Under the pieces are notes generated by a model that ran no database searches, was not told where the DNA came from, and saw only the letters and a list, made by a program, of their open reading frames with translations. Source: Octopus vulgaris (Eukaryota). Taken from it: a stretch of 64,000 bases of DNA. Positions 1 to 64,000 of this stretch are shown here, one piece after another; within the stretch, counting starts at the first letter, position 1; each line of letters opens with the position of its first letter. Both the position numbers and the translations under genes were made by a program. Location of the stretch: contig OX597819.1 of the NCBI GenBank assembly GCA_951406725.2, positions 75,206,001 through 75,270,000 on the forward strand, given 5' to 3'.

Positions 1-334
1 TGGAGAATGTGTATCAGTCATTTTTGGAGAATCCTAGCCTTTTTTTTTTATGCTGGCTTTAGTGATGTAGCCCAATGTGCTTCTGATAATAACAAATGAA
101 AATCTAAACACACAAGGGTTGTAGGCTTCTCATTAGTTCATCATAGATGTTTTCCTTTTGCCCAATTTTTTATGAGACATTCACATCTGTCAAGTAGCTA
201 TCTCCATAAAAAGGACATCATTTTTGTTCCCTGTGCCTTTACAATAATATATGGCCAGTTGTATTTATACTGGGTTGCTGTTTTTATTGGAATATTCCAC
301 CAGTATTTCTTATTTTTTAAAAGAATCTTTCATC

Positions 335-799
335 TTTTTATCTTTCTTTTTGTTTCAGTCATTAAACTGCAACCATGCTGGGGCACTACCTTCGAGAAAT
401 TTTTGGTTGAACGAATCAACCCCAGTACTTATTCTACCAGCCTCTTTTGCCAAACCACTAATTTATGAGGACATAAACATACCAACACCGGTTGTCAAGT
501 GGTGATGGGAGATAGACACAAATACGCACGTATACACACACACACATGACCTCTTTTCAGTTTCCATCTACAAAATCCCCTCACAAGCTTTGGTTGACTT
601 CAGGCTATAGAAGAAGACGTGTGTGTGTGTGCGCCCGCGCGTGCGTCTGTGTGTGTGTGTGTCCTTACCTTACCAGCGCGTGTCAGTTGAAATAAGAGCC
701 ACTGTCATACAAGCAGTGTCTCTCTTTTCTAATATTCTGTGAAAATATGTCTTGCTCTGAGACCCATGCAAGCACGGAAAAGTTGACGTTACGACGACG

Positions 800-800
<1 letters not shown>
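335..800. mobile_element. Composite of SINE fragments (minus-strand body 335-620, plus-strand tail 680-800)
   Basis: Shares TTTCAGTTTCCATCTAC.AAATCC.CTCACAAG and GCAAGCACGGAAAAGTTGACGTTA with other SINE copies in the window. Confidence 0.65.
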
Positions 801-801
<1 letters not shown>

Positions 802-849
<48 letters not shown>

Positions 850-878
850 GTAAACACACACACACTCTCTCTCTCTCT
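802..878. repeat. Compound microsatellite (TA)n-(CA)n-(CT)n
   Basis: Direct reading. Confidence 0.95.
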
Positions 879-2759
879 ATCTGCAGAAGGACAGATTGAT
901 AGGGAGGGAGGGATAAGAATATATGTCATGTATATTGTGGAGAACATCTGTTTTCAAATTTTTCAATGTTCTTATAGATTATCTCCCCCTATGTTCTGAT
1001 ATTGGAATACACGTACACAAAAATGAAATTTGCTTTGAAGTAATTTAATTTTTTTCTTACGTTTCTGATCTCAGCCGTGAAATCATATTTTCCTAAGAAA
1101 TTACTTCGTAGTATACTGCAACTTGTAGCATGGTTAAATAATCACACCTATTAAAATGATGATGAAATGTGACATTTATTGGCAGGGGAGATAATGATTA
1201 ACAACTTTCGGATCATTTGAAAACAGTCCCAGTTTACACACACACTTTGTATATTGATTTTTCAAAGGGTGGTTTACATCAATATTGATGATGCATTATT
1301 TGTAGCAATAATAATAATAATCATTATTATTATTTTAAGCGTTATTATTATTATTGTTTAAAGTAGTGTTATTATTATTTTAAGTATTGTTGTTAATATT
1401 ATTATTATTTTTATTATATATGTATATTATGTTTATAGTAATGGTGTCTAATCCTACCTTTAAGCAACAGAAGTGCGATTATTTGATTCAGCCTTGAGCT
1501 GTGTCATATGAATTTTCCTGAATCCTTACATTTCTCAGAATTTTCTTCCAACGTAATAAAAAGGTAGACATAGGTTATCTGCCCATGTCTTATTCTAGTA
1601 TCACCCACTCCATTTATGAGTGGTTTTTCTGGTAGGGCTTTTGTAAATAATATTATCGTTATACAAAATATACAGTTAGCGACAAACGTACCTGTGATTG
1701 CGTTTATCTGGAAATGTACGTGTGTATTAATAAAAGTAATTTACGATCAAACATATGCAAGCCCAGTTTCCCGAGTTTTCTTTACATGTGTACAAGAGAG
1801 AACTATTCAATGAACCGCTTGGTAAATGATTTTTTTTTAAATATTTGAAAAATAAAATGACTTCCTACCTATTCAATGAACGATTTCTGTCAAAAATAAG
1901 AGTTACGATTTTCTTTTTATTATCATCAATAAATATGAAAAATTATAGCTAATAAATTTCATTTTGTGTTGTCTCAGGAAAATAATTACGAAAAAAAAAA
2001 ATACCTGAAATGACAAAGAAAAAATTTTTTGTTTAAAGAGGGAATGAGGTGAGCAGGTTTCCTTTGAAATAAATGCACCACAGGGTAAGTAAACAATATT
2101 CTCAATGTGGAAAGCGAACCAACACACCAACGGTGTTGGTGCAAATTAAAATTCGAATCGAAGCCATTGAGGTGATTAAACTTCGGAATGAGGCAAGTTA
2201 ATGTGTCGGTAGACAAGGAAGAGTAAACAGACTACCAGTATTGATTATAAATATCAGGTGGTTTTTATACTGTCATAATGTATTTGCACCTGAACAACAG
2301 GTTCAAATCTTAACCTAATGTAGAATGTAGTCTATTTTCTATATTGCACCATACAATATATATATAAGATAATACGAGATAGATTGAACATTAAAACTTA
2401 TATATACATTTATAATATATATAATATATATGCACAAAATTGCTTTATTCTCCTTCCTCGTTGTTACCTTGAAAACTATATAAATTGGGAGATAACGAGC
2501 TATCATCTCTGAAAGATCGAACAGTACCACATCACATTGGACCACCAACATTCTCACTGATCATCTTCGTGTTCCAATGGATTGTATTATATATCGACCC
2601 ATTCATTAATATACTCCTACACCCAAGAAACCACTATGAATGTCAAAAGTTGCCTGCTTTGGCAAATCTCTTCTTCACTACCTCCCCTTATAGACATTCT
2701 GTCTGCCTCTCTCTCCCTCATATTCACTCCTTCTATATACTATGTCAGCGTCATCGTTC

Positions 2760-3330
2760 TAGTTAGTGGTGGCGATGACGGAGGAGGAAGAGGAGTAGAA
2801 GGAGGAGGAGGACAATTTACGCAGCGCAAAATAGTTCCCACACGAAGCGATACCATTTACTTGTCGTTGCTTTGGTCACAAATTATAAATGAACTCCTGA
2901 CAACATCTCTTTGGTGATTTCTTTTGATGTTTTTTTTGTGAAATCTGCGGTTGGGCTTAGGTTTGATTTTACTTCTCCGAAACGGTTTGTATATTTCAGT
3001 GGAGATAGAAATAAAGAGCCTCCGAACTATTTCTCGTCGAAACCTTCCACTCGTCCGGTGGGCGCCATCTTAAGTCACACGGAAGCACGGTCCAGGAGGA
3101 GTGAGGCGCCGGTGGACAGTTCTCTGCGTTAAATATTTCACACCTTTCAGGATCTGGTGCATTGGAAACATACTAAATAACTATCGGCGAATTGGAAGAT
3201 GGCGACTCAATTGCTTCCAATACGTTTTCAAGAGCATTTACAGGTAGGTTCTCTTGTTTAATTTAAACTGGCATTTTCATACCACTACAAAATTCAAGAA
3301 AGGGGGCGGCCAGGCGAAAAAAATGTCTGA
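2760..3330. promoter_or_regulatory. CpG/GC-rich promoter of CHC, possibly bidirectional
   Basis: Local GC/CpG peak; YY1-type motifs CGCCATCTT (3063-3071) and AAGATGGCG (3196-3204) in opposite orientation; GC box GGGGCGG near 3303-3309. Confidence 0.7.
3199..3243 (+). CDS. CLTC: Clathrin heavy chain, coding exon 1 (MATQLLPIRFQEHLQ)
   Basis: ATG at 3199 in aagATGgcg context; translation matches the CHC N-terminus (human MAQILPIRFQEHLQ); ends CAG|gtaggt, phase 0. Confidence 0.96.
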
Positions 3331-4207
3331 CTAAAGCTGTACACATAGTCTTTTCTAACACCAAAGAGATGTATATATACTTCTTCCTGGTATTGCGATC
3401 GTGTATTTATTATGGTACATTCATTAAATATATTTATTAGTTTGCTCTTGGCTTCTAGTTTATAATCATGATTTATTTTTCAACCTAATATACAAAGCTA
3501 TGCTTACTTCGACATAGACACACACACACACACACACACAAATGAACGACACCACTAAACTATGTCGTATTATCAATACTTGTTGATATTCAAATAATTT
3601 ATTTTAATATTTATGGTGGAAAATATATTTCCGATTTATGTGTTATTTTAGTGTAATAAAAAAAATATCAAGAGGGTGTTAAGAAAAAAAGGGGCGTTGA
3701 AAAGATTTTCAAACAATAGTTTTATTTGGTTCTTTGAAATAAGGTCATATTTTAAAATTTTCATTACATAATCTTATAAAAATATTTAAAAAATCTCAAA
3801 TTCTCAACTGATAACTCTAATTCATTTTATTTGAAATATACACCTCATTTTTGGTATATGTATATTTATTGATATTTAGGGAAGCGTATCATTGTCTCAC
3901 CTACCTCATACATATGTGTGTGTGTGTATAATTTTATATATAGTCATTTCCGCTCTCTCCCCCCTCCCCCGGCATCCCTTTTCCGTCTTCTGCTTTTAAT
4001 AAAAGCTTATTTTTTTAAAAGAAAAGTGACAATATCTGACCACACGTCGCACCTAAACGAAACAGGGATATTCCACAGTATTCACAATGTCCGAGCTGAC
4101 AAATTGATGTTGAAACCGGAGTCGTTTGTTAACCACAGAATTAATATTATTAACCAAATTCGTTTGGATTGGATCAATAAATTTAGATGATCACATATTG
4201 TCAGTTC

Positions 4208-4415
4208 GGTGGGTGGCAGATTCGGTAGAACAACTGACAAAATAGTCCTTGTGTGTTATGTCCCTTTACATTTTGAGTTCGAATCCTGCTGCGGTCTATA
4301 CCGTTTATCTTTCAGAAATCGGTAAAATATGAGAAGTAGAAAGGATCGAATAAGAGTTAAATATTTATCTCCTTGACCCCCACAAATGTGTGGCAGTATT
4401 CCTATTAGAAATCGT
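4208..4415 (+). mobile_element. Diverged Nin/Deu-domain-like SINE with (ATT)n tail
   Basis: Box-B-like GAGTTCGAATCC; similarity to copies at 17575, 31712 and 50365. Confidence 0.55.
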
Positions 4416-7400
4416 CATCATTATTATTATTATTATTATTATTGTTCTATCATCTCATGCATCTGAAGAAATATGTTTTGTGCTTGCATCTTGTGATCTG
4501 GAAATGTAACAGTTGTTAAATCTTTGACTCTTTTGCTACCTGAAATCACACACGTTTCATTCATTCAGTTCATCTTATTTAATTTCTATTACATACTCAC
4601 ATCACACAACTACAGTTACAAACAAAATATATGATTATTGTAAGAATATTTTGCATTCATTGAGAGATTCAAAATCGGTTACTGTCTCTTTCATACATAT
4701 ATATATATATATATGTGTATAGAGATAGATAGATAGATAGATGGGTGTGCGCATGGCTAAGGCATTTTGTTTGAAAAAGATTTCAAGCATATATTTACTG
4801 TAAGTTTTAACATAAATTTTGTACTTACAACAGCAATTAAAAAACGTCTACTTACCAGTAGTGTAAGGTTATTAGGTGTTAATTTTGTTGTGATCAAGTG
4901 ATGTTGAACAAATTATCCTAATATGATGCTAGATGGTCTATAAGTGAGGGATTAGCCAGCTGTTTATTGCCTAATTTAAGTAGGACCCTCTTTTCTCGAC
5001 CACTTTGTAAGTCTCGGTAAACGATTTTTATTTGACATTCATCGCACACGTCTTTTATTTCTGCATATTTTTATTGCAATGTGATGTTTAAATAAAAACT
5101 GCTTCAATGAGAGATCTATTTAAATCGAATATTAATTATTAATAGCTTAATGAGGATTGTGTATGAGATACGCCCCCCTATATGCCACCACGCACGTTAA
5201 ATCTCCTAGCACTGCTACCTTATCTATTACTCATGCTTTATGGCGTGATGTTTTTCTCTTATATATATACACACATATTTATATATTCTTTTGACGGTTT
5301 ACCTTTTCGTTGTCTTCTCACTCTGGCATCGTTCGGCGACTTTTACATAAATATCATTATTTACTGTTTTCGTTTCACAACTTTTCATTGGATTCTATAG
5401 ATTTTTGTGCTGTTGAAGAATAATTTGTTCTATAGAAATTCTTAAGAAAAACACACTCCTTCACAAGTGGGTGATTCAACTTCGCTACACCCACATTAAA
5501 TATGTTAGTGTTTCTAATTAATATACTCTTTCTGCCTCATGACTTTAACTAAAAGAGCTGCGTATGTGCGTGTGTCATATATATATAAAACACCAGCTGC
5601 TATTTAGAACACGATTTAATAATTTATCAATGATCTATTCAAAAAAAATATCAGAACTATTTTTGCGTAACTGTTTAATATAAACCACATTTTATATACA
5701 AATGATGTCGGTGAAATTATGTTGTGTCAGGCTCAAATTTTACACTATCACCATTATATTTAATGAATTTGTTATCTGAGTTGATTTTAGTTCTGATTTA
5801 CATGATGAAATTTAAGTTGATCAACAGCCGTACTACATATCACTTCCAAGACGTTGAATCTTATGGTTGTTATTTTAAATTCTTTGGTAATTATCTCTTA
5901 CAGAAGTATTAATCTGCTCCGAATTGTCTTGAGGTTGATTAATTATTATGATTTTATTTTTATCGAGCCGTGTAGCTTGTTCTAGATCGTTTGATATCAT
6001 GAATGGTTTGAATATAGTAAATTCCATTTCGGTTTTGATTTCAAGAAGGCTGTCGAGACTTGTCGATCTATATCTAATATGATGATTGAGCTCTTTCGCC
6101 AGTTTTGCAAACCCGCATCTGTTGGGGTTTTTAGAGGTCAAATTATTGTTGTTTTTGTTTTATTATTGTTGATTGGGGGCGTGTTCTCTTGTCGATGTGA
6201 TGACTTGTTGCTTTTTCTCGTCACTAGGTGGCTACCAGCAACAGGATGGAACTAAAGGAACACTCGTTTCGACCCTTTTCTGTTTATTTTAATTATTTGT
6301 TATTGATTTCTGTACGGTATTATTAAAATATGAGCCGAACAACCGATTTGTACTAGTCATTTTATTGCATTCTTTTATGTTATCGATTATTATTTTTCGT
6401 GTTTCCAGCGACCTCTCATCTACCGCTCTTAATGTTGATTGTTCTGATTTTGCTTATAACTACCTTCCAATAAGTAAATTCTTTTTATAATAGTACCACC
6501 TTCATCAGCTAAGGGACTAAATGATTTTTAACGTCTCTGATAATTGGTTGTTTACGTGACAACTACCTGTGTTAGCTTTTTTGATACACTCCCTTTCACA
6601 GTCTCAGAATACTTTTTAGTATATTATCATTCTATTCTAATCAACTGATCGTTTGTACTCTTTATTAGTTGTAAAATCTGTGCAATGCATTGTTATTGGA
6701 TCTGTTGCTGCTGCTGCTAGACTTTCACTTCTTTACTCGTCTGTACTGTTCGGCATTCAGTACAACACATTTACGAAGCTGCTTAAGTCCTGCGTTATAA
6801 AGGAGGAACAACACTCCTTTCTTTCTTTTTTCTTTTTTTTTTTTTGACGTCTTGCTAGTATTTCGTTTTCATTTTTCTTTTTACCTTACTTAACTAGGTC
6901 ATTAGTATAACTTGTTATAGCTTCATTAACGTATAAGCATCACAATCCATTTCTATCCGTTGTCCACGTCAGGTGTGTGTCATGGCGGCTTCTCGACACT
7001 TCACACTGAGATAACTCGGTCTAACTCTTTTCCTTTATTTTCTTCTGAGATTTTATTGTCTCTGGATTTTATTTTTTTAAGATATAGCAAATACAAAGAA
7101 AAAACAAACTAATTCAAACACTCCTTAGGTGTTTGTTAGACATTTGCTATCGATTCAGCACTCATTATTTTCATTTCCGTCTTGTGATTCACAAATTCCA
7201 ATGAATGTCTTTATAAAATCACAGACGAGGCTCAAGAAAGTGTTCAGTTTTTACTTAAATTAGCGTTGAAGATATTTAATCTCGCTAACATTATTCGAAA
7301 AATGGCTTTGATATAAGTAATTCAGTTTTCAAATATGATAAATATTTTTTATTAAACTCTCCCACACGGCCCCCTCTTTTTATATTTTTATTCACATAAA

Positions 7401-9503
7401 TTTGGTTGTCCGTTTCTTTGAATTATGCTATTTCTCAAGAGTTACATTTCTAATGCTATCTATTCAATCCTGAAACGCCTATGTTTTTGCTCGATAAAAC
7501 ATGTGTTCAAGACACTCTGAAGGAATTTTAGTTTAATATTTCAATATACAAATGCTACTTTTTGAAACTTTGAATTCATAATAAAATAGTACTCTGTGGT
7601 AATGTAGTTAACTTTGAAAAAATATTTAAAGACTTTGTAATTTTTACAAGTTGTGTCACTTTGGATGAAATGATTTTGCCTTCAACTTTAGTAAAATTTA
7701 TATTTCATACAAAATATGCAGTTTACTTAGATGTTTGAACCTGTGTATGAAACTTGACCTTGATACATGACAACCTTTTCTGTATTAATTATAATTTTTA
7801 ATCAACTATTTCACATCAGTAATTTTAGTGCATCATTACTGGTATAGCATTGAAACTAAGTCTTAAAACCGTATTTGTTTTACAGGAGAGAGAGAGAGAG
7901 TGCCTTTCCAGAAGTATGAGGTTTAAGGGGGGTTTGGGTTTATTCTTTTCTTCTAGTATATAAGTTTGGAAGAAATATTTACTAAGTCTTATATATTTGA
8001 GGATGATTTAGAGATTAAAAGCAGATGTGAATAGGTCCAGGGAAATCCTTAAGGGTAGAAGAGTCAGTGCAATTGTATAATGGGGGGAAATATAAAGTGA
8101 AATGTTACCTTAAGGATTTTAAACAACCAAATAATTTTTGTACATGGTGCCAGCTCAGTGATCATAGGACATGCGAAATGAATTTAGATTTTAAGTTTGA
8201 AGAACCCATAGCTTAAATTTTGATTGTTTTTCAGAGAGTCGCTAAAATATCACCTATTAATTAATCTCTGGTTTTCACCAAATTGCCAGTTTCAGAAGCA
8301 TACATATTACGCTGTTTTAGTTTTATATTTGCAGATAGTGTCTTTGTTGCCATTGTAACGAGTTAGAATTTGGTATAACATACTATTTCAAATATCGACA
8401 ATCATTATATTGTAGGATGCTACTGACGATAGAAGTACAGAACCAGTGCAACCTTTCTAAGCTTACTTGTCATAACTCACATATGCCAATATAATAGCAC
8501 ATGAAATGCTGACATTCAATTAGCTTCTGTTGATTGTATTTAATCTTATTCCTAGTTAGATATTAATTTGAATGTGGTACTTGTTACCCATTATCTTACA
8601 GCTAATTGTATAATGAGGTTCTGAAAAGTTTTTACTGAATTTGAATGTTCAAATGAAGGAAAGAAAATCCTTTTCTTGGCTTGGAAATTATCTTTTAGCA
8701 ACAATATGACTGACATAAAATAATATTAAGGAGTGTTTTGCAAACGTGACAGAAACGTATCAGGGCCTCACAAATGTGAGAGTCTTCTATTATTGAGTTG
8801 AAAATATTTAGATCATTTGAGATTACACAAACACTTTGTAGATAGGAATCCAACATTAGATATTTACAATATAAAAACAAGTAAAATCTGGAATGTAGTC
8901 AACCTGGTTCTGAATATTAACAACGTGGTTCTGTGGAGAGAGAATACATCAGGGGAACATTCTGCATATTAAATAAACTTACAGAAGAGTTGCGCGCGCG
9001 TGTGTGTGTGTGTATATATATATATATATGTTGAAAATCTTGGATCAACTAAAACATCTCCATTTGTTTTCACTAGTTGGCTTTAAAAACCGGCTCCACT
9101 CCATTCTACATTCCCTTTATTGTCCGAAAATTTTGATCCGGTTATTGGAGTTATCTACCTTGTTTGAAGTTTTTTTAAAGGGGGAGTTTTTGTCAACTAA
9201 TGACTTGGATAATCTTGGTTGAGGGAAGTTTAGTTACTACATATGGAACAGCCTACCATATTTCTTAGTAATATCGATCATTTACAATATTTCATCGACA
9301 GTCAGCAGTTTGCCCTTGTGAACGTTTAAGGGCTATGCGATAACCATTAGCATAAAAGTCCGAATATTTGAACTTATAATTTAACAGGCTAAAGATACAT
9401 GTAACGTCATGAATTATCTGCTTTCGATTGAGTATCTTTTTTTTAAGACCTAACTCATTGCATGGAGCGGAGTGAGATTTAAGAATTAGAAGTAATGGTT
9501 ATT

Positions 9504-9913
9504 GGTGCAGGCATGGCTGTGTGGTTAAGAAGTTTGCTTCAAAACCATATAGTTAGGATTTTGTTCTCACTGCACGAACATCATTGGCCGGTGACCTCTT
9601 CTGAGAGTTGTATGCTGGTCAATACCTTGTGAGAAAAATTGGTTGATAGACACAAGAATCGTATGTGTGTGTGTGTGTGTGCAAGTTTGTGTTCCTATTT
9701 CCCCTGATATGTTGGGTGATTATTTTTATTATTATTATTATAAACAAACAGCATTGTTTGCTTCAGATATAACCATGTCTGGACTGTTTGTTGGAAGGTT
9801 ATCTTGCTTAAAAACCGCTTAAGAACAGCATCCAACCACAGGAACTCTGCATTAACGTAGTCTTGTCTGACTTGTGTAAGCATAAAAAAGTAAGTATTAA
9901 AACGATGATGATG
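9504..9913 (+). mobile_element. tRNA-headed SINE, near full length
   Basis: Head GGTGCAGGCATGGCTGTGTGGTTAAGAAGTTTGC, internal (TG)n, tail ...TTAAAACGATGATGATG. Confidence 0.75.
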
Positions 9914-10394
9914 CTGACTGAAATTTATTAGGGGTTTACTTGAGCTAATGGGGGCATAGGTAGAGATTCCTGGTAGTGAATTACATCTTGTACAACCACT
10001 TAAAGAAATATTAGAATCGGTCTTACAATTGAAATATACAGATTGGTTTCATTAGTAAAGATCAAAGCAACAAAGATTGGAAAATTTTTCTTTTATTTGT
10101 TCCCATTGATTAACAAACTTGATTCTACAAAGTTTACTGGTATGTAACATTATAAACATTGACAGTTTGTGATAGGTTGGCTGCCCTCAGGGCAATATTT
10201 TTGTTGGGCTGCTTTTCTTCCTCTGAAGATCCTAATGGGTTCTGTTCTGAAGATTAGTATCTGACATAACACGAGTATAAGGGGATGGTAAGAGAGAACA
10301 TGGAAAGAGCGAAAATGAGGAATGTGAGGCCTGCACCACTACTTATAGCCTTAAAATGCTTCTTTCCATTGATGATCCTGTGATAGTTGCAAGC

Positions 10395-10650
10395 ATAGAA
10401 GTGTAGTTGAGAAGTTTACTTAGCAACTACATGGTGTTCAGTTCACTTCCACTGCACAGCACCTTAGGCAAGTATCTTCTGTAGTCCTAGACCTTGTGAG
10501 TGGACTTGGTTGACAAAAACTGTACAGATATTTCTCGTGGGTATATGTATGTGTGCATCTCCAAAAAGCAATAAATAGTACCAGGCTTCAAAAATCAAAT
10601 ACTGGATGGAGGTCCATTTGATTGACTAAAACCCTTCAGGGCTGGAGCTT
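10395..10650 (+). mobile_element. tRNA-headed SINE fragment
   Basis: GTTCACTTCCACTGCACAGCACCTTAGGCAAGTATCTTC...CCTTGTGAGTGGACTTGG shared with the family. Confidence 0.65.
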
Positions 10651-13600
10651 GTGAATATTTGAGATTTCTCACTTCGATTTGTGTTGCATGAAAATATCTA
10701 TTTAAAAAAAGAACTTTTTTTTTATGGCGAACTTGCAGTCATATGGTATCCCAAAATATTGTATGCTGCTTTAAAGCCACAGTTTTACTTATAGCTGTCT
10801 AAAACAACTTGAACTGTTGTTAGCTTTTCTGTCTTATATAACAGATAACATTTCAGTTTGATCCAAAAGGTTAATTAGTTGTTGGCTTTAGAAATAGTTT
10901 TCAGAATCAAAAGTAAAAGAAATGTATTCTTTTTTGTTTTGTTTCTTCTCTCATTGTGTGTGTATGCGCTGGTGTCAGTTATTGGACTGCAGCTATACGG
11001 AGGCACAGCCTTCAAAGGTTTTTATCAACTTTGTTCATAATTTATTTTATCATCCAATTCAGGAAATATATTTTTCAAGTGGTTAACTCTAGGCATTGAT
11101 ATTTTATGAGAAATTGAATTTTGTAAAATGTAATTATGTTTCTAACCAATGGATTCAGATGAAAAAGAATTTATTTCTTGCTTCAAACACCTATGAGAAC
11201 TCGTAGCATCGCCAAATAGCAGCCTGATGCAGTTTCTCTTCAACTCCTGATCCAGATTTCTAAAACTGTTCCTATTAAAATGTTTTCTATGCATTTCTGT
11301 AAAAAGTTAGCCACACTCTCATTAGGAATTGGTGGTGGTTAATATAAAGCAACACTAATCGTATTTGTTATGATAAAGGATTATCAAACAAATGCTAGAC
11401 AGTCAACAAGACTGAACATGCCCTACTCAAGATATTATTTTCAAAAACAGTTTAAAATCCTACATTCTAATCTCACTCGTATAACTAGTACAATGGTCGA
11501 ATGGATAAGATACAACAGTTATTGCATTGCCTTTGGACTGGATACTTTGTCTTTCTGTTTATATAATGATTTAATATTAGTGCCCCAGCATAACCACAGT
11601 CCAATGACTAAAGAATGCCAATAACTGGCCTTTTGTCTGGTGGAACTTAGGTAATGTTTCCTACAATTATATCCAGTGGCAATATTTAGTCTTATTGATT
11701 TGATGGTATCTTTGGCACCAGAATGCTTCATATAATTATGGGTTACCATTGGTCAGATTTTGTATCCAAATGATAACCCTACTCTGAAATTAGGATGCAT
11801 CCTGTTACTTGTATGATTGAGGAGCACCAGCTCACTGTTTTGCCATGTTGTTTGATTTTCTGAGTTAGACACTGCTGACTGTATCCTCTTCACTGAGGAT
11901 CCAGCTGGGTTGACTGCTTGTATTGGTCAACCAAATGCCATACGGTCACAGCAGATGAGGACTGGCTGAAACTCTGTTCAGTTGGTTGCACAGGAGGACC
12001 TAGGAATATACCAACATGGGAACTCAGCAATGCACTGTAGCAGTACATGCCCCCACATCAGATCTGGTGTGAGTTTATGGTATTTGATAGCTAAGCATTT
12101 GCATTCTCATGATTTCTTCTACATGGATATTTGCCAAAGTTTCTAGATTTTACTTTTGTTTCAACACTTCTTTTATAGCTTGATATTCACAGAAAAATTA
12201 AAATTCTTAATACATCCATGCTGTTATGTCTGAAAATGAGGTTTCTCTCAGAATTTTAATAAATACTATTAAATCTCAGTTTGTGTTAAATGTTTTATAA
12301 AGTATTGCTGTTTTCTTTCACTTGGGTACTTTTTTTGTAGACCAAAACGTCATTTTTTCATCTAATTACTAAGTTTGAGATATAACTTTTTTATTTACTT
12401 AGATATTTCAGCTGTCACACATTTTAAAAATGAGTACATGTATATGAATACAACTCTTTGTATTGCTATAGTAGATAATGTTCAAATTTAGTGGGAATGG
12501 CAAAGAATGTTAAGTATTTGATATTGTAAAAACAGCTAAGTTAAATTCAAGATGAACAGTTTCTAAATTAAAACTGGTCCTCTGTGACTGCTTGTAAAGT
12601 ATATCTTTAAAAAGAAACAGTTAATATTTTTGGTTGAATCTCAATAACATATAGAGAACATTGATAATTAGTATGCTATTCTCTCAACATATGGAGTTAT
12701 CTTTTCAAATTAATATTTTAATTCTGTATGAGATACATAATCATCTGAGCCAATATAAATGGCATGTCTTGCCATTTGAAGCAAAACTGAGCTGCTGCAG
12801 CTTCACAATAGATTTTATAAAAATTGATGGTTAAAAATTTATAAATAAATTAACCATTTACTAATGTTATGCCAATGCTTTTATCAGTATTTGAAGTCTT
12901 TGTAATATTTTAGGTAAATCCTTTGGCACTAGGATTGTTTTTACTTAATTCTCATGCTTTAGGATATGGCATAGTTTGAGTTAATACCAAATATATAATT
13001 GAACTAATTATGTATGTTCAACATAATCATTGGTTTCATAGGCTGGATGAACTTAGTCAACTAGCTCTTGACATTACTTTTTCCCTCCTCATATTTCCTC
13101 ATTTAATCTTAACCTTGTGGTTTGTACTTTTTTTTCTTTTACGCCATATCTTCTTTGAACTCGACTTCTTTTGTTACTAATGACCAGCTTTTAAGTGACT
13201 CACAGCACATATTTGGTTTTCTGTGACCATCACTTTCCTTAATTCTTTGGTATTTTGCAGTTTTTTCAATCTAATTTTATAAATTCACACACTGGGCATA
13301 TCTGTAAGGCCTGTTCACATTCACATGGTTTTAAGTTCATTTCCAGTATGGTGTCTTCTATTCTATCCTCGGGTTCAGTCAAGCCTTATGAGTAAAATAG
13401 TGTGGGCAAAATCTGTACAGTAGCCTATCAAATGAAATGTATCTGTTCTTTGGTGATGGATCTAACCCATTGCCTAATTGAACAGAGTCACTTGTCTTTG
13501 AGTGCCTTCAGTAAACTCAATTCTGTTGCAATCATTCAAATTTTCAGTCTGATATGAAGATCTCTCTCCATTTTTGGAGAACATGCAAGATGAAAACCAA

Positions 13601-16600
13601 AAAAAAATTGAACACAGTCCTTTTTTTTTTATTTTTTTTATCCCAAACTGTTATCCTCAATGTCAGTATCTAGGGACTTTGAGTAACTAGCTAAATTTAG
13701 TTTAGTTTGCTATTTTGTATGAAAAGAAAATTACTGAGTTTCTCTCATCTGCTACAATTTGGCCTAAGTAGTAGAATTATTCTACTACTAAAGCCAAATT
13801 TCCACTTTATAGCTTCATGATATGTAACACATCAGAAGTTTTAAACAGTAGTTATTTTTCAGTATTGTACTTTTTGTTGTTCTTATCTATTGTTTTCATT
13901 ATGCTCCTTGCACTTGTACAGTTTTTTGGTCTTTTTTTGTTTTTTGCAAAATATGGTTTATATTTTCCCCTAATTAGAAAACTCTTTGTCATAATCAACA
14001 AAATATAAATTTTGTATTTAAAAGAAAGCAGGCTAATATGCTATCCCAGTTTTACAAATTAATCCTGATCTTTGATGACTTGGATCTGTATCTTATCTTT
14101 ACCTCTGCCATTATTATCTAGGTTATTGCTCTTCTGAATCCTTCATTTTATCATCTATCATTCTCGCTTTAAAATTTTTCATCAACTCAGTTATATTCTT
14201 CTAAAACTTGTTCTTGTTTTCTCATCAGCATAAAATTAAAAAGATTTGACAGGAGTGATTTCATGTCAATTAACTATTCCTTATACTTTTTTTTTTTTTT
14301 GGTTGTTCTAAGAGGGAAATATCATTTGTAGTAGTAAAAAGAAAATTATGCAATTAGGCTTAAGCAAGTAGACATATGATCAAAAGCATTCCAACCATGA
14401 CCATCTCATCTATTTTAGTGGTTTGTAGAATCACTTTAATGTCCTTTCTTTAAGATAAGATGTGATTTGTCTGTTACTGTTAGCATACTGAGCAACCTGA
14501 AGTATTGAAAGATTTAATGATTTTAATAAAGTGAAATGGAATATTTCTTTGCAAATGCAAGTTCTTACTTGACTTTGCTTTTGATAGTTAATGGCACTGT
14601 TAATGTTCAGATGACTTTCAACGTGTCTTATAGGTTTGCAAAATTAGGTTTAAATCTCTATATCAACTTGTCAAAATTATGTCATACTTAAATAACAATT
14701 TTTTCTCTTAATTTGCACCTAGTTGCTTTACTTAACTCTTAATAACTAATTCTAAGCCACATAGTCCAAATTGCACCAAATTGTTTTGGTACTTTACAAA
14801 TGCAGTCAAACTCATACTCTAGCTGAAAAGTGCTTTTCAGAAAGTTTAGGCATTGACCGAGTGACCTGACTTTATAAAATAATAAAAACAAAAAAGTCTG
14901 GGCCATGTACAGTGTATTTACTGTATCAGTGGTGACTTGGGACCAGTTGAACCAGTTCAACTTGTAAATCCACGTCATGTACAAAAGTCAGTTTCACCTG
15001 GCAGTCTCAGATGTTTTATGCATTAGATCACCCAGTTATAGTCCCAACATATGTCATATATGCAAAAACCCGTTATTACTTCAAGATCCCACTTCTTTGT
15101 ACTAATCTGGATTTTCAGTTGTTCACCTCATCATTTACACCATCTCTAGAGAGGCCTAGCATGGTTGAGTTTGCTCTCATGAAGATGGATTGCACAACTA
15201 AAAACTAACAAAGGCGCCATTTTTGGAGTGTGATACAATCCAAAGCATGAACACACAAGATTTAGTGACAGCAGTAGTAAGATACTTCAAGCTTGTGCAA
15301 GTCACCACTCATTGTACATGTCTCACAGCTATATAGCTTAATGATGCAAACAAGCAATAAACAGATGTGGATAGTTGTGACTATATGGATCTCTTAGCTA
15401 GATCAAAGCCAGCTTTGAAAACAACAGGAAATGAATTCTTTATTATATACACTAATTTTTTTATCATGTACGCTGAGGAGAATGGATTGGAATGAATTAT
15501 TCATTTAAAAAAAAAATAAGTATTTTACAGGCGTAAATTTTTCTCAACTTAGAAATCTGATTTTCTAAACCTGTATTCTATAAATAAACTCAATCATTTT
15601 TACTTTTCAAACATCTTTGAATTATGAGTAACAACAAAAGTAGAGATATAAACTAAAAGAAAAACAGAAATTGTCTTATGTTTTTGAATTCAACTGTTTT
15701 GGCATCAGTCAATGATAGTAAGGTGATATCTACATCATATATTTTGAACAGAGTTGTGATACTATTTTGTGAATTGTCAAGAGCTTGGAGCTAAATGTTA
15801 AATCTGATATTATTTAATAGTGCTAACATTTTCCCCAATTGTAATTCAGATTTCAAAAGTTTCTATTGGTTCTCTTTCAACAGAATTATATAGCCAGATG
15901 TTATTAATATTAAATCAATATTTGTGAGTAATATATTATCTTCGCTTAACACTTCTATGCTGACAATTGGCTCCAAATAGATTTGCTTTTGACACGACTC
16001 TCTCATTTTTTTATGTATCTTGTTTATGTATTTTTCTACTTAATATATATAATAAAGTCTTTTATTTGAAATTTAACAAATATAATTGCATTGATGGTTT
16101 ATTGATCTCAAGATTATGAAACTGATTTGGTTCTTCAACCACTAATTCAATTGGTTTCTGCTTTTATTTGTCATTTTTCAAAAAAGAAAAAGTTGTGTAG
16201 CAAGCCATAATCTACCCCATTGGTAAAACATTGATAGTGTAGAACAAAGAGCTTAAAAGCTAAAACTTACTTTGTTCCTCTAGATGATCAAAACAGTCCA
16301 AATTAATAAATGTACATATGGTGCATTCGTTTGTAGAAACTAGACGAAAACAACTGTGAGTAGTACTTCTAAGTTGCTACTTGGGTAGTAATAAGCTAAA
16401 AGAAAATGAAGTGCTACAGAGTGCAGTTAAGATTTAGTGTTGATCATCATCATCATCAATTTTTGTTTTTTCTGTATTGGTATTAGTTAGATTAGACATT
16501 CTGAGGTAGTTTTCTGCTGCCAGATGGCCATCCTGATACCATTTTTTGCTTTCAAATAGGCTCTTTATTCCTTTTACATACTGAACCCCTAGATGTTGGA

Positions 16601-16639
16601 CATATTGTTTGTATGGGACATAAAATATCATTGCTCGTC

Positions 16640-16865
16640 TAGTGACGTCAGTGTGAAGGCAAATAGATATAGATGCACAAACACAGACGTATACACATAT
16701 TCAGTGGGCTTCCATAGTTTTCCATCTACCAAATTATTCATAAGACAGTCATCAGCCCAAAGCTATATGGGAACATTTGCCCATGTTGCCGTGCAGAAAT
16801 CATACTTGAAATCAAGTGGTTGGAAAATGAACCTCTTTAATCCACACAGCCATTCATGTACCTAT
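16640..16865 (-). mobile_element. tRNA-headed SINE
   Basis: Reverse complement of the family head (CCACACAGCCATTC at the right end). Confidence 0.65.
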
Positions 16866-17069
16866 TAAGAGAAATATATCAAAAGGTTTTGTGTGGTGGT
16901 GGTGAGAGGTGCTTGTGTATTATGGCAGCAATTAAACATCATTCAGCATGTATAGGCTTGATCTTCTATTAACTGATCAGTTTTATTTCATAATGTTTAG
17001 ATTTTCATTGTTATTGTAAATGAATATTCAGTGCATTGACTCTAAATTTGTAGAGAACATGTGTGTGTG

Positions 17070-17460
17070 TGTGTGTGGTTGTGTAGTTAAGCTTGCATTT
17101 CAACCAAGTAGTCTAGCATTCAGTCTCACTACTCTGCCCTTTGGGCATATGTCTTTTACTATAGCTCCAGGGCCAATTAAATCCTTATGAGTAGAGTTGG
17201 TAGACAGAAACTGCAAGCAACCTGTCATATGTTATTGTATACTCTTGTCTAGACATCATGTGATGGTTGTAAATGAGTATTCTTATGATATGAGGTTTTA
17301 TTCCCAGTCTTTTGTGGAATCCTGTCTTGCTGTGAGAATATATTACCTCGTTTGAAAACTGGTGAAGATTGATTACATGGAAGAGCATCCAGCTATAGAA
17401 AATCTACCTCAACAAATTCTAACTCTTGCAAGCATGGAAAAGTGGTCATTAAATGATGGT
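17070..17460 (+). mobile_element. tRNA-headed SINE, near full length
   Basis: Head GGTTGTGTAGTTAAG, core CCTTATGAGTAGAGTTGGTAGACAGAAACTG, tail GGAAGAGCATCCAGC...GCATGGAAAAGTGG. Confidence 0.75.
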
Positions 17461-17574
17461 ACACAGTTGAGAATCAAAGAACATTGCATTTATTATCTTA
17501 ATGGAATAAGAAAACTAAGTGAATTCTAGTAGAATTTGACAAAATTAAATGCTTGCCTTATTACAAATATGAAT

Positions 17575-17785
17575 GGTTTCTAATTTAGGCCTAAAGCTAT
17601 CAATTTTCACAGGAGGGGATTAGTTGATACCATTGACTCCAGTATGTGACTGATGCTCTATTTTATGAACACTGAGAATAAAAGGCAAGGTTGACCTTGT
17701 CAAGATTAACTCTGAATACAAAGAGTCAGTAGAAATACCACAAAGCATTTTCCCATTACTCAAAATTATTCTTTCAGCTCACCTT
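17575..17785 (-). mobile_element. Nin/Deu-domain-like SINE
   Basis: AAAGGCAAGGTTGACCTTG core and ATTGACTCCAGTATGTGACTG shared with the 31712 copy. Confidence 0.7.
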
Positions 17786-17819
17786 GCAATAGCTTAGTTG
17801 GTAGAGCAGAGGACTGTAG
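17782..17819 (+). pseudogene. 5' half of tRNA-Tyr(GTA), decayed
   Basis: CCTTGCAATAGCTTAGTTGGTAGAGCAGAGGACTGTAG vs eukaryotic tRNA-Tyr CCTTCGATAGCTCAGTTGGTAGAGCGGAGGACTGTAG; no T-arm or 3' half follows. Confidence 0.75.
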
Positions 17820-19014
17820 TATTGTAGTTTCATATGTTATTGCCAAGAATAAGTGTTTGATTTAAATGTTTCATATTTTTAGAGACAAAAATGAATGTTC
17901 AGAGCTTTCATATTTCCCAAAGGCTTTAATTGCATAAAGAATGTGGTTCCAAATTAGAATTAGAAATCTGGGACTTCTCACAATAACATACAACAAAGCT
18001 CTTGATAGTATTATGATTTATTATTTTGTAATGAGATTGAAGAATCAGAATTTGCACATGCAATATAAAGTTATGCTATGAGCAGTGCATATTATTATAA
18101 GGTGCATTAAAATTAAGCTTTCTAGTTTCATTAGTACTATGGTTTCAAGATTCGCCATTTTCATCAGCTTAATATTAAATGTGAATTATTGACTGAACAA
18201 AAGTTTTCAATTCTAGCACAAATTGATCTTTTAAGGATGTTTATTTTGTTATTATGATGAACCAGGTATCTTAAAGAGGGAACCTCTCTGTGATCATTTG
18301 ACATGCCAGAAAAAATAAATTTCCCTAAAATTATATACCTTTGCCTTAAGGAAGAGTGCAGTAGATAATATAATTATAGATAGCTGAATAATAAAGTTGC
18401 TGCAGGAATACGTATCAGAGATGACAGCCACTATTAGTATCTTAAGACTGAACAAATAAATAGAATGCAACTTTTAAATTGAGGATTATAAATTTGAAAA
18501 TGTTTTTCTTATTGGAATCATGTATAATTGCCATATTGATTTTTTTTTGTCTTATCTATTTTTGTTATTTCATTCAGCAATAATGTTTTGAATATTTGTA
18601 TTCATTATTTTATCAGCCTTCAGTTTTTTTATTGTTGCTGCTTTAAATGCTGAAGGGCAATGCTTTTTGAATGTTTATCAAAGCTGTCACTTTCCAAGTG
18701 AATTGACTTTTAAATATCATTTCATTAAATCTTTATTTAAATAAAAATAAATCCTTTAATTTGCCTAAATGTTATTAAGTTAAACATTTTCTTCATGTAA
18801 TTATCAGTACTTGAAAATGTTAGTGCTGGTAGCCTTTTAATAAAAGACTTCAGTTTTTCTTCCATTGTTTATAGATTTTTCAAAAATTATCAACTTTTTG
18901 GTGTAGGTCTAGTGTCATGTTCTGTATATATTTAGTAGTGGCTTGAAATAATTATATCATATATTGCAATTCTTATTCAGTATTTATTCACCATTTCATT
19001 TAACAATTTTACCA

Positions 19015-19217
19015 CATAAAAGCACCCATTCTGGCACAATGTTAAAAGCATCCAGTTCACTCTGTATAGTTGTTGGCATCAGGAAGGGCATCCAGCTGTA
19101 GAAATCATGCCAAAACAGACAAAATAGAGCTTGGGTAGCTCTCCAGCTGACCAGCTCCTGTCAAATCGTCCAACCCATGCCAGCATGGAGAATGGATGCT
19201 AAATGATAATGATGATA
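19015..19217 (+). mobile_element. SINE/LINE shared tail module (GGAAGGGCATCCAGC type)
   Basis: AAAAGCATCCAGTTCACTCTGT...GGAAGGGCATCCAGCTGTAGAAA...CCAACCCATGCCAGCATGG...(GAT)n; same module near 24705, 39330, 39632(-), 40710(-), 41335, 58135 and 60480. Confidence 0.8.
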
Positions 19218-19714
19218 TGGATTGTCTGATGACAATAATGCAGATATTGAAAAGCATTATACAAGTAATATATTGTATGTGCCAGTATATGGAATTAAGT
19301 TTAAAGTTCACCCCCAATGCAGAAAGAACAAATCAATGACGGAGGCTTTACAAGGTAACACAACCTATTAGAAATAGCAGCCAAATCTTAGCTCATACCC
19401 TGCCATAAAAAGGAACAAAGAGTGACATGTTGGGTAAATTAATCAGGAGATATACAGCTTTTTATTTCTATTTTTTTATTGGGGCTAACCTGGTATTAAT
19501 GACTGAGAGAAAAATTCTATTTTGATTAATTTCTTCTCAGATATTTTTGATCTAATTGTAATATTGCAGATCTAGTTTTTGCTTTAATTTTCAGCTCTGC
19601 AATACTATCAGACATTTCAGATCTAATATGAATTATCAATGCTAAAGGTTAAGCTTAGAATTGAAAGTGGTCATGAGGTTGCTATTCTATCGAAGAATGT
19701 CAACATTCATAAAT

Positions 19715-20128
19715 GGAGATGTTTTAAAGAACACCACATTTAATTTAATGTCCATTTTTTTATGCTTGAATCGGACAGAATTTATTGAGGCAGATTTTCT
19801 ATGACTGGATTCCCTTCCTGTCACCAGCCCCCATCTGTTTCCAAGCAAGGTAATATTTCCCCCCATAGCTAGACATTTATCCTGGAAGGCTGAAAATGAA
19901 CAATCCTGATTGACAGTGATCTCATGCAACTATGATGTCTAGTCAAGGATATACATGTACACACAAAAAGAGCTTCTTTCAATTCTCATTTACCAAATCT
20001 ACACAAAAGGCTTTGGTCAGCCCAGGGCCATAGCAGAAGACACTTGCCCAAGGTTCCATGCAGGGACTGAACCCAAGATAACATGGTTGGGAAGCAAGCT
20101 TCTTAACCACACTACCATACCTGCACCT
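19715..20128 (-). mobile_element. tRNA-headed SINE, near full length
   Basis: rc of head at 20040-20128 (GGGACTGAACC box B, CTTCTTAACCACAC box A region) and rc of tail at 19740-19850. Confidence 0.8.
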
Positions 20129-23100
20129 ACCTATTTGTAGAAAGTAGTATTTATGGATAATAGCAGATAAGTACTCTTAAAACTAGTTTTTGATTTGGGG
20201 TTGCTTTGAATCTATAAGTTGCTTGGTATTAAGAAGTCTATCTACTCACAAACTTTTACTCTGGTCACACATTGTCTAGTGCATATGTGATACTTCACTA
20301 GATTTGATATGGTCACAGATGTATTTCATTTGAAAGAGCATATCATAATAGGAAAAATGAAATATAGATGTTGCTGGTAAGGTGAGTTTCTTTGTCAAGA
20401 TACTGTTTTGGACTGAAAAATAGGGAAGAATAAACCATTTAAAAAGTATGGTTGCTGAGGTATGAACACTGTTCAAAACTCAAACCTAATTTAAGAAAAA
20501 ATCTAGCAAATATAGTCTAAAGTGTGAAAGCTAGGAAAGTTTAAAGATTCTTTTTAGACTGGAGCAATGGATAAGACAGCTGATATTTAGGATGAACTTC
20601 TTCAGAGAAAGGTTTAATTTCATGAAATAAATTTCTGCAAGCAATTTGGAATAAGTGCTGGTTGAGGAAAGACCAAGGTTCCTCCCTCCCCCTATTATCT
20701 CTGCAAAAATTTCAATTAGGTACAATGTCAGTTTGGTTTCAGTGGCCAGTGTCTATGAAGACTTTCATTTGTCTGCAGACTCCATTTGTCTTCTAGTAAC
20801 CATTTGAGAAAAGTAGGCTACCAGAAATGCTTTGTGTTGTTTGGATCTAATTCCACTGCATATTCTTTTGTGCACTACTTGTTCTAGAGGAACATCTTGT
20901 GTTGGAGCTCACCGAAGTCTTTGCCACATTAAGCAAATATTTACCAGTCTATAACAGGTTATTACCACCACCCACATTCCATGATAACCTCTGAACTTGG
21001 AATTGCCCGTCTTATGAAAAACTATATTTTATTTATTGCTTTCTCCTAAAGTGGAAAATTCTACCTTGTGTCACTTCTTTAAATGAACTGGGTCATTTAT
21101 TGTTAATTGAATTTCTTGATGAGGATAGTGCTGATAGCCTAACAAATTTTGCCACTTGTACTGTTTGTTAACAATATTTTTTTTTAAATAGCAATTTTAA
21201 AAAAAACTTCATGAAGACTAAAATTCAATTTGAGTAAATTGAAATTGTGTTGTTTACTTACGGAAATTTAAGATTAGCTTTGGTACAATTCTTATTACTG
21301 TTTGAAGGTTTACTATAAATATTTCGGTGTAAAGTTACTTACATTTGACCTGTAGTGTTTCTATATATTATAGTGATTTCTTTAACATTTAATCTTTGGT
21401 AAATAGAATTTTTGAAGAATGCTTACAACACTTAAAGCTGAGTAAACAATTCATCAAGTCAGAACCAATTGGTAATTTTTGTATAATACACGTAATTGTT
21501 GATTATATAACTGTGCGTGTGTACATGCGTGCGCACGCACACACAGCTTTTTCATAAAGTAATTGTTCTATTTAATTCACATGCTGTCAAATGTCACCAG
21601 ATTCTCAATGAAGGAAATGGTAGTGGCCTTCATTGATAAATGTATATCTAGCAGAAAAATTAATATTAGTGCTGAACACAATGTAAATATAAAAGACTGC
21701 AAATATGCTAAGTGTGTGGGTGTGTATAATGGTTGGGACAAAATATTGAGATTTCAGAAGATAGGTCCTGGGCATTTTGTGTGCATTAGTAGATTTGGTA
21801 CAACCAAAGGGAAAGCTTCACTTCTTTTGGTATAACATTTTGCATAATTTGTAAAAAGCTTTGTTAATATGAGCTGTATGATCATATGTTTCTGAAATGT
21901 GATAGTGTTTTTGACAGAGTTAGTGTATCACAAGAGCTTTTTTGGTGGGATTTGGTCATACAGTTACATATTTCCATATTTGTTTTGGTTGTGTGCATGT
22001 ATATTGCATTATTTCATGATTACTACTGAAATGCTATCTTATTTTTGTGAATTTAATGGTATTTTGGGGTAAAGGATTTAGCAAGTTGGTCTGCTGGGAG
22101 AATGTGGTTAAAGATTTTTCTTGTTTGGTATGAAAGATAATGTAGGTTAATGAATGTATGTCAATGCTGCTAATCCCACCGGATTGAGCTGGTAAGGACA
22201 GAATTCATATTGAGATAGAATTTTTCATCTGGAGGCAATAGATTTATGCTTTCTCTTAGCAACAATTTCAGATAGTGTTGAAAATATTGTCATTGGTAAA
22301 AGATATTTATGTATCTCAGAAGAAATCATTCTCAATAGCTATTTATGGAAAAGAATGTCTAACTTCATTAAATATCTCCAAATCATTTCATCTTTGTTGT
22401 TACTTATCCACGTTTTGTAATCATAGGTTGCTTGGAAAGGTAGGCTAATCAGTTGCTTGTTGCATTCATGGTTGTTATTGACTTAGGGTTTTTTTTCTTT
22501 TTATGCTTCATATTCACAAATATAATTCCTATATCTTGTTTTGCCTAAGAAGAGAAAGGTTTTAGAAACATAATCTTTATAAAATTTTGAATTTCAAAAA
22601 TGACCTTGAGAATGTGGTAAATATAATCATGTAACTTCAGTAGAATTCATTAGCTTTGATGTTGATGGAAGTGGTCAGTTAGTTGGTTCTGCAAATTCAG
22701 GCACTGTTGGAACCAGTTTGTATTTTGAGAATAAGAAATTTTAGGGTTTGTAAGCCTCAACTCTTGAATTACTCAACTTTTTGTTATAAGAGTTAGCCAA
22801 GGTAGCAGGATGAAGTCTTTTACAAAACAGATTTTAAGGCTAGTCACCACCCATATAGCGATTTATGGATGCTGGTAAATTAATTGATCTTATCTTGTCA
22901 TTTTTTCCCCTTACATACATACATTAAGAAATTGCCATGTTTATACATTTTCCAACTGCTGACATTCATATCTCATTTTAATATTTTCCATGAAAATGGT
23001 GTTGATTGATACAAAATTTTACTTTCCCTACTTATGGTTTTAATTTAAATATGCAAGAATATTATACGATGTTTGATTGGTAACACAAACATAAAAGTAA

Positions 23101-24704
23101 TCTTATAAATTGATCAGCCAAATATTTTATGCTAAAAAGGATGGCTAAAAGAAATGTCATGTATTATGAATTGATCACATTATAAACTAAGGAAAAACTA
23201 TTTTAATTTTAAATTTTTACTTGTATAATTTTAGGAAGAAAATAGATGTTTAAATTATTTTATGAAAATTAAAATTCTATATATTTTTCAAATGTCAAAG
23301 ATTGTTCAACCCGTGCTAGCATGGAAAATGGACGTTAAACGATGATGATGATGTTCCAATTTTAGAATGTTAATTATACATTCTATAAAGCAGACCATAG
23401 AAATATTTAGATATTCTTACCTTCTAGCCAGTTTTAAAAATTTGCATTTTTTGTTATAAATCGAGTAAAGTCTTGTGAATCCCATGCCTTCTCTTTAGCA
23501 AATTTTCATAATTAGCTTCATAAAAAGCCTGACAATGTCAAATTGAAATGTCCGAAGTGCAACAATCAATAATAAAACAACACTACTTTCAGGTTCTGTG
23601 TGTTATCAGTCTCTTTCATATCATTATATGTTAAAAACAGTTGATGTTGTATTATTGGTTTATAACAAATCCATGTCCTGACACTCATACAAAACTGTTC
23701 TTGAGTACAGTTATTTTATTCTCGAGCAGAAATAATTTGTAAATCAATATTGTATTTGTAGTGTATCTACAGTGAACTGCAGTATTTTTCTAAGGCTGTT
23801 TAGCATTCTTCTGCTACTAGCTTTGCTGTTGTAATAACACATAGTAGTTGCACAGCTGGCAAGATAGTCGGGTAGGTTATGTTGTTAGAATGACTTAAGT
23901 CATAATGATTTATTCCAAAAGGCATATTTTATGGTACTTAGAAGCATTTATATATAGTGAATTACATTCTAAAACTCAGAGCTTTTCACAAAATGATAAC
24001 TAAGATTTAATTAAATACCAACAAAGTAATTCCAGACTAATTTACAAGTAAATCTCACCAAATATGACTGTTACTTATGGATATAGATTTTATACCAGTA
24101 TGTGGAACTGCTGATGATATATATTTCTATTGAAACAAGTTTATCATTTTGCAAACCGCTGTTACTTCTATTAATGATTTCTTAGCTATGAGATAGAGTG
24201 AAGAAAGATCTTTGGGCCTCACAAATTAGATGACACACGATTGAAACAAGTGGTGATATGCTGTATGAGGGACTCAGCATGGAAAACGGACATGATATTC
24301 GTCTAAAGCTTGTTTAATAGAATCTCAAGTACAGAAATTTAAGTTCAGTGAGAAAACTAGGTATAGTGGGCTACTCCTTAAAAACTGCTTAGCCATTTGG
24401 GGTTGAAATTAAGAGAATTGTAATGGTTATTTATCTTCTCTGTTCAGTTCATAAGTTTTTCAGATTACCATGGACATATTCCCAGGTCAGTTCTGATGGA
24501 ACAGACTGATGATCAAATGCATGTCAGTTGTGACCAGTCTTTTACTCGTGTTCACAGAACTCAGGATTATGTCAAACATATCATTTTCTATGATGGCTGA
24601 GTGTCATTTGTGGACAACTGAATACTATTTTTAGCAAGTTAAACGACTGCATAGAAGTTTCTTCGTTGATTAGCCACCAGTGCCCCCTCCCCTCTTAACA
24701 GATC

Positions 24705-25006
24705 TTTGTCTTGCAAGTTACTTGATGACCCTGCCAGTGCTGGTGCAATGTAAAAAGCATCCAGTCCACACTGTAAAGTGTTTGGTGTTTGGCAGGGTAT
24801 CTAGTTGTAAAAACCATGCCAAAACTGACCTTATTTGTGCTTGTGCCATGTGAAAAGCACTCAGTCCACTCTGCTGGGTGGTTAGTGTTAGGAAGGGCAT
24901 CCAGCCATAAAAAGGCCATGCCAAAACAGAAGTCTAATGCAGTCTTCTGCCTGGTCAACTCCTATCAAACCTATGCCAGCATGGAAGGTGGATGTTAAAT
25001 GATGAT
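24705..25006 (+). mobile_element. Tail module with internal tandem duplication
   Basis: Two successive AAAAGCA..CAGTCCAC.CT...AAAA..CCATGCCAAAAC.GA units, then the GCCAGCATGG tail. Confidence 0.75.
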
Positions 25007-26704
25007 AAGCTCCCTTCACCCATTACAACTTTTATCTACTGATGACATGGATTGCATTATAGAATCAGTGAGTTCTTGGAATTTGAAAAAGTACACCTGA
25101 GATTGTCTATTAGAAAGCTTGACCAAATTACAAAAGTACTAGATAACCTCAGGCCCATAAAGGCTTCAAGCAAATTGTCTTAATGGGTATGCAAGAAAGG
25201 CAAGGATTCAGTATTGAGTTGGTGCAAATAATAGATGCCTGCACAAATTTTCAGCAATTTTGAGCCAGAATTTTATAAGTATTGTAGTAGCTTACAGCAG
25301 AAGTATCTATAAATTCTAAGCCTTGTATTGCTTGGTTGGCCTGGTGGAAGTTACTAAATTGTTAAATTTTGTATTAGTTTGTGCTGGAGGTAAAAATAGC
25401 CAAATGATTTTAGTGAGGAGTGCATTTTAATAAATTGCTAATCATGTAAACAAACATTTAGTAGGCTGGGGGCAGTTTCCTTTTAAGAGACATTTCTAAG
25501 ATGTGTATGATGTTGAATATCATAATATGAATAGTGAATCTGCAGCTGTTTGAGAGGAATATGATTTCTTGTATGTGCAGTAACTTATATAGTGGACTTG
25601 ACATTAGGTTTGGTTGATATAAACAAAAGAGACAGTTGCATTAATACGATCCTATACAAAAAAAAAAAATAGTCGTGGATGTAGCTTGAGGTGAGATCAG
25701 AAAACATTTGGTAACCTCACAGATAAAATGTAAGCATGTAATGCATGGTGAAATACTGTATTGTAAATATATCCAATCTCTATCGATATTGATAAATAAT
25801 AAAAATGATTTGATAGTTTAAAATTACATTTTTACCCTGAATTTTTTTTTAAGTATGTAGAATCACATATGGACAAATATCATTGCATTAGATGCAAACA
25901 AGCTGCATAAAGGCACCTAAAAAGTTATTGGGTGGTAATAATTTGAATTGCTTTTGTTCTTGAAATGTCAGTTTTTATGGAATGACTTTGCAAATGGTCA
26001 TTAATCTTTGAAGCAGATCTATGATCAAAATTCATTTCAACTGTAACCATCCCTTTTTCTTTCAAGTAAAATGTACCCAATCTGCAATAGCCTCCTTTTT
26101 TTCTTCTTTTTTTTTAACTCTTTAAAAGATGTTATTTGAAAGATTAGGTTATTAATTCTAGCAGATTAAATTGCTATGTAAAAACTCTCTCAGCTCTCTA
26201 CATTATTAGTCAGCATTATTGGTTGTACTTCACAATTTTCCAGAAATTACAAAATAATGATTTATTTACCTTGGTTTTTAACTAAGCTGCAAGAATAATT
26301 TGGCTGGAAACTGCTGCAAAAAAAAAAATTAATAAAAAAGATATAGCTGTTTCAGCAATTCTTTTTTTTATTTTCCTGTTGTTTAACCATACATTCTTTT
26401 TTATACTCAACCAATTTTAATCAAGTTTGTTTTGGTGAGGAAATATATAATTCCTGGTTCTATCAAAGAACAAAATCTTTTGTCCATATTTTTTTTTTTA
26501 ATTTACATGTAGAACAGCTGTTAGTTTTTGTTTTTCTAATTAACTACTCTGTCAGGAAAGTAGCTAAACATGTGGATTCTTATCAGTGCTATAGCATTAT
26601 TAGTTCCACCTGAAGCTGTTCATTAGACACAATATGGTAGGCATTTAATTTTAGCTTTGATAACATTTGATCTGAATATCAATTATGTTGATTAATGCTG
26701 ATAT

Positions 26705-26915
26705 TCAACCCTAAGTCAGCCCTGTTTGAACAGACCTATGATCAGAAATTTACAGCCTTGATCATTGCATATTTCTACATATGCGGAGCTACATTATAAA
26801 TGTATTCTCTCTTTTTTATGTTATTGTTTTGTTTTTTAAGACAATGAGATGTAGTTTGGAGATTGTTCCTATTTCTAGCACTTTGTGCAACCATTTAGAG
26901 GATTCTGCAATGACT
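26705..26915 (+). repeat. Old interspersed repeat family; related copies near 14360, 18265(-), 19350(-), 24480, 26005 and 28575
   Basis: Recurring CAGACCTATGATCA...CCATGACCATC...CTATTTCTAGCA motif order. Confidence 0.55.
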
Positions 26916-27274
26916 AATGTTTAGCATGTAGCTTAAAAATAGTATTGCAATGAAACACTTTGAAAGTAAAATGATTTGATAGAGGAACTACCTTAATTGA
27001 TATGGTTTGTCAAGCTGATCCTTGAGAAATCAAAGTTTTGCTCCTGTTGACTTGTATCTCTGAGGCAACATTATGTAATATAATTTGATATTGTGTTGTT
27101 AATTCGAGTATTATTTCTGAGTATTTGAGCCATCACCCTTTCAAACAGTGTTTCTCATGAGAGGTGGGTATACTGTGAGGATTGAATAGAGAGCTGACAA
27201 ATTGACAGGTTTCCAATTAAGATGGATTCTTAAATATTTAAAACTTGTCTGGCATCATATCCAAAAAAAAAATA

Positions 27275-28330
27275 CTGTAAAAACCCATGTAATTTATGCA
27301 CTTTTTTTCGCAAAAACAAAAATAAACTTTAGTCGGTGCATAAATTACATGAGTAGATCGTTTCTAGAATTTTTTTGAAATTTTGTTGAGAAAAGATGGA
27401 CAAAACATAAACATTTGTACTGGAAGTTGACTCATTTAATGCCAGAAAAGGTTTTTACAGAAAAAATAATGGCTTAAATACACATAATGAAGTTGACTTT
27501 TATTTATGCTGGACAGTATAATGCTTACTTTTTCTGTATAAATTTACTAAAGCCATCAACTGGTTAACTAGTTTTTGAAGTCTAACGTTCATGCTAGCAA
27601 ACACAGTCCCAGCTATATTTTACATTGCTTGGAGTTTCCACCTATCGCAATGGAGCACATATTTAATTCCTCCTTCGCAGTAAATGATTCATAAGTTCTG
27701 CCCATACTGGCAATAATGGTAATGACAAATTTTAAGTTTGCTTGACATTTTATAAGTGTGAAAAGGATTAAAATTTCATATCAAAGGTTCCAACAAGAAT
27801 AGGCGGAAAAGAATTCTGTTTACATAATCAGCTTGATCGGTCACCTTCCTCTGTCAGTTCAGAAAAGTGTCATCCAAGCTGATGTTTATTGGTAATTAAA
27901 CTTAATTTGCAACACCTGCATGTATTTATCAGCTTTGTTTTTGTTGGTAATTCTCAACAACTTTTCCTGTGATAATGATTTGAGAAGACATACAGTAGTA
28001 TACTAAAGATCGGGCATAATCTCTTGTGGGCAAGAAATGTAAAATAAAGTTATAAACAACACAAACACTTTGTAATTTAATAAGTTTCAATGTGATACTT
28101 GTTAAACAGAAATTATTTTTATTTAATGAAAATTTAATAAAATCTAATCAGAAGTGAAATTATGCTAAACACAACTAAATTGAAAATTTTTTTTTCCCCT
28201 AGCTATATTGACAATTCTGAAAACTTTTAGGTGCAAATTTTACATGAGTAGAAGCTTTTTTTAACAAATTTTATCCTGAAAATGACCTGCGTAAATTACA
28301 CAGGTGTGTCACTTACATGGGTTTTTACAG
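27275..28330. mobile_element. Non-autonomous Tc1/mariner-superfamily (pogo-like) DNA transposon, 1056 bp
   Basis: Perfect 18-bp TIR CTGTAAAAACCCATGTAA...TTACATGGGTTTTTACAG, TA on both sides; subterminal repeats GGTGCA..TTACATGAGTAGA near 27335 and 28230. Confidence 0.88.
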
Positions 28331-28858
28331 TATATGTATGCAAATTTCATATTTTGTCTTCTCATTGATAAAGAGGGAAACTTCACAGATGTTTGGAGTA
28401 GTGAAGGCTGGTGTTAAGCAGTTTGTCAAATGAAATTAAATTATTTTCAATTTTCAAACTTCATTCTAAAATAATCTAATTGTGTTTGATAGACTATGCA
28501 ATAAAAGATGTAAGAATTTAGAGAAAATGTACTTCGATTTAAAATTAATGATTATAAATCAAATTACTTAGTGTACAGTTAACTCTGATCAATTTGATTA
28601 TTGGTCAATCATTCCAATGATGACCATCCTTTTATTATTATTATTATTAAGTGCAGTGTACCCAAGACCATTCTATCTAATATGCCCCTTCCTAAGATTG
28701 ATAAGACATGATTTAAGGGAGATTTAGCTACTCTCTCTGGCAAATTGAGCAACAATATAGAAACTCCCCTATAAAGGGAATTGCTTTCAGAAATGTTTTG
28801 ATACTATTTCATCTTTTTGTTTTTCCATGTCATTATTATTTTTTTTCCTTTGTTTCAG

Positions 28859-29066
28859 CTCCAAAATGTTGGCATTAATGCCTCCAATATTGGGTTTAGT
28901 ACCCTTACTATGGAATCAGATAAATACATATGTATAAGAGAAAAGGTTGGAGAAACTGCTCAGGTTGTCATTATTGATTTAAATGATGCCACCAACCCAA
29001 TTCGCCGGCCTATCTCCGCTGACTCTGCCATCATGAACCCAGCAAGTAAAGTTATTGCATTAAAAG
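28859..29066 (+). CDS. CLTC: Clathrin heavy chain exon 2 ([69 protein letters not shown])
   Basis: Polypyrimidine tract + tttcag acceptor, 208 nt, donor G|gtcagt (phase 1); near-identical to metazoan CHC. Confidence 0.98.
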
Positions 29067-29143
29067 GTCAGTATCTTGTCTTTATATACAGATGTGGAAC
29101 AAACCAGTGACTTACAGCAGCAATTTTTGTTCTTATAGCTGCA

Positions 29144-29193
<50 letters not shown>
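29144..29193. repeat. (CT)n microsatellite downstream of exon 2
   Basis: Direct reading. Confidence 0.95.
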
Positions 29194-29200
<7 letters not shown>

Positions 29201-30073
29201 TAGTTGAATTAGTGAGGTAGGACAAAGAAACTAAGATGGTTGGGAATAAGTTTGTAAATGGATCATAGGGGTGATGTGTGTGCAAGTGAAACATATCTAA
29301 AAAAATTTTGTGGAAATGTCAGAGATGGTGGAATGAAAATCCAAAGCAGGTGTTAAAGAATTAGTGAGGGAAGACAATTGAGTTGCTCACAAGTATGAGA
29401 CGTGACACCAGTGCTGTTGGTATAACATTTTATTTAGCTCTAGAGTGGGTGGGACCAGTGAACCTGATGAATATCTACTTTTCTAGATGACCAAATATGT
29501 CAGTGTTTTTGTGACCCGTCCTCATACCAATAGCTTATTCAATTCACTGGAGAAGCAATTATAAGTAATGACAAGTTTGAAGCAGAGAAGTATAGTGTAT
29601 CATGGTACAGTCTTATTCCTAGTCAGCCCTGTCAAACTGTGCAATCCATGCCAGCATGGAAAATGAACATTAAGTGATGATGATGTAAAATGGAACTGGT
29701 GGGTGAGAGCTGCTGAGGCAAAATCATGGTTTTTATCATGGATGTATAAGACTGTTACCAAAGAGGACAAAAGTTGGTCATGGTATTGAGAAATTTTATG
29801 GCACAGCTAGGGTTGTTGGGTTTTGGAGTTTTAAGAAATAAATGGTTAGAAGTTTGTGGTGTGCAAATGATGAGGCAAATACTTGTGGAAAGAAGAGAGG
29901 AGAATAGTTGGTGTAAAGCAATAAACAAATTGTTTGTTGTTGTATGTATGTATCCCCACCATCCTTTCATTTTTAATGTCAAAACTTGATGCTGTTTTAT
30001 GTCAACCTATCAAATTGCTGACCACTTGTATTCCAAATATTATAACAAATATTAACTCTAATAATGTTTACAT

Positions 30074-30497
30074 AGATGCGGGTGTGGCTGTGTGATAAGA
30101 AGTTTACTTCCCAACCATGTGGTTCTAAGTTCAGTTCCCTGAGTGGCACCTTGGCAAGTGTCGTCTACTGTAATCCTGGTCCATCCAAAGCTTTGTAAGT
30201 GGATTTGGTGGACAGAAATTGAAAGAAGCTTGTCATAAGTATATATACATTTGTGTGTGTGTGTATATACGTTTGTCTCTCCTCATCTTGACATTGCATG
30301 ATAGTTGTAAATTGACTGTTACTGTCATACAAGCAGTGTCATTTCCCAATATTCTGTGAGAACATTTCTGTCCTTGAAGAAATATTACATTGCTTCAAAA
30401 CAGGTAAGAGTTGGCAACAGGAAAGGCATCAGGCCATAGAAAATCTGTGAACTCTGTCTGATCCATGCAAACATGACAAAGTGGGAGTTAAAATGCT
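30074..30497 (+). mobile_element. tRNA-headed SINE, near full length
   Basis: GCGGGTGTGGCTGTGTGATAAGAAGTTTACTTCCCAACC head, (TG)n, tail as in the 9504 and 17070 copies. Confidence 0.8.
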
Positions 30498-31249
30498 GAA
30501 TTTTGCTTTGTTTCCTCCAGCACTATAACTCCCTTTTACTTGGCATCTTGGATTCTTGAACTCAAGAATTGCTTATCTTTCCTCTAGTTTCTTTTTCTCC
30601 AGCAACATTTCTCTACTGATACTCTACAATTAGTTTGGTAAATGAGCAGGACTTTAATATCCTTCTGAAAACTATTTTGACAATGAAGAATAGTGGTCTA
30701 GTTATAACTAGTAACTTTAATAGGCATGTTAAACAACACCATGATGGTTTCTTCAGCATACATAGAGGTTATGGATAGGGCAAGAGGAATAAGGGTGCAG
30801 GGCACCTGGGGATCAATGATATAAATGAACTAATCATTTGTATTACTAACCTCTGGAAAATAACCATCCATCTGATCACCTATCAGTCACATAAACACAC
30901 CAAGAAATGGAGGACAGCAACTAGTTATGAACACTAAGTAACACTCTTCGAGAGAATGTACCACTCAACTTAGACTTGTGATCAATAACGTTATGGTGAG
31001 AGCTAGATGTGTCTCACAGACACAAGACAATCAGTTGAAAGAAAAAAGATATGGAAGCTGGAAGACCTCAGCTCAATATGGGTTCAGAAAAGTACTGCTT
31101 GAAGTTGACACATATGATGGGGTGGAGAAGACACTTATTACATAGGAAACAAAAATAAATTTTTATTGAAAATATCTTAGTGCAAGCAACAAGCAAGATC
31201 TGTAAATAGTGTAGGGTACAAACCTGATGAAAGTTGATATAGTGGTAGA

Positions 31250-32500
31250 ATACTATTTGTAGATAAATATGAGTTTAGGCCTGTAAAGATTGAAAAGATT
31301 TGTGCAGTATCAAACAGCTAGATGGGAAGATAGATGTTGGCTGTACTTATCAAAGCAAGAAGCCAAGTGAAAGGTTTATCATTGTTCTGGATTATAGAGC
31401 AGTGTTCCAGAGAAGTTTGAAGTGTTGTTGGGAAGAAATGAATCTGGAATATCATGACTTGACTTCACTGACTCTAAAAAGAAAGAGACTCAGATTGGCT
31501 GCTATGACAGTTTAGATCCTACTTTCAGTAGTCTCAAGTGATCAGCCTGTGGAGTTGACAACTGTATGGTTGAAAGTGCAATTAAGAATATGAAGGCAAG
31601 GAAGGCAAGCAACACAACCACCAAACATGGTTGCTGAGATATTGAAAATATCTATCAAAGTAGGTTACTCACTAGTCAGGATGCCATACCCAATACTGGT
31701 GTAGTAATATTGGTTTCAAATTTTGGCACAAGGCCATCAATTTCGGGGGCAGGGGCTAGTCAGTTACATTGACCTCAGTGCTCAACTGATATTTGATTGA
31801 TCCTGAAAGGATGAAAAGCAAAGTCAATCTTGACAGAATTTGATCTCAAAACATAAAGGCAAATGAAATACCTGTATTTTGTCCAGCTCACCACCTTCTG
31901 GTGTAGTAATATTAATTGCTACAAGAAAAAAAAAAGGATATTCTAGTTAGAGTGAAGCACAGAGGCATCATGTTGACGAACCAGATTATGAAAGTCATCT
32001 GTCACCATCACAACACCTTAGCATAAAAGTCAAGCACAGCAAACTAAAATGTTTCATATTTATCATGCTCAATCTCTTTGGTAACTCTGCCATTGCTTCC
32101 TCTCTCTCTCTCTCTCTCTCAAATAAAGAGCAAACAAATATAAGCAACATATGGAAGAGATATTTCTTAGTCTTGCTAAGTGTGACACACACTCTTTAGT
32201 GATGAACTAACAAATAGAGACAACATAGGCGAGAGGATTTCAAGACTAAGAAGATTGCCACAGTGCTGGCAAGACTAAAGACCAGAAAATCCCATGTATT
32301 GATACCACAATAAAATGCACCCTGTACATCCTCTAGGAAGATCATCCAGCTATAGAAACCTTTACAAATAATGTAGCATGTGAGTGAGACCTGGTCTTTA
32401 ACCCCCACCCCTTCCCAGGAAGCCAATAACTTCAAATAAGCTCTGACTTGGGTTGTAATGACCCATCCAAATCCTACCAGCTTGGATATGATGTAAACTT
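31250..32500 (+). mobile_element. Heavily decayed RTE-type LINE fragment
   Basis: GCAATTAAGAATATGAAGG and TGCTACAAG...AGAGGCATCATGTTG..CCAGATTATGAAAGT segments resemble the other two copies; interrupted by a SINE. Confidence 0.6.
31712..31897 (-). mobile_element. SINE (Nin/Deu-domain-like) nested in the LINE, with 16-bp TSD
   Basis: TSD CTGGTGTAGTAATATT at 31696-31711 and 31898-31913; core GATCCTGAAAGGATGAAAAGCAAAGTCAA. Confidence 0.85.
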
Positions 32501-32759
32501 TTGACTCTAGTGTAACAGATGGATTTTTTTCTTCTCTATTTTCTCTTGAAAAAGGGCTGTGCTCAAATCGGGGATAATTTTCATTTTCTATATAGCAAAT
32601 GCATTTATATTAGACTTATTTTCATTTCTATTTCTTGTGAATTGTTTCTGACCTATTCACACTGGATTACATCTATGATGAATTTTAACTTGTTTATTGA
32701 TTGATTTGTGTAGTTTTTAGATTACTTGGTAAATATGAAAGAAATTTAATTGCATATTA

Positions 32760-35030
32760 TCATCATTTAATGTTTGTTTTCCAAAGTGGTATGGGTTGAA
32801 TGATTTGACGGGAGCTGACAAGCCAGAGAACTAAACCAGGCTGCATTTGTCTGTTTTGGCATAGTTTCTTTGGCTGGGTGTCCTTCCTAATGCCAACCAC
32901 TTTACAAAATGTACTGGGTGCTTTTTACATGGCTTCAACACAAGCAGGGTTGTCAAATAGCTTGCAAGACAGAGACCTCTCATCGGAGTGAGTGATTGGA
33001 ACCAAAGGAAGTGGATGTGAGCCAGGTGAGTAGTTAGAGTATAACAGGGGGACAGAGATCATTGACTTACTATAGAGGAGCTACTTGGCTACCTCAGTAG
33101 GATAGAGGAGAAAATGGGGAGAAGTGAGAGAGAGATAGGTGTTGGAGATTAGGGTCTATCAACAGGGATTAGTGGGGAAGCGCATTAGTGTAGTACAGAG
33201 GGGATAGAGAAGGATGTTCCATAAGAGTGAGGGGAAGTGTTTAGAGATGGGAAAGACCTGACTAGTAAGTGATGGTGAGAGAAAATGGAGTAGCTGGGAG
33301 GGAGGTATGGTAGGTGTATTAAAGCATAGTGTATGCAGAAGGTGAGTGGAGGGGCCTGCAGTGGGGATCATGAGTAGTGAGATGGAAGCTGTTAATAAGA
33401 TGAGTTATGGGGGTATTTTTGGCAAAGGACAGCTTGCGTATGTGAGTGGGGAGCATGGCCATAAATGACATGCTTGTATGGATGGCTGATTTTACTTGGC
33501 TTGACATGTCTTCTCAAGCACAACAAATTGCCAGTTGTCTTGGTCCCTTGTCATCTACTCTGAAGCTCAACATCTGAAATCATTTCTCCCCACTCCATCC
33601 CACATCTTCCTGGGCCTACTCCTTCCACAGGTTCCTTCCACAATTTGAGATCAGCATTTCTTTATGCTGCAGTCTTCATCTATAAGCATCACATGACAAT
33701 ACCAGTGCAGGCCTCTCTCTTGTACACTACATCTAATGCCTCTTCTATCCAATTTTTCTCTTAAATCATTTGCATTCAGTTGTATACCACACTGACATTA
33801 TCCATCCAGCAGGGCATGCTTGATTTGTTCTCTTCAAGCTTTCACATGTCCTCTGTAGTCGCAGCCCATGTTTCACCACCATGTAGCATAATTGTTTGTT
33901 CACGGCATCATACAATCTGTCTTTCACTCTGAGGGAGAGCACTTTTGTTACGGACAAAGGTAGTGACTCTCTGAACTTGTTCTTTTTCTGGCAACTACAC
34001 TTTCATAGCATCCTCCTCCACTACTAACTTGGTTGCCTAGGAAGCTATCTACTTCTAAGGATCTCCCCAGACATTCATGAAAGTCTATTTTCTGTACATT
34101 CTTAATGTTTATTGTACTTTTACATCTGTGACACAAAAGCTATGACCCTAACTTTCATCACCTGGTCCAGTAATTTGATACCTCTGCAATTATTTCTATC
34201 TAAGGTGTTACCTTTACCTTTATAGCAGTTGACTATAATGCTACAGCAGCCATCGGGTATGATTCCCTCATAGACAACCTGATTAACTATACTGGTATCA
34301 AGGCCATATTCCACTCCACCAGATATTTCTAAGCATTTCGGTGGTGATTCCTAATGGACCAAGTACTTTCCCTGTCTTCATATCCTTAACTGCTTTCTCT
34401 ACCAAGCTACTGCTGATTCAGATAGCTGATCCCTCTGTCGGATTCACAGTAGACAGTCTCTTTCTCCCATGCATTTTCTACATTTAGCAGCCTTTGATAG
34501 TGGCGCTTCTCACCTCTTTCTTTAAGTGAACTGTCCTTGTGAACACACTTCTCTCCTACATCATGATGATTTTCTCTAACGTACTGCCTTGCAAGCCAAA
34601 ACACCTCAATCCCCTGGTCCTCGTGCTGTAGATCATCAGCAAACTTCTTCCTTTCTGCTTCTCTCCTGGCTAAATATACCTCTCCTAGTTTCTGTTCTCA
34701 CTACTGATATATTTCTTAGCTACCACCACTCTTCCAGTCCTGTTTTTTCACTCTAATGGCCATCTCTATTATTCTGTTCTACCATCACTCACCTTTGGTC
34801 TGGTTGGAGTTTTGCACCAACCACAAATTTGGTCTGTAGCCCTCAGTAAGTTATCCCATAGGAACTTCCATTTGTCCTTTGTTACATGTCTGTAAATCTT
34901 CCTTCTATTCATCACATGCTTCAATTAGGATATCTCTAAATCTTTGACTATTCAGAGGACCCTTAAGCTTCCAAATCTTTCTTTTCTAGATTGGTCTGTT
35001 TCTTAGAATCCTAAACTGAAGTTACTAATG
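32760..35030 (-). mobile_element. 5'-truncated, decayed RTE-type LINE with long 3' UTR and tail
   Basis: RT-region remnants EGIIPDGCCSIIVNCYKGKGNTLDRNNCRGIKLLDQVMKV and LSLRVKDRLYDA, C-terminal VEGTCGRSRPRKMW; followed by a CT-rich tract and GGAAGG.CA.CCAGC...(GAT)n tail. Confidence 0.8.
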
Positions 35031-35509
35031 ACTTCACTCAAATGCTCTTTGCATTTATTTAATGCAAACAATGTGAAATTTCTCGTGGACTTCTGTTGTT
35101 TCTATTTAGCTCAGACCACATGATTCCAATTTCAAGCCCACTAAATGGAATCTCAACCAAATGTTCAAGCTATGGTACATCTCATCTTCCTTAAATCCTT
35201 TAGAATAGTGTATCCCAAACAAGTCGTCTACTGACCTTTTTAAGCCTTTAGAGTGTGATTGAGAGTGGAGAGGAATATGACTGCTATTTTTTGGTATGTA
35301 CAGGCAGTGAAGCATTGGTATGCAAAATATCTCAGCTAAGTAATGCAATTGCTGCAACATGGATTTCAAATACTGTCAAATGCAATTTGATTATAGAACC
35401 CTGAAATGATTAAAATTGAAAACTTCATTACTTTTAGAAACTCTAGGTGTGAAAAGGCAAGTAACAACCATATTCAGGTATGTATTGATTATGTTGGTAT
35501 TAGATGTTA

Positions 35510-35835
35510 CCCAGCAATCCCATGGTTTGGGGTTCACTTCCCAACCCTGTGGTTTTATGTTCAGTCCCCCTGTGTGGCACCTTGGGCAAGTGTCTTTTAC
35601 TATAGCCCTGGACTAACCAAAGCTTTGTGAGTGGAATTTGTTGGCAGGAATTGAAAGAAGCCTGTCACATATGTGTGTATGTATTCCTCCTTGTCTTGAT
35701 GATAGTTCTAAATACTACCATACAATCAATGTCTAGTCCTCAAGAAATACTGCATTGCTTCAAAATATATGGTTGCAGAAAATCTTCCTCTTTGAATTCC
35801 ATCTGACTTTATTGCAAGCATGAAAATTGATGCAA
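35510..35835 (+). mobile_element. tRNA-headed SINE
   Basis: GTTCAGTCCCCCTGTGTGGCACCTTGGGCAAGTGTCTTTTACTATAGCCC core. Confidence 0.75.
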
Positions 35836-38699
35836 AGATTAAGTAGTAAAATTTTATTTTGGGTACACGTAATATTGAGAGCAGTCTTGGATAGAAGCTC
35901 ATAGGTGGTTTTATAATTGGTGAGGTGTAATACTGTCTGGAATGTGAAAGTTTCACATCTATTAAGAAAAGTTAATATATTTATATAAACTTGAGGGCTG
36001 CAAAACTGGTTGTTAAACTAGACTACATGCTATGAGATAATTGCATTGACACACTGTTGTGTTTATTCAATGTGCCTTGTTATTAGATTGATATAGTGTA
36101 CTTTTAGGAAGATTTGAGTATTTCATGGTTAAATGAATGTCTGCCTAGAGGTTTTCCTATAGTTGTTTGTTATATTTGGCTGTACTTAGTTTTAAACCCC
36201 AACATTTGTCAATGGAAACACTGAATATATGTAACCATGTAAACTACTTTCTGTATTCCAACCACCACTTGCTCACTATCACCTATTATGATGATCACTA
36301 TCAGTTCAATTCACTTGTTTCTGTTTTGTCATCATCACTCCCACCAACTCTCTCTGTCTATCTCTCTAACACTTTCTTTCAATGGGCTTTTCTTGCTGAC
36401 CACCCACTAAGCCATGACCATTGTCTCTATCACTGTTACCAACTCAGCAAAAAGAGAGACAATGTTTTGAAACTGACCTATTTTCCATAACATTTCAGCA
36501 CTGAGTTACTGAAGCAGAATTATTGTTATAGCAAATCTGCTATTCAATACAATAGGTTTATTAGTCAGTTGTTTGACCATAACCACTTGAGCATCTCTCT
36601 TATGGTTGACAATATGTGCATCTCTGATCATAAGCAAGAGGAGTCAGGGAGCATCACAGCCATGTGTTGAAAGGGATTCTTTAGGTTTTGAAAATCATGT
36701 TACACAATGTTATATTTGTTTAGTTCTTAGTTAATCCCCTACAATTATGACAGCACATAGCTAAAGAGAAATAACCTTGTTTAAACCCTTCCACTCCATT
36801 CTACAATGTGAAAATGGATATTAAACCAGGGAGAAACAGATTTGGCTTTGTAAACTTCAGTTTTTTTGTTAATGAGAGAATTGTGTTTCTTATTTTTTTT
36901 ATTTTTGTGATAAATCAATTACTAGATTTCAGCTTTTAGTTGTAGTTATTTCATTTGACCTGTATTGCTGAAGCTTAACAAAAACATGAATGTTTTTGTT
37001 TTCCTTTCCTCGTAAAGCTGATGAGACAACAATGACTCATTGACATAATTTTTGAGTTACAAAAATGTAAGACTGGTTCTTTTAACCACACTGCAGGAGG
37101 AGAGAGATAAGTAAAAGTATTGATTTTGAAAATATGACTTAATAGTTTAAAAAACAAGACAGTATTACACATCATCAGTTATGAAACAACCATGTAAATA
37201 TTTTCTGTGACAATTTCTAGTTAACTGAAATATTCTATATTGACTACATAATGTGAATATCTTTTGGGATATTTATCTCTCCTCATTTTTTATTTAGTGT
37301 TTTCACTCATCATCTGAAAACAAATAATAAACTGAAATCGGTTAAATGATTGAAGAGGGTAATCCAATAAAAATGTTGTCAGAAATATATGGATAACTTG
37401 GATTATATATAGATTATTTTGTTCTGACGCTGAAGGGAAAAATATTAATCTTTTAATCCAATCGTAGAAAATCATGGCAAAAATGGGTTAAGGTTAGACT
37501 ATTGACATTAAAAAAATTGACATTGCTAATTTCTACCTCTACATAAACACATTGTCTTATTTATAGTACATTATGTAATCTATGAAGGGAAAGGATGTTT
37601 CAATTTCATGACCTGTTCTTTGATTGTTTTTCGACTTTAAAGTTATGAGTTATTTGTATAATGCCTTTCTCTTTTCTAAGTTTCAATTCCCTTAAGAGAA
37701 AGGAAATTGAAAAGGAGCTTAGATCTTATTGATAAATAATTATTTCTCACATAAATTCGGAATGGGCTTTTTTTTTTTTTTCTCAATGAATATCAAGATA
37801 ATAGGAACATTTATTTTTTTTAATTTCTCAGGAAGGTTATTTCACTTGATTCTTTACAAGACCTCCAAAACTGGTGGGAAGGTGGATGAGTTATCTTCAA
37901 ATTGGAGACCTTGCTCAAATGCTTGCAACGAAGTGGACTTAACTGAAGGTATACGAGGGTCAGATAAAGGTGCTAAGCTGAGCAACTGATTAGGTCTACC
38001 AGTTAAGACCTCAGCAAGATTTGAATTCAGAATGCAAAGAGCTGGAACAAATATAGAAGACATCTTGCTTGATGCTTTAACATTTCTACCACTCCACTAC
38101 TTTATCAACTGCAGAAGGCTAAGTTAGCTTCAGTGAGGTTAAAACTCAGAATACAAGGTGCCAAAATAAAAACCAACTGGTGACTCTGCTAATTCACTAT
38201 CTATGTATATCTTCATTTGAATTATGTAGGAATATTCATATTTATTCATCACTGATGGTGTTAAGTAATTTATCTGGATTAAGGATGTAAAATAGATAAT
38301 TGATCATATTATATCTCTTTCCATGTATATTACAATTCCATCAATTATAGTTGGCTAATTCATAAAGTCTAACTTTGATGACATAAGTAACTGTATGTTA
38401 TTGAAAATGAAAGCTCACCTGAATATACTAAAGTGAAAGCATTCAAATATTTTTAATTGGATAGCCTTTTGTGTATGTGTCAGTAGCATAGAAGCCTCTA
38501 AGTAATTATTCATTTTTTTTTCCTCTATGTATTTGCAAAGCTTCATGTCCCACTAATAATTCTAAGTATTCTTTGAAAATGCTTGCTAATCAAAGGGGTG
38601 TACAAATATGGTTTGTAGGGAGTTAATTATAGATCTGACCTTGACATTGACAGGCTCAGTACAAGCTTTGCTTGTTACTGAGAGTAGTATTGAATTGTT

Positions 38700-39515
38700 A
38701 CACCCCTATTTTCACTCCTCTCTCCTCGGTCAAGCTTACTCACAGGTTTCTTTCTCTAACACTCATCACTTCTCTGTCTGATATTTATTTGGCTACCATA
38801 ATCACCTGAGAGAAGAATAGGCACATACTACATCCCCTCCTTTTTGTTACCTTCCTCCTTCTTCCCCCACCTCGGCACCATTCTCCTCAAGTCATGCTTT
38901 CTCCCCTTGCTATACTCCATCCTTAACATCTCTCATTTGTTGTTACTCTCACAGCCCTAACATATCTAACATAACCACCTCTGAACCACTCCTGTGTCTC
39001 TCACCATCAACTACTACAGTCACCTGTATGCCATCTAATCATCTCTCCTCACATTCTTATGAAACAATTTCGTCTGTCTCCCCTGCCCATTCACTCAGTC
39101 CAATCTCTGTATCACTTCACCTATATTCACACACATATCCACCATCATCTTTCTCATTTTGTACCTGTATCTTTCTAAGTTTCTCTCTCCCTTCTTCTCC
39201 AACTGGCATATCCTTGTTGTAGTAAGGAGTTACAGCAACACACCTATCTCTCTATTATTCTTTTAATCTTTCATCAACTAACACAAAGCCACCTCCCTCA
39301 ATACTACTTCCTTCCAGTCAATGGACTTTGACTTGCAAGTTGCTTGGTAACCCTGCCAGTGCTGGTGCCACAAAAAAAGCATCCACTACACTCTGTATAG
39401 TGGCTGCCATTAGAAAGGTATCCAGCCATAGAAATCATAGCATGACAGTCCTCTGCCTTACCAGCTCTTGTCAAACCGTCGAACTCATGCCATCATGGAA
39501 AATGTGATAAATGAT
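38700..39515 (+). mobile_element. CT-rich LINE 3' UTR plus tail module
   Basis: Same CT-rich-then-tail organisation as 59780-60690 and rc of 32760-33470. Confidence 0.65.
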
Positions 39516-39631
39516 GAACAATCTGAAGTAATCATCTTTGATTTAGTTATTGGTGTTTACTACTTCCTCAATTGAAATGTATAAAACTAGGAATATTTTA
39601 AAGAATACTTTATATCATCCAAAGTCCAAAT

Positions 39632-39790
39632 CATCATCATTATTTAATGTCTGTCTTCCATGCTTGCATATGTTGGATAGTTTGACAGGAGCTGGCAAGC
39701 TAGAGGGCTGCACAAAGCTCCATTGTTTTGACATGTTTTTTTATGGCTGGATGCCCTTCCTAATGCCAACCATTTTACAAAGTGAGAAAG
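39632..39790 (-). mobile_element. Tail module, minus strand
   Basis: TCATCATCATTATTTAATGTC...GGCTGGATGCCCTTCCTAATGCCAACC. Confidence 0.75.
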
Positions 39791-40038
39791 AAAATACCCA
39801 AATGGCAAGCTCCATTCCTTTTTTTTATTTGCCTGAAAAATGGGCATTATTTGTGAATAGTGCTTGCTTTTGAAATAATTATAATTTCCATTGTGGATTG
39901 TAATAATGACAAAGGTGGACATAAAATAGCTAAAGATATTACTTTTTCTTCAATAACTCTATTAGTTTTCTAAATAATTATTGGAAAGTCACTTTATATT
40001 AAAACTGTTGTACTCAGTTGTTTTCTTTCAATTTTCAG

Positions 40039-40188
40039 CTGGCAAAACTTTACAGATTTTCAATATTGAAATGAAAAGCAAAATGAAGGCACATACTATG
40101 ACTGAAGACGTTACCTTCTGGAAATGGATTTCAGTCAACACAGTTGCACTGGTTACAGATACAGCTGTATACCACTGGGGTATGGAAG
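40039..40188 (+). CDS. CLTC: Clathrin heavy chain exon 3 ([50 protein letters not shown])
   Basis: ttttcag acceptor, 150 nt, phase 1-1, donor G|gtaagt; contains clathrin-box site residues (human Q89, F91, K96, K98). Confidence 0.98.
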
Positions 40189-40254
40189 GTAAGTCAAGAA
40201 TTTAGCTTTTCTCATGATTCCTTAATTTTTTTTTTTTTTTTTACTTTCTTTCTG

Positions 40255-40410
40255 GCTGCGTGTTTACTTTGCTTCTCAACCACATGGTTCCAGTTTCAGT
40301 CCTACTGCATGGCCCCTTGGACAAGTGTCTCCCACTAAAGCCTCAGGCTGACCAAATCCTTGTGAGTGAATTTGGTAGACAGAAACTAAGTGAAGCCTAT
40401 TGCGCGTGCA

Positions 40411-40441
<31 letters not shown>

Positions 40442-41045
40442 ATATTTATATATAAAATCAAAGGCGCAGAAACGACATACTTCAAAGGTAACGTAATCCA
40501 AGAGTAGAGTAAGAAATCCATGAACCGGGTACTCCAAATCGGTCAGAACGATGTGATATATATATGTGTGTGTGTGTGTCTTTGTTGTCCCCCACCACTG
40601 CTTCCCGACCAGTGTTGGTGTGTTTACATCCCAGCAACTTAGCAGTTCAGCAGAAGAGACTGATGGAATATGTACTGGGCTTCAAAACAATAGGTACTGG
40701 GGTCAGTTCATCATTTTGCATCCGTTGCCCATGATGGCATGGGTTGGACGGTTTGACTGGGCTGGTACACTGGAAGGCTGCGCCAGGATCCAGTTTGATT
40801 TGGCATGGTTCTTTAGCTGGATGCCCTTCCTAATGCCAACCACCCTAAGAGTGTAATGGGTGCTTTTACGTGCCACTGACATGGGTCTCAATTGTGTGAC
40901 ACTGGTATCTTGGTATCTACCACGACTGTGATTTTGCTTGGCTTGATGGGTTTTCTCAAGCACGACATAATACCAATGGTCTTGGTCATTGCTTCTATGA
41001 AGCCCAAAACTCAAAAGCTCAGCCACTTTGCCTCCATGAGGCCCA
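40255..41045. mobile_element. SINE (+, 40255-40710) abutting a minus-strand LINE/SINE tail (40710-41045)
   Basis: Head core CCACATGGTTCCAGTTTCAGTCC; then GCTGGATGCCCTTCCTAATGCCAACC. Confidence 0.75.
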
Positions 41046-41334
41046 TTGACTAAAATTCTTCAAGGTGGTGCCCTGGAATTGCTGCAGTTTAATGACAGAA
41101 ACCAGTGAAAGAGAAAAGACTAATTCTGTTATGTGAAGATTACATGTAAAACCATCACTTGATGTTAAAATTCAAAAGGGATAATGAAAAACAGAAAGTA
41201 CTTTTCAAGTTGACAATACCAAAGATTTGGAAGTGAACAGAATTTTCAGCTTGAATTTCAAATGCAAACTGAACACATGGTATTTAATATATTTAAATAT
41301 TTAAACCAATGAGGACGCAAGTTCTATAACAATA

Positions 41335-41535
41335 ACCAAGACCTTTGGCATTATGTTGTGCATGGGAAAACGACCCATCAAGCTGAGCAAAATCACAGTT
41401 GTGGCATGTAAAAGCACTCATTACACTCTCAGAGTGGTTGGCGTTAGGAAGGGCATCCAGCTGTAGAAAACCATGCCAAATCAAACTGGATCTTGGCACA
41501 GCCTTCCAGTGTGCCAGCCCAATCAAACCATTCAA
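41335..41535 (+). mobile_element. Tail module, near-identical inverted partner of 40740-40980
   Basis: CCATGCCAAATCAAACTGGATCTTGGCACAGCCTTCCAGTGTGCCAGCCC matches the rc of 40760-40809. Confidence 0.8.
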
Positions 41536-41744
41536 AACTCAAAAGGAGCTCAGCCCCTTCTCACATTTAAGGTAATTCTATGGCTGCTAGATCAATGATT
41601 ATTTATGAAGATTCAAAAACATTTTCCACAGTAAATGTAAAATGCTTCAGTATATTTAATCCAACAAATTAATATTTTTACATTGAGATGTTTTATGAAA
41701 ATTCCTTGTTAGATGATGAAAAGTTTAATTTTAATTTTTTTTAA

Positions 41745-43585
41745 CAGTCTGCTACACCATTGAGGCTGTTTTTGTAACACAATGCTTTGATGTTATTGAG
41801 AGATAAATATAGCTTTGATGAGTAGAATAAACTATAGTTCAGTAGTTTTGCAATTCTGGTTCAAAAGTTATGAATATTTTTTTTTGATTTTGAGGGAAAA
41901 GAAAAGAAAACAGTCATTAGTAGTGTATTTTATCATTTATTGAGGTTATCTTCACCACTATTGCCTGAAGTATCACTTTCACCATCACTGACTTCATCTT
42001 CAATGACTCTAATATGCTCATAAAGCTTGTTAAGATGTGAATTAACCATGTTAATGCATCCTTGGACTGTTTTGTTCTCCAGATTCTGAAATGATGTATA
42101 CAGTTGTGCCAGCACTTACCCGAAAGTGGTGTTTGTGGTGTACTGTCTTCCCACTTCTCCTTTGACAATGGCCCATATGAGCTCAGTCAGCTGCAAATCG
42201 GAATGATGCAGTGGAGAAAAGATGACTTCATGACCTCCTTCTCATGCCATGGAACAAACAACTGGAAAGACATGTAGTTGTTGTATTCACTCAGCTTTTC
42301 CCATAGCACACACTTCAGATCTCCTGCTTCAAATGGAATCTCTCATTCTTGACATGCCACCTGCATTTGAGCCACCTTCTACTATCCTTATGGTGTTGAT
42401 TCGGGGAAATTAGAATGACATTTGGCACTGTCCATCACAATGACAGTGTTACTAATTCTTCAGTCATCAAGAGCTTTGAAGAGCTTCTCCATCCACTCAA
42501 CAAAATTATGGTTAAACATCCCATGGTAGTCTTTTGTTTGTTTTCCTCCTACAAAGACACTTGATTTTCATTTTGGGCTTTTTTTTTTTTGGCATGCTGT
42601 ATTCAGTCAGCATCAATAATGGCTACATTAAACCGTATCACTTTGTGTTGAGTTTTCTCTTGGTCCTGCACATCGTTCAGATCATATAAGCTGTCATCAT
42701 GTTGAGCATAATTTTTGGTTATATAGCTTTCATCCATGTACACAATTTGTCTCTTCTTCACTGCATTGAGAGAAACTAATCTGACTGTATAGAGATCCCA
42801 CTTACAAATGTTCTCGGCTCGGAGCCTGTAGCACATCATTCCTTTCTTCTTTCCGCAACAGTATCCTTACGGAATCTTTGAACAGACCGCAGAGCTGCCT
42901 AGACTTGCTTTGGTTGATTGCGATCATTGATACAGCAGTCCATCACATCCTGAGCAACAGTCCTAGTGTGAGTCACCTGTTAGTCTCTGACAAATTTCTA
43001 GATTACGGAAGTCACAAGATGATCAGGAACTACCAAAGCCTTTGGATTTCAATTTCGAGTCATCTTCTGCTTTGAAATTTCTCCAGTCTCAACAAATTTG
43101 GTCTAGATTTCACTGCAGAGCTTATTACTTCAACCAAGGACATTCACAGTACAGCTCATGGCATCTGCATTCTTCATCATTTGCCAAAATCTCTTATTAC
43201 TGTGCGGTATAAAATGTTCATGATGAAATTTGGCTTGTACAGAGAGAATATCCAGCTTCTCCTCATTGGTAAGGCTCCAAGGTCAATTCGTTTTGATGAA
43301 ACTCTCCACAAATTCAAGAATTGATTATCTACAATCTTATACGTCTTGGGAGTGTAAGAAACATTTCCCTGTCTTTTGTTTCTTTTTGGATCCAAAACAA
43401 GATCTTCAACTTGGTCCTTTTCTTCATTTCTTTCCATAACTTTTGATCTGGAGAGGAGAGAAAAATAATTAATGGTGCAAAAGAAGGATCTCAACGAGCT
43501 CCATTCAACAATATAATGGGTTTAAGCTAGCAGTAAAAACTGACTGAGTAAAACACAAAATAGGCCTTAATGGTGTCACAGACTA
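41745..43585 (-). mobile_element. Decayed full-length IS630/Tc1/mariner transposon with DD82E-type spacing (Sailor-like)
   Basis: TIRs CAGTCTGCTACACCATTGAGGC vs rc TAGTCTGTGACACCATTAAGGC (18/22), TA on right flank; minus-strand motifs IVYMDESY, GGKQTKDYHGMFNH, VIVMDSAKCH, HHSDLQLTELIWAIVKGEVGRQY broken by stops and frameshifts. Confidence 0.85.
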
Positions 43586-43980
43586 TAAATAATACGGAGA
43601 AATGATGTAAATCATGATTTTAGTGACAATTTTTATTTTTAAAAAAAATGAAACACTTCAACAAAATTTCATTAACCTTTTTTTTAGAAGAAAGGCTATT
43701 AACTGGATAGGTAACTTTCTCCCACCTTCTCTACTTTTCCCTTCATGAACTTTGGCATTCCAAATTGCTAGTGCTTGTCTATGATTTCTATTGCATTATT
43801 GTGAAATAAATCTTTCTTCCTATCCCCTCTAGATAGAATAGTAGCAGTCTACCACTGGTGATTTCCACACAATTGAAATAGAACTCACCAGTACAAACTA
43901 ACTGTTGCATGCAATGGTGAATTATGCTGCCTATTGCTAATTCAGTGAATCGAGCTGTTTGAGATCTGTATACTTTAACC

Positions 43981-44009
43981 ATATATATATATATGTATGT
44001 GTGTGTATG

Positions 44010-44049
<40 letters not shown>

Positions 44050-44068
44050 AACACACATACAGAGAGAG
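43981..44068. repeat. Compound (TA)n/(TG)n microsatellite
   Basis: Direct reading. Confidence 0.9.
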
Positions 44069-44513
44069 AACTGTTCTTTCTACTCATTCTATTGAATTTG
44101 TCATCTCTACTTTCTATTTATCCCTAAAGAAATATTTTATACCATGATATTCCATAATGCAACATTTGCATTTTTAATTTAGTCAGCTTCTTTTTTTTTT
44201 TAATCTCTTGTTACCTCTTTTTGCATAGCTACTCTTTACAAGTTCTAGTCATTGGACTGTTGCCATCCTGAAGCACTGCTTTTAAGAGGATTTTCAGTTA
44301 ATAATATTCAATTGATAGAATAAGTTTCTCAGCTATTGTTTTAATTCAAAATGGCTTTTATTTATTTTATTTGATAGACTTCCTGCACAGTTTCGTTCTG
44401 CCAAACTTTACTTGCAAAGCAATGGTAAATCCAAAGCTACAAAGGAAAACATTTATCCCGATTGTCATACAGTAGAATAGAACTCTGGATTTTAGACTGC
44501 TTTAAATAATGTA

Positions 44514-45377
44514 TGTGGTGTGATCAATAATTATCCAGATTGTTCCCATAGTAACAAAGCTAAAGCATGCAGGGTGAAGCCGCTTGGCACAGATTGACCT
44601 TGAACTCTTGCACAAAGTTTTAACATTCTATCTCACTTCCACTGTTTACAGCAGTGCTTGGAAAGAAGGTGAGTAGTGTGTGATCGTCACATTGACCATG
44701 ACAGAGAAAGTTGAGCAGAGAATTTGCATCAAATTTTGCCAAAAGCTTGGTGATATCTGCTCAGAGGCCTACACAAAGTTTTCAAAATGTTTTCATCCTT
44801 CTCGACACAATCAAGATCTTGTGCAACTGAAAAACTGAGTGTCTTTTTGGTCAGCCGAAAGCAGTTTTGGCACAAACTTGGCAGACACGTCTCCTACCCA
44901 ACTTCAGCAATAATGGACTGAACTGAACCATAAATCTGCACTTCCTCTGATAACTCACAGATAGTGATTCAACTATTTCTCCTCACAGATGCATGCACAT
45001 CTGTGATGTTTTTCTCAGTTCTACTGGTTGCAGGTCTCCCAGAACATTCATCACAAACAACATTTTTTTTGGCCATCTTGGAAATGTCTGAACCTCTCGT
45101 ACACTTCTGTGTGGCTCATACACTCCTCTCCATACACTTTCTGCAACTTTCCGGTGGCCTCTGAGCAGGTATTGTCACGACAACTTTCTCTGTAATGATC
45201 AAGGCAATTATCACACGCAACACGCATTACTGCAAACAGCAGAAGTGAGCTAGAACGTTAAAACTTAGTGTGCATGTACAGACGAGTTTAAGGTCAATCT
45301 GTACCAAGCAGCTTTACTCTGTATGCTTTAGCTTCATTGCTATGGCAACAGTGCGGATACTTATTGATCTGTTCTCA
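44514..45377. mobile_element. Mariner-derived fold-back element with long inverted arms
   Basis: Arms TGATCAATAA.TATCC...GCTAAAGCAT...GATTGACCTT.AACTC inverted at both ends; mariner HTH start MTEKVEQRICIKFCQKLG at 44698 (+) and continuation KLQKVYGEECMSHTEVYERF on the - strand near 45150. Confidence 0.85.
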
Positions 45378-45834
45378 TCTATAGGCACAGGCATAGCTGT
45401 GTGGTTAAGAAGTTTGCTTTCCAACTGCGATTGAAGGGCAACTTAACCTTGCAAATTATGTGTTGACTTCACGAGTGCTGGTACTACATTTGCTGATGAT
45501 AGTATAGAGCTATTACATATTTTTACATTAATTTCAAGAATTGGTGTGGCTGTGCTGTAGGTACAGACTAAATATTTTATGAAGAATGAAAATGTATATA
45601 GTATAACTACTATTTATCTTTTTATTCTTCATAAAATATTGAAGTTTGCTGCATTGAGAACTGTTGTTGCAAAAGTCTTTTAATAACTGATTATGAAAGC
45701 TTGAAATTGGATGTTGCTTTTATAAATTTAAATGGTATTACAAGTTTACTATATCTTATATAGTAATTGGTTTTCCTTAATTTTCTTAACTGATTTATTA
45801 TGTAATGTTACAAAACCAACATAAAGCTTCATGT

Positions 45835-46085
45835 TAAATCACCTGGATTAAATCACCAGGCTGTCTGGTGCCGAGTCGACTCCACTGGCCACAGCATTTG
45901 CTTTATTCCCCTCATCCTATCGAGATTCTCCTCCATGTTGTTCCAAACATTTTTCTTAAATCATCTTCCTACCTGATTGAAGGTCTTCTGAGTGGTCTCT
46001 TCTATTTGTGCAGGTACCATTTGACAACCTCATGTCCAACAATTGTGAACCTTGCAACATGACTGGCCCATCGTAGCTTTGTGTG
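45835..46085 (-). mobile_element. 3' end fragment of a second RTE-like LINE family
   Basis: Minus-strand translation TKLRWASHVARF...KRPLRRPSIR*EDDLRKMFGTTWRR; tandem tail (TTAAATCACC)x2 near 45834-45857. Confidence 0.65.
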
Positions 46086-46961
46086 AAGTGAAGGACATTG
46101 TCACAGTATACCACCACACAAAGCTACAATGGGCTGGCCATATCAAATGTTCTTATTAAATGTTATACTGTAAGTTCATGATAGCTCTTTAAAATTTACA
46201 AGAAAGAAAAGAAAGCAAGAAGAAAAGGAGTTTACATTTAAGCTACTAGACTATTAACTACATGGTCCTTAAGTACAAATCTTAGCACAAGGTTCTACTT
46301 TATAGGCAAGGGGTTAGCAGTAATGTCATCTGGCATTGAAACGAATTCTTTCAACTGGCAAATATAAGAAAACCATGGAAACATAGAAAAATGGCAGTGA
46401 AACAGTTAATCTTCTTCTTTTTTTAATTCTGCAATTTCTCTTTTTAGGAATAGTGTATTCTGTTTCCAATGGCCACTGTTAAAGCTTAAAAATTATGTTC
46501 TCAACAGTTTTTAATTAGTCCAAAATTACTGCATTTTCTCTTTTAATTCATTAAACTTATTTATATTGTAGTCTAAAAATGAGTATTCTGTGAATTATGA
46601 CCAGACATCTCATCAACTTGAATATTAATATCATTTCTTCATTTATTCATCATTGTTTAGGTGCCTGATTTTATTTATATTTTTTCATATGTGAACACCT
46701 ATTGAACACTGACAAAGGAAAATGCTTATACTTTTTATTTCAGTCTCTTTTTGTCTACTTTATGAGGCAATATAATTCATATAATTTAAATTTTTAAGCC
46801 CTAAGCTTCTTGCACTTTTTTTCATTATTGCTTTTAGTGTTTTATTTTTTTTTTAATTCTCTCATTTTACATGATGTTTGGTTCAAACCAACAAAGTGAT
46901 TTCATAGAGTTTTGAAGTTAGTTCTTCATTTGTGAAACATGTGACATCTTCTTACTTACAG

Positions 46962-46979
46962 GACAAAATGGAGAAGCAG
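46962..46979 (+). CDS. CLTC: Candidate 18-nt alternative microexon of CHC (..ME-GQNGEA-GDSQP..)
   Basis: catcttcttacttacag|GACAAAATGGAGAAGCAG|gtttgt; multiple of 3, phase 1-1 as intron 3 requires, no stop; donor identical to that of exon 4. Confidence 0.6.
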
Positions 46980-49900
46980 GTTTGTTACTTTTCGTTAGTC
47001 TGGTTTTCCAATGATGCTTTCTCTTCTGCTCTCCTTCTTGGTTGGGTAAAATTACTTTCTTTGAACAACTCTTTCTATTAATAATGGCTTATGTTCTGTT
47101 CAAAGTTGGAATGCTCCCCAAAAAATTATGAGAATGCTTTCTCCAGTATCAATTAACTTTTTCTTTTAAACCTGATTTACTTTTTATCATTTCCTAAATG
47201 CATTAATCAAGCAATTTTTAAATACAAATTTTCATATTTATATTTACAAAAGAGCATTTATGAATTGTAAATTCGAGATTTAGATTATTTAGTTGAATTT
47301 TACAATATTGATGAATTTTTGTTAAATATTATGTGAAAATATGTCCATATTTCAAGATTAAATTTGAAGTGTATAATGTCCAATAACTGAACTAAGTTTT
47401 GCTGTTGACTTAGGGTGTTCAGTTTGAATATGTGTGTATGTATATACACACTCACACACACACGTGTGTGTGTAGGGTAGGGTATGTTGATCTGATCACC
47501 GTTTCAGTTAAATTACCAACTGGTTAAAATCTTAAGACTTCTGCAAGAAAGCATTCTTTATAATGTGGAGGAAATCTTGGTATAGAGAATGAATAATTCT
47601 TTGCAAGTTCTTCAGTGCCATCAAACTGTTTAAAAAAAAAAAATTTATTAAAATTTTTTTTTTTTGTGATAACTATAAAATGTTTATATTATGTAGGAGT
47701 TTTTTTTTTCTTCTCACCCCTTTTTTGTCTATACTTTCTATCAAACCTATTTATTATCCAAATGGTTTTATCCTTCATGTCATCAAGCTAAAAGTTTAGT
47801 TTAACCAGTGTGCATAATTACAGCCCCAAGCTGTAATTGACCTTTTCTTTATGTATGTAATTTCCATGAATTATTTTTTTTAACTAAATAAATATATTCT
47901 ATTGGAAAAAGAAAAACAAATACTTTTTATATATGTTTGAATATATTCTGATTTGGCCTTAAGATTTCCTTTGTAGTTTTTCATCTCTTCCATCATACTT
48001 TACTACTTTGTTACAAAAATAATTTCAGATATGTGTATGATAGACAGGGAGAGAGTATATAGATAACTTATCTGTATGATCTTTGTCTAATTATATTATT
48101 TTATTCCTTAAGAGAGAGCTTTTTTGATGCATAATGTAAATTTTATATATTTTTAATTAGTCTAAAGAAAAATGCTTTTATTCTTTATTTCCAAACAATA
48201 ACTTAATACCTACTTTAACTTAACATTAATTTGATTTGTTTTAGTTAAGAGATCTAAATTTTCTCTTGAAATAAAATTAGTATGACTGCTCAAATTAGAT
48301 GAATCTCTTTACACTTTTAGACTTAATTTTTGAACTTACTACAATGTTTCTCGGTTTAGTACTTGAATAAGCTAATTCAGATGTGTGCATGCATATTTAA
48401 CATGTACCAGCATGTGTATACATGTGCACGTTTTTTTTTTATTCTCTAAATTGCTCTTTATAAGTGGAAAGCTTATTTTGTTAATGTTTTGGCATTAACT
48501 TTTGAACTGGTATAAAGATTTTGCATACTGTAACAGTATCATTAGCTTGCACTAGAATTTAGTTATGTCTTTGAGAACTTTCTTGCTTTCCAAGAGTATT
48601 GCATAAAGAAATGATTATTTAAGTACATTAATGGCTTTAGTGTAAATTTAAATCCAATAACAAGTAGGAGTTTTGCATATATGGCTCAAATATATTAAAG
48701 CTATTGTTTTTGTAGATGGCTTTGACCTCTCCTCAGTATTTTTTAATTGTGGAGTGGGGGTATCTGTCAGAAAAACAATAACAGGCCTGTTAAGCCTGCA
48801 GTTGCTGAAAGTTTTAACTGAATTTATATATTAATATTCCTTATCAGAAGTATAGAAGTATTCCAGCTTGCTGTATTTCTTGTAAGATAATACTTGCGTA
48901 TTCCAACTAACAGTACTGTTGATGGCTCTTGCTTTAATGTTATACTGCATAAAGAAGTTGATATTTTTGGAGGCTGTTGATGATGTCACATTAGCCACAT
49001 CAGTTTTACTTGACCTACATTGGTTAGTGATCTGGAGGTATCTCTGTCCTATGAGAAATCTTTCGACTATAGCTTGTTCTTGTGTAGCAGTGGGAGGTGA
49101 TATAGTGTAGCTTCTGCATATTACCACCATGAATATGTTGTTACATGTATGCAGATTCTTTTGTTTTAGTTTCAGTTGGTACAAAATACAGAGGAATTTT
49201 TACAAAATCATTTTTAAAAGGATGTAATATTTTTATTTGTTATACAAATAAGTGGTAAGCCATTAGCTCCTATAGTTGTTTAGAGAAGTTAACCATATTT
49301 CAATTTTTATTTCAAAACTTTTCTTAGGCAGGCTTCTCACTTGTGCAGAAAAATTGTAAAAAATACATTGAGTAAAATAAATAGCTTTAATTATTCAGCT
49401 GCATTTTCTATAGCATTTTGAGTAGAATATTGGCATGAAACTTGTTCTGCAGAAGCTTATAAGATTGACTTTATTGCTTGTTTCACATGTTCTTCTTCAG
49501 TTACACACACCACCTTTAAACATCAAGAATTTTATGATTTGCTGGCATAGCTTTAGTTGCTTAATTATATTTGAATTAATTGGGCCCCTCTCTGATTTGG
49601 CCTCAAACAAGTTTTCTTTCTAATTAATATAGAAGTGTTGCTCATACTTCTATGGAGCATTTAACTAATCATTTTTATTTTATATTTTTAAATATTCTTT
49701 GAGATCAACTTTGGAATCTACAATAAAAAATTATGACTTCATAATGTGAAGTTGGCTGTTTAGTTGATTGTTGTCCATAATAATTAGTTACTGGATAATT
49801 ATATTATCAGGAACTTTTTTTTTTCACTCATTAGATCTTCACTAGAAGCAATTAGTGATTTTTTTTTTTTTTTTTTTAAGATTAATAGTAAAAAAATTCA

Positions 49901-50364
49901 CTGACTTTTGCATTCAGTTAAGGAATATTCCAAATGTTTGGAGATCTTGGCTTTGGCATGGTCTTAAAATTGGTTTGTTGGTTGTTTCTTGAACATGGCT
50001 TTTAGAGGGTTGTGAATTTTTTTAAAAACTGAATTGTTTAGCATGATTGCTTCAAATTTCTTTTTGTTTCTGATTAAATTTTTTGTTATTGTTCTTTATA
50101 CTTACATTTAAAAACCAGAATATATTCAAATTTATGTATAAAAAAAAATTTTCACCACTGGTTAGACTATTGGTTTTGAAGACAGTTGTTTTTGTTTTTT
50201 TTTCTTTCCCCTTCCACTTTTATAAATTGAGATTGTTTATCCCGCTCCATCATTTGAATGTTGTTTTTTTCTTTCTTTTTGTATTGCAATTTTGAGGAGG
50301 TAAAATAGTTTGGAATTGTAATTAAATTATACATGAACTGCAATGTTTGTTTCCATATCAAAAG

Positions 50365-50578
50365 GGTGACAAAATGGTAGGCATTAGAATGTTGCAGGGG
50401 AAATGCTTTGCAGTGTGTGATCCAGCTCTTACACATTAAATTCAAACCTTGATGAGGTCAACTAAGCCTTTCATCCTTTCAGGGTCAGTAAAGTACCAAT
50501 TAAGTACTGGAGTCAGTTTAATCAACTAGTCCCTCTTTACTCAAAATTGCTGGCTTTGTGCCTAAATTAGAAATGATT
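50365..50578 (+). mobile_element. Nin/Deu-domain-like SINE
   Basis: GAGGTCAACTAAGCCTTTCATCCTTTCAGGGTC..TAAAGTACC resembles the conserved Nin/Deu SINE domain. Confidence 0.75.
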
Positions 50579-53500
50579 ATTTTCATGTCCCCTCAATCAT
50601 ACTGATTATATACAGTTTCGCACTAAACTGATAGCTCCTTAGAAAAAAAAAAACAAAAAACATTTAAAATACCTTTCTAGCACAGTTAATGTTTTAGTCT
50701 CAGAAATGTCAGTAATTAAATACCAGTAAGCTCAGATGTTTTAAACAATTCTCACCACTATATTGTACTATTACATAAACCATAAAATTGTAGTCTTCAA
50801 TAATTTGATTTAAATGGAGTTAAAAATATTTTAATTGCAAGTACTATCTGACTGAATCAATCACTAATTGCACATTCTTTCTCATTTTTTAATCAGTCTC
50901 TAATTAGATTTATCTTTTATATATATATTCTTTTCACTGAATAAACCCAGCTAATTATAAACTTTTAGAATTGTCGTAAGACATCTTTATTTTGTCATAT
51001 TGAGTTTTGCAGGTGGATAATGATTGATTGATTCTAGTTTCAGCTCATGAGCTGTGGCCATGCTGCTTTTTTTTTTTTTTTTTTTCATATTTCTCACAAT
51101 TATTCTTAGTAATAATTTTAAGCATCTACAAATTAAGTTTTGTCAACACTTCAGCTATATTCTAGTTTAAGATTTTTTTTTTTTGAGAGCTGAGTTAAAT
51201 ATCAATATACACACATGAAACAGCTTTAGATTAAAATACCTGTGTATGTAACAGTGTGTGTATACAAACATAGAACTGCACTAGTTGTAATATTTGTTTC
51301 AATCTTTTCAGAGACTTGTGTTACACCCACAAGGCTTTGAGCAGAACACTGGACTGCTAAACATGGTGTTTTGGTCTAATTTGACAAATACCCCGAGGTG
51401 TTTTGAGACAAGCTATACTATACTTTAGTATAGTGATCAGGATACAAAACATTTGCAGATTTTTGCAAAACCTAGGCAGGCTAGAATTGAATCAACATGC
51501 ACACTTGAAACAACATTAAATTAAAATGCTGATATGTAATGTGTATACAAACACAGAATGGCACAAGCTGTAGTATTTTCTCTCAAAGAAATTTCTCAAA
51601 GACATGTTAAAAGCAAATCCTTGAAGTTTCTCTGATACACTGATATATTACTAAAATATTAGTATAATATTGTAAGTTTGGTACATTTTTCTCTTTTTTT
51701 TTTTTTTTAGTTTTAAAGAAATAACTTTTTTTATGCCATATCACTCCAATTGCATATTGTTGCTATTATGCAAAAATGTTGCAAGTTCAAAATGCTGCTT
51801 TTTCAGAAGACAAAAAAGTTGTTTCACCATTCCATAGCAAAACTGTTGTACTTGCACTTTGACAATTTTTGTTATCTTGGCATCTGAAGTAGCTGGAGAT
51901 ATGATAGCTTGATGAAAAGAACTAGCTATTGCAAGCAACAAAAGAATAAATAAATAAAAATAAAATAAAATAATGCAAAAAATGTATTTGGACATATGAC
52001 AGTTAAACATAATAGCAACGATATACTTTATACCCTTTTAAGCTACGTATAAGATTTGTCCTAAAAATTTTGAACCATTAAAACTTGTATTTGTTTTCAC
52101 AGTAGTTGGATATGGAAAATCTTCTGCAGTCAGATACAATTTAGTTATTTGCTTAATATAATCAGCTTAAAACTAACATGGTTTTTTTTTTTTCTGTTGG
52201 GGCAAAAATTATTTTAGCACTAATTTTAACCGATTATTTATTGAGTAGCTATAATTATTTAAAATTTAAATTAGTTATAAATTTATTACTTGTTTTTTTT
52301 TTTTCTGTTGGAACTATGATACCATCTGTTTATTACTGTTTGTTAGTTTATTCTCAAAAATTCTTAAATTTGATTTGCTCAACTAAGCCCTTTTCCTACC
52401 ATAAAGTTTAATACATAATCCACCAACAATTGAAATACCATTGGAACTAAATAAAATTGATAAATCTAATTCTGATATGAATTTTGTGGAAGAGTAATTT
52501 TCACTTGGACTAAATTATGTTGAACCATGTTTTTAAAACCATAAATATTAGATGCAAAAAAGATACAACTGTCTAAATCTCTAAATCTTTCCTTTTCTGG
52601 GAAATTTAAATGGTATCAAACAGTGAAGGTTTTAGATTATTTTCTTAGTTTTTGGTCCCACCCCACGCCACTTTTTGATTTATTTTTATACATTTTAATT
52701 CAAAACCCATTACTGCTTTGAAATCCTTGTGTAATGCCAACAGCAAACTTAGAACCTTTGTTATTCATTCAGAAAGATATTTTTTATTCTCCACTTTTTT
52801 TTTTTTTTAAACACTGAAAATATCTAATAGCTAGTATGTAAATTCCTTAAAAAAAAGATATAATTAGCTTAATTTGACTATCTATATAAATGTCTAGTGT
52901 TAATGTAGTTGAAATGAAAATTTATTTCATGTTAATGAACTTAATTCTTCCAAAAGAAAACCTATTTCTGAACTCAAATTGAATATTCTCAAAACAAAAA
53001 ATCTTTCTGAATTAATGTTCTAGTTTGAAGTGAGCACCCATTCTGAGTAAATGTTTTAGAACTCCAATTAACTTGTGGATTGTTATTATTAAATAGAACA
53101 AAAAGCATTACTTGTTGCAATCATGAATTCCTTTTCATGATCAAGAAACACTAATTTTAAATATATTAAAATTTAATTTCAGGTTGATTGCTGTGACATT
53201 TTAAATACTCCCCACCCCAATTTCCACCCATTGTTTTTTCTTACTACCACTATTCAGTTATTATATCCCTGCCAACAATTATTTTTTCCATTTTCAGATC
53301 AGTTTTGTGCATACTTCCTTTATATATATATTGTTGTCAAGGCTAATATATTGATCAATTTTTTAAGTTTGAAGATACTCATCACATGATTGTATCTGGA
53401 AATAACATCCTGTTTTAAAGCAGGAACATATGCAAACATTTTAAATTTGCAGATTTTTAAAAACCTATAGCAACAAGAAATGCAAGACACATACACACAC

Positions 53501-53676
53501 TCTAATGGAACACGGATACATCTGCAAATTTAAGTGTTTTGTATATATTTATAATTAGTGATTTCCAGTTAAATGTTCTAACATGAAGTAAGATTTGTAT
53601 TTGCTTTCCAGTTAGTGATAAAGTGCCTTGCTTTGTTATAAATTCTGATAAAATGCATGTGAACCTGACTTCTTAA

Positions 53677-54558
53677 CCCCTTGACGCCGGTATTACCTAA
53701 AGCATGCGAGACACTGCTCTGGTTTTTTATCTACTGAGGCCACACAAACGCAAGTGCCAACGAGCTTGCGTCTATTTACGTTCACCATTACAATAACATG
53801 GCGTTGTACATTTACGTCTACTGGTTTACGAAAATGAACTATGTGAAGCTATTTATCATAATGATATGCACGAGTTATTCTGCTCAAGTTAAAAAAATAG
53901 CTTGCATGTGGTACAACTCGAAACACGGTATTATGCAAAAGGACACATCACAGTCCAGACAATGATATCTGGTTTCATGCTTACGATGGTGTGAGGTGTA
54001 TACAACACATTTCCATGCTGGATTCTGTTTTTTTTCCGTTGGCGGTATGAAGCACAGGAATTGTCCTTATCAGTTAAGAAGCCAGTTTGGAGTCGGTCAG
54101 GTATGAGGACATCCATGCGTTCGGTAGTTGAGCAGCTCGGAAACTTCGATAATTTCATTTATCGGGCGTGATGACGAGCATAAATTCGCTGATGGAGGAC
54201 CAAAGCATGAACACGGAACTTGTAATTGATTTGAATACAATTTGAATTATGATGTGTTTTCACTGGAGACCGTTAATTTTATACCTCCTGTACCAATGCA
54301 CATGTATGTAAAGTATCTGCATGTCATTAGTCTACTGCTAGTCTCATGACTTTAACGTAACCTAAAATAGCTAAGATAATGCACGGGATGGCAAGCGCGC
54401 ACACCTCAAGAGATAAAGTACATGATAGCGAACGTAAACATACGTCAGCCGCTAAAAAGTCCATGATAGATGTGGGGCTCTACATTGTATATTTACGTTA
54501 ACCGTGGGTAGGCAAGCAAAAGTGTGATCACATATCTGCATCAACCGTTGTCAAGGGG
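53677..54558. mobile_element. piggyBac-like non-autonomous element (MITE), 882 bp
   Basis: TTAA at 53673-53676 and 54559-54562; TIR CCCCTTGACGCCGGT vs rc CCCCTTGACAACGGT (13/15); internal ATTTACGT repeats; CpG-rich. Confidence 0.9.
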
Positions 54559-55823
54559 TTAAATACTCAGCTGTCTCCTTTTTTGTTCTCTTCATATATT
54601 ATGCATATATTTTTTTTTAATGAAAACAATCCAAAGACATATTTTCTAAACTAATTTTAATAGAATATTTTAAATTATTTCTGGGATTAATGAGTTTTCT
54701 GTTGAAATTTGAAGTTAAACATTAAATTAACTTGACCTGTAGTTCTGAAGATTAATAAATATTCTCTTAAGATAGTTATACAAAATGTATCTTTTGCCCT
54801 TCAATAAAATATTTGTTTGCAATGTACATGGAAGAAAATTGAAAATCTTGCAATTTCAATCTGAAATTTAAAAAAAAAAATCCTCTTTCAATTTAGATTT
54901 CAGTGCCCCAGTCCTTGCTTGATTTCCAGTTCAGTTCAAATCCTGTTTTTGTATTTCATTTAAAAAAGAAAGAAGTTTTCTACAGTATGCAATGTTTTAG
55001 TAACTTGTTTGCATTAACACTTAGTTTTGTTGTCTGAGATTCTGTCTCCAGCTGGTGGGCTATGGCCTTGACTTTCATTTTCTGCTTGGTTTTTCTCTTT
55101 GTGAGATGTTTCAAAGGTGTTTGCTCCCTACTATTTTTTCTTCAACTTCTTGTCAATTATGATCGATGTCCACAAATTTATAAGCCTCAGTATTTTATTT
55201 ATATATATTAAATTTTATTAATTTCTTTTTTAGTTTATTTTTACAATGTTATCAGCACAAATCTGATACAACTCAATATTCATTCGTAAAAGTGCTTAAT
55301 CTATTACAATACATTGGCATAATACTATAAACTAGACTCCAAGTGATAGGCATAAAAATAAACAAGCAATACAAAAATAACCACTTACAGTGCTGCTACT
55401 TTTGCCAATGTCTAAATCCTAGAAAACATGTAATTTCTGTTAGTGTGTTTGATTAAGCTATAGTGACGAGTCATACACATATTGGTATTAAGCCCTGTCA
55501 GCTAACATCACATTGTATATGTTTTGTATGTTCCATAGATAAGTCACATGCCTGTGGTTTTTATATTTTCTTGGTAAAAGATGTAACTGTACTTAAGTAT
55601 ATACAGTAAGTCAACTTACCAAATAGTTTAAATTAAAATAGAAATTTTTTTCTTAAATGTTTTACTTGATAGCTGCTAAATTGAATAGTGCTTTTTCATT
55701 ACAATTTTTTAAGGGTCATATTTGTCTCTATTTTAGTCTTGTTTTTTAAACTCTGTCACTTTCATACATGTAACAATCAACAGCTCTAAATAATTTGAAT
55801 TCTTTTATCAAATACTTTTACAG

Positions 55824-55942
55824 GAGATTCTCAACCCCTAAAGATGTTCGATCGTCATTCAAGTCTTGCTGGATGTCAAGTCATCAACTACCGGACCGAT
55901 GAAAAGCAACAGTGGCTTCTGTTGATAGGAATATCAGCCCAG
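55824..55942 (+). CDS. CLTC: Clathrin heavy chain exon 4 ([40 protein letters not shown]); not in the ORF track
   Basis: ttttacag acceptor, 119 nt, phase 1-0, donor CAG|gtttgt; continues exon 3 in frame and matches CHC. Confidence 0.97.
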
Positions 55943-58134
55943 GTTTGTTAAACGCATTTCAACTCATCATATTGGTTGTGAATAAATATTATTTTTCAGC
56001 TGTATTTAAAAAAATTTTTTTTAATTTTAATAGATTTTACTAAATATCAGTATAGTTATTCAGCTATCTAATTTAAATTGTTAAAATTCTACAGTTACCA
56101 AAACACAATGGTCATTGTTTATTTATGATAATTATTCAGTTTCTCACTGAAAAAATTGTATTTCAAAATGAGAAGAAAATATTATTCAAGGACAACTGTA
56201 AGTCAAAGGAAAATATTAGAATTTTTATGTGTATGTTTGTGTGTAATCTCGGCATGTTTTTGGAGTATTCACTAATAAACTTCTTGGAATCTACTTTTGA
56301 TCGTATATAACTTGTGATCTGATTTTTCTTACATTCCTTTAGTTTGTATATTCAATTGTATTTGTAATATCCCTCCCAATTCATACTTCATTTAAAAATG
56401 AAATTGTTTTAAATTTTAATTTAACTCTGCAATAAGGCAAAAATAATTTCTAGTAGGGTTTTGTTTTTTTTAACCAAAAGTCTGATTGTGTATTTAGAGA
56501 AAGTGTATACTTAATCATAGAAGTGTATTTATCATAATATTCATTGACATTTCATTGTCAACTGATGAATTTGTTATTTAAACACTAGTTTGTTTGTTGT
56601 ATTTTGTTTTTGTTTTTTTTTTTCTCAATCTGAATGTTATTTCTGAGCTGGTGTCATCCTTCTAGTATTGAATTCTTCATTCTCAATTGACATTGGATCT
56701 CTCAACTGCAAAGTTTTACTCCAGCTACATTGCACTCACTGGTGTGCACTTGTAGCTAGGCAAGTTCATGTAACCTATGTTAGCCAGGCTCACTGTATTT
56801 GGGGTCCAGTATCTAATGAATCTGTAAAATTAAATGGTACAGATTTAGTTTGACATACGTACTAAGCTGTCCAAATTTTTCTCAATTTAATGTATCAGCA
56901 TTTGGAGTGTAAACAGAAACTGATACTATCTAGATAAATAATTTACTAATTTCTACAAAAGGAAATTAGGCTTTCCTTATTCTAACAATAGTTGTTTGAA
57001 TGTCAGTGATAACTATTATAGATGTTCCTGTTACAGATAAAGTATCTACTGGATTTTCAGACCCATATGAAGATTTGAAATCAGCACTGCATAAAATTCA
57101 TTAGAGTATTCCTGCTATTTACAGCTGTATCTATACAGACCCTTATTTACAGTTAAGTGGATTGTTCTAAGGAATGTTTGGCTTGGCCATGGACATCATA
57201 TAGAACCAGTGAAGAGGATATAAACCATCACTCTTTCAAATGTTTATCATACCTTATTGATTTAATCATGCAGATATGTCTCTATATCCAGAGGTTATTA
57301 AGTTGAAATATTTGTTTGAATAGAAAATTTGAAGATTAAATCTGTTAGCACGATGATGTATTTTTCTTTACTTTTCATTAAACAAACAAATATTCTAATT
57401 CAAGTCAGGAGATTGTGTGGGAAAAGGATTTTTATATCAAAGAATATAAATTGACTTTATTACTTTTGCCAAAACTTGTACAATTTCTTTGTCCACTTAC
57501 ATTAAGAAAACCAACTTTCATATTTTTATATAAGTTTATGATTAAACAATTTAACACTAATTACAATTTGCAATTTTGCACAATCTTTCTAATATTTGGC
57601 TGAGAAAATATATCATCATAACACATTTGTATGTAATGATTCTGTTCTTGCCATCCAAGAAAATGAAATATTTACCATGTCTTGTTCATATGAAGTCAAA
57701 CTTTCATTAAAAAAATAACACTTAGTATCACATTCTAATCATTAATCTGATGAGAAAATTTGATACTAAAACTTATTAAATAATAAACAAGCTTTTCTTT
57801 AAAAAAAAACAGTATTCTTTGGTTAGTCCACTGGTGAAACGTTTTTTGCAGTATTTGAAATTCAAATGTAAAGGAGGATGGTCAAATATCCTACTGGCCT
57901 GGATCTGCCCCATCTCTAATTTTCTAAAAAAAAAAGACTTTTCTCCTATTGAAATTTTTTTTTTAATCTAATTCTATATATATATTTGTAATGTAACCAA
58001 TTATTATACATTATACTTGAATATGACCAGAAACTTTACAAAGTTCATTTAAATTTTAAAACGTGTTCATCCAAAATAATTTATTTGTAAAGATATCTGC
58101 TGTTAAATTGATTAACCATTTTGCTTTGAGAAGG

Positions 58135-58289
58135 GCACCACATTAAAAGCACCAAGTACACTCTGTAAAGTTGTTGGCATTAGGAAGGGCATCCAGTCAA
58201 AACCATGCCAAAACAGACAAAATGATGCCTGATGCAGCTCTCCAGCTCCTGTCAAACTTTTCCCCCCATGTTAAATGATTATGATGATG
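58135..58289 (+). mobile_element. Tail module
   Basis: AAAAGCACCAAGTACACTCTGTAAAG...GGAAGGGCATCCAG...(GAT)n. Confidence 0.75.
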
Positions 58290-58619
58290 AAGGGAAAATT
58301 CAATCTTCTCTCAAATTTTCTTAATCCAAATGGCTTTGAAATTTTTCTTATTGTTAAAATAATTTTTGTTTGATACAGTTAGCTTTACATTAAAAATGCA
58401 AGTACACTAGTGCAGTTTTCCAATAACTCTAATTTTGATTCCTGTTACATTTGTTTTCCTAGCCTTTGTTGATGATATAAACATCACATTTTTCCAATAT
58501 TTCTATTTGTGATAATTTTGAAGCTACTCCAACATCTGTAAAAATAAAATAATTATAATGATAAGAAATAACAGTTAATGTACATGTATTATTTTGTGCT
58601 TTTATTGGTTTTATGCATT

Positions 58620-60024
58620 CATGGGGGAATTCAGTTAGAGAATGCATGGGTGAAAAGTCTCCCCAATGTAGGCGAAACAGAGGGACCTAGTACTATAGTT
58701 GACAGCAGTTTTATAGAGAAAGCAATTAAGGATATGAAGGAAGACAAAGCCTTTAGTCCATTACAAATTGCTACTGATATGCTCAAAGTATCTGGCAGTG
58801 TAAGGATATGGCCTAATTATTTGCATAGCCAATCAGGTTGTACAAGAAGCTGTCATACCCAGTAACTGATGTAGCCGCATTATAGACAGGGGTAAAGGAA
58901 ATAGAGATATCAAATTGCTGGACCAGGTCATGAACGTTACAGAAAGAGTTATTGCTCAACTCTTTTAATTAGGAAGAGAATTAGATTAGATAAGATGTAG
59001 TTTGGCTTTGTGCCAGTAAGAACTATTGATGCTCTCTTTCTAGTTAGGCAACTTCAGAAGTATTTAGCCAAAAGTAAATTGCTGTACATGGCATTCATGA
59101 ACCTAGAGAAAGCCTTCAGTGAAGCCTCTCATTCCCTGAACTGGTGGTCACTGTGGAAGCTAGTTGTAGATGAATAGCTATTGAGAGTTAGCATTTAATA
59201 CAGCAACAGCTTTAGTGCGTAAGTTTGTGTTCACTAGGGCTTAGTCCTTTCCTATTTATTACAATCCTCCAGACCAAAACAGGAGTTTTAAGACTGGGTA
59301 CTCATGAGATATCCTCTATACTGATGACCTTGTTCTTATAGCTGAATTTATAGTAGAATTAGAAAAGAAAAAAGCTCAGAGAGCTATTATTGCTGTTGGT
59401 AATGAAGGTCTCTCAGGATGAAAAGCAGTTTGTTTGATGCTTGTATGCAAACAGCAATGTTACATTGTAGTGAAACATGAGCTGTAAATGCAGAGGATAT
59501 GTGAGACTAGAAAAAAAGCAAAACTAACGTGTTCTGCTAGGTGTGCAGCATAAAGGAGTGCTGATCACCAAATGTGGCAAGGAACTATTGAAGAGGGAGA
59601 TCCAAGAATAAATGAGACAAAGTAATGAAGACCTCAGTTGTTGAGCCTCAGGGAAGAGATGACTGGCAGTTCACTGTGCTCAAGAAAATCTATCCATCTT
59701 AGCAAAGCATGGTTCTGTCTATGCTGTCCCTACAGTTCATCTCAGCACCCATCCTTCCATCACTGATCAAACTACAGCACTATTTCAGCTGTTGTAATTA
59801 TATGAGAGCAGAGATGCTACAAGTTCCCTCTCTCTTTGGAGTCTCCTCCCCTTGTCACCTACTCAGCATTCTCAATCTCATCTCTTACCACTGTGTTTTC
59901 CAGTGTATTTTTCTTTCACATTGGCCATCAATGTACTCCCTCCAGCTTTGTCACTCTCTTTCCATGTTCACACCTACTTACCTCTGATCTCCTCCCTTGT
60001 CATAGTGCACTCCTCCCTCTTCTT

Positions 60025-60067
<43 letters not shown>

Positions 60068-60690
60068 TCTCTTCACATTGTCTCCCTATTTCTCATCTGT
60101 ACAGTTTTATTACAATACTGCTCTCCAGCTGCTAGCCCATTTTCTATTGCCACTTACCAATTCCTGTTCATCTCTATCCTACAACCAAACTGAAATTCAT
60201 CATTGACCTCTCCTTCCTTGTTTACCATTCACATACATCCTCAAGTCTCACCATCTGTTGCTCTCACATACTCTCACAAATATACCCACCTGCCACTCCT
60301 ATTCCTCTGTCTCTATCCTCCCCTTTGAACCTCGAGGACACATCCTGACATCACTGCTCCATCATTTTCTTTTCTCTCTATTTCCTGCTATGATATTCAT
60401 GTCTCTCTGACATACTCTTGCCTCTCAACACCAGGTATTAAACCCCCTCCCTCAATACCACACTTCCACATAGCCTAGGTGTCTTGTGAGTTATTGGGCA
60501 ACTTCACCAGTGCTAGTGGAAAAAGAGCACCCAGTACACTCTGTAAAGTGGCTGCCATTAAGAAGGGCATCCAGCCATAAGACCATACCAAAGCAGGCAC
60601 AGGAACTCAATGCAGTCTTCTAAGTTGTCGGATCCTGTCAATCTGTTCAATCCATGCCAGCTAGAGAAATGGATGTTAAATGATGATTTA
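58620..60690 (+). mobile_element. Decayed RTE-type LINE (same family) with CT-rich 3' UTR and tail
   Basis: IEKAIKDMKEDKA, DIKLLDQVMNVTERV, FGFVP and LYTDDLVLIAE (YADD-like) remnants; ends AGAAGGGCATCCAGCC...GATGTTAAATGATGA. Confidence 0.8.
60026..60064. repeat. (CA)n microsatellite
   Basis: Direct reading. Confidence 0.95.
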
Positions 60691-63340
60691 ATGTCACTCT
60701 CATTGAAGTTAGTGAAATAAATATAATAAATGCACTTCCATATGTCCAAATTTTACAAACAGTTCTCTTTTATTACATCCTTAAAACTTTGAAGTTATTT
60801 TTAAAATGACATGTCTAGAAACTACATTTTCCTCACAATTTTATTAGTTTCTTATAAATTTATTATGGATCTTATTTGATGCTATTAATTTTTGTTTATG
60901 ATAGATCTAAAGTAGTTTTCTGATACCCTGTTTTGAAATTCAATTTTTCTCAAGCAAACATGAGTGGGGGTGATACATAGTTTCAGTATTGTGTATTTTT
61001 AAGAATTTATGCATACATTAGGGAAACATAGGTTTACTTGTTTTTGTTTGTTCTTTTAGTGGAACTCAGAAAAGAAATTTAATAACTAAAAATATTTTCA
61101 ACTCTTTTCATTTTTTGGCTGCATTTAGTTCTTCAATGTACACTTCTGACCCATAGATGTTCCTAATCTATTTAGTTCTTATGTGTTATTTTGCTTCTTT
61201 TCTTTTAAATGAAAAAATTGCTTTGGTAGCTTGTCAACTTGCATTGACTAAAGGTTTTCTGCTTGTCTTTTGAAGGTCTCTTCTAATTCCCAAGTTAGAC
61301 ATGGTGTCTATGCATGTGATTTCAGTTCATTTTGTGTTATTGTTTAGTATATCCTGCTTTCATTGAATGTATGAGATGGTGATTACATGTCACTCAGTTT
61401 GATATATCTAACAAACTTTCAGGTTATAATTTCATGTACTATCAGTAACGCTCCCAGTCTTAATTTAAAACTTCGTTAACTTTTTTTGTTTCTGTAAAAT
61501 CTTATTTTAAACCATTAATAGTTTCAAATGCATTTATCTTTTTGTTATTGCTTTATAACATTTTTGTCAAGTAACTATAATCTGTAAAACCCAATTCAGA
61601 ATTATTTTTTATTAAAAAATTCATTATAGAAAATTTAATTTACATAACCAAATTTTTTCTTAAATGTTAGCTGCAGCTAAACTAAGTACTAATTCATTTA
61701 AAAGAATTAATACCATGTAGAATATAACATTTTTTTTACATCAAGGTTTTGTTTCATGTAAAAAAAAAAAAAATAGAGCTAATTAGTTATTCAAATTTCA
61801 ATGATTCTTTTTTTTTTTTATGTAAATAAATTACAGTCTCCCCCCACCCCCATCCCCCCAAAAATAGAATCTGGTGAATGACTTGAAACCAGTACTGACT
61901 TTTTAAACAGCATATTTATGGTACTACATCAATTTTGTAAAGTAATTCATGTTTAAACAATTTTTCAAAAGTACTTCAACATAGACCTAAAAAAAAAGAA
62001 ATAGATAATTCAAATTGCTATTGAATTGTAATTATTTTTAAGGAAAGAATTTACAACAATAATTCAGTATTCAAATCAGTCATTGTTAACATGTTGGTAG
62101 TAAAAAAAATCACACCAATCAAATTCTAGTTTCATTTTTATATGAATAAATTCACTAACACATTTGTTAAAATTATGATGTTGTAATTTTGAAATGTTCA
62201 GCCTTGTTGCTGAAAGCATTTAATAAATGTAAATTGACTTGAATTAGCAGAAAACTTTTCCCTTTTTTTTTGCCCCACTCAAACTTATATCTTTCAGTCA
62301 AATTCATTTTACATATTAGATTTAAAATGCATTAATTCACACAAGAGAAAGAATCCTATTTAAGCTATACATATTGATGCTTGCATTTTGAAACCATTTC
62401 ATATTTGGGTTTTGTTCTGTTAAAATTTAACCATTTATTATTTTTTTTACATAAAAGCCTTCCTAATCTGATTTTTATTTTATTTTATTTTAAGCTGTCT
62501 GGTAAGCACTCCCAATGATTATTGTTTGAAATTAAAAAGATAGTAAAAATATTCTGTATTACAGTTGAAGTGAAAATTTAAATTGCAACTCTATAATTGT
62601 AATTTAGAACCTAGTCTAATTGAGAATGGTTTTTAAAATTCTCATGCTGATGATTACTTGCGAATAAATTCTCAAGGTTATTTGACATATAAACATTGTT
62701 TTAGTCATGTAGTTCCAAATTTTTTTGGTTCAGATGAAAGTTTAACAAAAAAGTTCTGCAATCTATTGATTTAACTCCTCTATATTGAGTGATACAACAA
62801 TATTTGAAGAGGATTTTTTTCTTTTCTCAAACTGTAAAAAATAATTTTATTTATATATTGCAGTAAATGGGGGTGGGGTGAGCAGTAGAATGGTTTAGAG
62901 TTGCTCAAGGGATGTTTTCACTATTTCTTTTAATTGATCAATTATAATAATCAGAAATGGAGAGTGCATTGAGACATTTTATAATTTAATTAGTTCTGAG
63001 TTATATTTTGTTTTAAACTGTAGTTTTAATTTTAAAGTTTCTTTTATATTATATTCATTAAATGTTAATTTTCATTTATTGTAAATTAAGTTTATATTAT
63101 TAACTGTTAATTTAGAAAATTTAATTTTTACTTAATCATATAGCAAAAAGAAGCTCTCAAATAGCTGCAGATTAAAACAATTAACTTTATTATTTGTTGA
63201 TTTTTTTTTTTTTAAACAGCCAATTCACATCATTAGAGCTATCTTATAAGTGAAGGATTGATCACTGTACTTCGTTAAACTAATTTAAAACAAATATCTA
63301 AAGATTTATAAGAAATTGGAGTTCTGTTATTTGCTTTTAG

Positions 63341-63379
63341 GTAAATGCTGAAAACTCTGCTGTGACACCACCAACTCAG
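63341..63379 (+). CDS. CLTC: Candidate 39-nt alternative exon of CHC (VNAENSAVTPPTQ after ..ISAQ)
   Basis: ttctgttatttgcttttag|GTAAAT...ACTCAG|gtaaat; 13 codons, phase 0-0 as intron 4 requires, no stop; GC-richer than flanks. Confidence 0.6.
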
Positions 63380-64000
63380 GTAAATATGAGGAGGTTGGAC
63401 AGGGGAGCCTTCCAAAGCCTTCTTTTTTCCAAAGGATGCCTACCTACCTTACCTGTCCTAGCTATGAAATTTGGTATCACTCCAGCTATGTTCAAGCTGA
63501 TGTTTATAATCCCATACTAAATTAATGAAAAAAAAAAATTATAGATATTTTATGTTAAATGCACATTAGTCTTTCAATATATTTACATTGAGTATTACAT
63601 AAATTTACAATAATAGATAGCACTAATTCAAGATGAAATTTTGAAATATCTTGGTTTTGAAAGAAAATTTACTACTGCCATTAAGATTAAATGTTATTTT
63701 AATGAATTCAACTAACATTTGCCACTTGGAGATATGTTGGCAACTTTTTGAAAGTAAAGACAATGCCATAAGGTTGTGCAAGAAACTATGAGTAATGTGT
63801 TTGGGCAGTTATTCATTTAAAACAATTTAAGTTCTATTTTTTAAGCCTCAATTTTTTCTTTTAATTTAGTTTCCCTGTATTACCAACTTTTTGCTTAATT
63901 TTGCCTTTCAATTCCCTTTTGATATCATTTAAAATTTTTTCTTTTACATAAATTAGAGTTTATTAAATCTAAAAATGCTTGAGATCAGATCTATTATTTT

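Follow-up and report, generated by a model that had tools for sequence, protein, structure and literature searches.

Two alternatively spliced microexons in the terminal-domain region of the octopus clathrin heavy chain gene

Microexons of the clathrin terminal domain are already known in vertebrates. The nearest precedent, the 3-nt CLTC exon HsaEX0015816 of the human terminal domain, is described in a preprint as retina-specific, with a suggested effect on the binding of adaptors (Ciampi et al., bioRxiv 10.1101/2021.09.08.459463). Two further Cltc microexons, 31 and 33, are reported to be muscle-regulated in vertebrates; both are situated toward the 3′ end of the gene, and the second of them changes the C-terminus (Blue et al. 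2026, PMC13676984). Two wider classes of exon are also relevant. The targets of eMIC have been characterized as short, frame-preserving neural exons with weak 3′ splice sites, a UGC near the acceptor and long AG-exclusion zones (Torres-Mendez et al. 2022, PMC8797185). The other class, Type I convergent alternative exons, comprises exons that occupy equivalent intron positions in distant phyla and are either non-orthologous or rapidly diverged (bioRxiv 10.64898/2026.09.05.749416); the main text of that preprint contains no mention of clathrin, CLTC or Chc, and its supplements may list the second of the exons described below.

Here we describe octopus terminal-domain microexons, mx1 and mx2, at other junctions. 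Like HsaEX0015816 as described, both preserve the reading frame, and mx2 also falls in a b-c hairpin (blades counted on an AlphaFold model). However, the vertebrate exon adds one residue at K83/A84, in blade 2 at the clathrin box, whereas the octopus exons add 6 and 13 residues after E134 (blade 3) and Q174 (blade 4, W-box side), respectively, and can be combined. Orthology with HsaEX0015816 was rejected, the octopus exons lying one and two junctions downstream of the K83/A84 position. In the set of 312 proteins that we compared, the retina-type ALK-D-A insert is present in fish, frog and lungfish, and no insert was found at the corresponding K84/A85 junction of octopus proteins. A third octopus microexon, in intron 2, was also discarded: the donor of the best candidate scored 3.1, below the constitutive minimum of 5.2. 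With the published Cltc exons 31 and 33 the octopus exons share the diversification of a single clathrin heavy chain gene, since Octopus too has only one, but the former are muscle-regulated and lie outside the terminal domain and the latter lie inside it.

The window, a stretch of 64,000 nucleotides of the Octopus vulgaris genome, contains exons 1–4 of the clathrin heavy chain gene together with the 18-nt mx1 and the 39-nt mx2 (Table 1). The 34-exon chain rebuilt from the genome reproduces the protein P0001 exactly, and the octopus protein matches the clathrin heavy chain families PF01394, PF09268 and PF00637 of Pfam, in keeping with a seven-bladed terminal propeller, a linker and then CHCR repeats. 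Exon 3, mx1, exon 4 and mx2 alike are bounded by AG and GT, and both microexons keep the frame (phases 1-1 and 0-0) without a stop. Using splice-site matrices trained on the 31 constitutive introns of this gene, mx1 ranked first among 349 in-frame AG..GT candidates of its intron and mx2 first among 380. Both peptides were also found in database isoforms. The two are thus genuine alternatively spliced microexons, and the exon chain, splice-site ranks and database isoforms together bear out the preliminary description of two in-frame microexons with the right phases in consecutive introns. Both have canonical splice sites and the length of microexons as defined by a limit of 51 nt; under the stricter 3–27 nt definition, mx1 still fits and mx2 is too long.

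Table 1. Positions of the exons and of neighbouring features in the window
Feature	Position	Strand	Description
Exon 1, clathrin heavy chain coding	3199..3243	+	ATG to donor, 45 nt; exact match to P0001
Exon 2	28859..29066	+	208 nt, phase 0-1; 3′ junction K84/A85 = vertebrate retina microexon site
Exon 3	40039..40188	+	150 nt, phase 1-1; residues 85-134; apparently constitutive
Microexon 1 (mx1)	46962..46979	+	18 nt, phase 1-1; GQNGEA inserted after E134; minor form
Exon 4	55824..55942	+	119 nt, phase 1-0; sits between mx1 and mx2
UGC motif	63332..63334	+	9 nt upstream of mx2, where eMIC/SRRM3/4 targets typically carry one; weak hint
Microexon 2 (mx2)	63341..63379	+	39 nt, phase 0-0; VNAENSAVTPPTQ inserted after Q174; often major form
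Repeat-free gap with mx1	45370..50437	.	5.1 kb; unexceptional for clathrin heavy chain gene
Longest repeat-free gap (start), with mx2	60689..64000	.	16.3 kb, extends past exon 7

Isoforms were coded as mx1/mx2, with + for inclusion and - for skipping. The RefSeq isoforms of O. sinensis are +/+ (P0001, X1), -/+ (P0121, X2) and -/- (P0002, X4), and Argonauta P0122 is +/+. Three of the four combinations are therefore already in Octopus RefSeq/GenBank models; the +/- form, not seen in Octopus itself, was found in a cuttlefish cluster of transcript contigs, where 63 of 75 contigs were -/+, 7 -/-, 3 +/- and 2 +/+ (combinations read from short-read contigs, not single molecules). Full-length contigs with and without each microexon exist in this cluster. 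Thus, the proposal of up to four in-frame variants holds in full for the cuttlefish-cluster transcripts, and for three of them in Octopus models. In O. vulgaris, RNA contigs of two runs from two studies skip mx1 and include mx2, as called from where the contig alignments end (exon 4 with AG upstream and GT downstream). Inclusion in the cuttlefish cluster was 65/75 for mx2 and 5/75 for mx1, and mx1 is preferentially found in contigs that lack mx2 (3 of its 5; Fisher p=0.015, samples not independent), which, with the predominance of mx2, suggests different regulators. In-frame skipping of exon 3, once thought to add more variants, failed to find support: its sole case among the 312 proteins is P0007, a gappy model of O. 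bimaculoides from which residues 617–708, 1057–1087 and 1100–1102 are missing as well. This exon encodes five propeller strands and clathrin-box residues, all of which skipping would remove.

The AlphaFold model retained an intact propeller with the inserts (pLDDT 88). Compared with crystal structures of clathrin terminal domains, it gave TM scores of 0.90–0.93 (0.93 to PDB 9f8t) and an rmsd of about 1.1–1.5 Å, and the 16 binding-site residues checked all map at the human number plus one. Its sole low-confidence segment, 182–193, lies within mx2. In the model, mx2 is predicted to lengthen the blade-4 b-c hairpin as a disordered loop between I171 and V178 (W-box residues I170 and V177 in human), and mx1 is predicted to lie in the blade-3 c-d loop; from general propeller topology, we take the mx2 hairpin to be on the top face. 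We regard it as fairly probable that the two optional microexons extend surface loops of the propeller and that the 13-residue loop alters adaptor binding at the W-box face. There, mx2 would act as a flexible flap, partly shielding this face or adding a contact, and its conserved T-P might be phosphorylated; S/T-P was also found in the inserts of abalone and amphioxus. On the opposite face, mx1, conserved in length and not in sequence, is probably a spacer, and is probably under separate splicing control.

Among the 312 proteins, mx1 was seen only in coleoid cephalopods. Octopods and cuttlefish, which split about 270 million years ago, keep its exact length and position and one of its six residues (GQNGEA versus GPDDHT), whereas they have 12 of the 13 residues of mx2 in common. 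At the mx2 junction, 83 of the 312 proteins, from four bilaterian branches, have an insert; bivalves, gastropods, nemerteans, sea urchins, amphioxus and sea spiders are among the carriers, with lengths of 2–18 aa and sequences that differ among clades. Short inserts that begin with Val may stem from read-through of the donor. Many gastropods, sea stars and the vertebrates listed in this set have no insert there. The label 'lineage-specific' consequently suits mx1 but not the mx2 junction, where insertion has probably recurred among invertebrate bilaterians and which, like Type I convergent exons as described, carries divergent inserts in distant phyla. This invertebrate insertion hot spot is apparently undescribed; our literature search found no earlier description of these clathrin terminal-domain exons. 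Over the whole terminal domain, 130 of 136 inserts are located at three exon junctions, and they concentrate in a pair of equivalent b-c hairpins next to binding sites, not at other terminal-domain junctions. A wider reading, which we offer tentatively and consider somewhat doubtful, is that splicing is switched, throughout the bilaterians, at the b-c hairpins next to the clathrin box (blade 2) and to the W-box (blade 4). Different phyla would have gained or retained microexons at these same two junctions, gating each adaptor site separately; with a third junction contributed by coleoids, their one clathrin gene would carry a tissue-regulated four-state code and a phosphorylatable flap over the W-box.

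The scarcity of repeats around the microexons, said earlier to fit constraint on splicing-regulatory flanks, is itself real: self-matching over 264 kb, a scan that low-copy repeats escape, detected 0% repeat in both 46.3–50.3 kb and 60.7–64 kb, and these stretches were at single-copy depth in a DNA run. Since the gene has nine repeat-free gaps of at least 4.5 kb, one of them around constitutive exon 4, this setting is not peculiar to mx1; mx2 is inside the longest. The constraint did not appear at the kb scale. Divergence from another species, measured on the eight long pieces that were listed for a single DNA run and that stop short of the bases adjoining either microexon, was 160/3534 (4.5%) in these stretches versus 156/3394 (4.6%) elsewhere (p=0.91).

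That the flanks show no extra conservation at this scale would suit the view that the microexons are tolerated passengers, both loops accepting insertions at no cost and isoform choice mattering little. So would the low sequence similarity of mx2-junction inserts across clades, their absence from many of the animals compared, and the divergence and low abundance of mx1. However, the near-identity of mx2 between octopods and cuttlefish and its frequent status as the major form, the exact length and position of mx1, and the gathering of inserts at two equivalent hairpins near binding sites all run against this view, which we judge improbable.

Another possibility, also unlikely in our estimate although less so, is a neural programme in which the eMIC domain of SRRM2/3/4 switches on both exons in neurons for synaptic vesicle recycling. 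An eMIC-type domain is encoded in the genome, above the Pfam cut-off (PF15230), and the vertebrate terminal-domain microexon is retina-specific. Like the published eMIC/SRRM3/4 targets, the octopus exons are short, frame-preserving and located in a trafficking gene. Their acceptors are weak: only 2 of 31 constitutive acceptors score lower than mx1 and 3 of 31 lower than mx2, on a matrix trained on these same 31 and hence biased toward them. At mx2 there is, in addition, a UGC at -9, found in 1 of 31 constitutive acceptors, but TGC occurs in 17% of intronic 17-nt windows (724/4158), and none is found within 100 nt of mx1. Unlike the described targets, neither exon has a long AG-exclusion zone (17 nt for mx2 and 38 nt for mx1, versus a constitutive median of 42), and mx2 exceeds 27 nt. 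The inclusion of mx2 in most cuttlefish-cluster contigs and the suggestion of different regulators also argue against one neural switch for both.

Adaptor binding modified by an optional loop, the reading that we favour, bears on a question of the field, namely why the clathrin terminal domain should have several adaptor sites that look redundant. Natural isoforms with a longer loop beside one site are ready probes of the role of that site, and the octopus offers four terminal domains for expression and direct comparison. Should inclusion be switched among tissues, this would show how the coat is varied in an animal that combines a large nervous system with a single clathrin gene, paralleling the retina microexon of vertebrates.

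The gene is a clathrin heavy chain gene: exon 2 is 100% identical to clathrin heavy chain 1 proteins of Octopus vulgaris and O. sinensis, and a protein search returned a single such gene in the genome (one match among two candidates). A chain of 34 exons, drawn from the window and 200 kb of downstream sequence, rebuilt the database protein P0001 (1698 aa) exactly. The two in-frame microexons of the preliminary description, here mx1 and mx2, are real. Using splice-site matrices from the gene's own 31 constitutive introns, each ranked first among the in-frame AG..GT candidates (9-51 nt long) of its host intron (1/349 and 1/380, respectively); mx2 lies 10.6 kb upstream of the start of exon 5. Exons 3 and 4 add up to 269 nt. 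If, as we take it, a single exon of human CLTC has this length, humans lack the intron hosting mx1. The O. vulgaris models P0123 and P0242 start at M96, within exon 3, which is either a truncated annotation or an internal start.

Exons within the window, placed by the 34-exon chain against P0001
Feature	Window position	Strand	Length	Phase	Peptide
Exon 1	3199-3243	+			
Exon 2	28859-29066	+			
Exon 3	40039-40188	+	150 nt	1-1	
mx1	46962-46979	+	18 nt	1-1	GQNGEA
Exon 4	55824-55942	+			
mx2	63341-63379	+	39 nt	0-0	VNAENSAVTPPTQ

Both microexons are used, and used combinatorially. They were already annotated, because Octopus records hold proteins with both (P0001; RefSeq O. sinensis X1), with mx2 alone (P0121; X2) and with neither (P0002; X4); none of the Octopus records returned had mx1 alone. 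An Argonauta protein (P0122) contains both. The 90% cluster with Sepia pharaonis (15 of its 16 members listed) includes 11 full-length proteins from contigs of 5.3-6.3 kb, which must be spliced transcripts since the gene has 34 exons. Among 75 short-read contigs of this cuttlefish cluster, in which single molecules are unphased, mx2 alone was included in 63, neither microexon in 7, mx1 alone in 3 and both in 2, so that all four anticipated in-frame variants were recovered. If assembly takes, exon by exon, the path that most reads support, every combination must exist on some molecules. In O. vulgaris, 5.2-kb contigs from two runs of separate studies (X21 and X22, whose RNA status is a guess, although their contigs fit exon 4 only) align to 55822-55944 without mismatch. 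The last bases are AAG in exon 3 and CAG in mx1, and the first are GT in mx2 and CAA in exon 5; the two-base overhang on either side of exon 4 thus indicates that mx1 was skipped and mx2 included. From where these alignments end, we infer that the transcripts carry mx2 alone.

The exons had been proposed as lineage-specific, which survives for one of them. We surveyed 312 fetched proteins spanning residues 120-190, a set biased towards molluscs and isoform-rich clusters, and found 83 inserts at the mx2 junction (Q174), 42 at the exon 2/3 junction (K84), 5 at the mx1 junction (6 with P0007) and 6 elsewhere. Those at Q174 occur in mussels, oysters, scallops, abalone, Gigantopelta, nemerteans, sea urchins, amphioxus and sea spiders, in most cases beside an insert-free partner isoform; judging from these sequences, only mx1 is coleoid-specific. 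The Q174 inserts are 2-18 residues long with little common sequence, and some short ones starting with Val may reflect shifted donors, not cassette exons. Tandem inserts were seen in oysters (P0021, P0026, P0198), scallops (P0152, P0158) and amphioxus (P0340, P0341), and Branchiostoma lanceolatum has an identical nine residues in 0, 1 or 2 copies. No Q174 insert was found among the vertebrate proteins listed, two of which, the models P0096 (lungfish) and P0118 (snake), are disrupted at the site.

At K84 (window 29066/40039), heterodont and unionid bivalves and Lingula carry inserts of 8-11 residues, and all 15 amphioxus proteins listed have GSGS (K84-insert proteins: P0044-P0046, P0049, P0179, P0184-P0189, P0191, P0212, P0243, P0332-P0345); the surveyed proteins of these bivalves have no Q174 insert. 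Human CLTC has a retina-specific 3-nt microexon at K83/A84, proposed to alter adaptor binding (bioRxiv 10.1101/2021.09.08.459463). The equivalent K84 junction is the octopus exon 2/3 boundary. In muscle, the Cltc microexons 31 and 33 act at the gene's 3' end (PMC13676984). Repeated exon gain at equivalent introns has been described as a general pattern (bioRxiv 10.64898/2026.09.05.749416); octopus, amphioxus and sea urchin are among the taxa in the supplements of that report, where these exons may already be listed. The octopus microexons and the Q174 hot spot were undescribed in the literature searched, with most subscription journals outside that search.

The stretches earlier called SINE-poor, and read as fitting constraint on splicing-regulatory flanks, are indeed without self-matching repeats. 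The gene has nine repeat-free gaps of at least 4.5 kb; the mx1 gap (5.1 kb) is unexceptional, being shorter than that round constitutive exon 4 (6.6 kb), whereas mx2 sits 2.7 kb into the longest (16.3 kb), which mildly favours the earlier view. Broad constraint is not supported: eight long pieces listed from run X19, informative at kilobase scale, gave similar divergence to another species in the claimed stretches (160/3534 bases) and elsewhere (156/3394; p=0.91). An element of ~880 nt at 53673-54562, missed by self-matching, has short terminal inverted repeats and TTAA at both flanks, and is presumably piggyBac-like; reads of the other species' DNA hardly cover it (depth 0.85), so it is probably a recent insertion. 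The element at ~44530-45370 is present in many copies, its ends are inverted (joints on opposite strands), and it has a frame fragment that we take to resemble the start of a Tc1/mariner transposase.

One rival reading is a neuron-specific programme acting on both exons through an eMIC, the SRRM-type microexon-splicing domain. The genome codes an eMIC-type domain (PF15230; 32.6 bits, cut-off 27); an exon with an SR-rich stretch and the start of an eMIC-type domain above the cut-off (L022, G000:C25:37317492-37317626) likely marks the SRRM2/3/4 gene. In eMIC targets, UGC occurs together with weak acceptors and AG-exclusion zones that are long (PMC8797185). UGC lies at -9 of mx2 (background: 1/31 constitutive acceptors between -20 and -4, 724/4158 intronic windows), where the AG-exclusion zone is short, and is absent at mx1. 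The usual contig form includes mx2, and mx1 leans to samples without it (Fisher p=0.015, samples non-independent), which suggests separate control; we regard the shared programme as rather unlikely. Between Octopus and the cuttlefish cluster, mx2 changes at 1 of 13 residues (N to I), while mx1 keeps its length and position and 1 of 6 residues (GQNGEA, GQNGEP, GPDDHT). That both exons are tolerated passengers seems to us improbable, still more so than the neuronal programme.

Residues 1-383, both inserts included, were modelled with AlphaFold2 from an alignment of 63 rows; the model has a mean pLDDT of 88 and TM of 0.90-0.93 against clathrin terminal-domain crystals. Its pLDDT falls below 50 only at 182-193, a stretch within mx2 that is flanked by strands 171-182 and 194-205. 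With strands counted from blade 2, this stretch is predicted to be the b-c hairpin of blade 4, and mx1 (135-140) to lie in the c-d loop of blade 3. In propellers, b-c loops lie on the adaptor side and c-d loops on the opposite side. Exon 3 codes five strands and the clathrin-box residues T87, Q89, F91, K96 and K98; its in-frame skipping, earlier proposed to add variants, was rejected: of the 312 proteins, 1 lacks the exon, and that model has three further gaps. Octopus numbering equals human+1 at 16/16 binding residues checked. On that numbering the mx2 junction falls between the W-box residues I170 (PMC8805674) and V177 (PMC11543927), one residue ahead of N175, part of a proposed site 5 (PMC8805674). 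We lean, with some reserve, towards a reading in which regulated inclusion of mx2 would place a flexible flap next to the W-box face and so shift adaptor preference, while mx1 would serve as a spacer on the opposite one.

Follow-up and report, generated by a model that had tools for sequence, protein, structure and literature searches.

An 18-nt alternative microexon in the terminal-domain propeller of the clathrin heavy chain of Octopus vulgaris and other coleoid cephalopods

Background

Intron 3 of the clathrin heavy chain gene of Octopus vulgaris contains an 18-nt stretch, bordered by AG and GT, that the initial annotation of the locus proposed as an in-frame microexon. This raises the questions of whether such a short unit is really spliced into the mRNA, how its use is controlled, when it arose, and what six additional residues may do in the clathrin terminal domain.

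Short exons in clathrin heavy chains have been described in vertebrates. A 3-nt microexon of CLTC (VastDB HsaEX0015816) inserts Asp between K83 and A84, is retina-enriched, and was proposed to alter adaptor binding [bioRxiv 10.1101/2021.09.08.459463]. Exon 31 of CLTC encodes 7 amino acid residues, is used in muscle, and shifts clathrin from pits to flat plaques [Moulay et al. 2020, PMC7480091]. In rodents, microexon 33/CHC17-SAS has been reported [PMC13676984; bioRxiv 10.64898/2026.08.20.745084]. In the paralog CHC22, a divergent patch of the terminal domain binds p115 [PMC11445476].

In the present study, we compared the Octopus locus with assembled sequencing runs, with clathrin proteins from many animals, and with a predicted structure of the terminal domain. 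We found that the 18-nt unit is almost certainly a real alternative exon, that it is spliced independently of a neighbouring 39-nt exon, and that, in the proteins sampled, it is restricted to coleoids.

Results and discussion

Structure of the locus

The window, that is, the whole 64-kb stretch of DNA that was analysed, contains the first exons of the clathrin heavy chain gene on the plus strand. The features are as follows.

3199..3243, plus strand: coding exon 1 of the clathrin heavy chain, 15 codons, matching the start of proteins P0001 and P0002
28859..29066, plus strand: coding exon 2, propeller blades 1-2
40039..40188, plus strand: exon 3, ending in the split codon of human-equivalent G134
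40189..55823, plus strand: intron 3, of phase 1 and 15,635 nt, spliced out in one piece in the skipping form (GT..AG; runs X1, X11, and X19)
46942..46961, plus strand: microexon acceptor, a modest pyrimidine tract (about 65%) ending in CAG, with no TGC within 130 nt
46962..46979, plus strand: 18-nt alternative microexon, phase 1-1, with a net gain of six residues (QNGEAG)
46980..47139, plus strand: donor GTTTGT, followed by intron sequence in which YGCY occurs four times; these words are possible MBNL-type sites, and their enrichment is not significant
55824..55942, plus strand: exon 4, encoding the K140 equivalent, with a donor identical to that of the microexon
63341..63379, plus strand: neighbouring alternative exon of 39 nt, which adds 13 residues after human-equivalent Q174 and is spliced independently of the microexon, with TGC at -9

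The identity of the gene is clear from the seven-bladed terminal domain and the CHC repeats, and the translation of exon 3 is 100% identical to proteins named for O. vulgaris and O. sinensis. When exon 3 was searched against the 2.8-Gb genome, it found its own locus and one weak match, so that Octopus probably has one clathrin heavy chain gene. The weak match (G000:C6:70513907-70514041; 36% identity, E 3.6e-5) lies 4.7 Mb from the gene and is possibly a divergent copy or a chance similarity. The host intron is, as judged from genomic reading frames, old and patchy in occurrence: the frames end at the junction Gly in Porites and in several contigs, and others read through it.

Re-reading of the sequence agreed with the initial annotation in the letters, coordinates, and length of the unit and in its AG acceptor and GT donor. 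Purines make up 15 of the 18 bases, the unit keeps the frame in phase 1-1 without a stop codon, and its junction corresponds to human G134, as confirmed against solved clathrin chains. The proposed identity with the donor of exon 4 was also borne out, as the 9-mer CAG/GTTTGT occurs twice in the window, at these two exons. The flanks had been described as lacking recognisable transposons; the 181 bp around the exon match a single place in the genome, and the piles of repeats in intron 3 lie elsewhere. These piles, at window positions 40200-41520, 44230-45850, and 50180-51260, are highly repeated and probably SINE-like elements. Short contigs from all four runs compared with the locus cover them heavily and show many A>G and T>C differences, so that the repeats are possibly edited. 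An origin of the microexon by local duplication of an exon end was considered and rejected, since the ends of exons 3 and 4 gave only gappy, low-scoring alignments.

Inclusion and skipping of the microexon

Among 119 raw in-frame YAG-3n-GT stretches (3-51 nt) in intron 3, the 18-nt unit is the only one to pass a filter for pyrimidine tract and donor; this filter was chosen after the candidate was known, and in every other intron 2 to 4 stretches pass it. As the filter is weak, the matter is decided by the transcripts and by the comparison between species.

The predicted peptide, MEGQNGEAGDSQP, is present in an annotated Octopus isoform. P0002 (XP_029637476.1, CAI9724428.1; isoform X1, 1698 amino acid residues) has both inserts, P0001 (1679 residues) has neither, and P0121 (1692 residues) has only the insert encoded by the 39-nt exon. 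Two inserts account for the whole difference between P0002 and P0001: in the numbering of the short form, six residues follow G135 and thirteen follow Q174. The thirteen residues map to 63341-63379. The isoforms under the O. vulgaris and O. sinensis accessions are automatic models, and those from O. vulgaris are perhaps not independent of those from O. sinensis. Assembled public runs provide independent support; 4 of the 24 listed runs were compared with the locus.

In run X5 (organism B), one 6,693-nt contig with a depth of 295 connects exon 3, the microexon, and exon 4, which is the junction that the initial annotation had called for. Organism B is a relative with other synonymous differences, and the only change within its microexon, at 46972, is also synonymous. 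In X1 and X11 (organism A) and X19 (organism E), exon 3 is joined straight to exon 4 and the 15,635 nt are skipped. The main contig therefore carries the microexon in one of the four runs and skips it in three; since contigs drop rare forms, the result for X5 describes the main form and not an inclusion level, and as the organism of X5 differs from those of the three skipping runs, the comparison confounds organism with sample. The RNA status of the four runs is an automatic guess, and the contigs themselves are spliced. Inclusion is the main form in X5 and is not in X1, X11, and X19.

The initial annotation had allowed for a chance AG-3n-GT in a long intron that is never spliced, for which the 119 raw candidates could be cited, but the probability of this is negligible given the spliced contig of X5, which rules it out, the annotated isoforms with the microexon in four named species, and the Logan proteins that carry the insert. 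The unit has the size, AG/GT ends, and frame of an alternative cassette microexon, occurs in both forms, and is conserved in relatives. We regard its status as a real alternative exon as nearly certain.

Further evidence for alternative use came from the cuttlefish Sepia. Sepia pharaonis has a model with a same-length insert (see below), as well as further models that have the 39-nt exon alone or lack both exons. Among 75 contigs for Logan proteins of the Sepia cluster (15 of its 16 members listed; the region is covered by eleven Logan proteins, with one C-terminal fragment left out), 63 had the 39-nt exon only, 7 had neither, 3 had the 18-nt exon only, and 2 had both. Because all four combinations occur and 5 of the 75 contigs contain the 18-nt exon, the two exons are spliced independently and the 18-nt exon is the rarer one. 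The existence of contigs with either exon alone also supports the earlier suggestion that the two differ in regulation.

Regulation

UGC just upstream of the acceptor marks targets of SRRM3/4 [bioRxiv 10.1101/2021.09.08.459463]. As the initial annotation had remarked, the microexon lacks this mark: its nearest TGC is 133 nt upstream of the acceptor, while the 39-nt exon has one at -9. Downstream, YGCY occurs four times in 160 nt against a mean of 1.2 (empirical p 0.04, uncorrected, and 0.14 at 250 nt). When YGCY, TCTT, YCAY, ACTAA, GCATG, and UG-rich words were scanned around the microexon (seven motifs, three windows, and two sides in all), nothing survived correction.

A-to-I recoding is abundant in the neural tissue of coleoids [PMC8382921]. 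K-to-R variants were observed at heavy-chain positions 424, 1074, and 1626 in the Sepia-cluster Logan proteins P0128, P0130, P0131, and P0133; they are compatible with A-to-I recoding, and alleles could also fit. Among contigs of one sequence type, 15 of 65 that skip the microexon and 0 of 5 that include it carried such variants (p 0.29). Separately, a locus with an SRRM_C match in an RS-rich exon (L002, G000:C25:37317492-37317626; 32.6 bits against a Pfam cut-off of 27) is a probable Srrm2/3/4 locus.

The microexon may nevertheless belong to the neural SRRM3/4 (eMIC) programme, like the 3-nt exon of vertebrate clathrin, and serve synaptic or photoreceptor endocytosis. Its size, frame, and host gene fit that class, a retina-enriched vertebrate microexon lies in the same domain [bioRxiv 10.1101/2021.09.08.459463], and the genome has an SRRM_C match over the cut-off, which alone does not establish an eMIC isoform. 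On the other side, there is no UGC within 130 nt upstream of the acceptor, and the contigs with K-to-R variants all skip the microexon, a difference that is not significant. We consider neural eMIC control rather unlikely: the hints from UGC, YGCY, and K-to-R variants lean away from a neural SRRM programme, and the balance is moderately in favour of a microexon that is not of the SRRM4 type.

Position of the insert in the propeller

An AlphaFold prediction for the terminal domain carrying both inserts, made from a 40-row alignment, has a mean pLDDT of 82.7 and a pTM of 0.83, and superposes on solved domains with an rmsd of 1.2 A and a TM score of 0.93. The model places the six residues between strands 127-132 and 146-150 with a local pLDDT of 66. 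The insert is thus predicted to lie at the surface, in the c-d loop of blade 3, and to leave the propeller fold undisturbed; the blade was assigned by counting strands, with blade 2 fixed from the literature [bioRxiv 10.1101/2021.09.08.459463]. The 39-nt insert appears in the model as a low-confidence loop in blade 4. The initial annotation had described the 18-nt product as a Gly-rich extension of six residues; the number holds, and Gly richness is not a conserved feature (two of six residues in Octopus, one of six in Sepia).

The four peptide boxes of the domain lie between blades 1-2, 4-5, and 6-7 and at the centre, and the box residues given by Muenzner et al. include none within 130-145 [PMC5182127]. 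K140 follows the junction at a distance of six residues and shows no variation across the 429 proteins matched, and D/E187 and K189 are invariant in 251 of 251. Smith et al. modelled K140, D187, and K189 as an interface to the platform of the AP2 beta2-appendage, by docking into cryo-EM density, and the appendage bridges two terminal domains in cages; in that paper, mutation of the platform at Y888V had no measurable effect [Smith et al. 2021, PMC8488560]. Bridges formed by the beta-appendage have been linked to hexagonal faces [Paraan et al., PMC7375819]. Octopus beta-adaptin has Q at the position of beta2 E847, the modelled partner of K140, keeps E849, K842, and Y888, and has K for R904, in a numbering whose offset was inferred from a 233-residue chain ending at 937. 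The docked nature of the interface, the Y888V result, and the Q for E847 speak against a role of the insert at K140. The exons for the platform of the appendage were located at L003/L005 (G000:C16:37594639-37596215).

Comparison with relatives

Inserts of the same length were found at the same junction in other coleoids: GQNGEP in Argonauta hians (GAB1609867.1) and GPDDHT in Sepia pharaonis (CAE1279180.1). The Argonauta insert is identical to that of Octopus at four of five internal residues. Between Octopus and the Sepia-type insert, none of the five is identical, whereas the remainder of the domain matches at 324 of 331 residues (Fisher p 2e-8) and the 39-nt insert at 12 of 13. The conservation that the initial annotation had set as a check therefore applies to position and length, and not to sequence beyond the octopods.

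Five of the 430 proteins that span the site (488 were fetched) have a six-residue insert, all from cephalopods, and no non-cephalopod animal among the 430 has one; the named species without it include abalones, mussels, scallops, oysters, whelks, Lingula, sea urchins, amphioxus, chelicerates, cnidarians, and many vertebrates. The sample consists of cluster representatives with up to 15 members each, is rich in fish, and contains no named Nautilus or squid, and within this sampling the microexon appears restricted to coleoids. Inserts of 21 and 27 amino acid residues at the site in P0349 and P0386 were read as in-frame intron read-through and were not counted as exons.

An alternative that we consider unlikely is neutrality: the loop would tolerate a real exon that leaves the frame intact, and the exon would persist because any loss of frame is purged. 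The absence of any internal residue common to Octopus and Sepia in a protein that is 97% identical would fit neutrality, as would the low model confidence in the loop and the rarity of the exon (5 of 75 contigs). However, the length has stayed at exactly 18 nt, when a different multiple of three would have preserved the frame as well, inclusion is the main form in some samples, the sole DNA change in organism B is synonymous and only one residue differs in Argonauta, and no non-cephalopod among the 430 proteins has a comparable insert at the site. We consider it probable that the insert has some function under selection.

As to origin, the codon distance between the Octopus and Sepia peptides is no shorter than random (p 0.07-0.29), and the case for common origin thus rests on site, phase, and length. 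Separate gains of 18-nt exons by octopods and cuttlefish in the same long intron would agree with this result and with the lack of peptide identity, and propeller introns often gain microexons in animals. Such convergence nevertheless seems improbable to us, as both lineages share the intron, the phase, and the length, and the other sampled molluscs have no insert. It is probable that the exon arose once, in the ancestor of coleoids, within an old phase-1 intron.

Since the length was kept while the sequence was free to change, the insert likely acts as a spacer rather than as a motif. The insert could instead form a motif for binding or modification that is specific to each lineage, so that octopods and cuttlefish would have different partners. 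This would accord with the near-identity within octopods and with the exposed position in the model, but no residue is shared with Sepia and, to our knowledge, neither the Octopus nor the Sepia peptide contains a recognisable linear motif; we judge this possibility quite improbable.

Comparison with other clathrin inserts

The Octopus exon resembles the vertebrate 3-nt exon in being an in-frame alternative microexon in the propeller of the terminal domain, but the two are not orthologous, as the Octopus intron follows G134 and not K83. The vertebrate exon, whose extra Asp was visible in the vertebrate proteins compared, lies in blade 2 at the clathrin-box groove, adds one residue, and is conserved in sequence, whereas the Octopus exon lies in the c-d loop of blade 3, adds six residues, has no UGC, and diverges in sequence. 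A vertebrate-like microexon in Octopus intron 2 was sought; two weak candidates were seen, and neither occurs in any Octopus protein fetched. At this junction (29066/40039, after K83), amphioxus has a four-residue insert and Lingula an alternative one of eight residues (P0139, P0146, P0059, and others), and the Octopus proteins fetched have none.

Like the Octopus exon, exon 31 and microexon 33 of vertebrates are short exons that diversify a single clathrin heavy chain. They are tissue-regulated and functionally tested, and they lie in the C-terminal trimerisation region, whereas the Octopus exon lies in the propeller; no C-terminal insert separates the Octopus isoforms compared. The CHC22 patch indicates that changes of the propeller surface outside the four boxes can redirect clathrin, but it arose by gene duplication and nine substitutions [PMC11445476], and the Octopus insert is made by splicing.

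The junction after Q174, in the next intron, looks like an old or recurrent microexon site. Its inserts occur in the same gene and domain as the 18-nt exon and are likewise alternative and present in automatic annotations; in contrast, they are widespread in bilaterians (5-12 residues in bivalves and abalone, 9-18 in amphioxus, and 10 in sea urchins), and in coleoids the insert is conserved in sequence and spliced independently of the 18-nt exon. Individual inserts were of 5 residues in abalone, 6+5 in oyster, 6+6 in scallop, 9+9 in amphioxus, 10 in sea urchin, 3 in a sea spider, and 13 in coleoids, some of them tandemly duplicated units. Outside the propeller, we observed an alternative insert of 9 residues near position 1040 in amphioxus (P0296, P0291) and one of 7 near 1613 in abalone (P0253), the latter adjoining the region of vertebrate exon 31.

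The Octopus 18-nt exon is already contained in automatic annotations. Among titles and abstract openings from the literature on clathrin, microexons, and mollusc or cephalopod splicing, mostly without subscription papers, none concerned it, and the word 'clathrin' is absent from the main text of a preprint on tissue-specific splicing in O. bimaculoides. Propeller microexons were already known from the vertebrate 3-nt exon, and the Octopus exon occupies a new site.

Proposed role

The explanation that we favour, with somewhat better than even confidence in it as a whole, is that the unit is a cassette microexon which a minority of samples include, whether or not the 39-nt exon is used, and that its product likely acts as a spacer tuning contacts beside K140. 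Six polar residues would lengthen the predicted surface loop and might thereby tune the contacts of adaptors or of the cage at that point. Control would lie with a tissue splicing factor other than the neural route of UGC and SRRM4 type. The target would be the cross-link that the beta-adaptin appendage forms between neighbouring terminal domains, not the four peptide boxes, and an altered cross-link may shift the geometry of the coat or its rate of assembly. Taken by itself, a function through the K140 surface is a possibility to which we give somewhat less than even weight; that the microexon tunes the building of clathrin coats in some tissues is likely.

A bolder and, to us, unlikely extension is that coleoids make four terminal domains from one gene by means of two independent microexons, and that the 18-nt exon is a coleoid invention which disables or reshapes the K140 cross-link and gives a coat of other geometry in certain tissues. 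The introns after K83, G134, and Q174 would, more broadly, be recurrent microexon sites of bilaterians, forming a splice code for the adaptor hub of clathrin.

Conclusions

Few adaptor hubs of animals are as conserved as the clathrin terminal domain, in which octopus and cuttlefish share 324 of 331 residues. The clathrin splice variants that have been studied affect the trimerisation end, apart from one 3-nt exon that acts at the clathrin box. The contact between appendage and propeller was proposed by cryo-EM and is not clearly supported by mutation; a natural six-residue insert beside K140 offers a ready probe of it. With what is probably one clathrin heavy chain gene, Octopus would be an example of a single-gene invertebrate that diversifies its clathrin by splicing.

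Follow-up and report, generated by a model that had tools for sequence, protein, structure and literature searches.

The window analysed here, 64,000 nt of the 2.8-Gb genome of Octopus vulgaris (G000:C6:75206001-75270000), holds the 5′ part of the clathrin heavy-chain (CHC) gene. Using the window, 150 kb of adjoining DNA and a protein match, we mapped 33 junctions of the gene. In addition to exons 1 to 4, the window contains two optional microexons, exon A and exon B (Table 1; a slash in a motif marks the splice site). Exon B is a genuine alternative exon of the gene: the spliced coding sequence that includes it reproduces, letter for letter, the protein P0005, named by NCBI as isoform X1 of Octopus vulgaris/O. 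sinensis. It has canonical AG and GT sites, scoring 10.1 bits (acceptor) and 11.5 bits (donor) with leave-one-out weight matrices made from the gene's own 33 junctions, keeps the reading frame, and is flanked by long introns of 7.4 and 10.6 kb; the next constitutive exon starts 10,552 nt past exon B, beyond the window. Its length, coordinates, phase, freedom from stops, encoded peptide and upstream TGC are as the initial annotation, made from the sequence by a model, had given them. In the 18 kb from exon 4 to the next exon, exon B was the sole phase-0, stop-free candidate of 9-51 nt, and remained so with cut-offs 2 bits lower, while the same scan of intron 1 found no candidate in 25.6 kb.

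[quoted passage not shown]
Feature	Position	Strand	Remarks
Clathrin heavy chain exon 1, coding part	3199-3243	+	Junction mapping
Clathrin heavy chain exon 2	28859-29066	+	Junction mapping
Clathrin heavy chain exon 3	40039-40188	+	Junction mapping
Exon A, second optional microexon	46962-46979	+	18 nt, adds 6 aa; acceptor weak, 5.2 bits
Exon 4	55824-55942	+	Holds W-box residues Q152, I154, I170; donor CAG/GTTTGT, 8.3 bits
TGC (UGC), candidate eMIC/Srrm234 element	63332-63334	+	-9 of exon B acceptor
Exon B, optional cassette	63341-63379	+	39 nt, phase 0-0, stop-free, encodes VNAENSAVTPPTQ
Exon B donor CAG/GTAAAT	63377-63385	+	11.5 bits; same 9 nt as donor regenerated at the exon 4-exon B junction (11.8 bits)

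The intron that holds exon B had been described as apparently repeat-free, which is wrong; it carries a dispersed repeat at 58620-59380, with at least 56 genome matches of about 70% identity on many contigs, and a (CA)19.5 tract at 60026-60064. The dispersed repeat is degenerate and, by eye, resembles a retroelement remnant. The exon's own surroundings are clean: positions 63241-63700, with exon B inside, had no other match in the DNA of the same genome that was compared, and a repeat origin of exon B was rejected on this ground. The 120 nt immediately 3′ of exon B (63380-63500) have a GC content of 45%, against 24-25% in the surrounding intron, and may be a regulatory element. RNA structure predicted for exon B with 100 nt downstream was not above shuffles (z -0.35), and the RBFOX motif TGCATG was absent near both exon B and exon A. 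The six 5′ introns of the gene, which runs from window position 3199 to L006:632, are 6.8-25.6 kb long and the later introns are all below 3 kb; both optional exons lie in the long-intron part.

Isoforms in cephalopods

Exon B had been called hidden; it is in fact already part of NCBI isoform models, in Octopus, Argonauta and Sepia. Among 21 cephalopod proteins covering the junction, taken from annotated models and Logan contigs and leaving out one fragment, P0138, in which the junction is not covered, the insert is present in 14 and missing in 7. It is found in CAI9724428.1/XP_029637476.1 and CAI9724429.1/XP_029637477.1, in O. bimaculoides XP_052824427.1, in Argonauta hians GAB1609867.1 (E to D) and in Sepia pharaonis CAE1279183.1 and CAE1279180.1 (N to I), and is skipped in CAI9724427.1/XP_029637479.1 and CAE1279185.1. 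The suggestion of an alternative CHC isoform is thus borne out, as the included and the skipped forms both exist in annotated models and in Logan contigs. Logan contigs of 5.4-5.8 kb (Sepia cluster, decapod-like cephalopods) encode the whole protein with the insert and are, therefore, spliced transcripts; exon B is included in 65 of 75 decapod-like Logan contigs (15 of the 16 cluster members listed). The Octopus and Sepia inserts are of equal length and identical in 12 of 13 residues, and the T-P dipeptide, a putative phosphosite, is retained in all 14 insert-bearing cephalopod proteins. Octopods and decapods split approximately 270-300 million years ago. By these sequence comparisons, exon B is conserved from octopus to cuttlefish.

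The insert of exon A (GQNGEA in octopus, GQNGEP in Argonauta, GPDDHT in decapods) was found only in cephalopod proteins, in 5 of the 134 scored. All four combinations of exons A and B occur among Logan proteins (63, 7, 3 and 2 contigs, with 15 of the 16 cluster members listed). No TGC lies within 40 nt upstream of exon A. Five YCAY words occur in the 200 nt upstream of it.

A regenerated donor at exon B

Joining exon B to exon 4 recreates a donor, CAG/GTAAAT, to which exon B contributes its first 6 nt and which at 11.8 bits is stronger than exon 4's own donor (8.3 bits). Of the gene's exons, 15 of 33 start with GT; the regenerated junction scores 11.8 bits for exon B and from -2.2 to 5.6 bits for the other 14. 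Two further introns of the gene have the same CAG/GTAAAT as their real donor. The scores come from a gene-specific matrix of 33 donors of one gene rather than from MaxEntScan, and GTAAAT is frequent among the donors here; on this scale, with the gene's real donors at 2.8-14.3 bits, the 11.8 bits lie above the lower bound, reached by about 90% of real donors, that is used to define donors of recursive-splicing (RS) exons. None of 7 included Logan proteins showed the N-to-S change that A-to-I editing of the regenerated donor's +5 position would cause.

The layout with a strong regenerated donor, that of a putative RS-exon, is reported for 1.7-4.9% of human exons (PMC6224609). Human RS-exons are described there as mostly repressed by the EJC, so that a regenerated donor can stay silent. 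The Ubx exons m1 and m2 are expressed RS-exons, and competition between donors decides the outcome in several fly genes, although not in all; in several fly reporters inclusion was not predicted by donor strength alone (PMC8605326). Judged from its sequence, exon B has the layout of an expressed recursive-splicing exon.

We also compared the junction in metagenome loci (the best 80 of 162 confirmed). In 30 of the 80, which come from closely related animals and are thus non-independent, tandem donors 15 nt apart follow directly after exon 4, in the form CAG/GTAGG..GTACAG/GT (VGDVQ). Transcripts L021 and L022 carry the 15-nt extension, and P0260 of the same group is without it. Tandem donors of a second, VNAGE type, CAG/GTAAATGC..GAG/GTAAAC, were present in 3 of the 80 loci (L083, L090 and L092); no transcript with the VNAGE extension was seen. 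On a quick tree, L021 and L022 grouped with Helobdella (support 99), and L092 fell into a broader group that is annelid-like (92) and nested in a lophotrochozoan clade (99). The tandem donors at the annelid junction thus make donor competition a natural mechanism in a related phylum. The first 10, 8 and 10 bases of the extensions of L083, L090 and L092, respectively, are shared with exon B, and exon B may have derived from an annelid-type tandem-donor extension; we offer this only as a suggestion, because a match of 8-10 nt is partly donor consensus.

Inserts at the same junction in other invertebrates

A search centred on the junction, together with cluster listings, gave 230 distinct long proteins, 76 of which bear an insert, a tally that is biased because the search query contained the insert. 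The inserts are optional, 3-18 aa long and nearly always acidic, and occur in bivalves, abalone, annelids, sea spiders, sea urchin and amphioxus. Both forms are annotated in Lytechinus pictus (10 aa), three Branchiostoma species (9, or 18 by duplication), Haliotis (5), Pecten, Argopecten and Mizuhopecten (6, or 12), Mytilus (6), Ostrea and Saccostrea (6, or 11), Gigantopelta (4) and Pycnogonum (3), while in Helobdella (5 aa) and Nymphon (3 aa) only the insert-bearing form was seen. From molluscs, annelids and sea spiders to sea urchin and amphioxus, the inserts sit at the same junction and differ in sequence and length. D or E is present in 28 of the 29 distinct inserts, K in 2 and an aromatic residue in none; 9 have S/T-P and 15 begin with Val. 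Those of bivalves and sea urchin start with T or I and, therefore, cannot regenerate a donor, so that this mechanism is not common to all. No insert was found at the junction in 54 vertebrate rows, nor in the listed models of heterobranch and caenogastropod snails, heterodont bivalves and hemichordates, whose genes may differ from the models. The junction is likely a recurring place to tune coat assembly.

Several inserts are stacked or duplicated: TGAEAA+TGPEAA in scallops, VAQSPSSDT twice in B. lanceolatum, and TGAEGG+MSADS in oysters (P0308, P0314, P0292, P0293 and P0335). Apparent inserts of 31-52 aa in short metagenome ORFs were discarded as read-through introns.

Position of the insert in the terminal domain

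In an alignment with solved mammalian clathrin chains, the last residue of exon 4 falls at their Q173. The key residues of the W-box, an adaptor-binding site of the terminal domain, are F27, Q152, I154 and I170 (PMC8805674), and V177 has also been named as a W-box residue (PMC11543927). The 13 residues of exon B are thus placed between W-box residues I170 and V177, exactly where the initial annotation had set them. An AlphaFold2 model, built on a 37-row alignment and covering residues 1-377 of the included form, gives residues 174-189 a pLDDT below 50; they lie between two confident strands, 165-173 and 190-199, which form a hairpin. The modelled fold matches clathrin terminal domains, the model being of modest quality (rmsd about 6 Å to solved domains; mean pLDDT 72.9), and the exon B loop is predicted to be disordered or flexible. 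The first strand ends with I170 and the second begins with V177, so that the hairpin bearing both residues is made longer by the loop. Q152, I154, I170 and V177 are unchanged in all 76 insert-bearing proteins, and are invariant in the insert-less group too. The W-box faces the membrane within the coat (PMC7480105), and we infer that the loop crowds the membrane-facing rim of the pocket and leaves the pocket residues intact. This may matter little, because mutants of the W-box reportedly function fully in cells (PMC7480105).

Discussion

The reading that we favour, tentatively and at a little under an even chance, is that exon B is a conserved cephalopod CHC exon that encodes a flexible loop on the W-box rim, is kept or dropped by competition between two identical donors, and weakens or gates the access of adaptors. 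In the first step, exon B would be joined to exon 4; a tissue factor such as Srrm234-eMIC may define the exon with the help of the UGC. In the second step, use of the regenerated donor would lead to skipping, and use of exon B's own donor to inclusion, as in Ubx m1 and m2. The loop, small, polar and acidic, would leave the pocket residues untouched and crowd the rim, and so would likely weaken or gate adaptor entry to the W-box pocket. In annelids, an insert at the same junction is made by tandem donors with no intron between them.

A possible, though less probable, explanation is a neural microexon of the ordinary kind: Srrm234-eMIC would act on the UGC to bring about inclusion in neurons, other tissues would skip the exon in one step, and the GTAAAT start would be irrelevant. 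The UGC microexon signature that had been proposed holds in part. A TGC at this distance is uncommon, being present at 2 of 33 true acceptors (exon B included) and 2 of 38 intronic pseudo-acceptors; a UGC between the branch point and the AG is reported for 74-79% of human SRRM3/4 microexons (10.1101/2024.09.17.613571). The genome encodes an SRRM_C domain (PF15230, eMIC-type; 32.6 bits against a cut-off of 27), and the eMIC has been traced to bilaterian ancestors (PMC8797185). Neural exons also recur at equivalent positions across bilaterians (10.64898/2026.09.05.749416). Other features of eMIC targets are absent: in flies, these exons combine long AG-exclusion zones with UCUC tracts and acceptors that are very weak, whereas the AG-exclusion zone of exon B is 17 nt, among the three shortest of 33, TCTC does not occur, and the acceptor is mid-range at 10.1 bits. 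In addition, exon A, the other optional microexon, is without a TGC, most decapod-like contigs include exon B, and the best regenerated donor of the gene is left unexplained. Cephalopod sequencing may lean to nervous tissue, and the odds are about even that inclusion of exon B is enriched there. Exon definition by eMIC and subsequent donor competition are compatible, and the two mechanisms can act in series.

The exon encoding SRRM_C lies at L097:1499-1650 (G000:C25) and is a candidate for the 3′ part of Srrm234.

Somewhat more doubtful still is a reading in which exon B is included broadly, or with a bias to muscle, and lies in a surface loop that tolerates inserts, adaptor binding being little affected; inserts would have arisen repeatedly at an old phase-0 intron because the hairpin accepts them. 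The high inclusion in decapod-like contigs is consistent with this, as are the differences between lineages in insert sequence, length (3-18 aa) and mechanism, the tandem duplicates of Pecten, Argopecten and Branchiostoma lanceolatum, the muscle regulation of the described vertebrate CLTC microexons (PMC7480091, PMC13676984), and the reported redundancy of terminal-domain binding sites (PMC7480105, PMC8805674). However, octopods and cuttlefish keep the length and 12 of 13 residues, many lineages retain skipped forms within the same species, and the composition of the inserts is narrow (28 of 29 acidic, none aromatic). Furthermore, in what is a biased sample, the other loops of the terminal domain rarely bear inserts, the exon 2-exon 3 junction excepted. 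A chance pseudo-exon or gene-prediction artefact is barely credible: the NCBI isoforms are automated models, but exon B is the unique candidate in 18 kb, the models of four named cephalopod lineages contain it, and so do Logan contigs that have no introns and show lineage-specific substitutions.

Several known systems resemble exon B in part. Like exon B, microexon 31 of vertebrate CLTC (21 nt; PMC7480091) and microexon 33 of rodent Cltc (38 nt; PMC13676984) are short optional CHC exons that diversify the coat protein; these, however, are muscle-regulated and lie at the C-terminal end (31 in the trimerisation domain), whereas exon B belongs to the N-terminal propeller and is placed beside an adaptor pocket. 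With Ubx m1 and m2 (51 nt; PMC8605326) and annotated mammalian RS-exons (PMC6224609), exon B shares a short, in-frame exon, long introns, and a 5′ end that regenerates a strong competing donor, but in exon B, a putative RS-exon, the two donors are identical over 9 nt. With SRRM3/4 and Srrm234-eMIC microexons (PMC8797185; 10.1101/2024.09.17.613571), it shares shortness, a kept frame, a UGC near the AG and an eMIC-type domain in the genome, but differs in its short AG-exclusion zone, lack of UCUC and acceptor that is not weak. Type I convergent alternative exons (spg/DOCK3-4, syd/SPAG9; 10.64898/2026.09.05.749416) occupy an equivalent intron position in more than one phylum, beside an interaction surface. 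The CHC inserts, which may be of common or of convergent origin, share one junction across phyla and also lie beside an interaction surface; unlike Type I exons, their recurrence mixes tandem donors with cassette exons.

In a full-text literature search, mainly of papers outside subscription journals, exon B was undescribed, the CHC microexons returned were C-terminal vertebrate events only, and we found no described mollusc case of recursive splicing. Exon B is thus apparently annotated in databases yet undescribed in the literature, and the surprise is limited because automated annotations already contain it. The regenerated donor, exon A, the recurrence across phyla and the database listing of the isoforms had all been missed by the initial annotation. 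Torres-Mendez 2019 is reportedly an eMIC study with octopus included. Exon B might already be listed there or in the supplements of 10.64898/2026.09.05.749416, a preprint that covers octopus, amphioxus and sea urchin and defines exons recurring at equivalent positions; its main text gave no hits for clathrin.

The purpose of the W-box is unsettled, and so is the reason why the terminal domain retains several adaptor sites that seem redundant. Natural isoforms from at least five phyla, in which the pocket is intact and a rim loop is present or absent, offer a direct test of binding and coat assembly. The locus may, in addition, exemplify the transition of one regulated insert from tandem donors to a recursive cassette exon. 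An extended scenario, which we consider improbable as a whole, is that invertebrate bilaterians have an old gate in the W-box-rim hairpin, controlled by splicing and lacking in vertebrates. An ancestral tandem-donor extension, kept in annelids, would have become the coleoid recursive cassette once an intron fell at the proximal AG/GT, and the tissue-switched acidic loop, together with the second microexon, would give four adaptor-selecting terminal-domain isoforms, for instance at cephalopod synapses.

At the exon 2-exon 3 junction (29066/40039), close to the clathrin-box residues T87/Q89, a longer form has about 9 extra residues in models of Mya, Mercenaria, Dreissena, Ruditapes and unionids (P0184, P0186, P0187, P0343-P0348 and P0350), which are without the W-box-loop insert. 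Branchiostoma has 3 extra residues at this junction.
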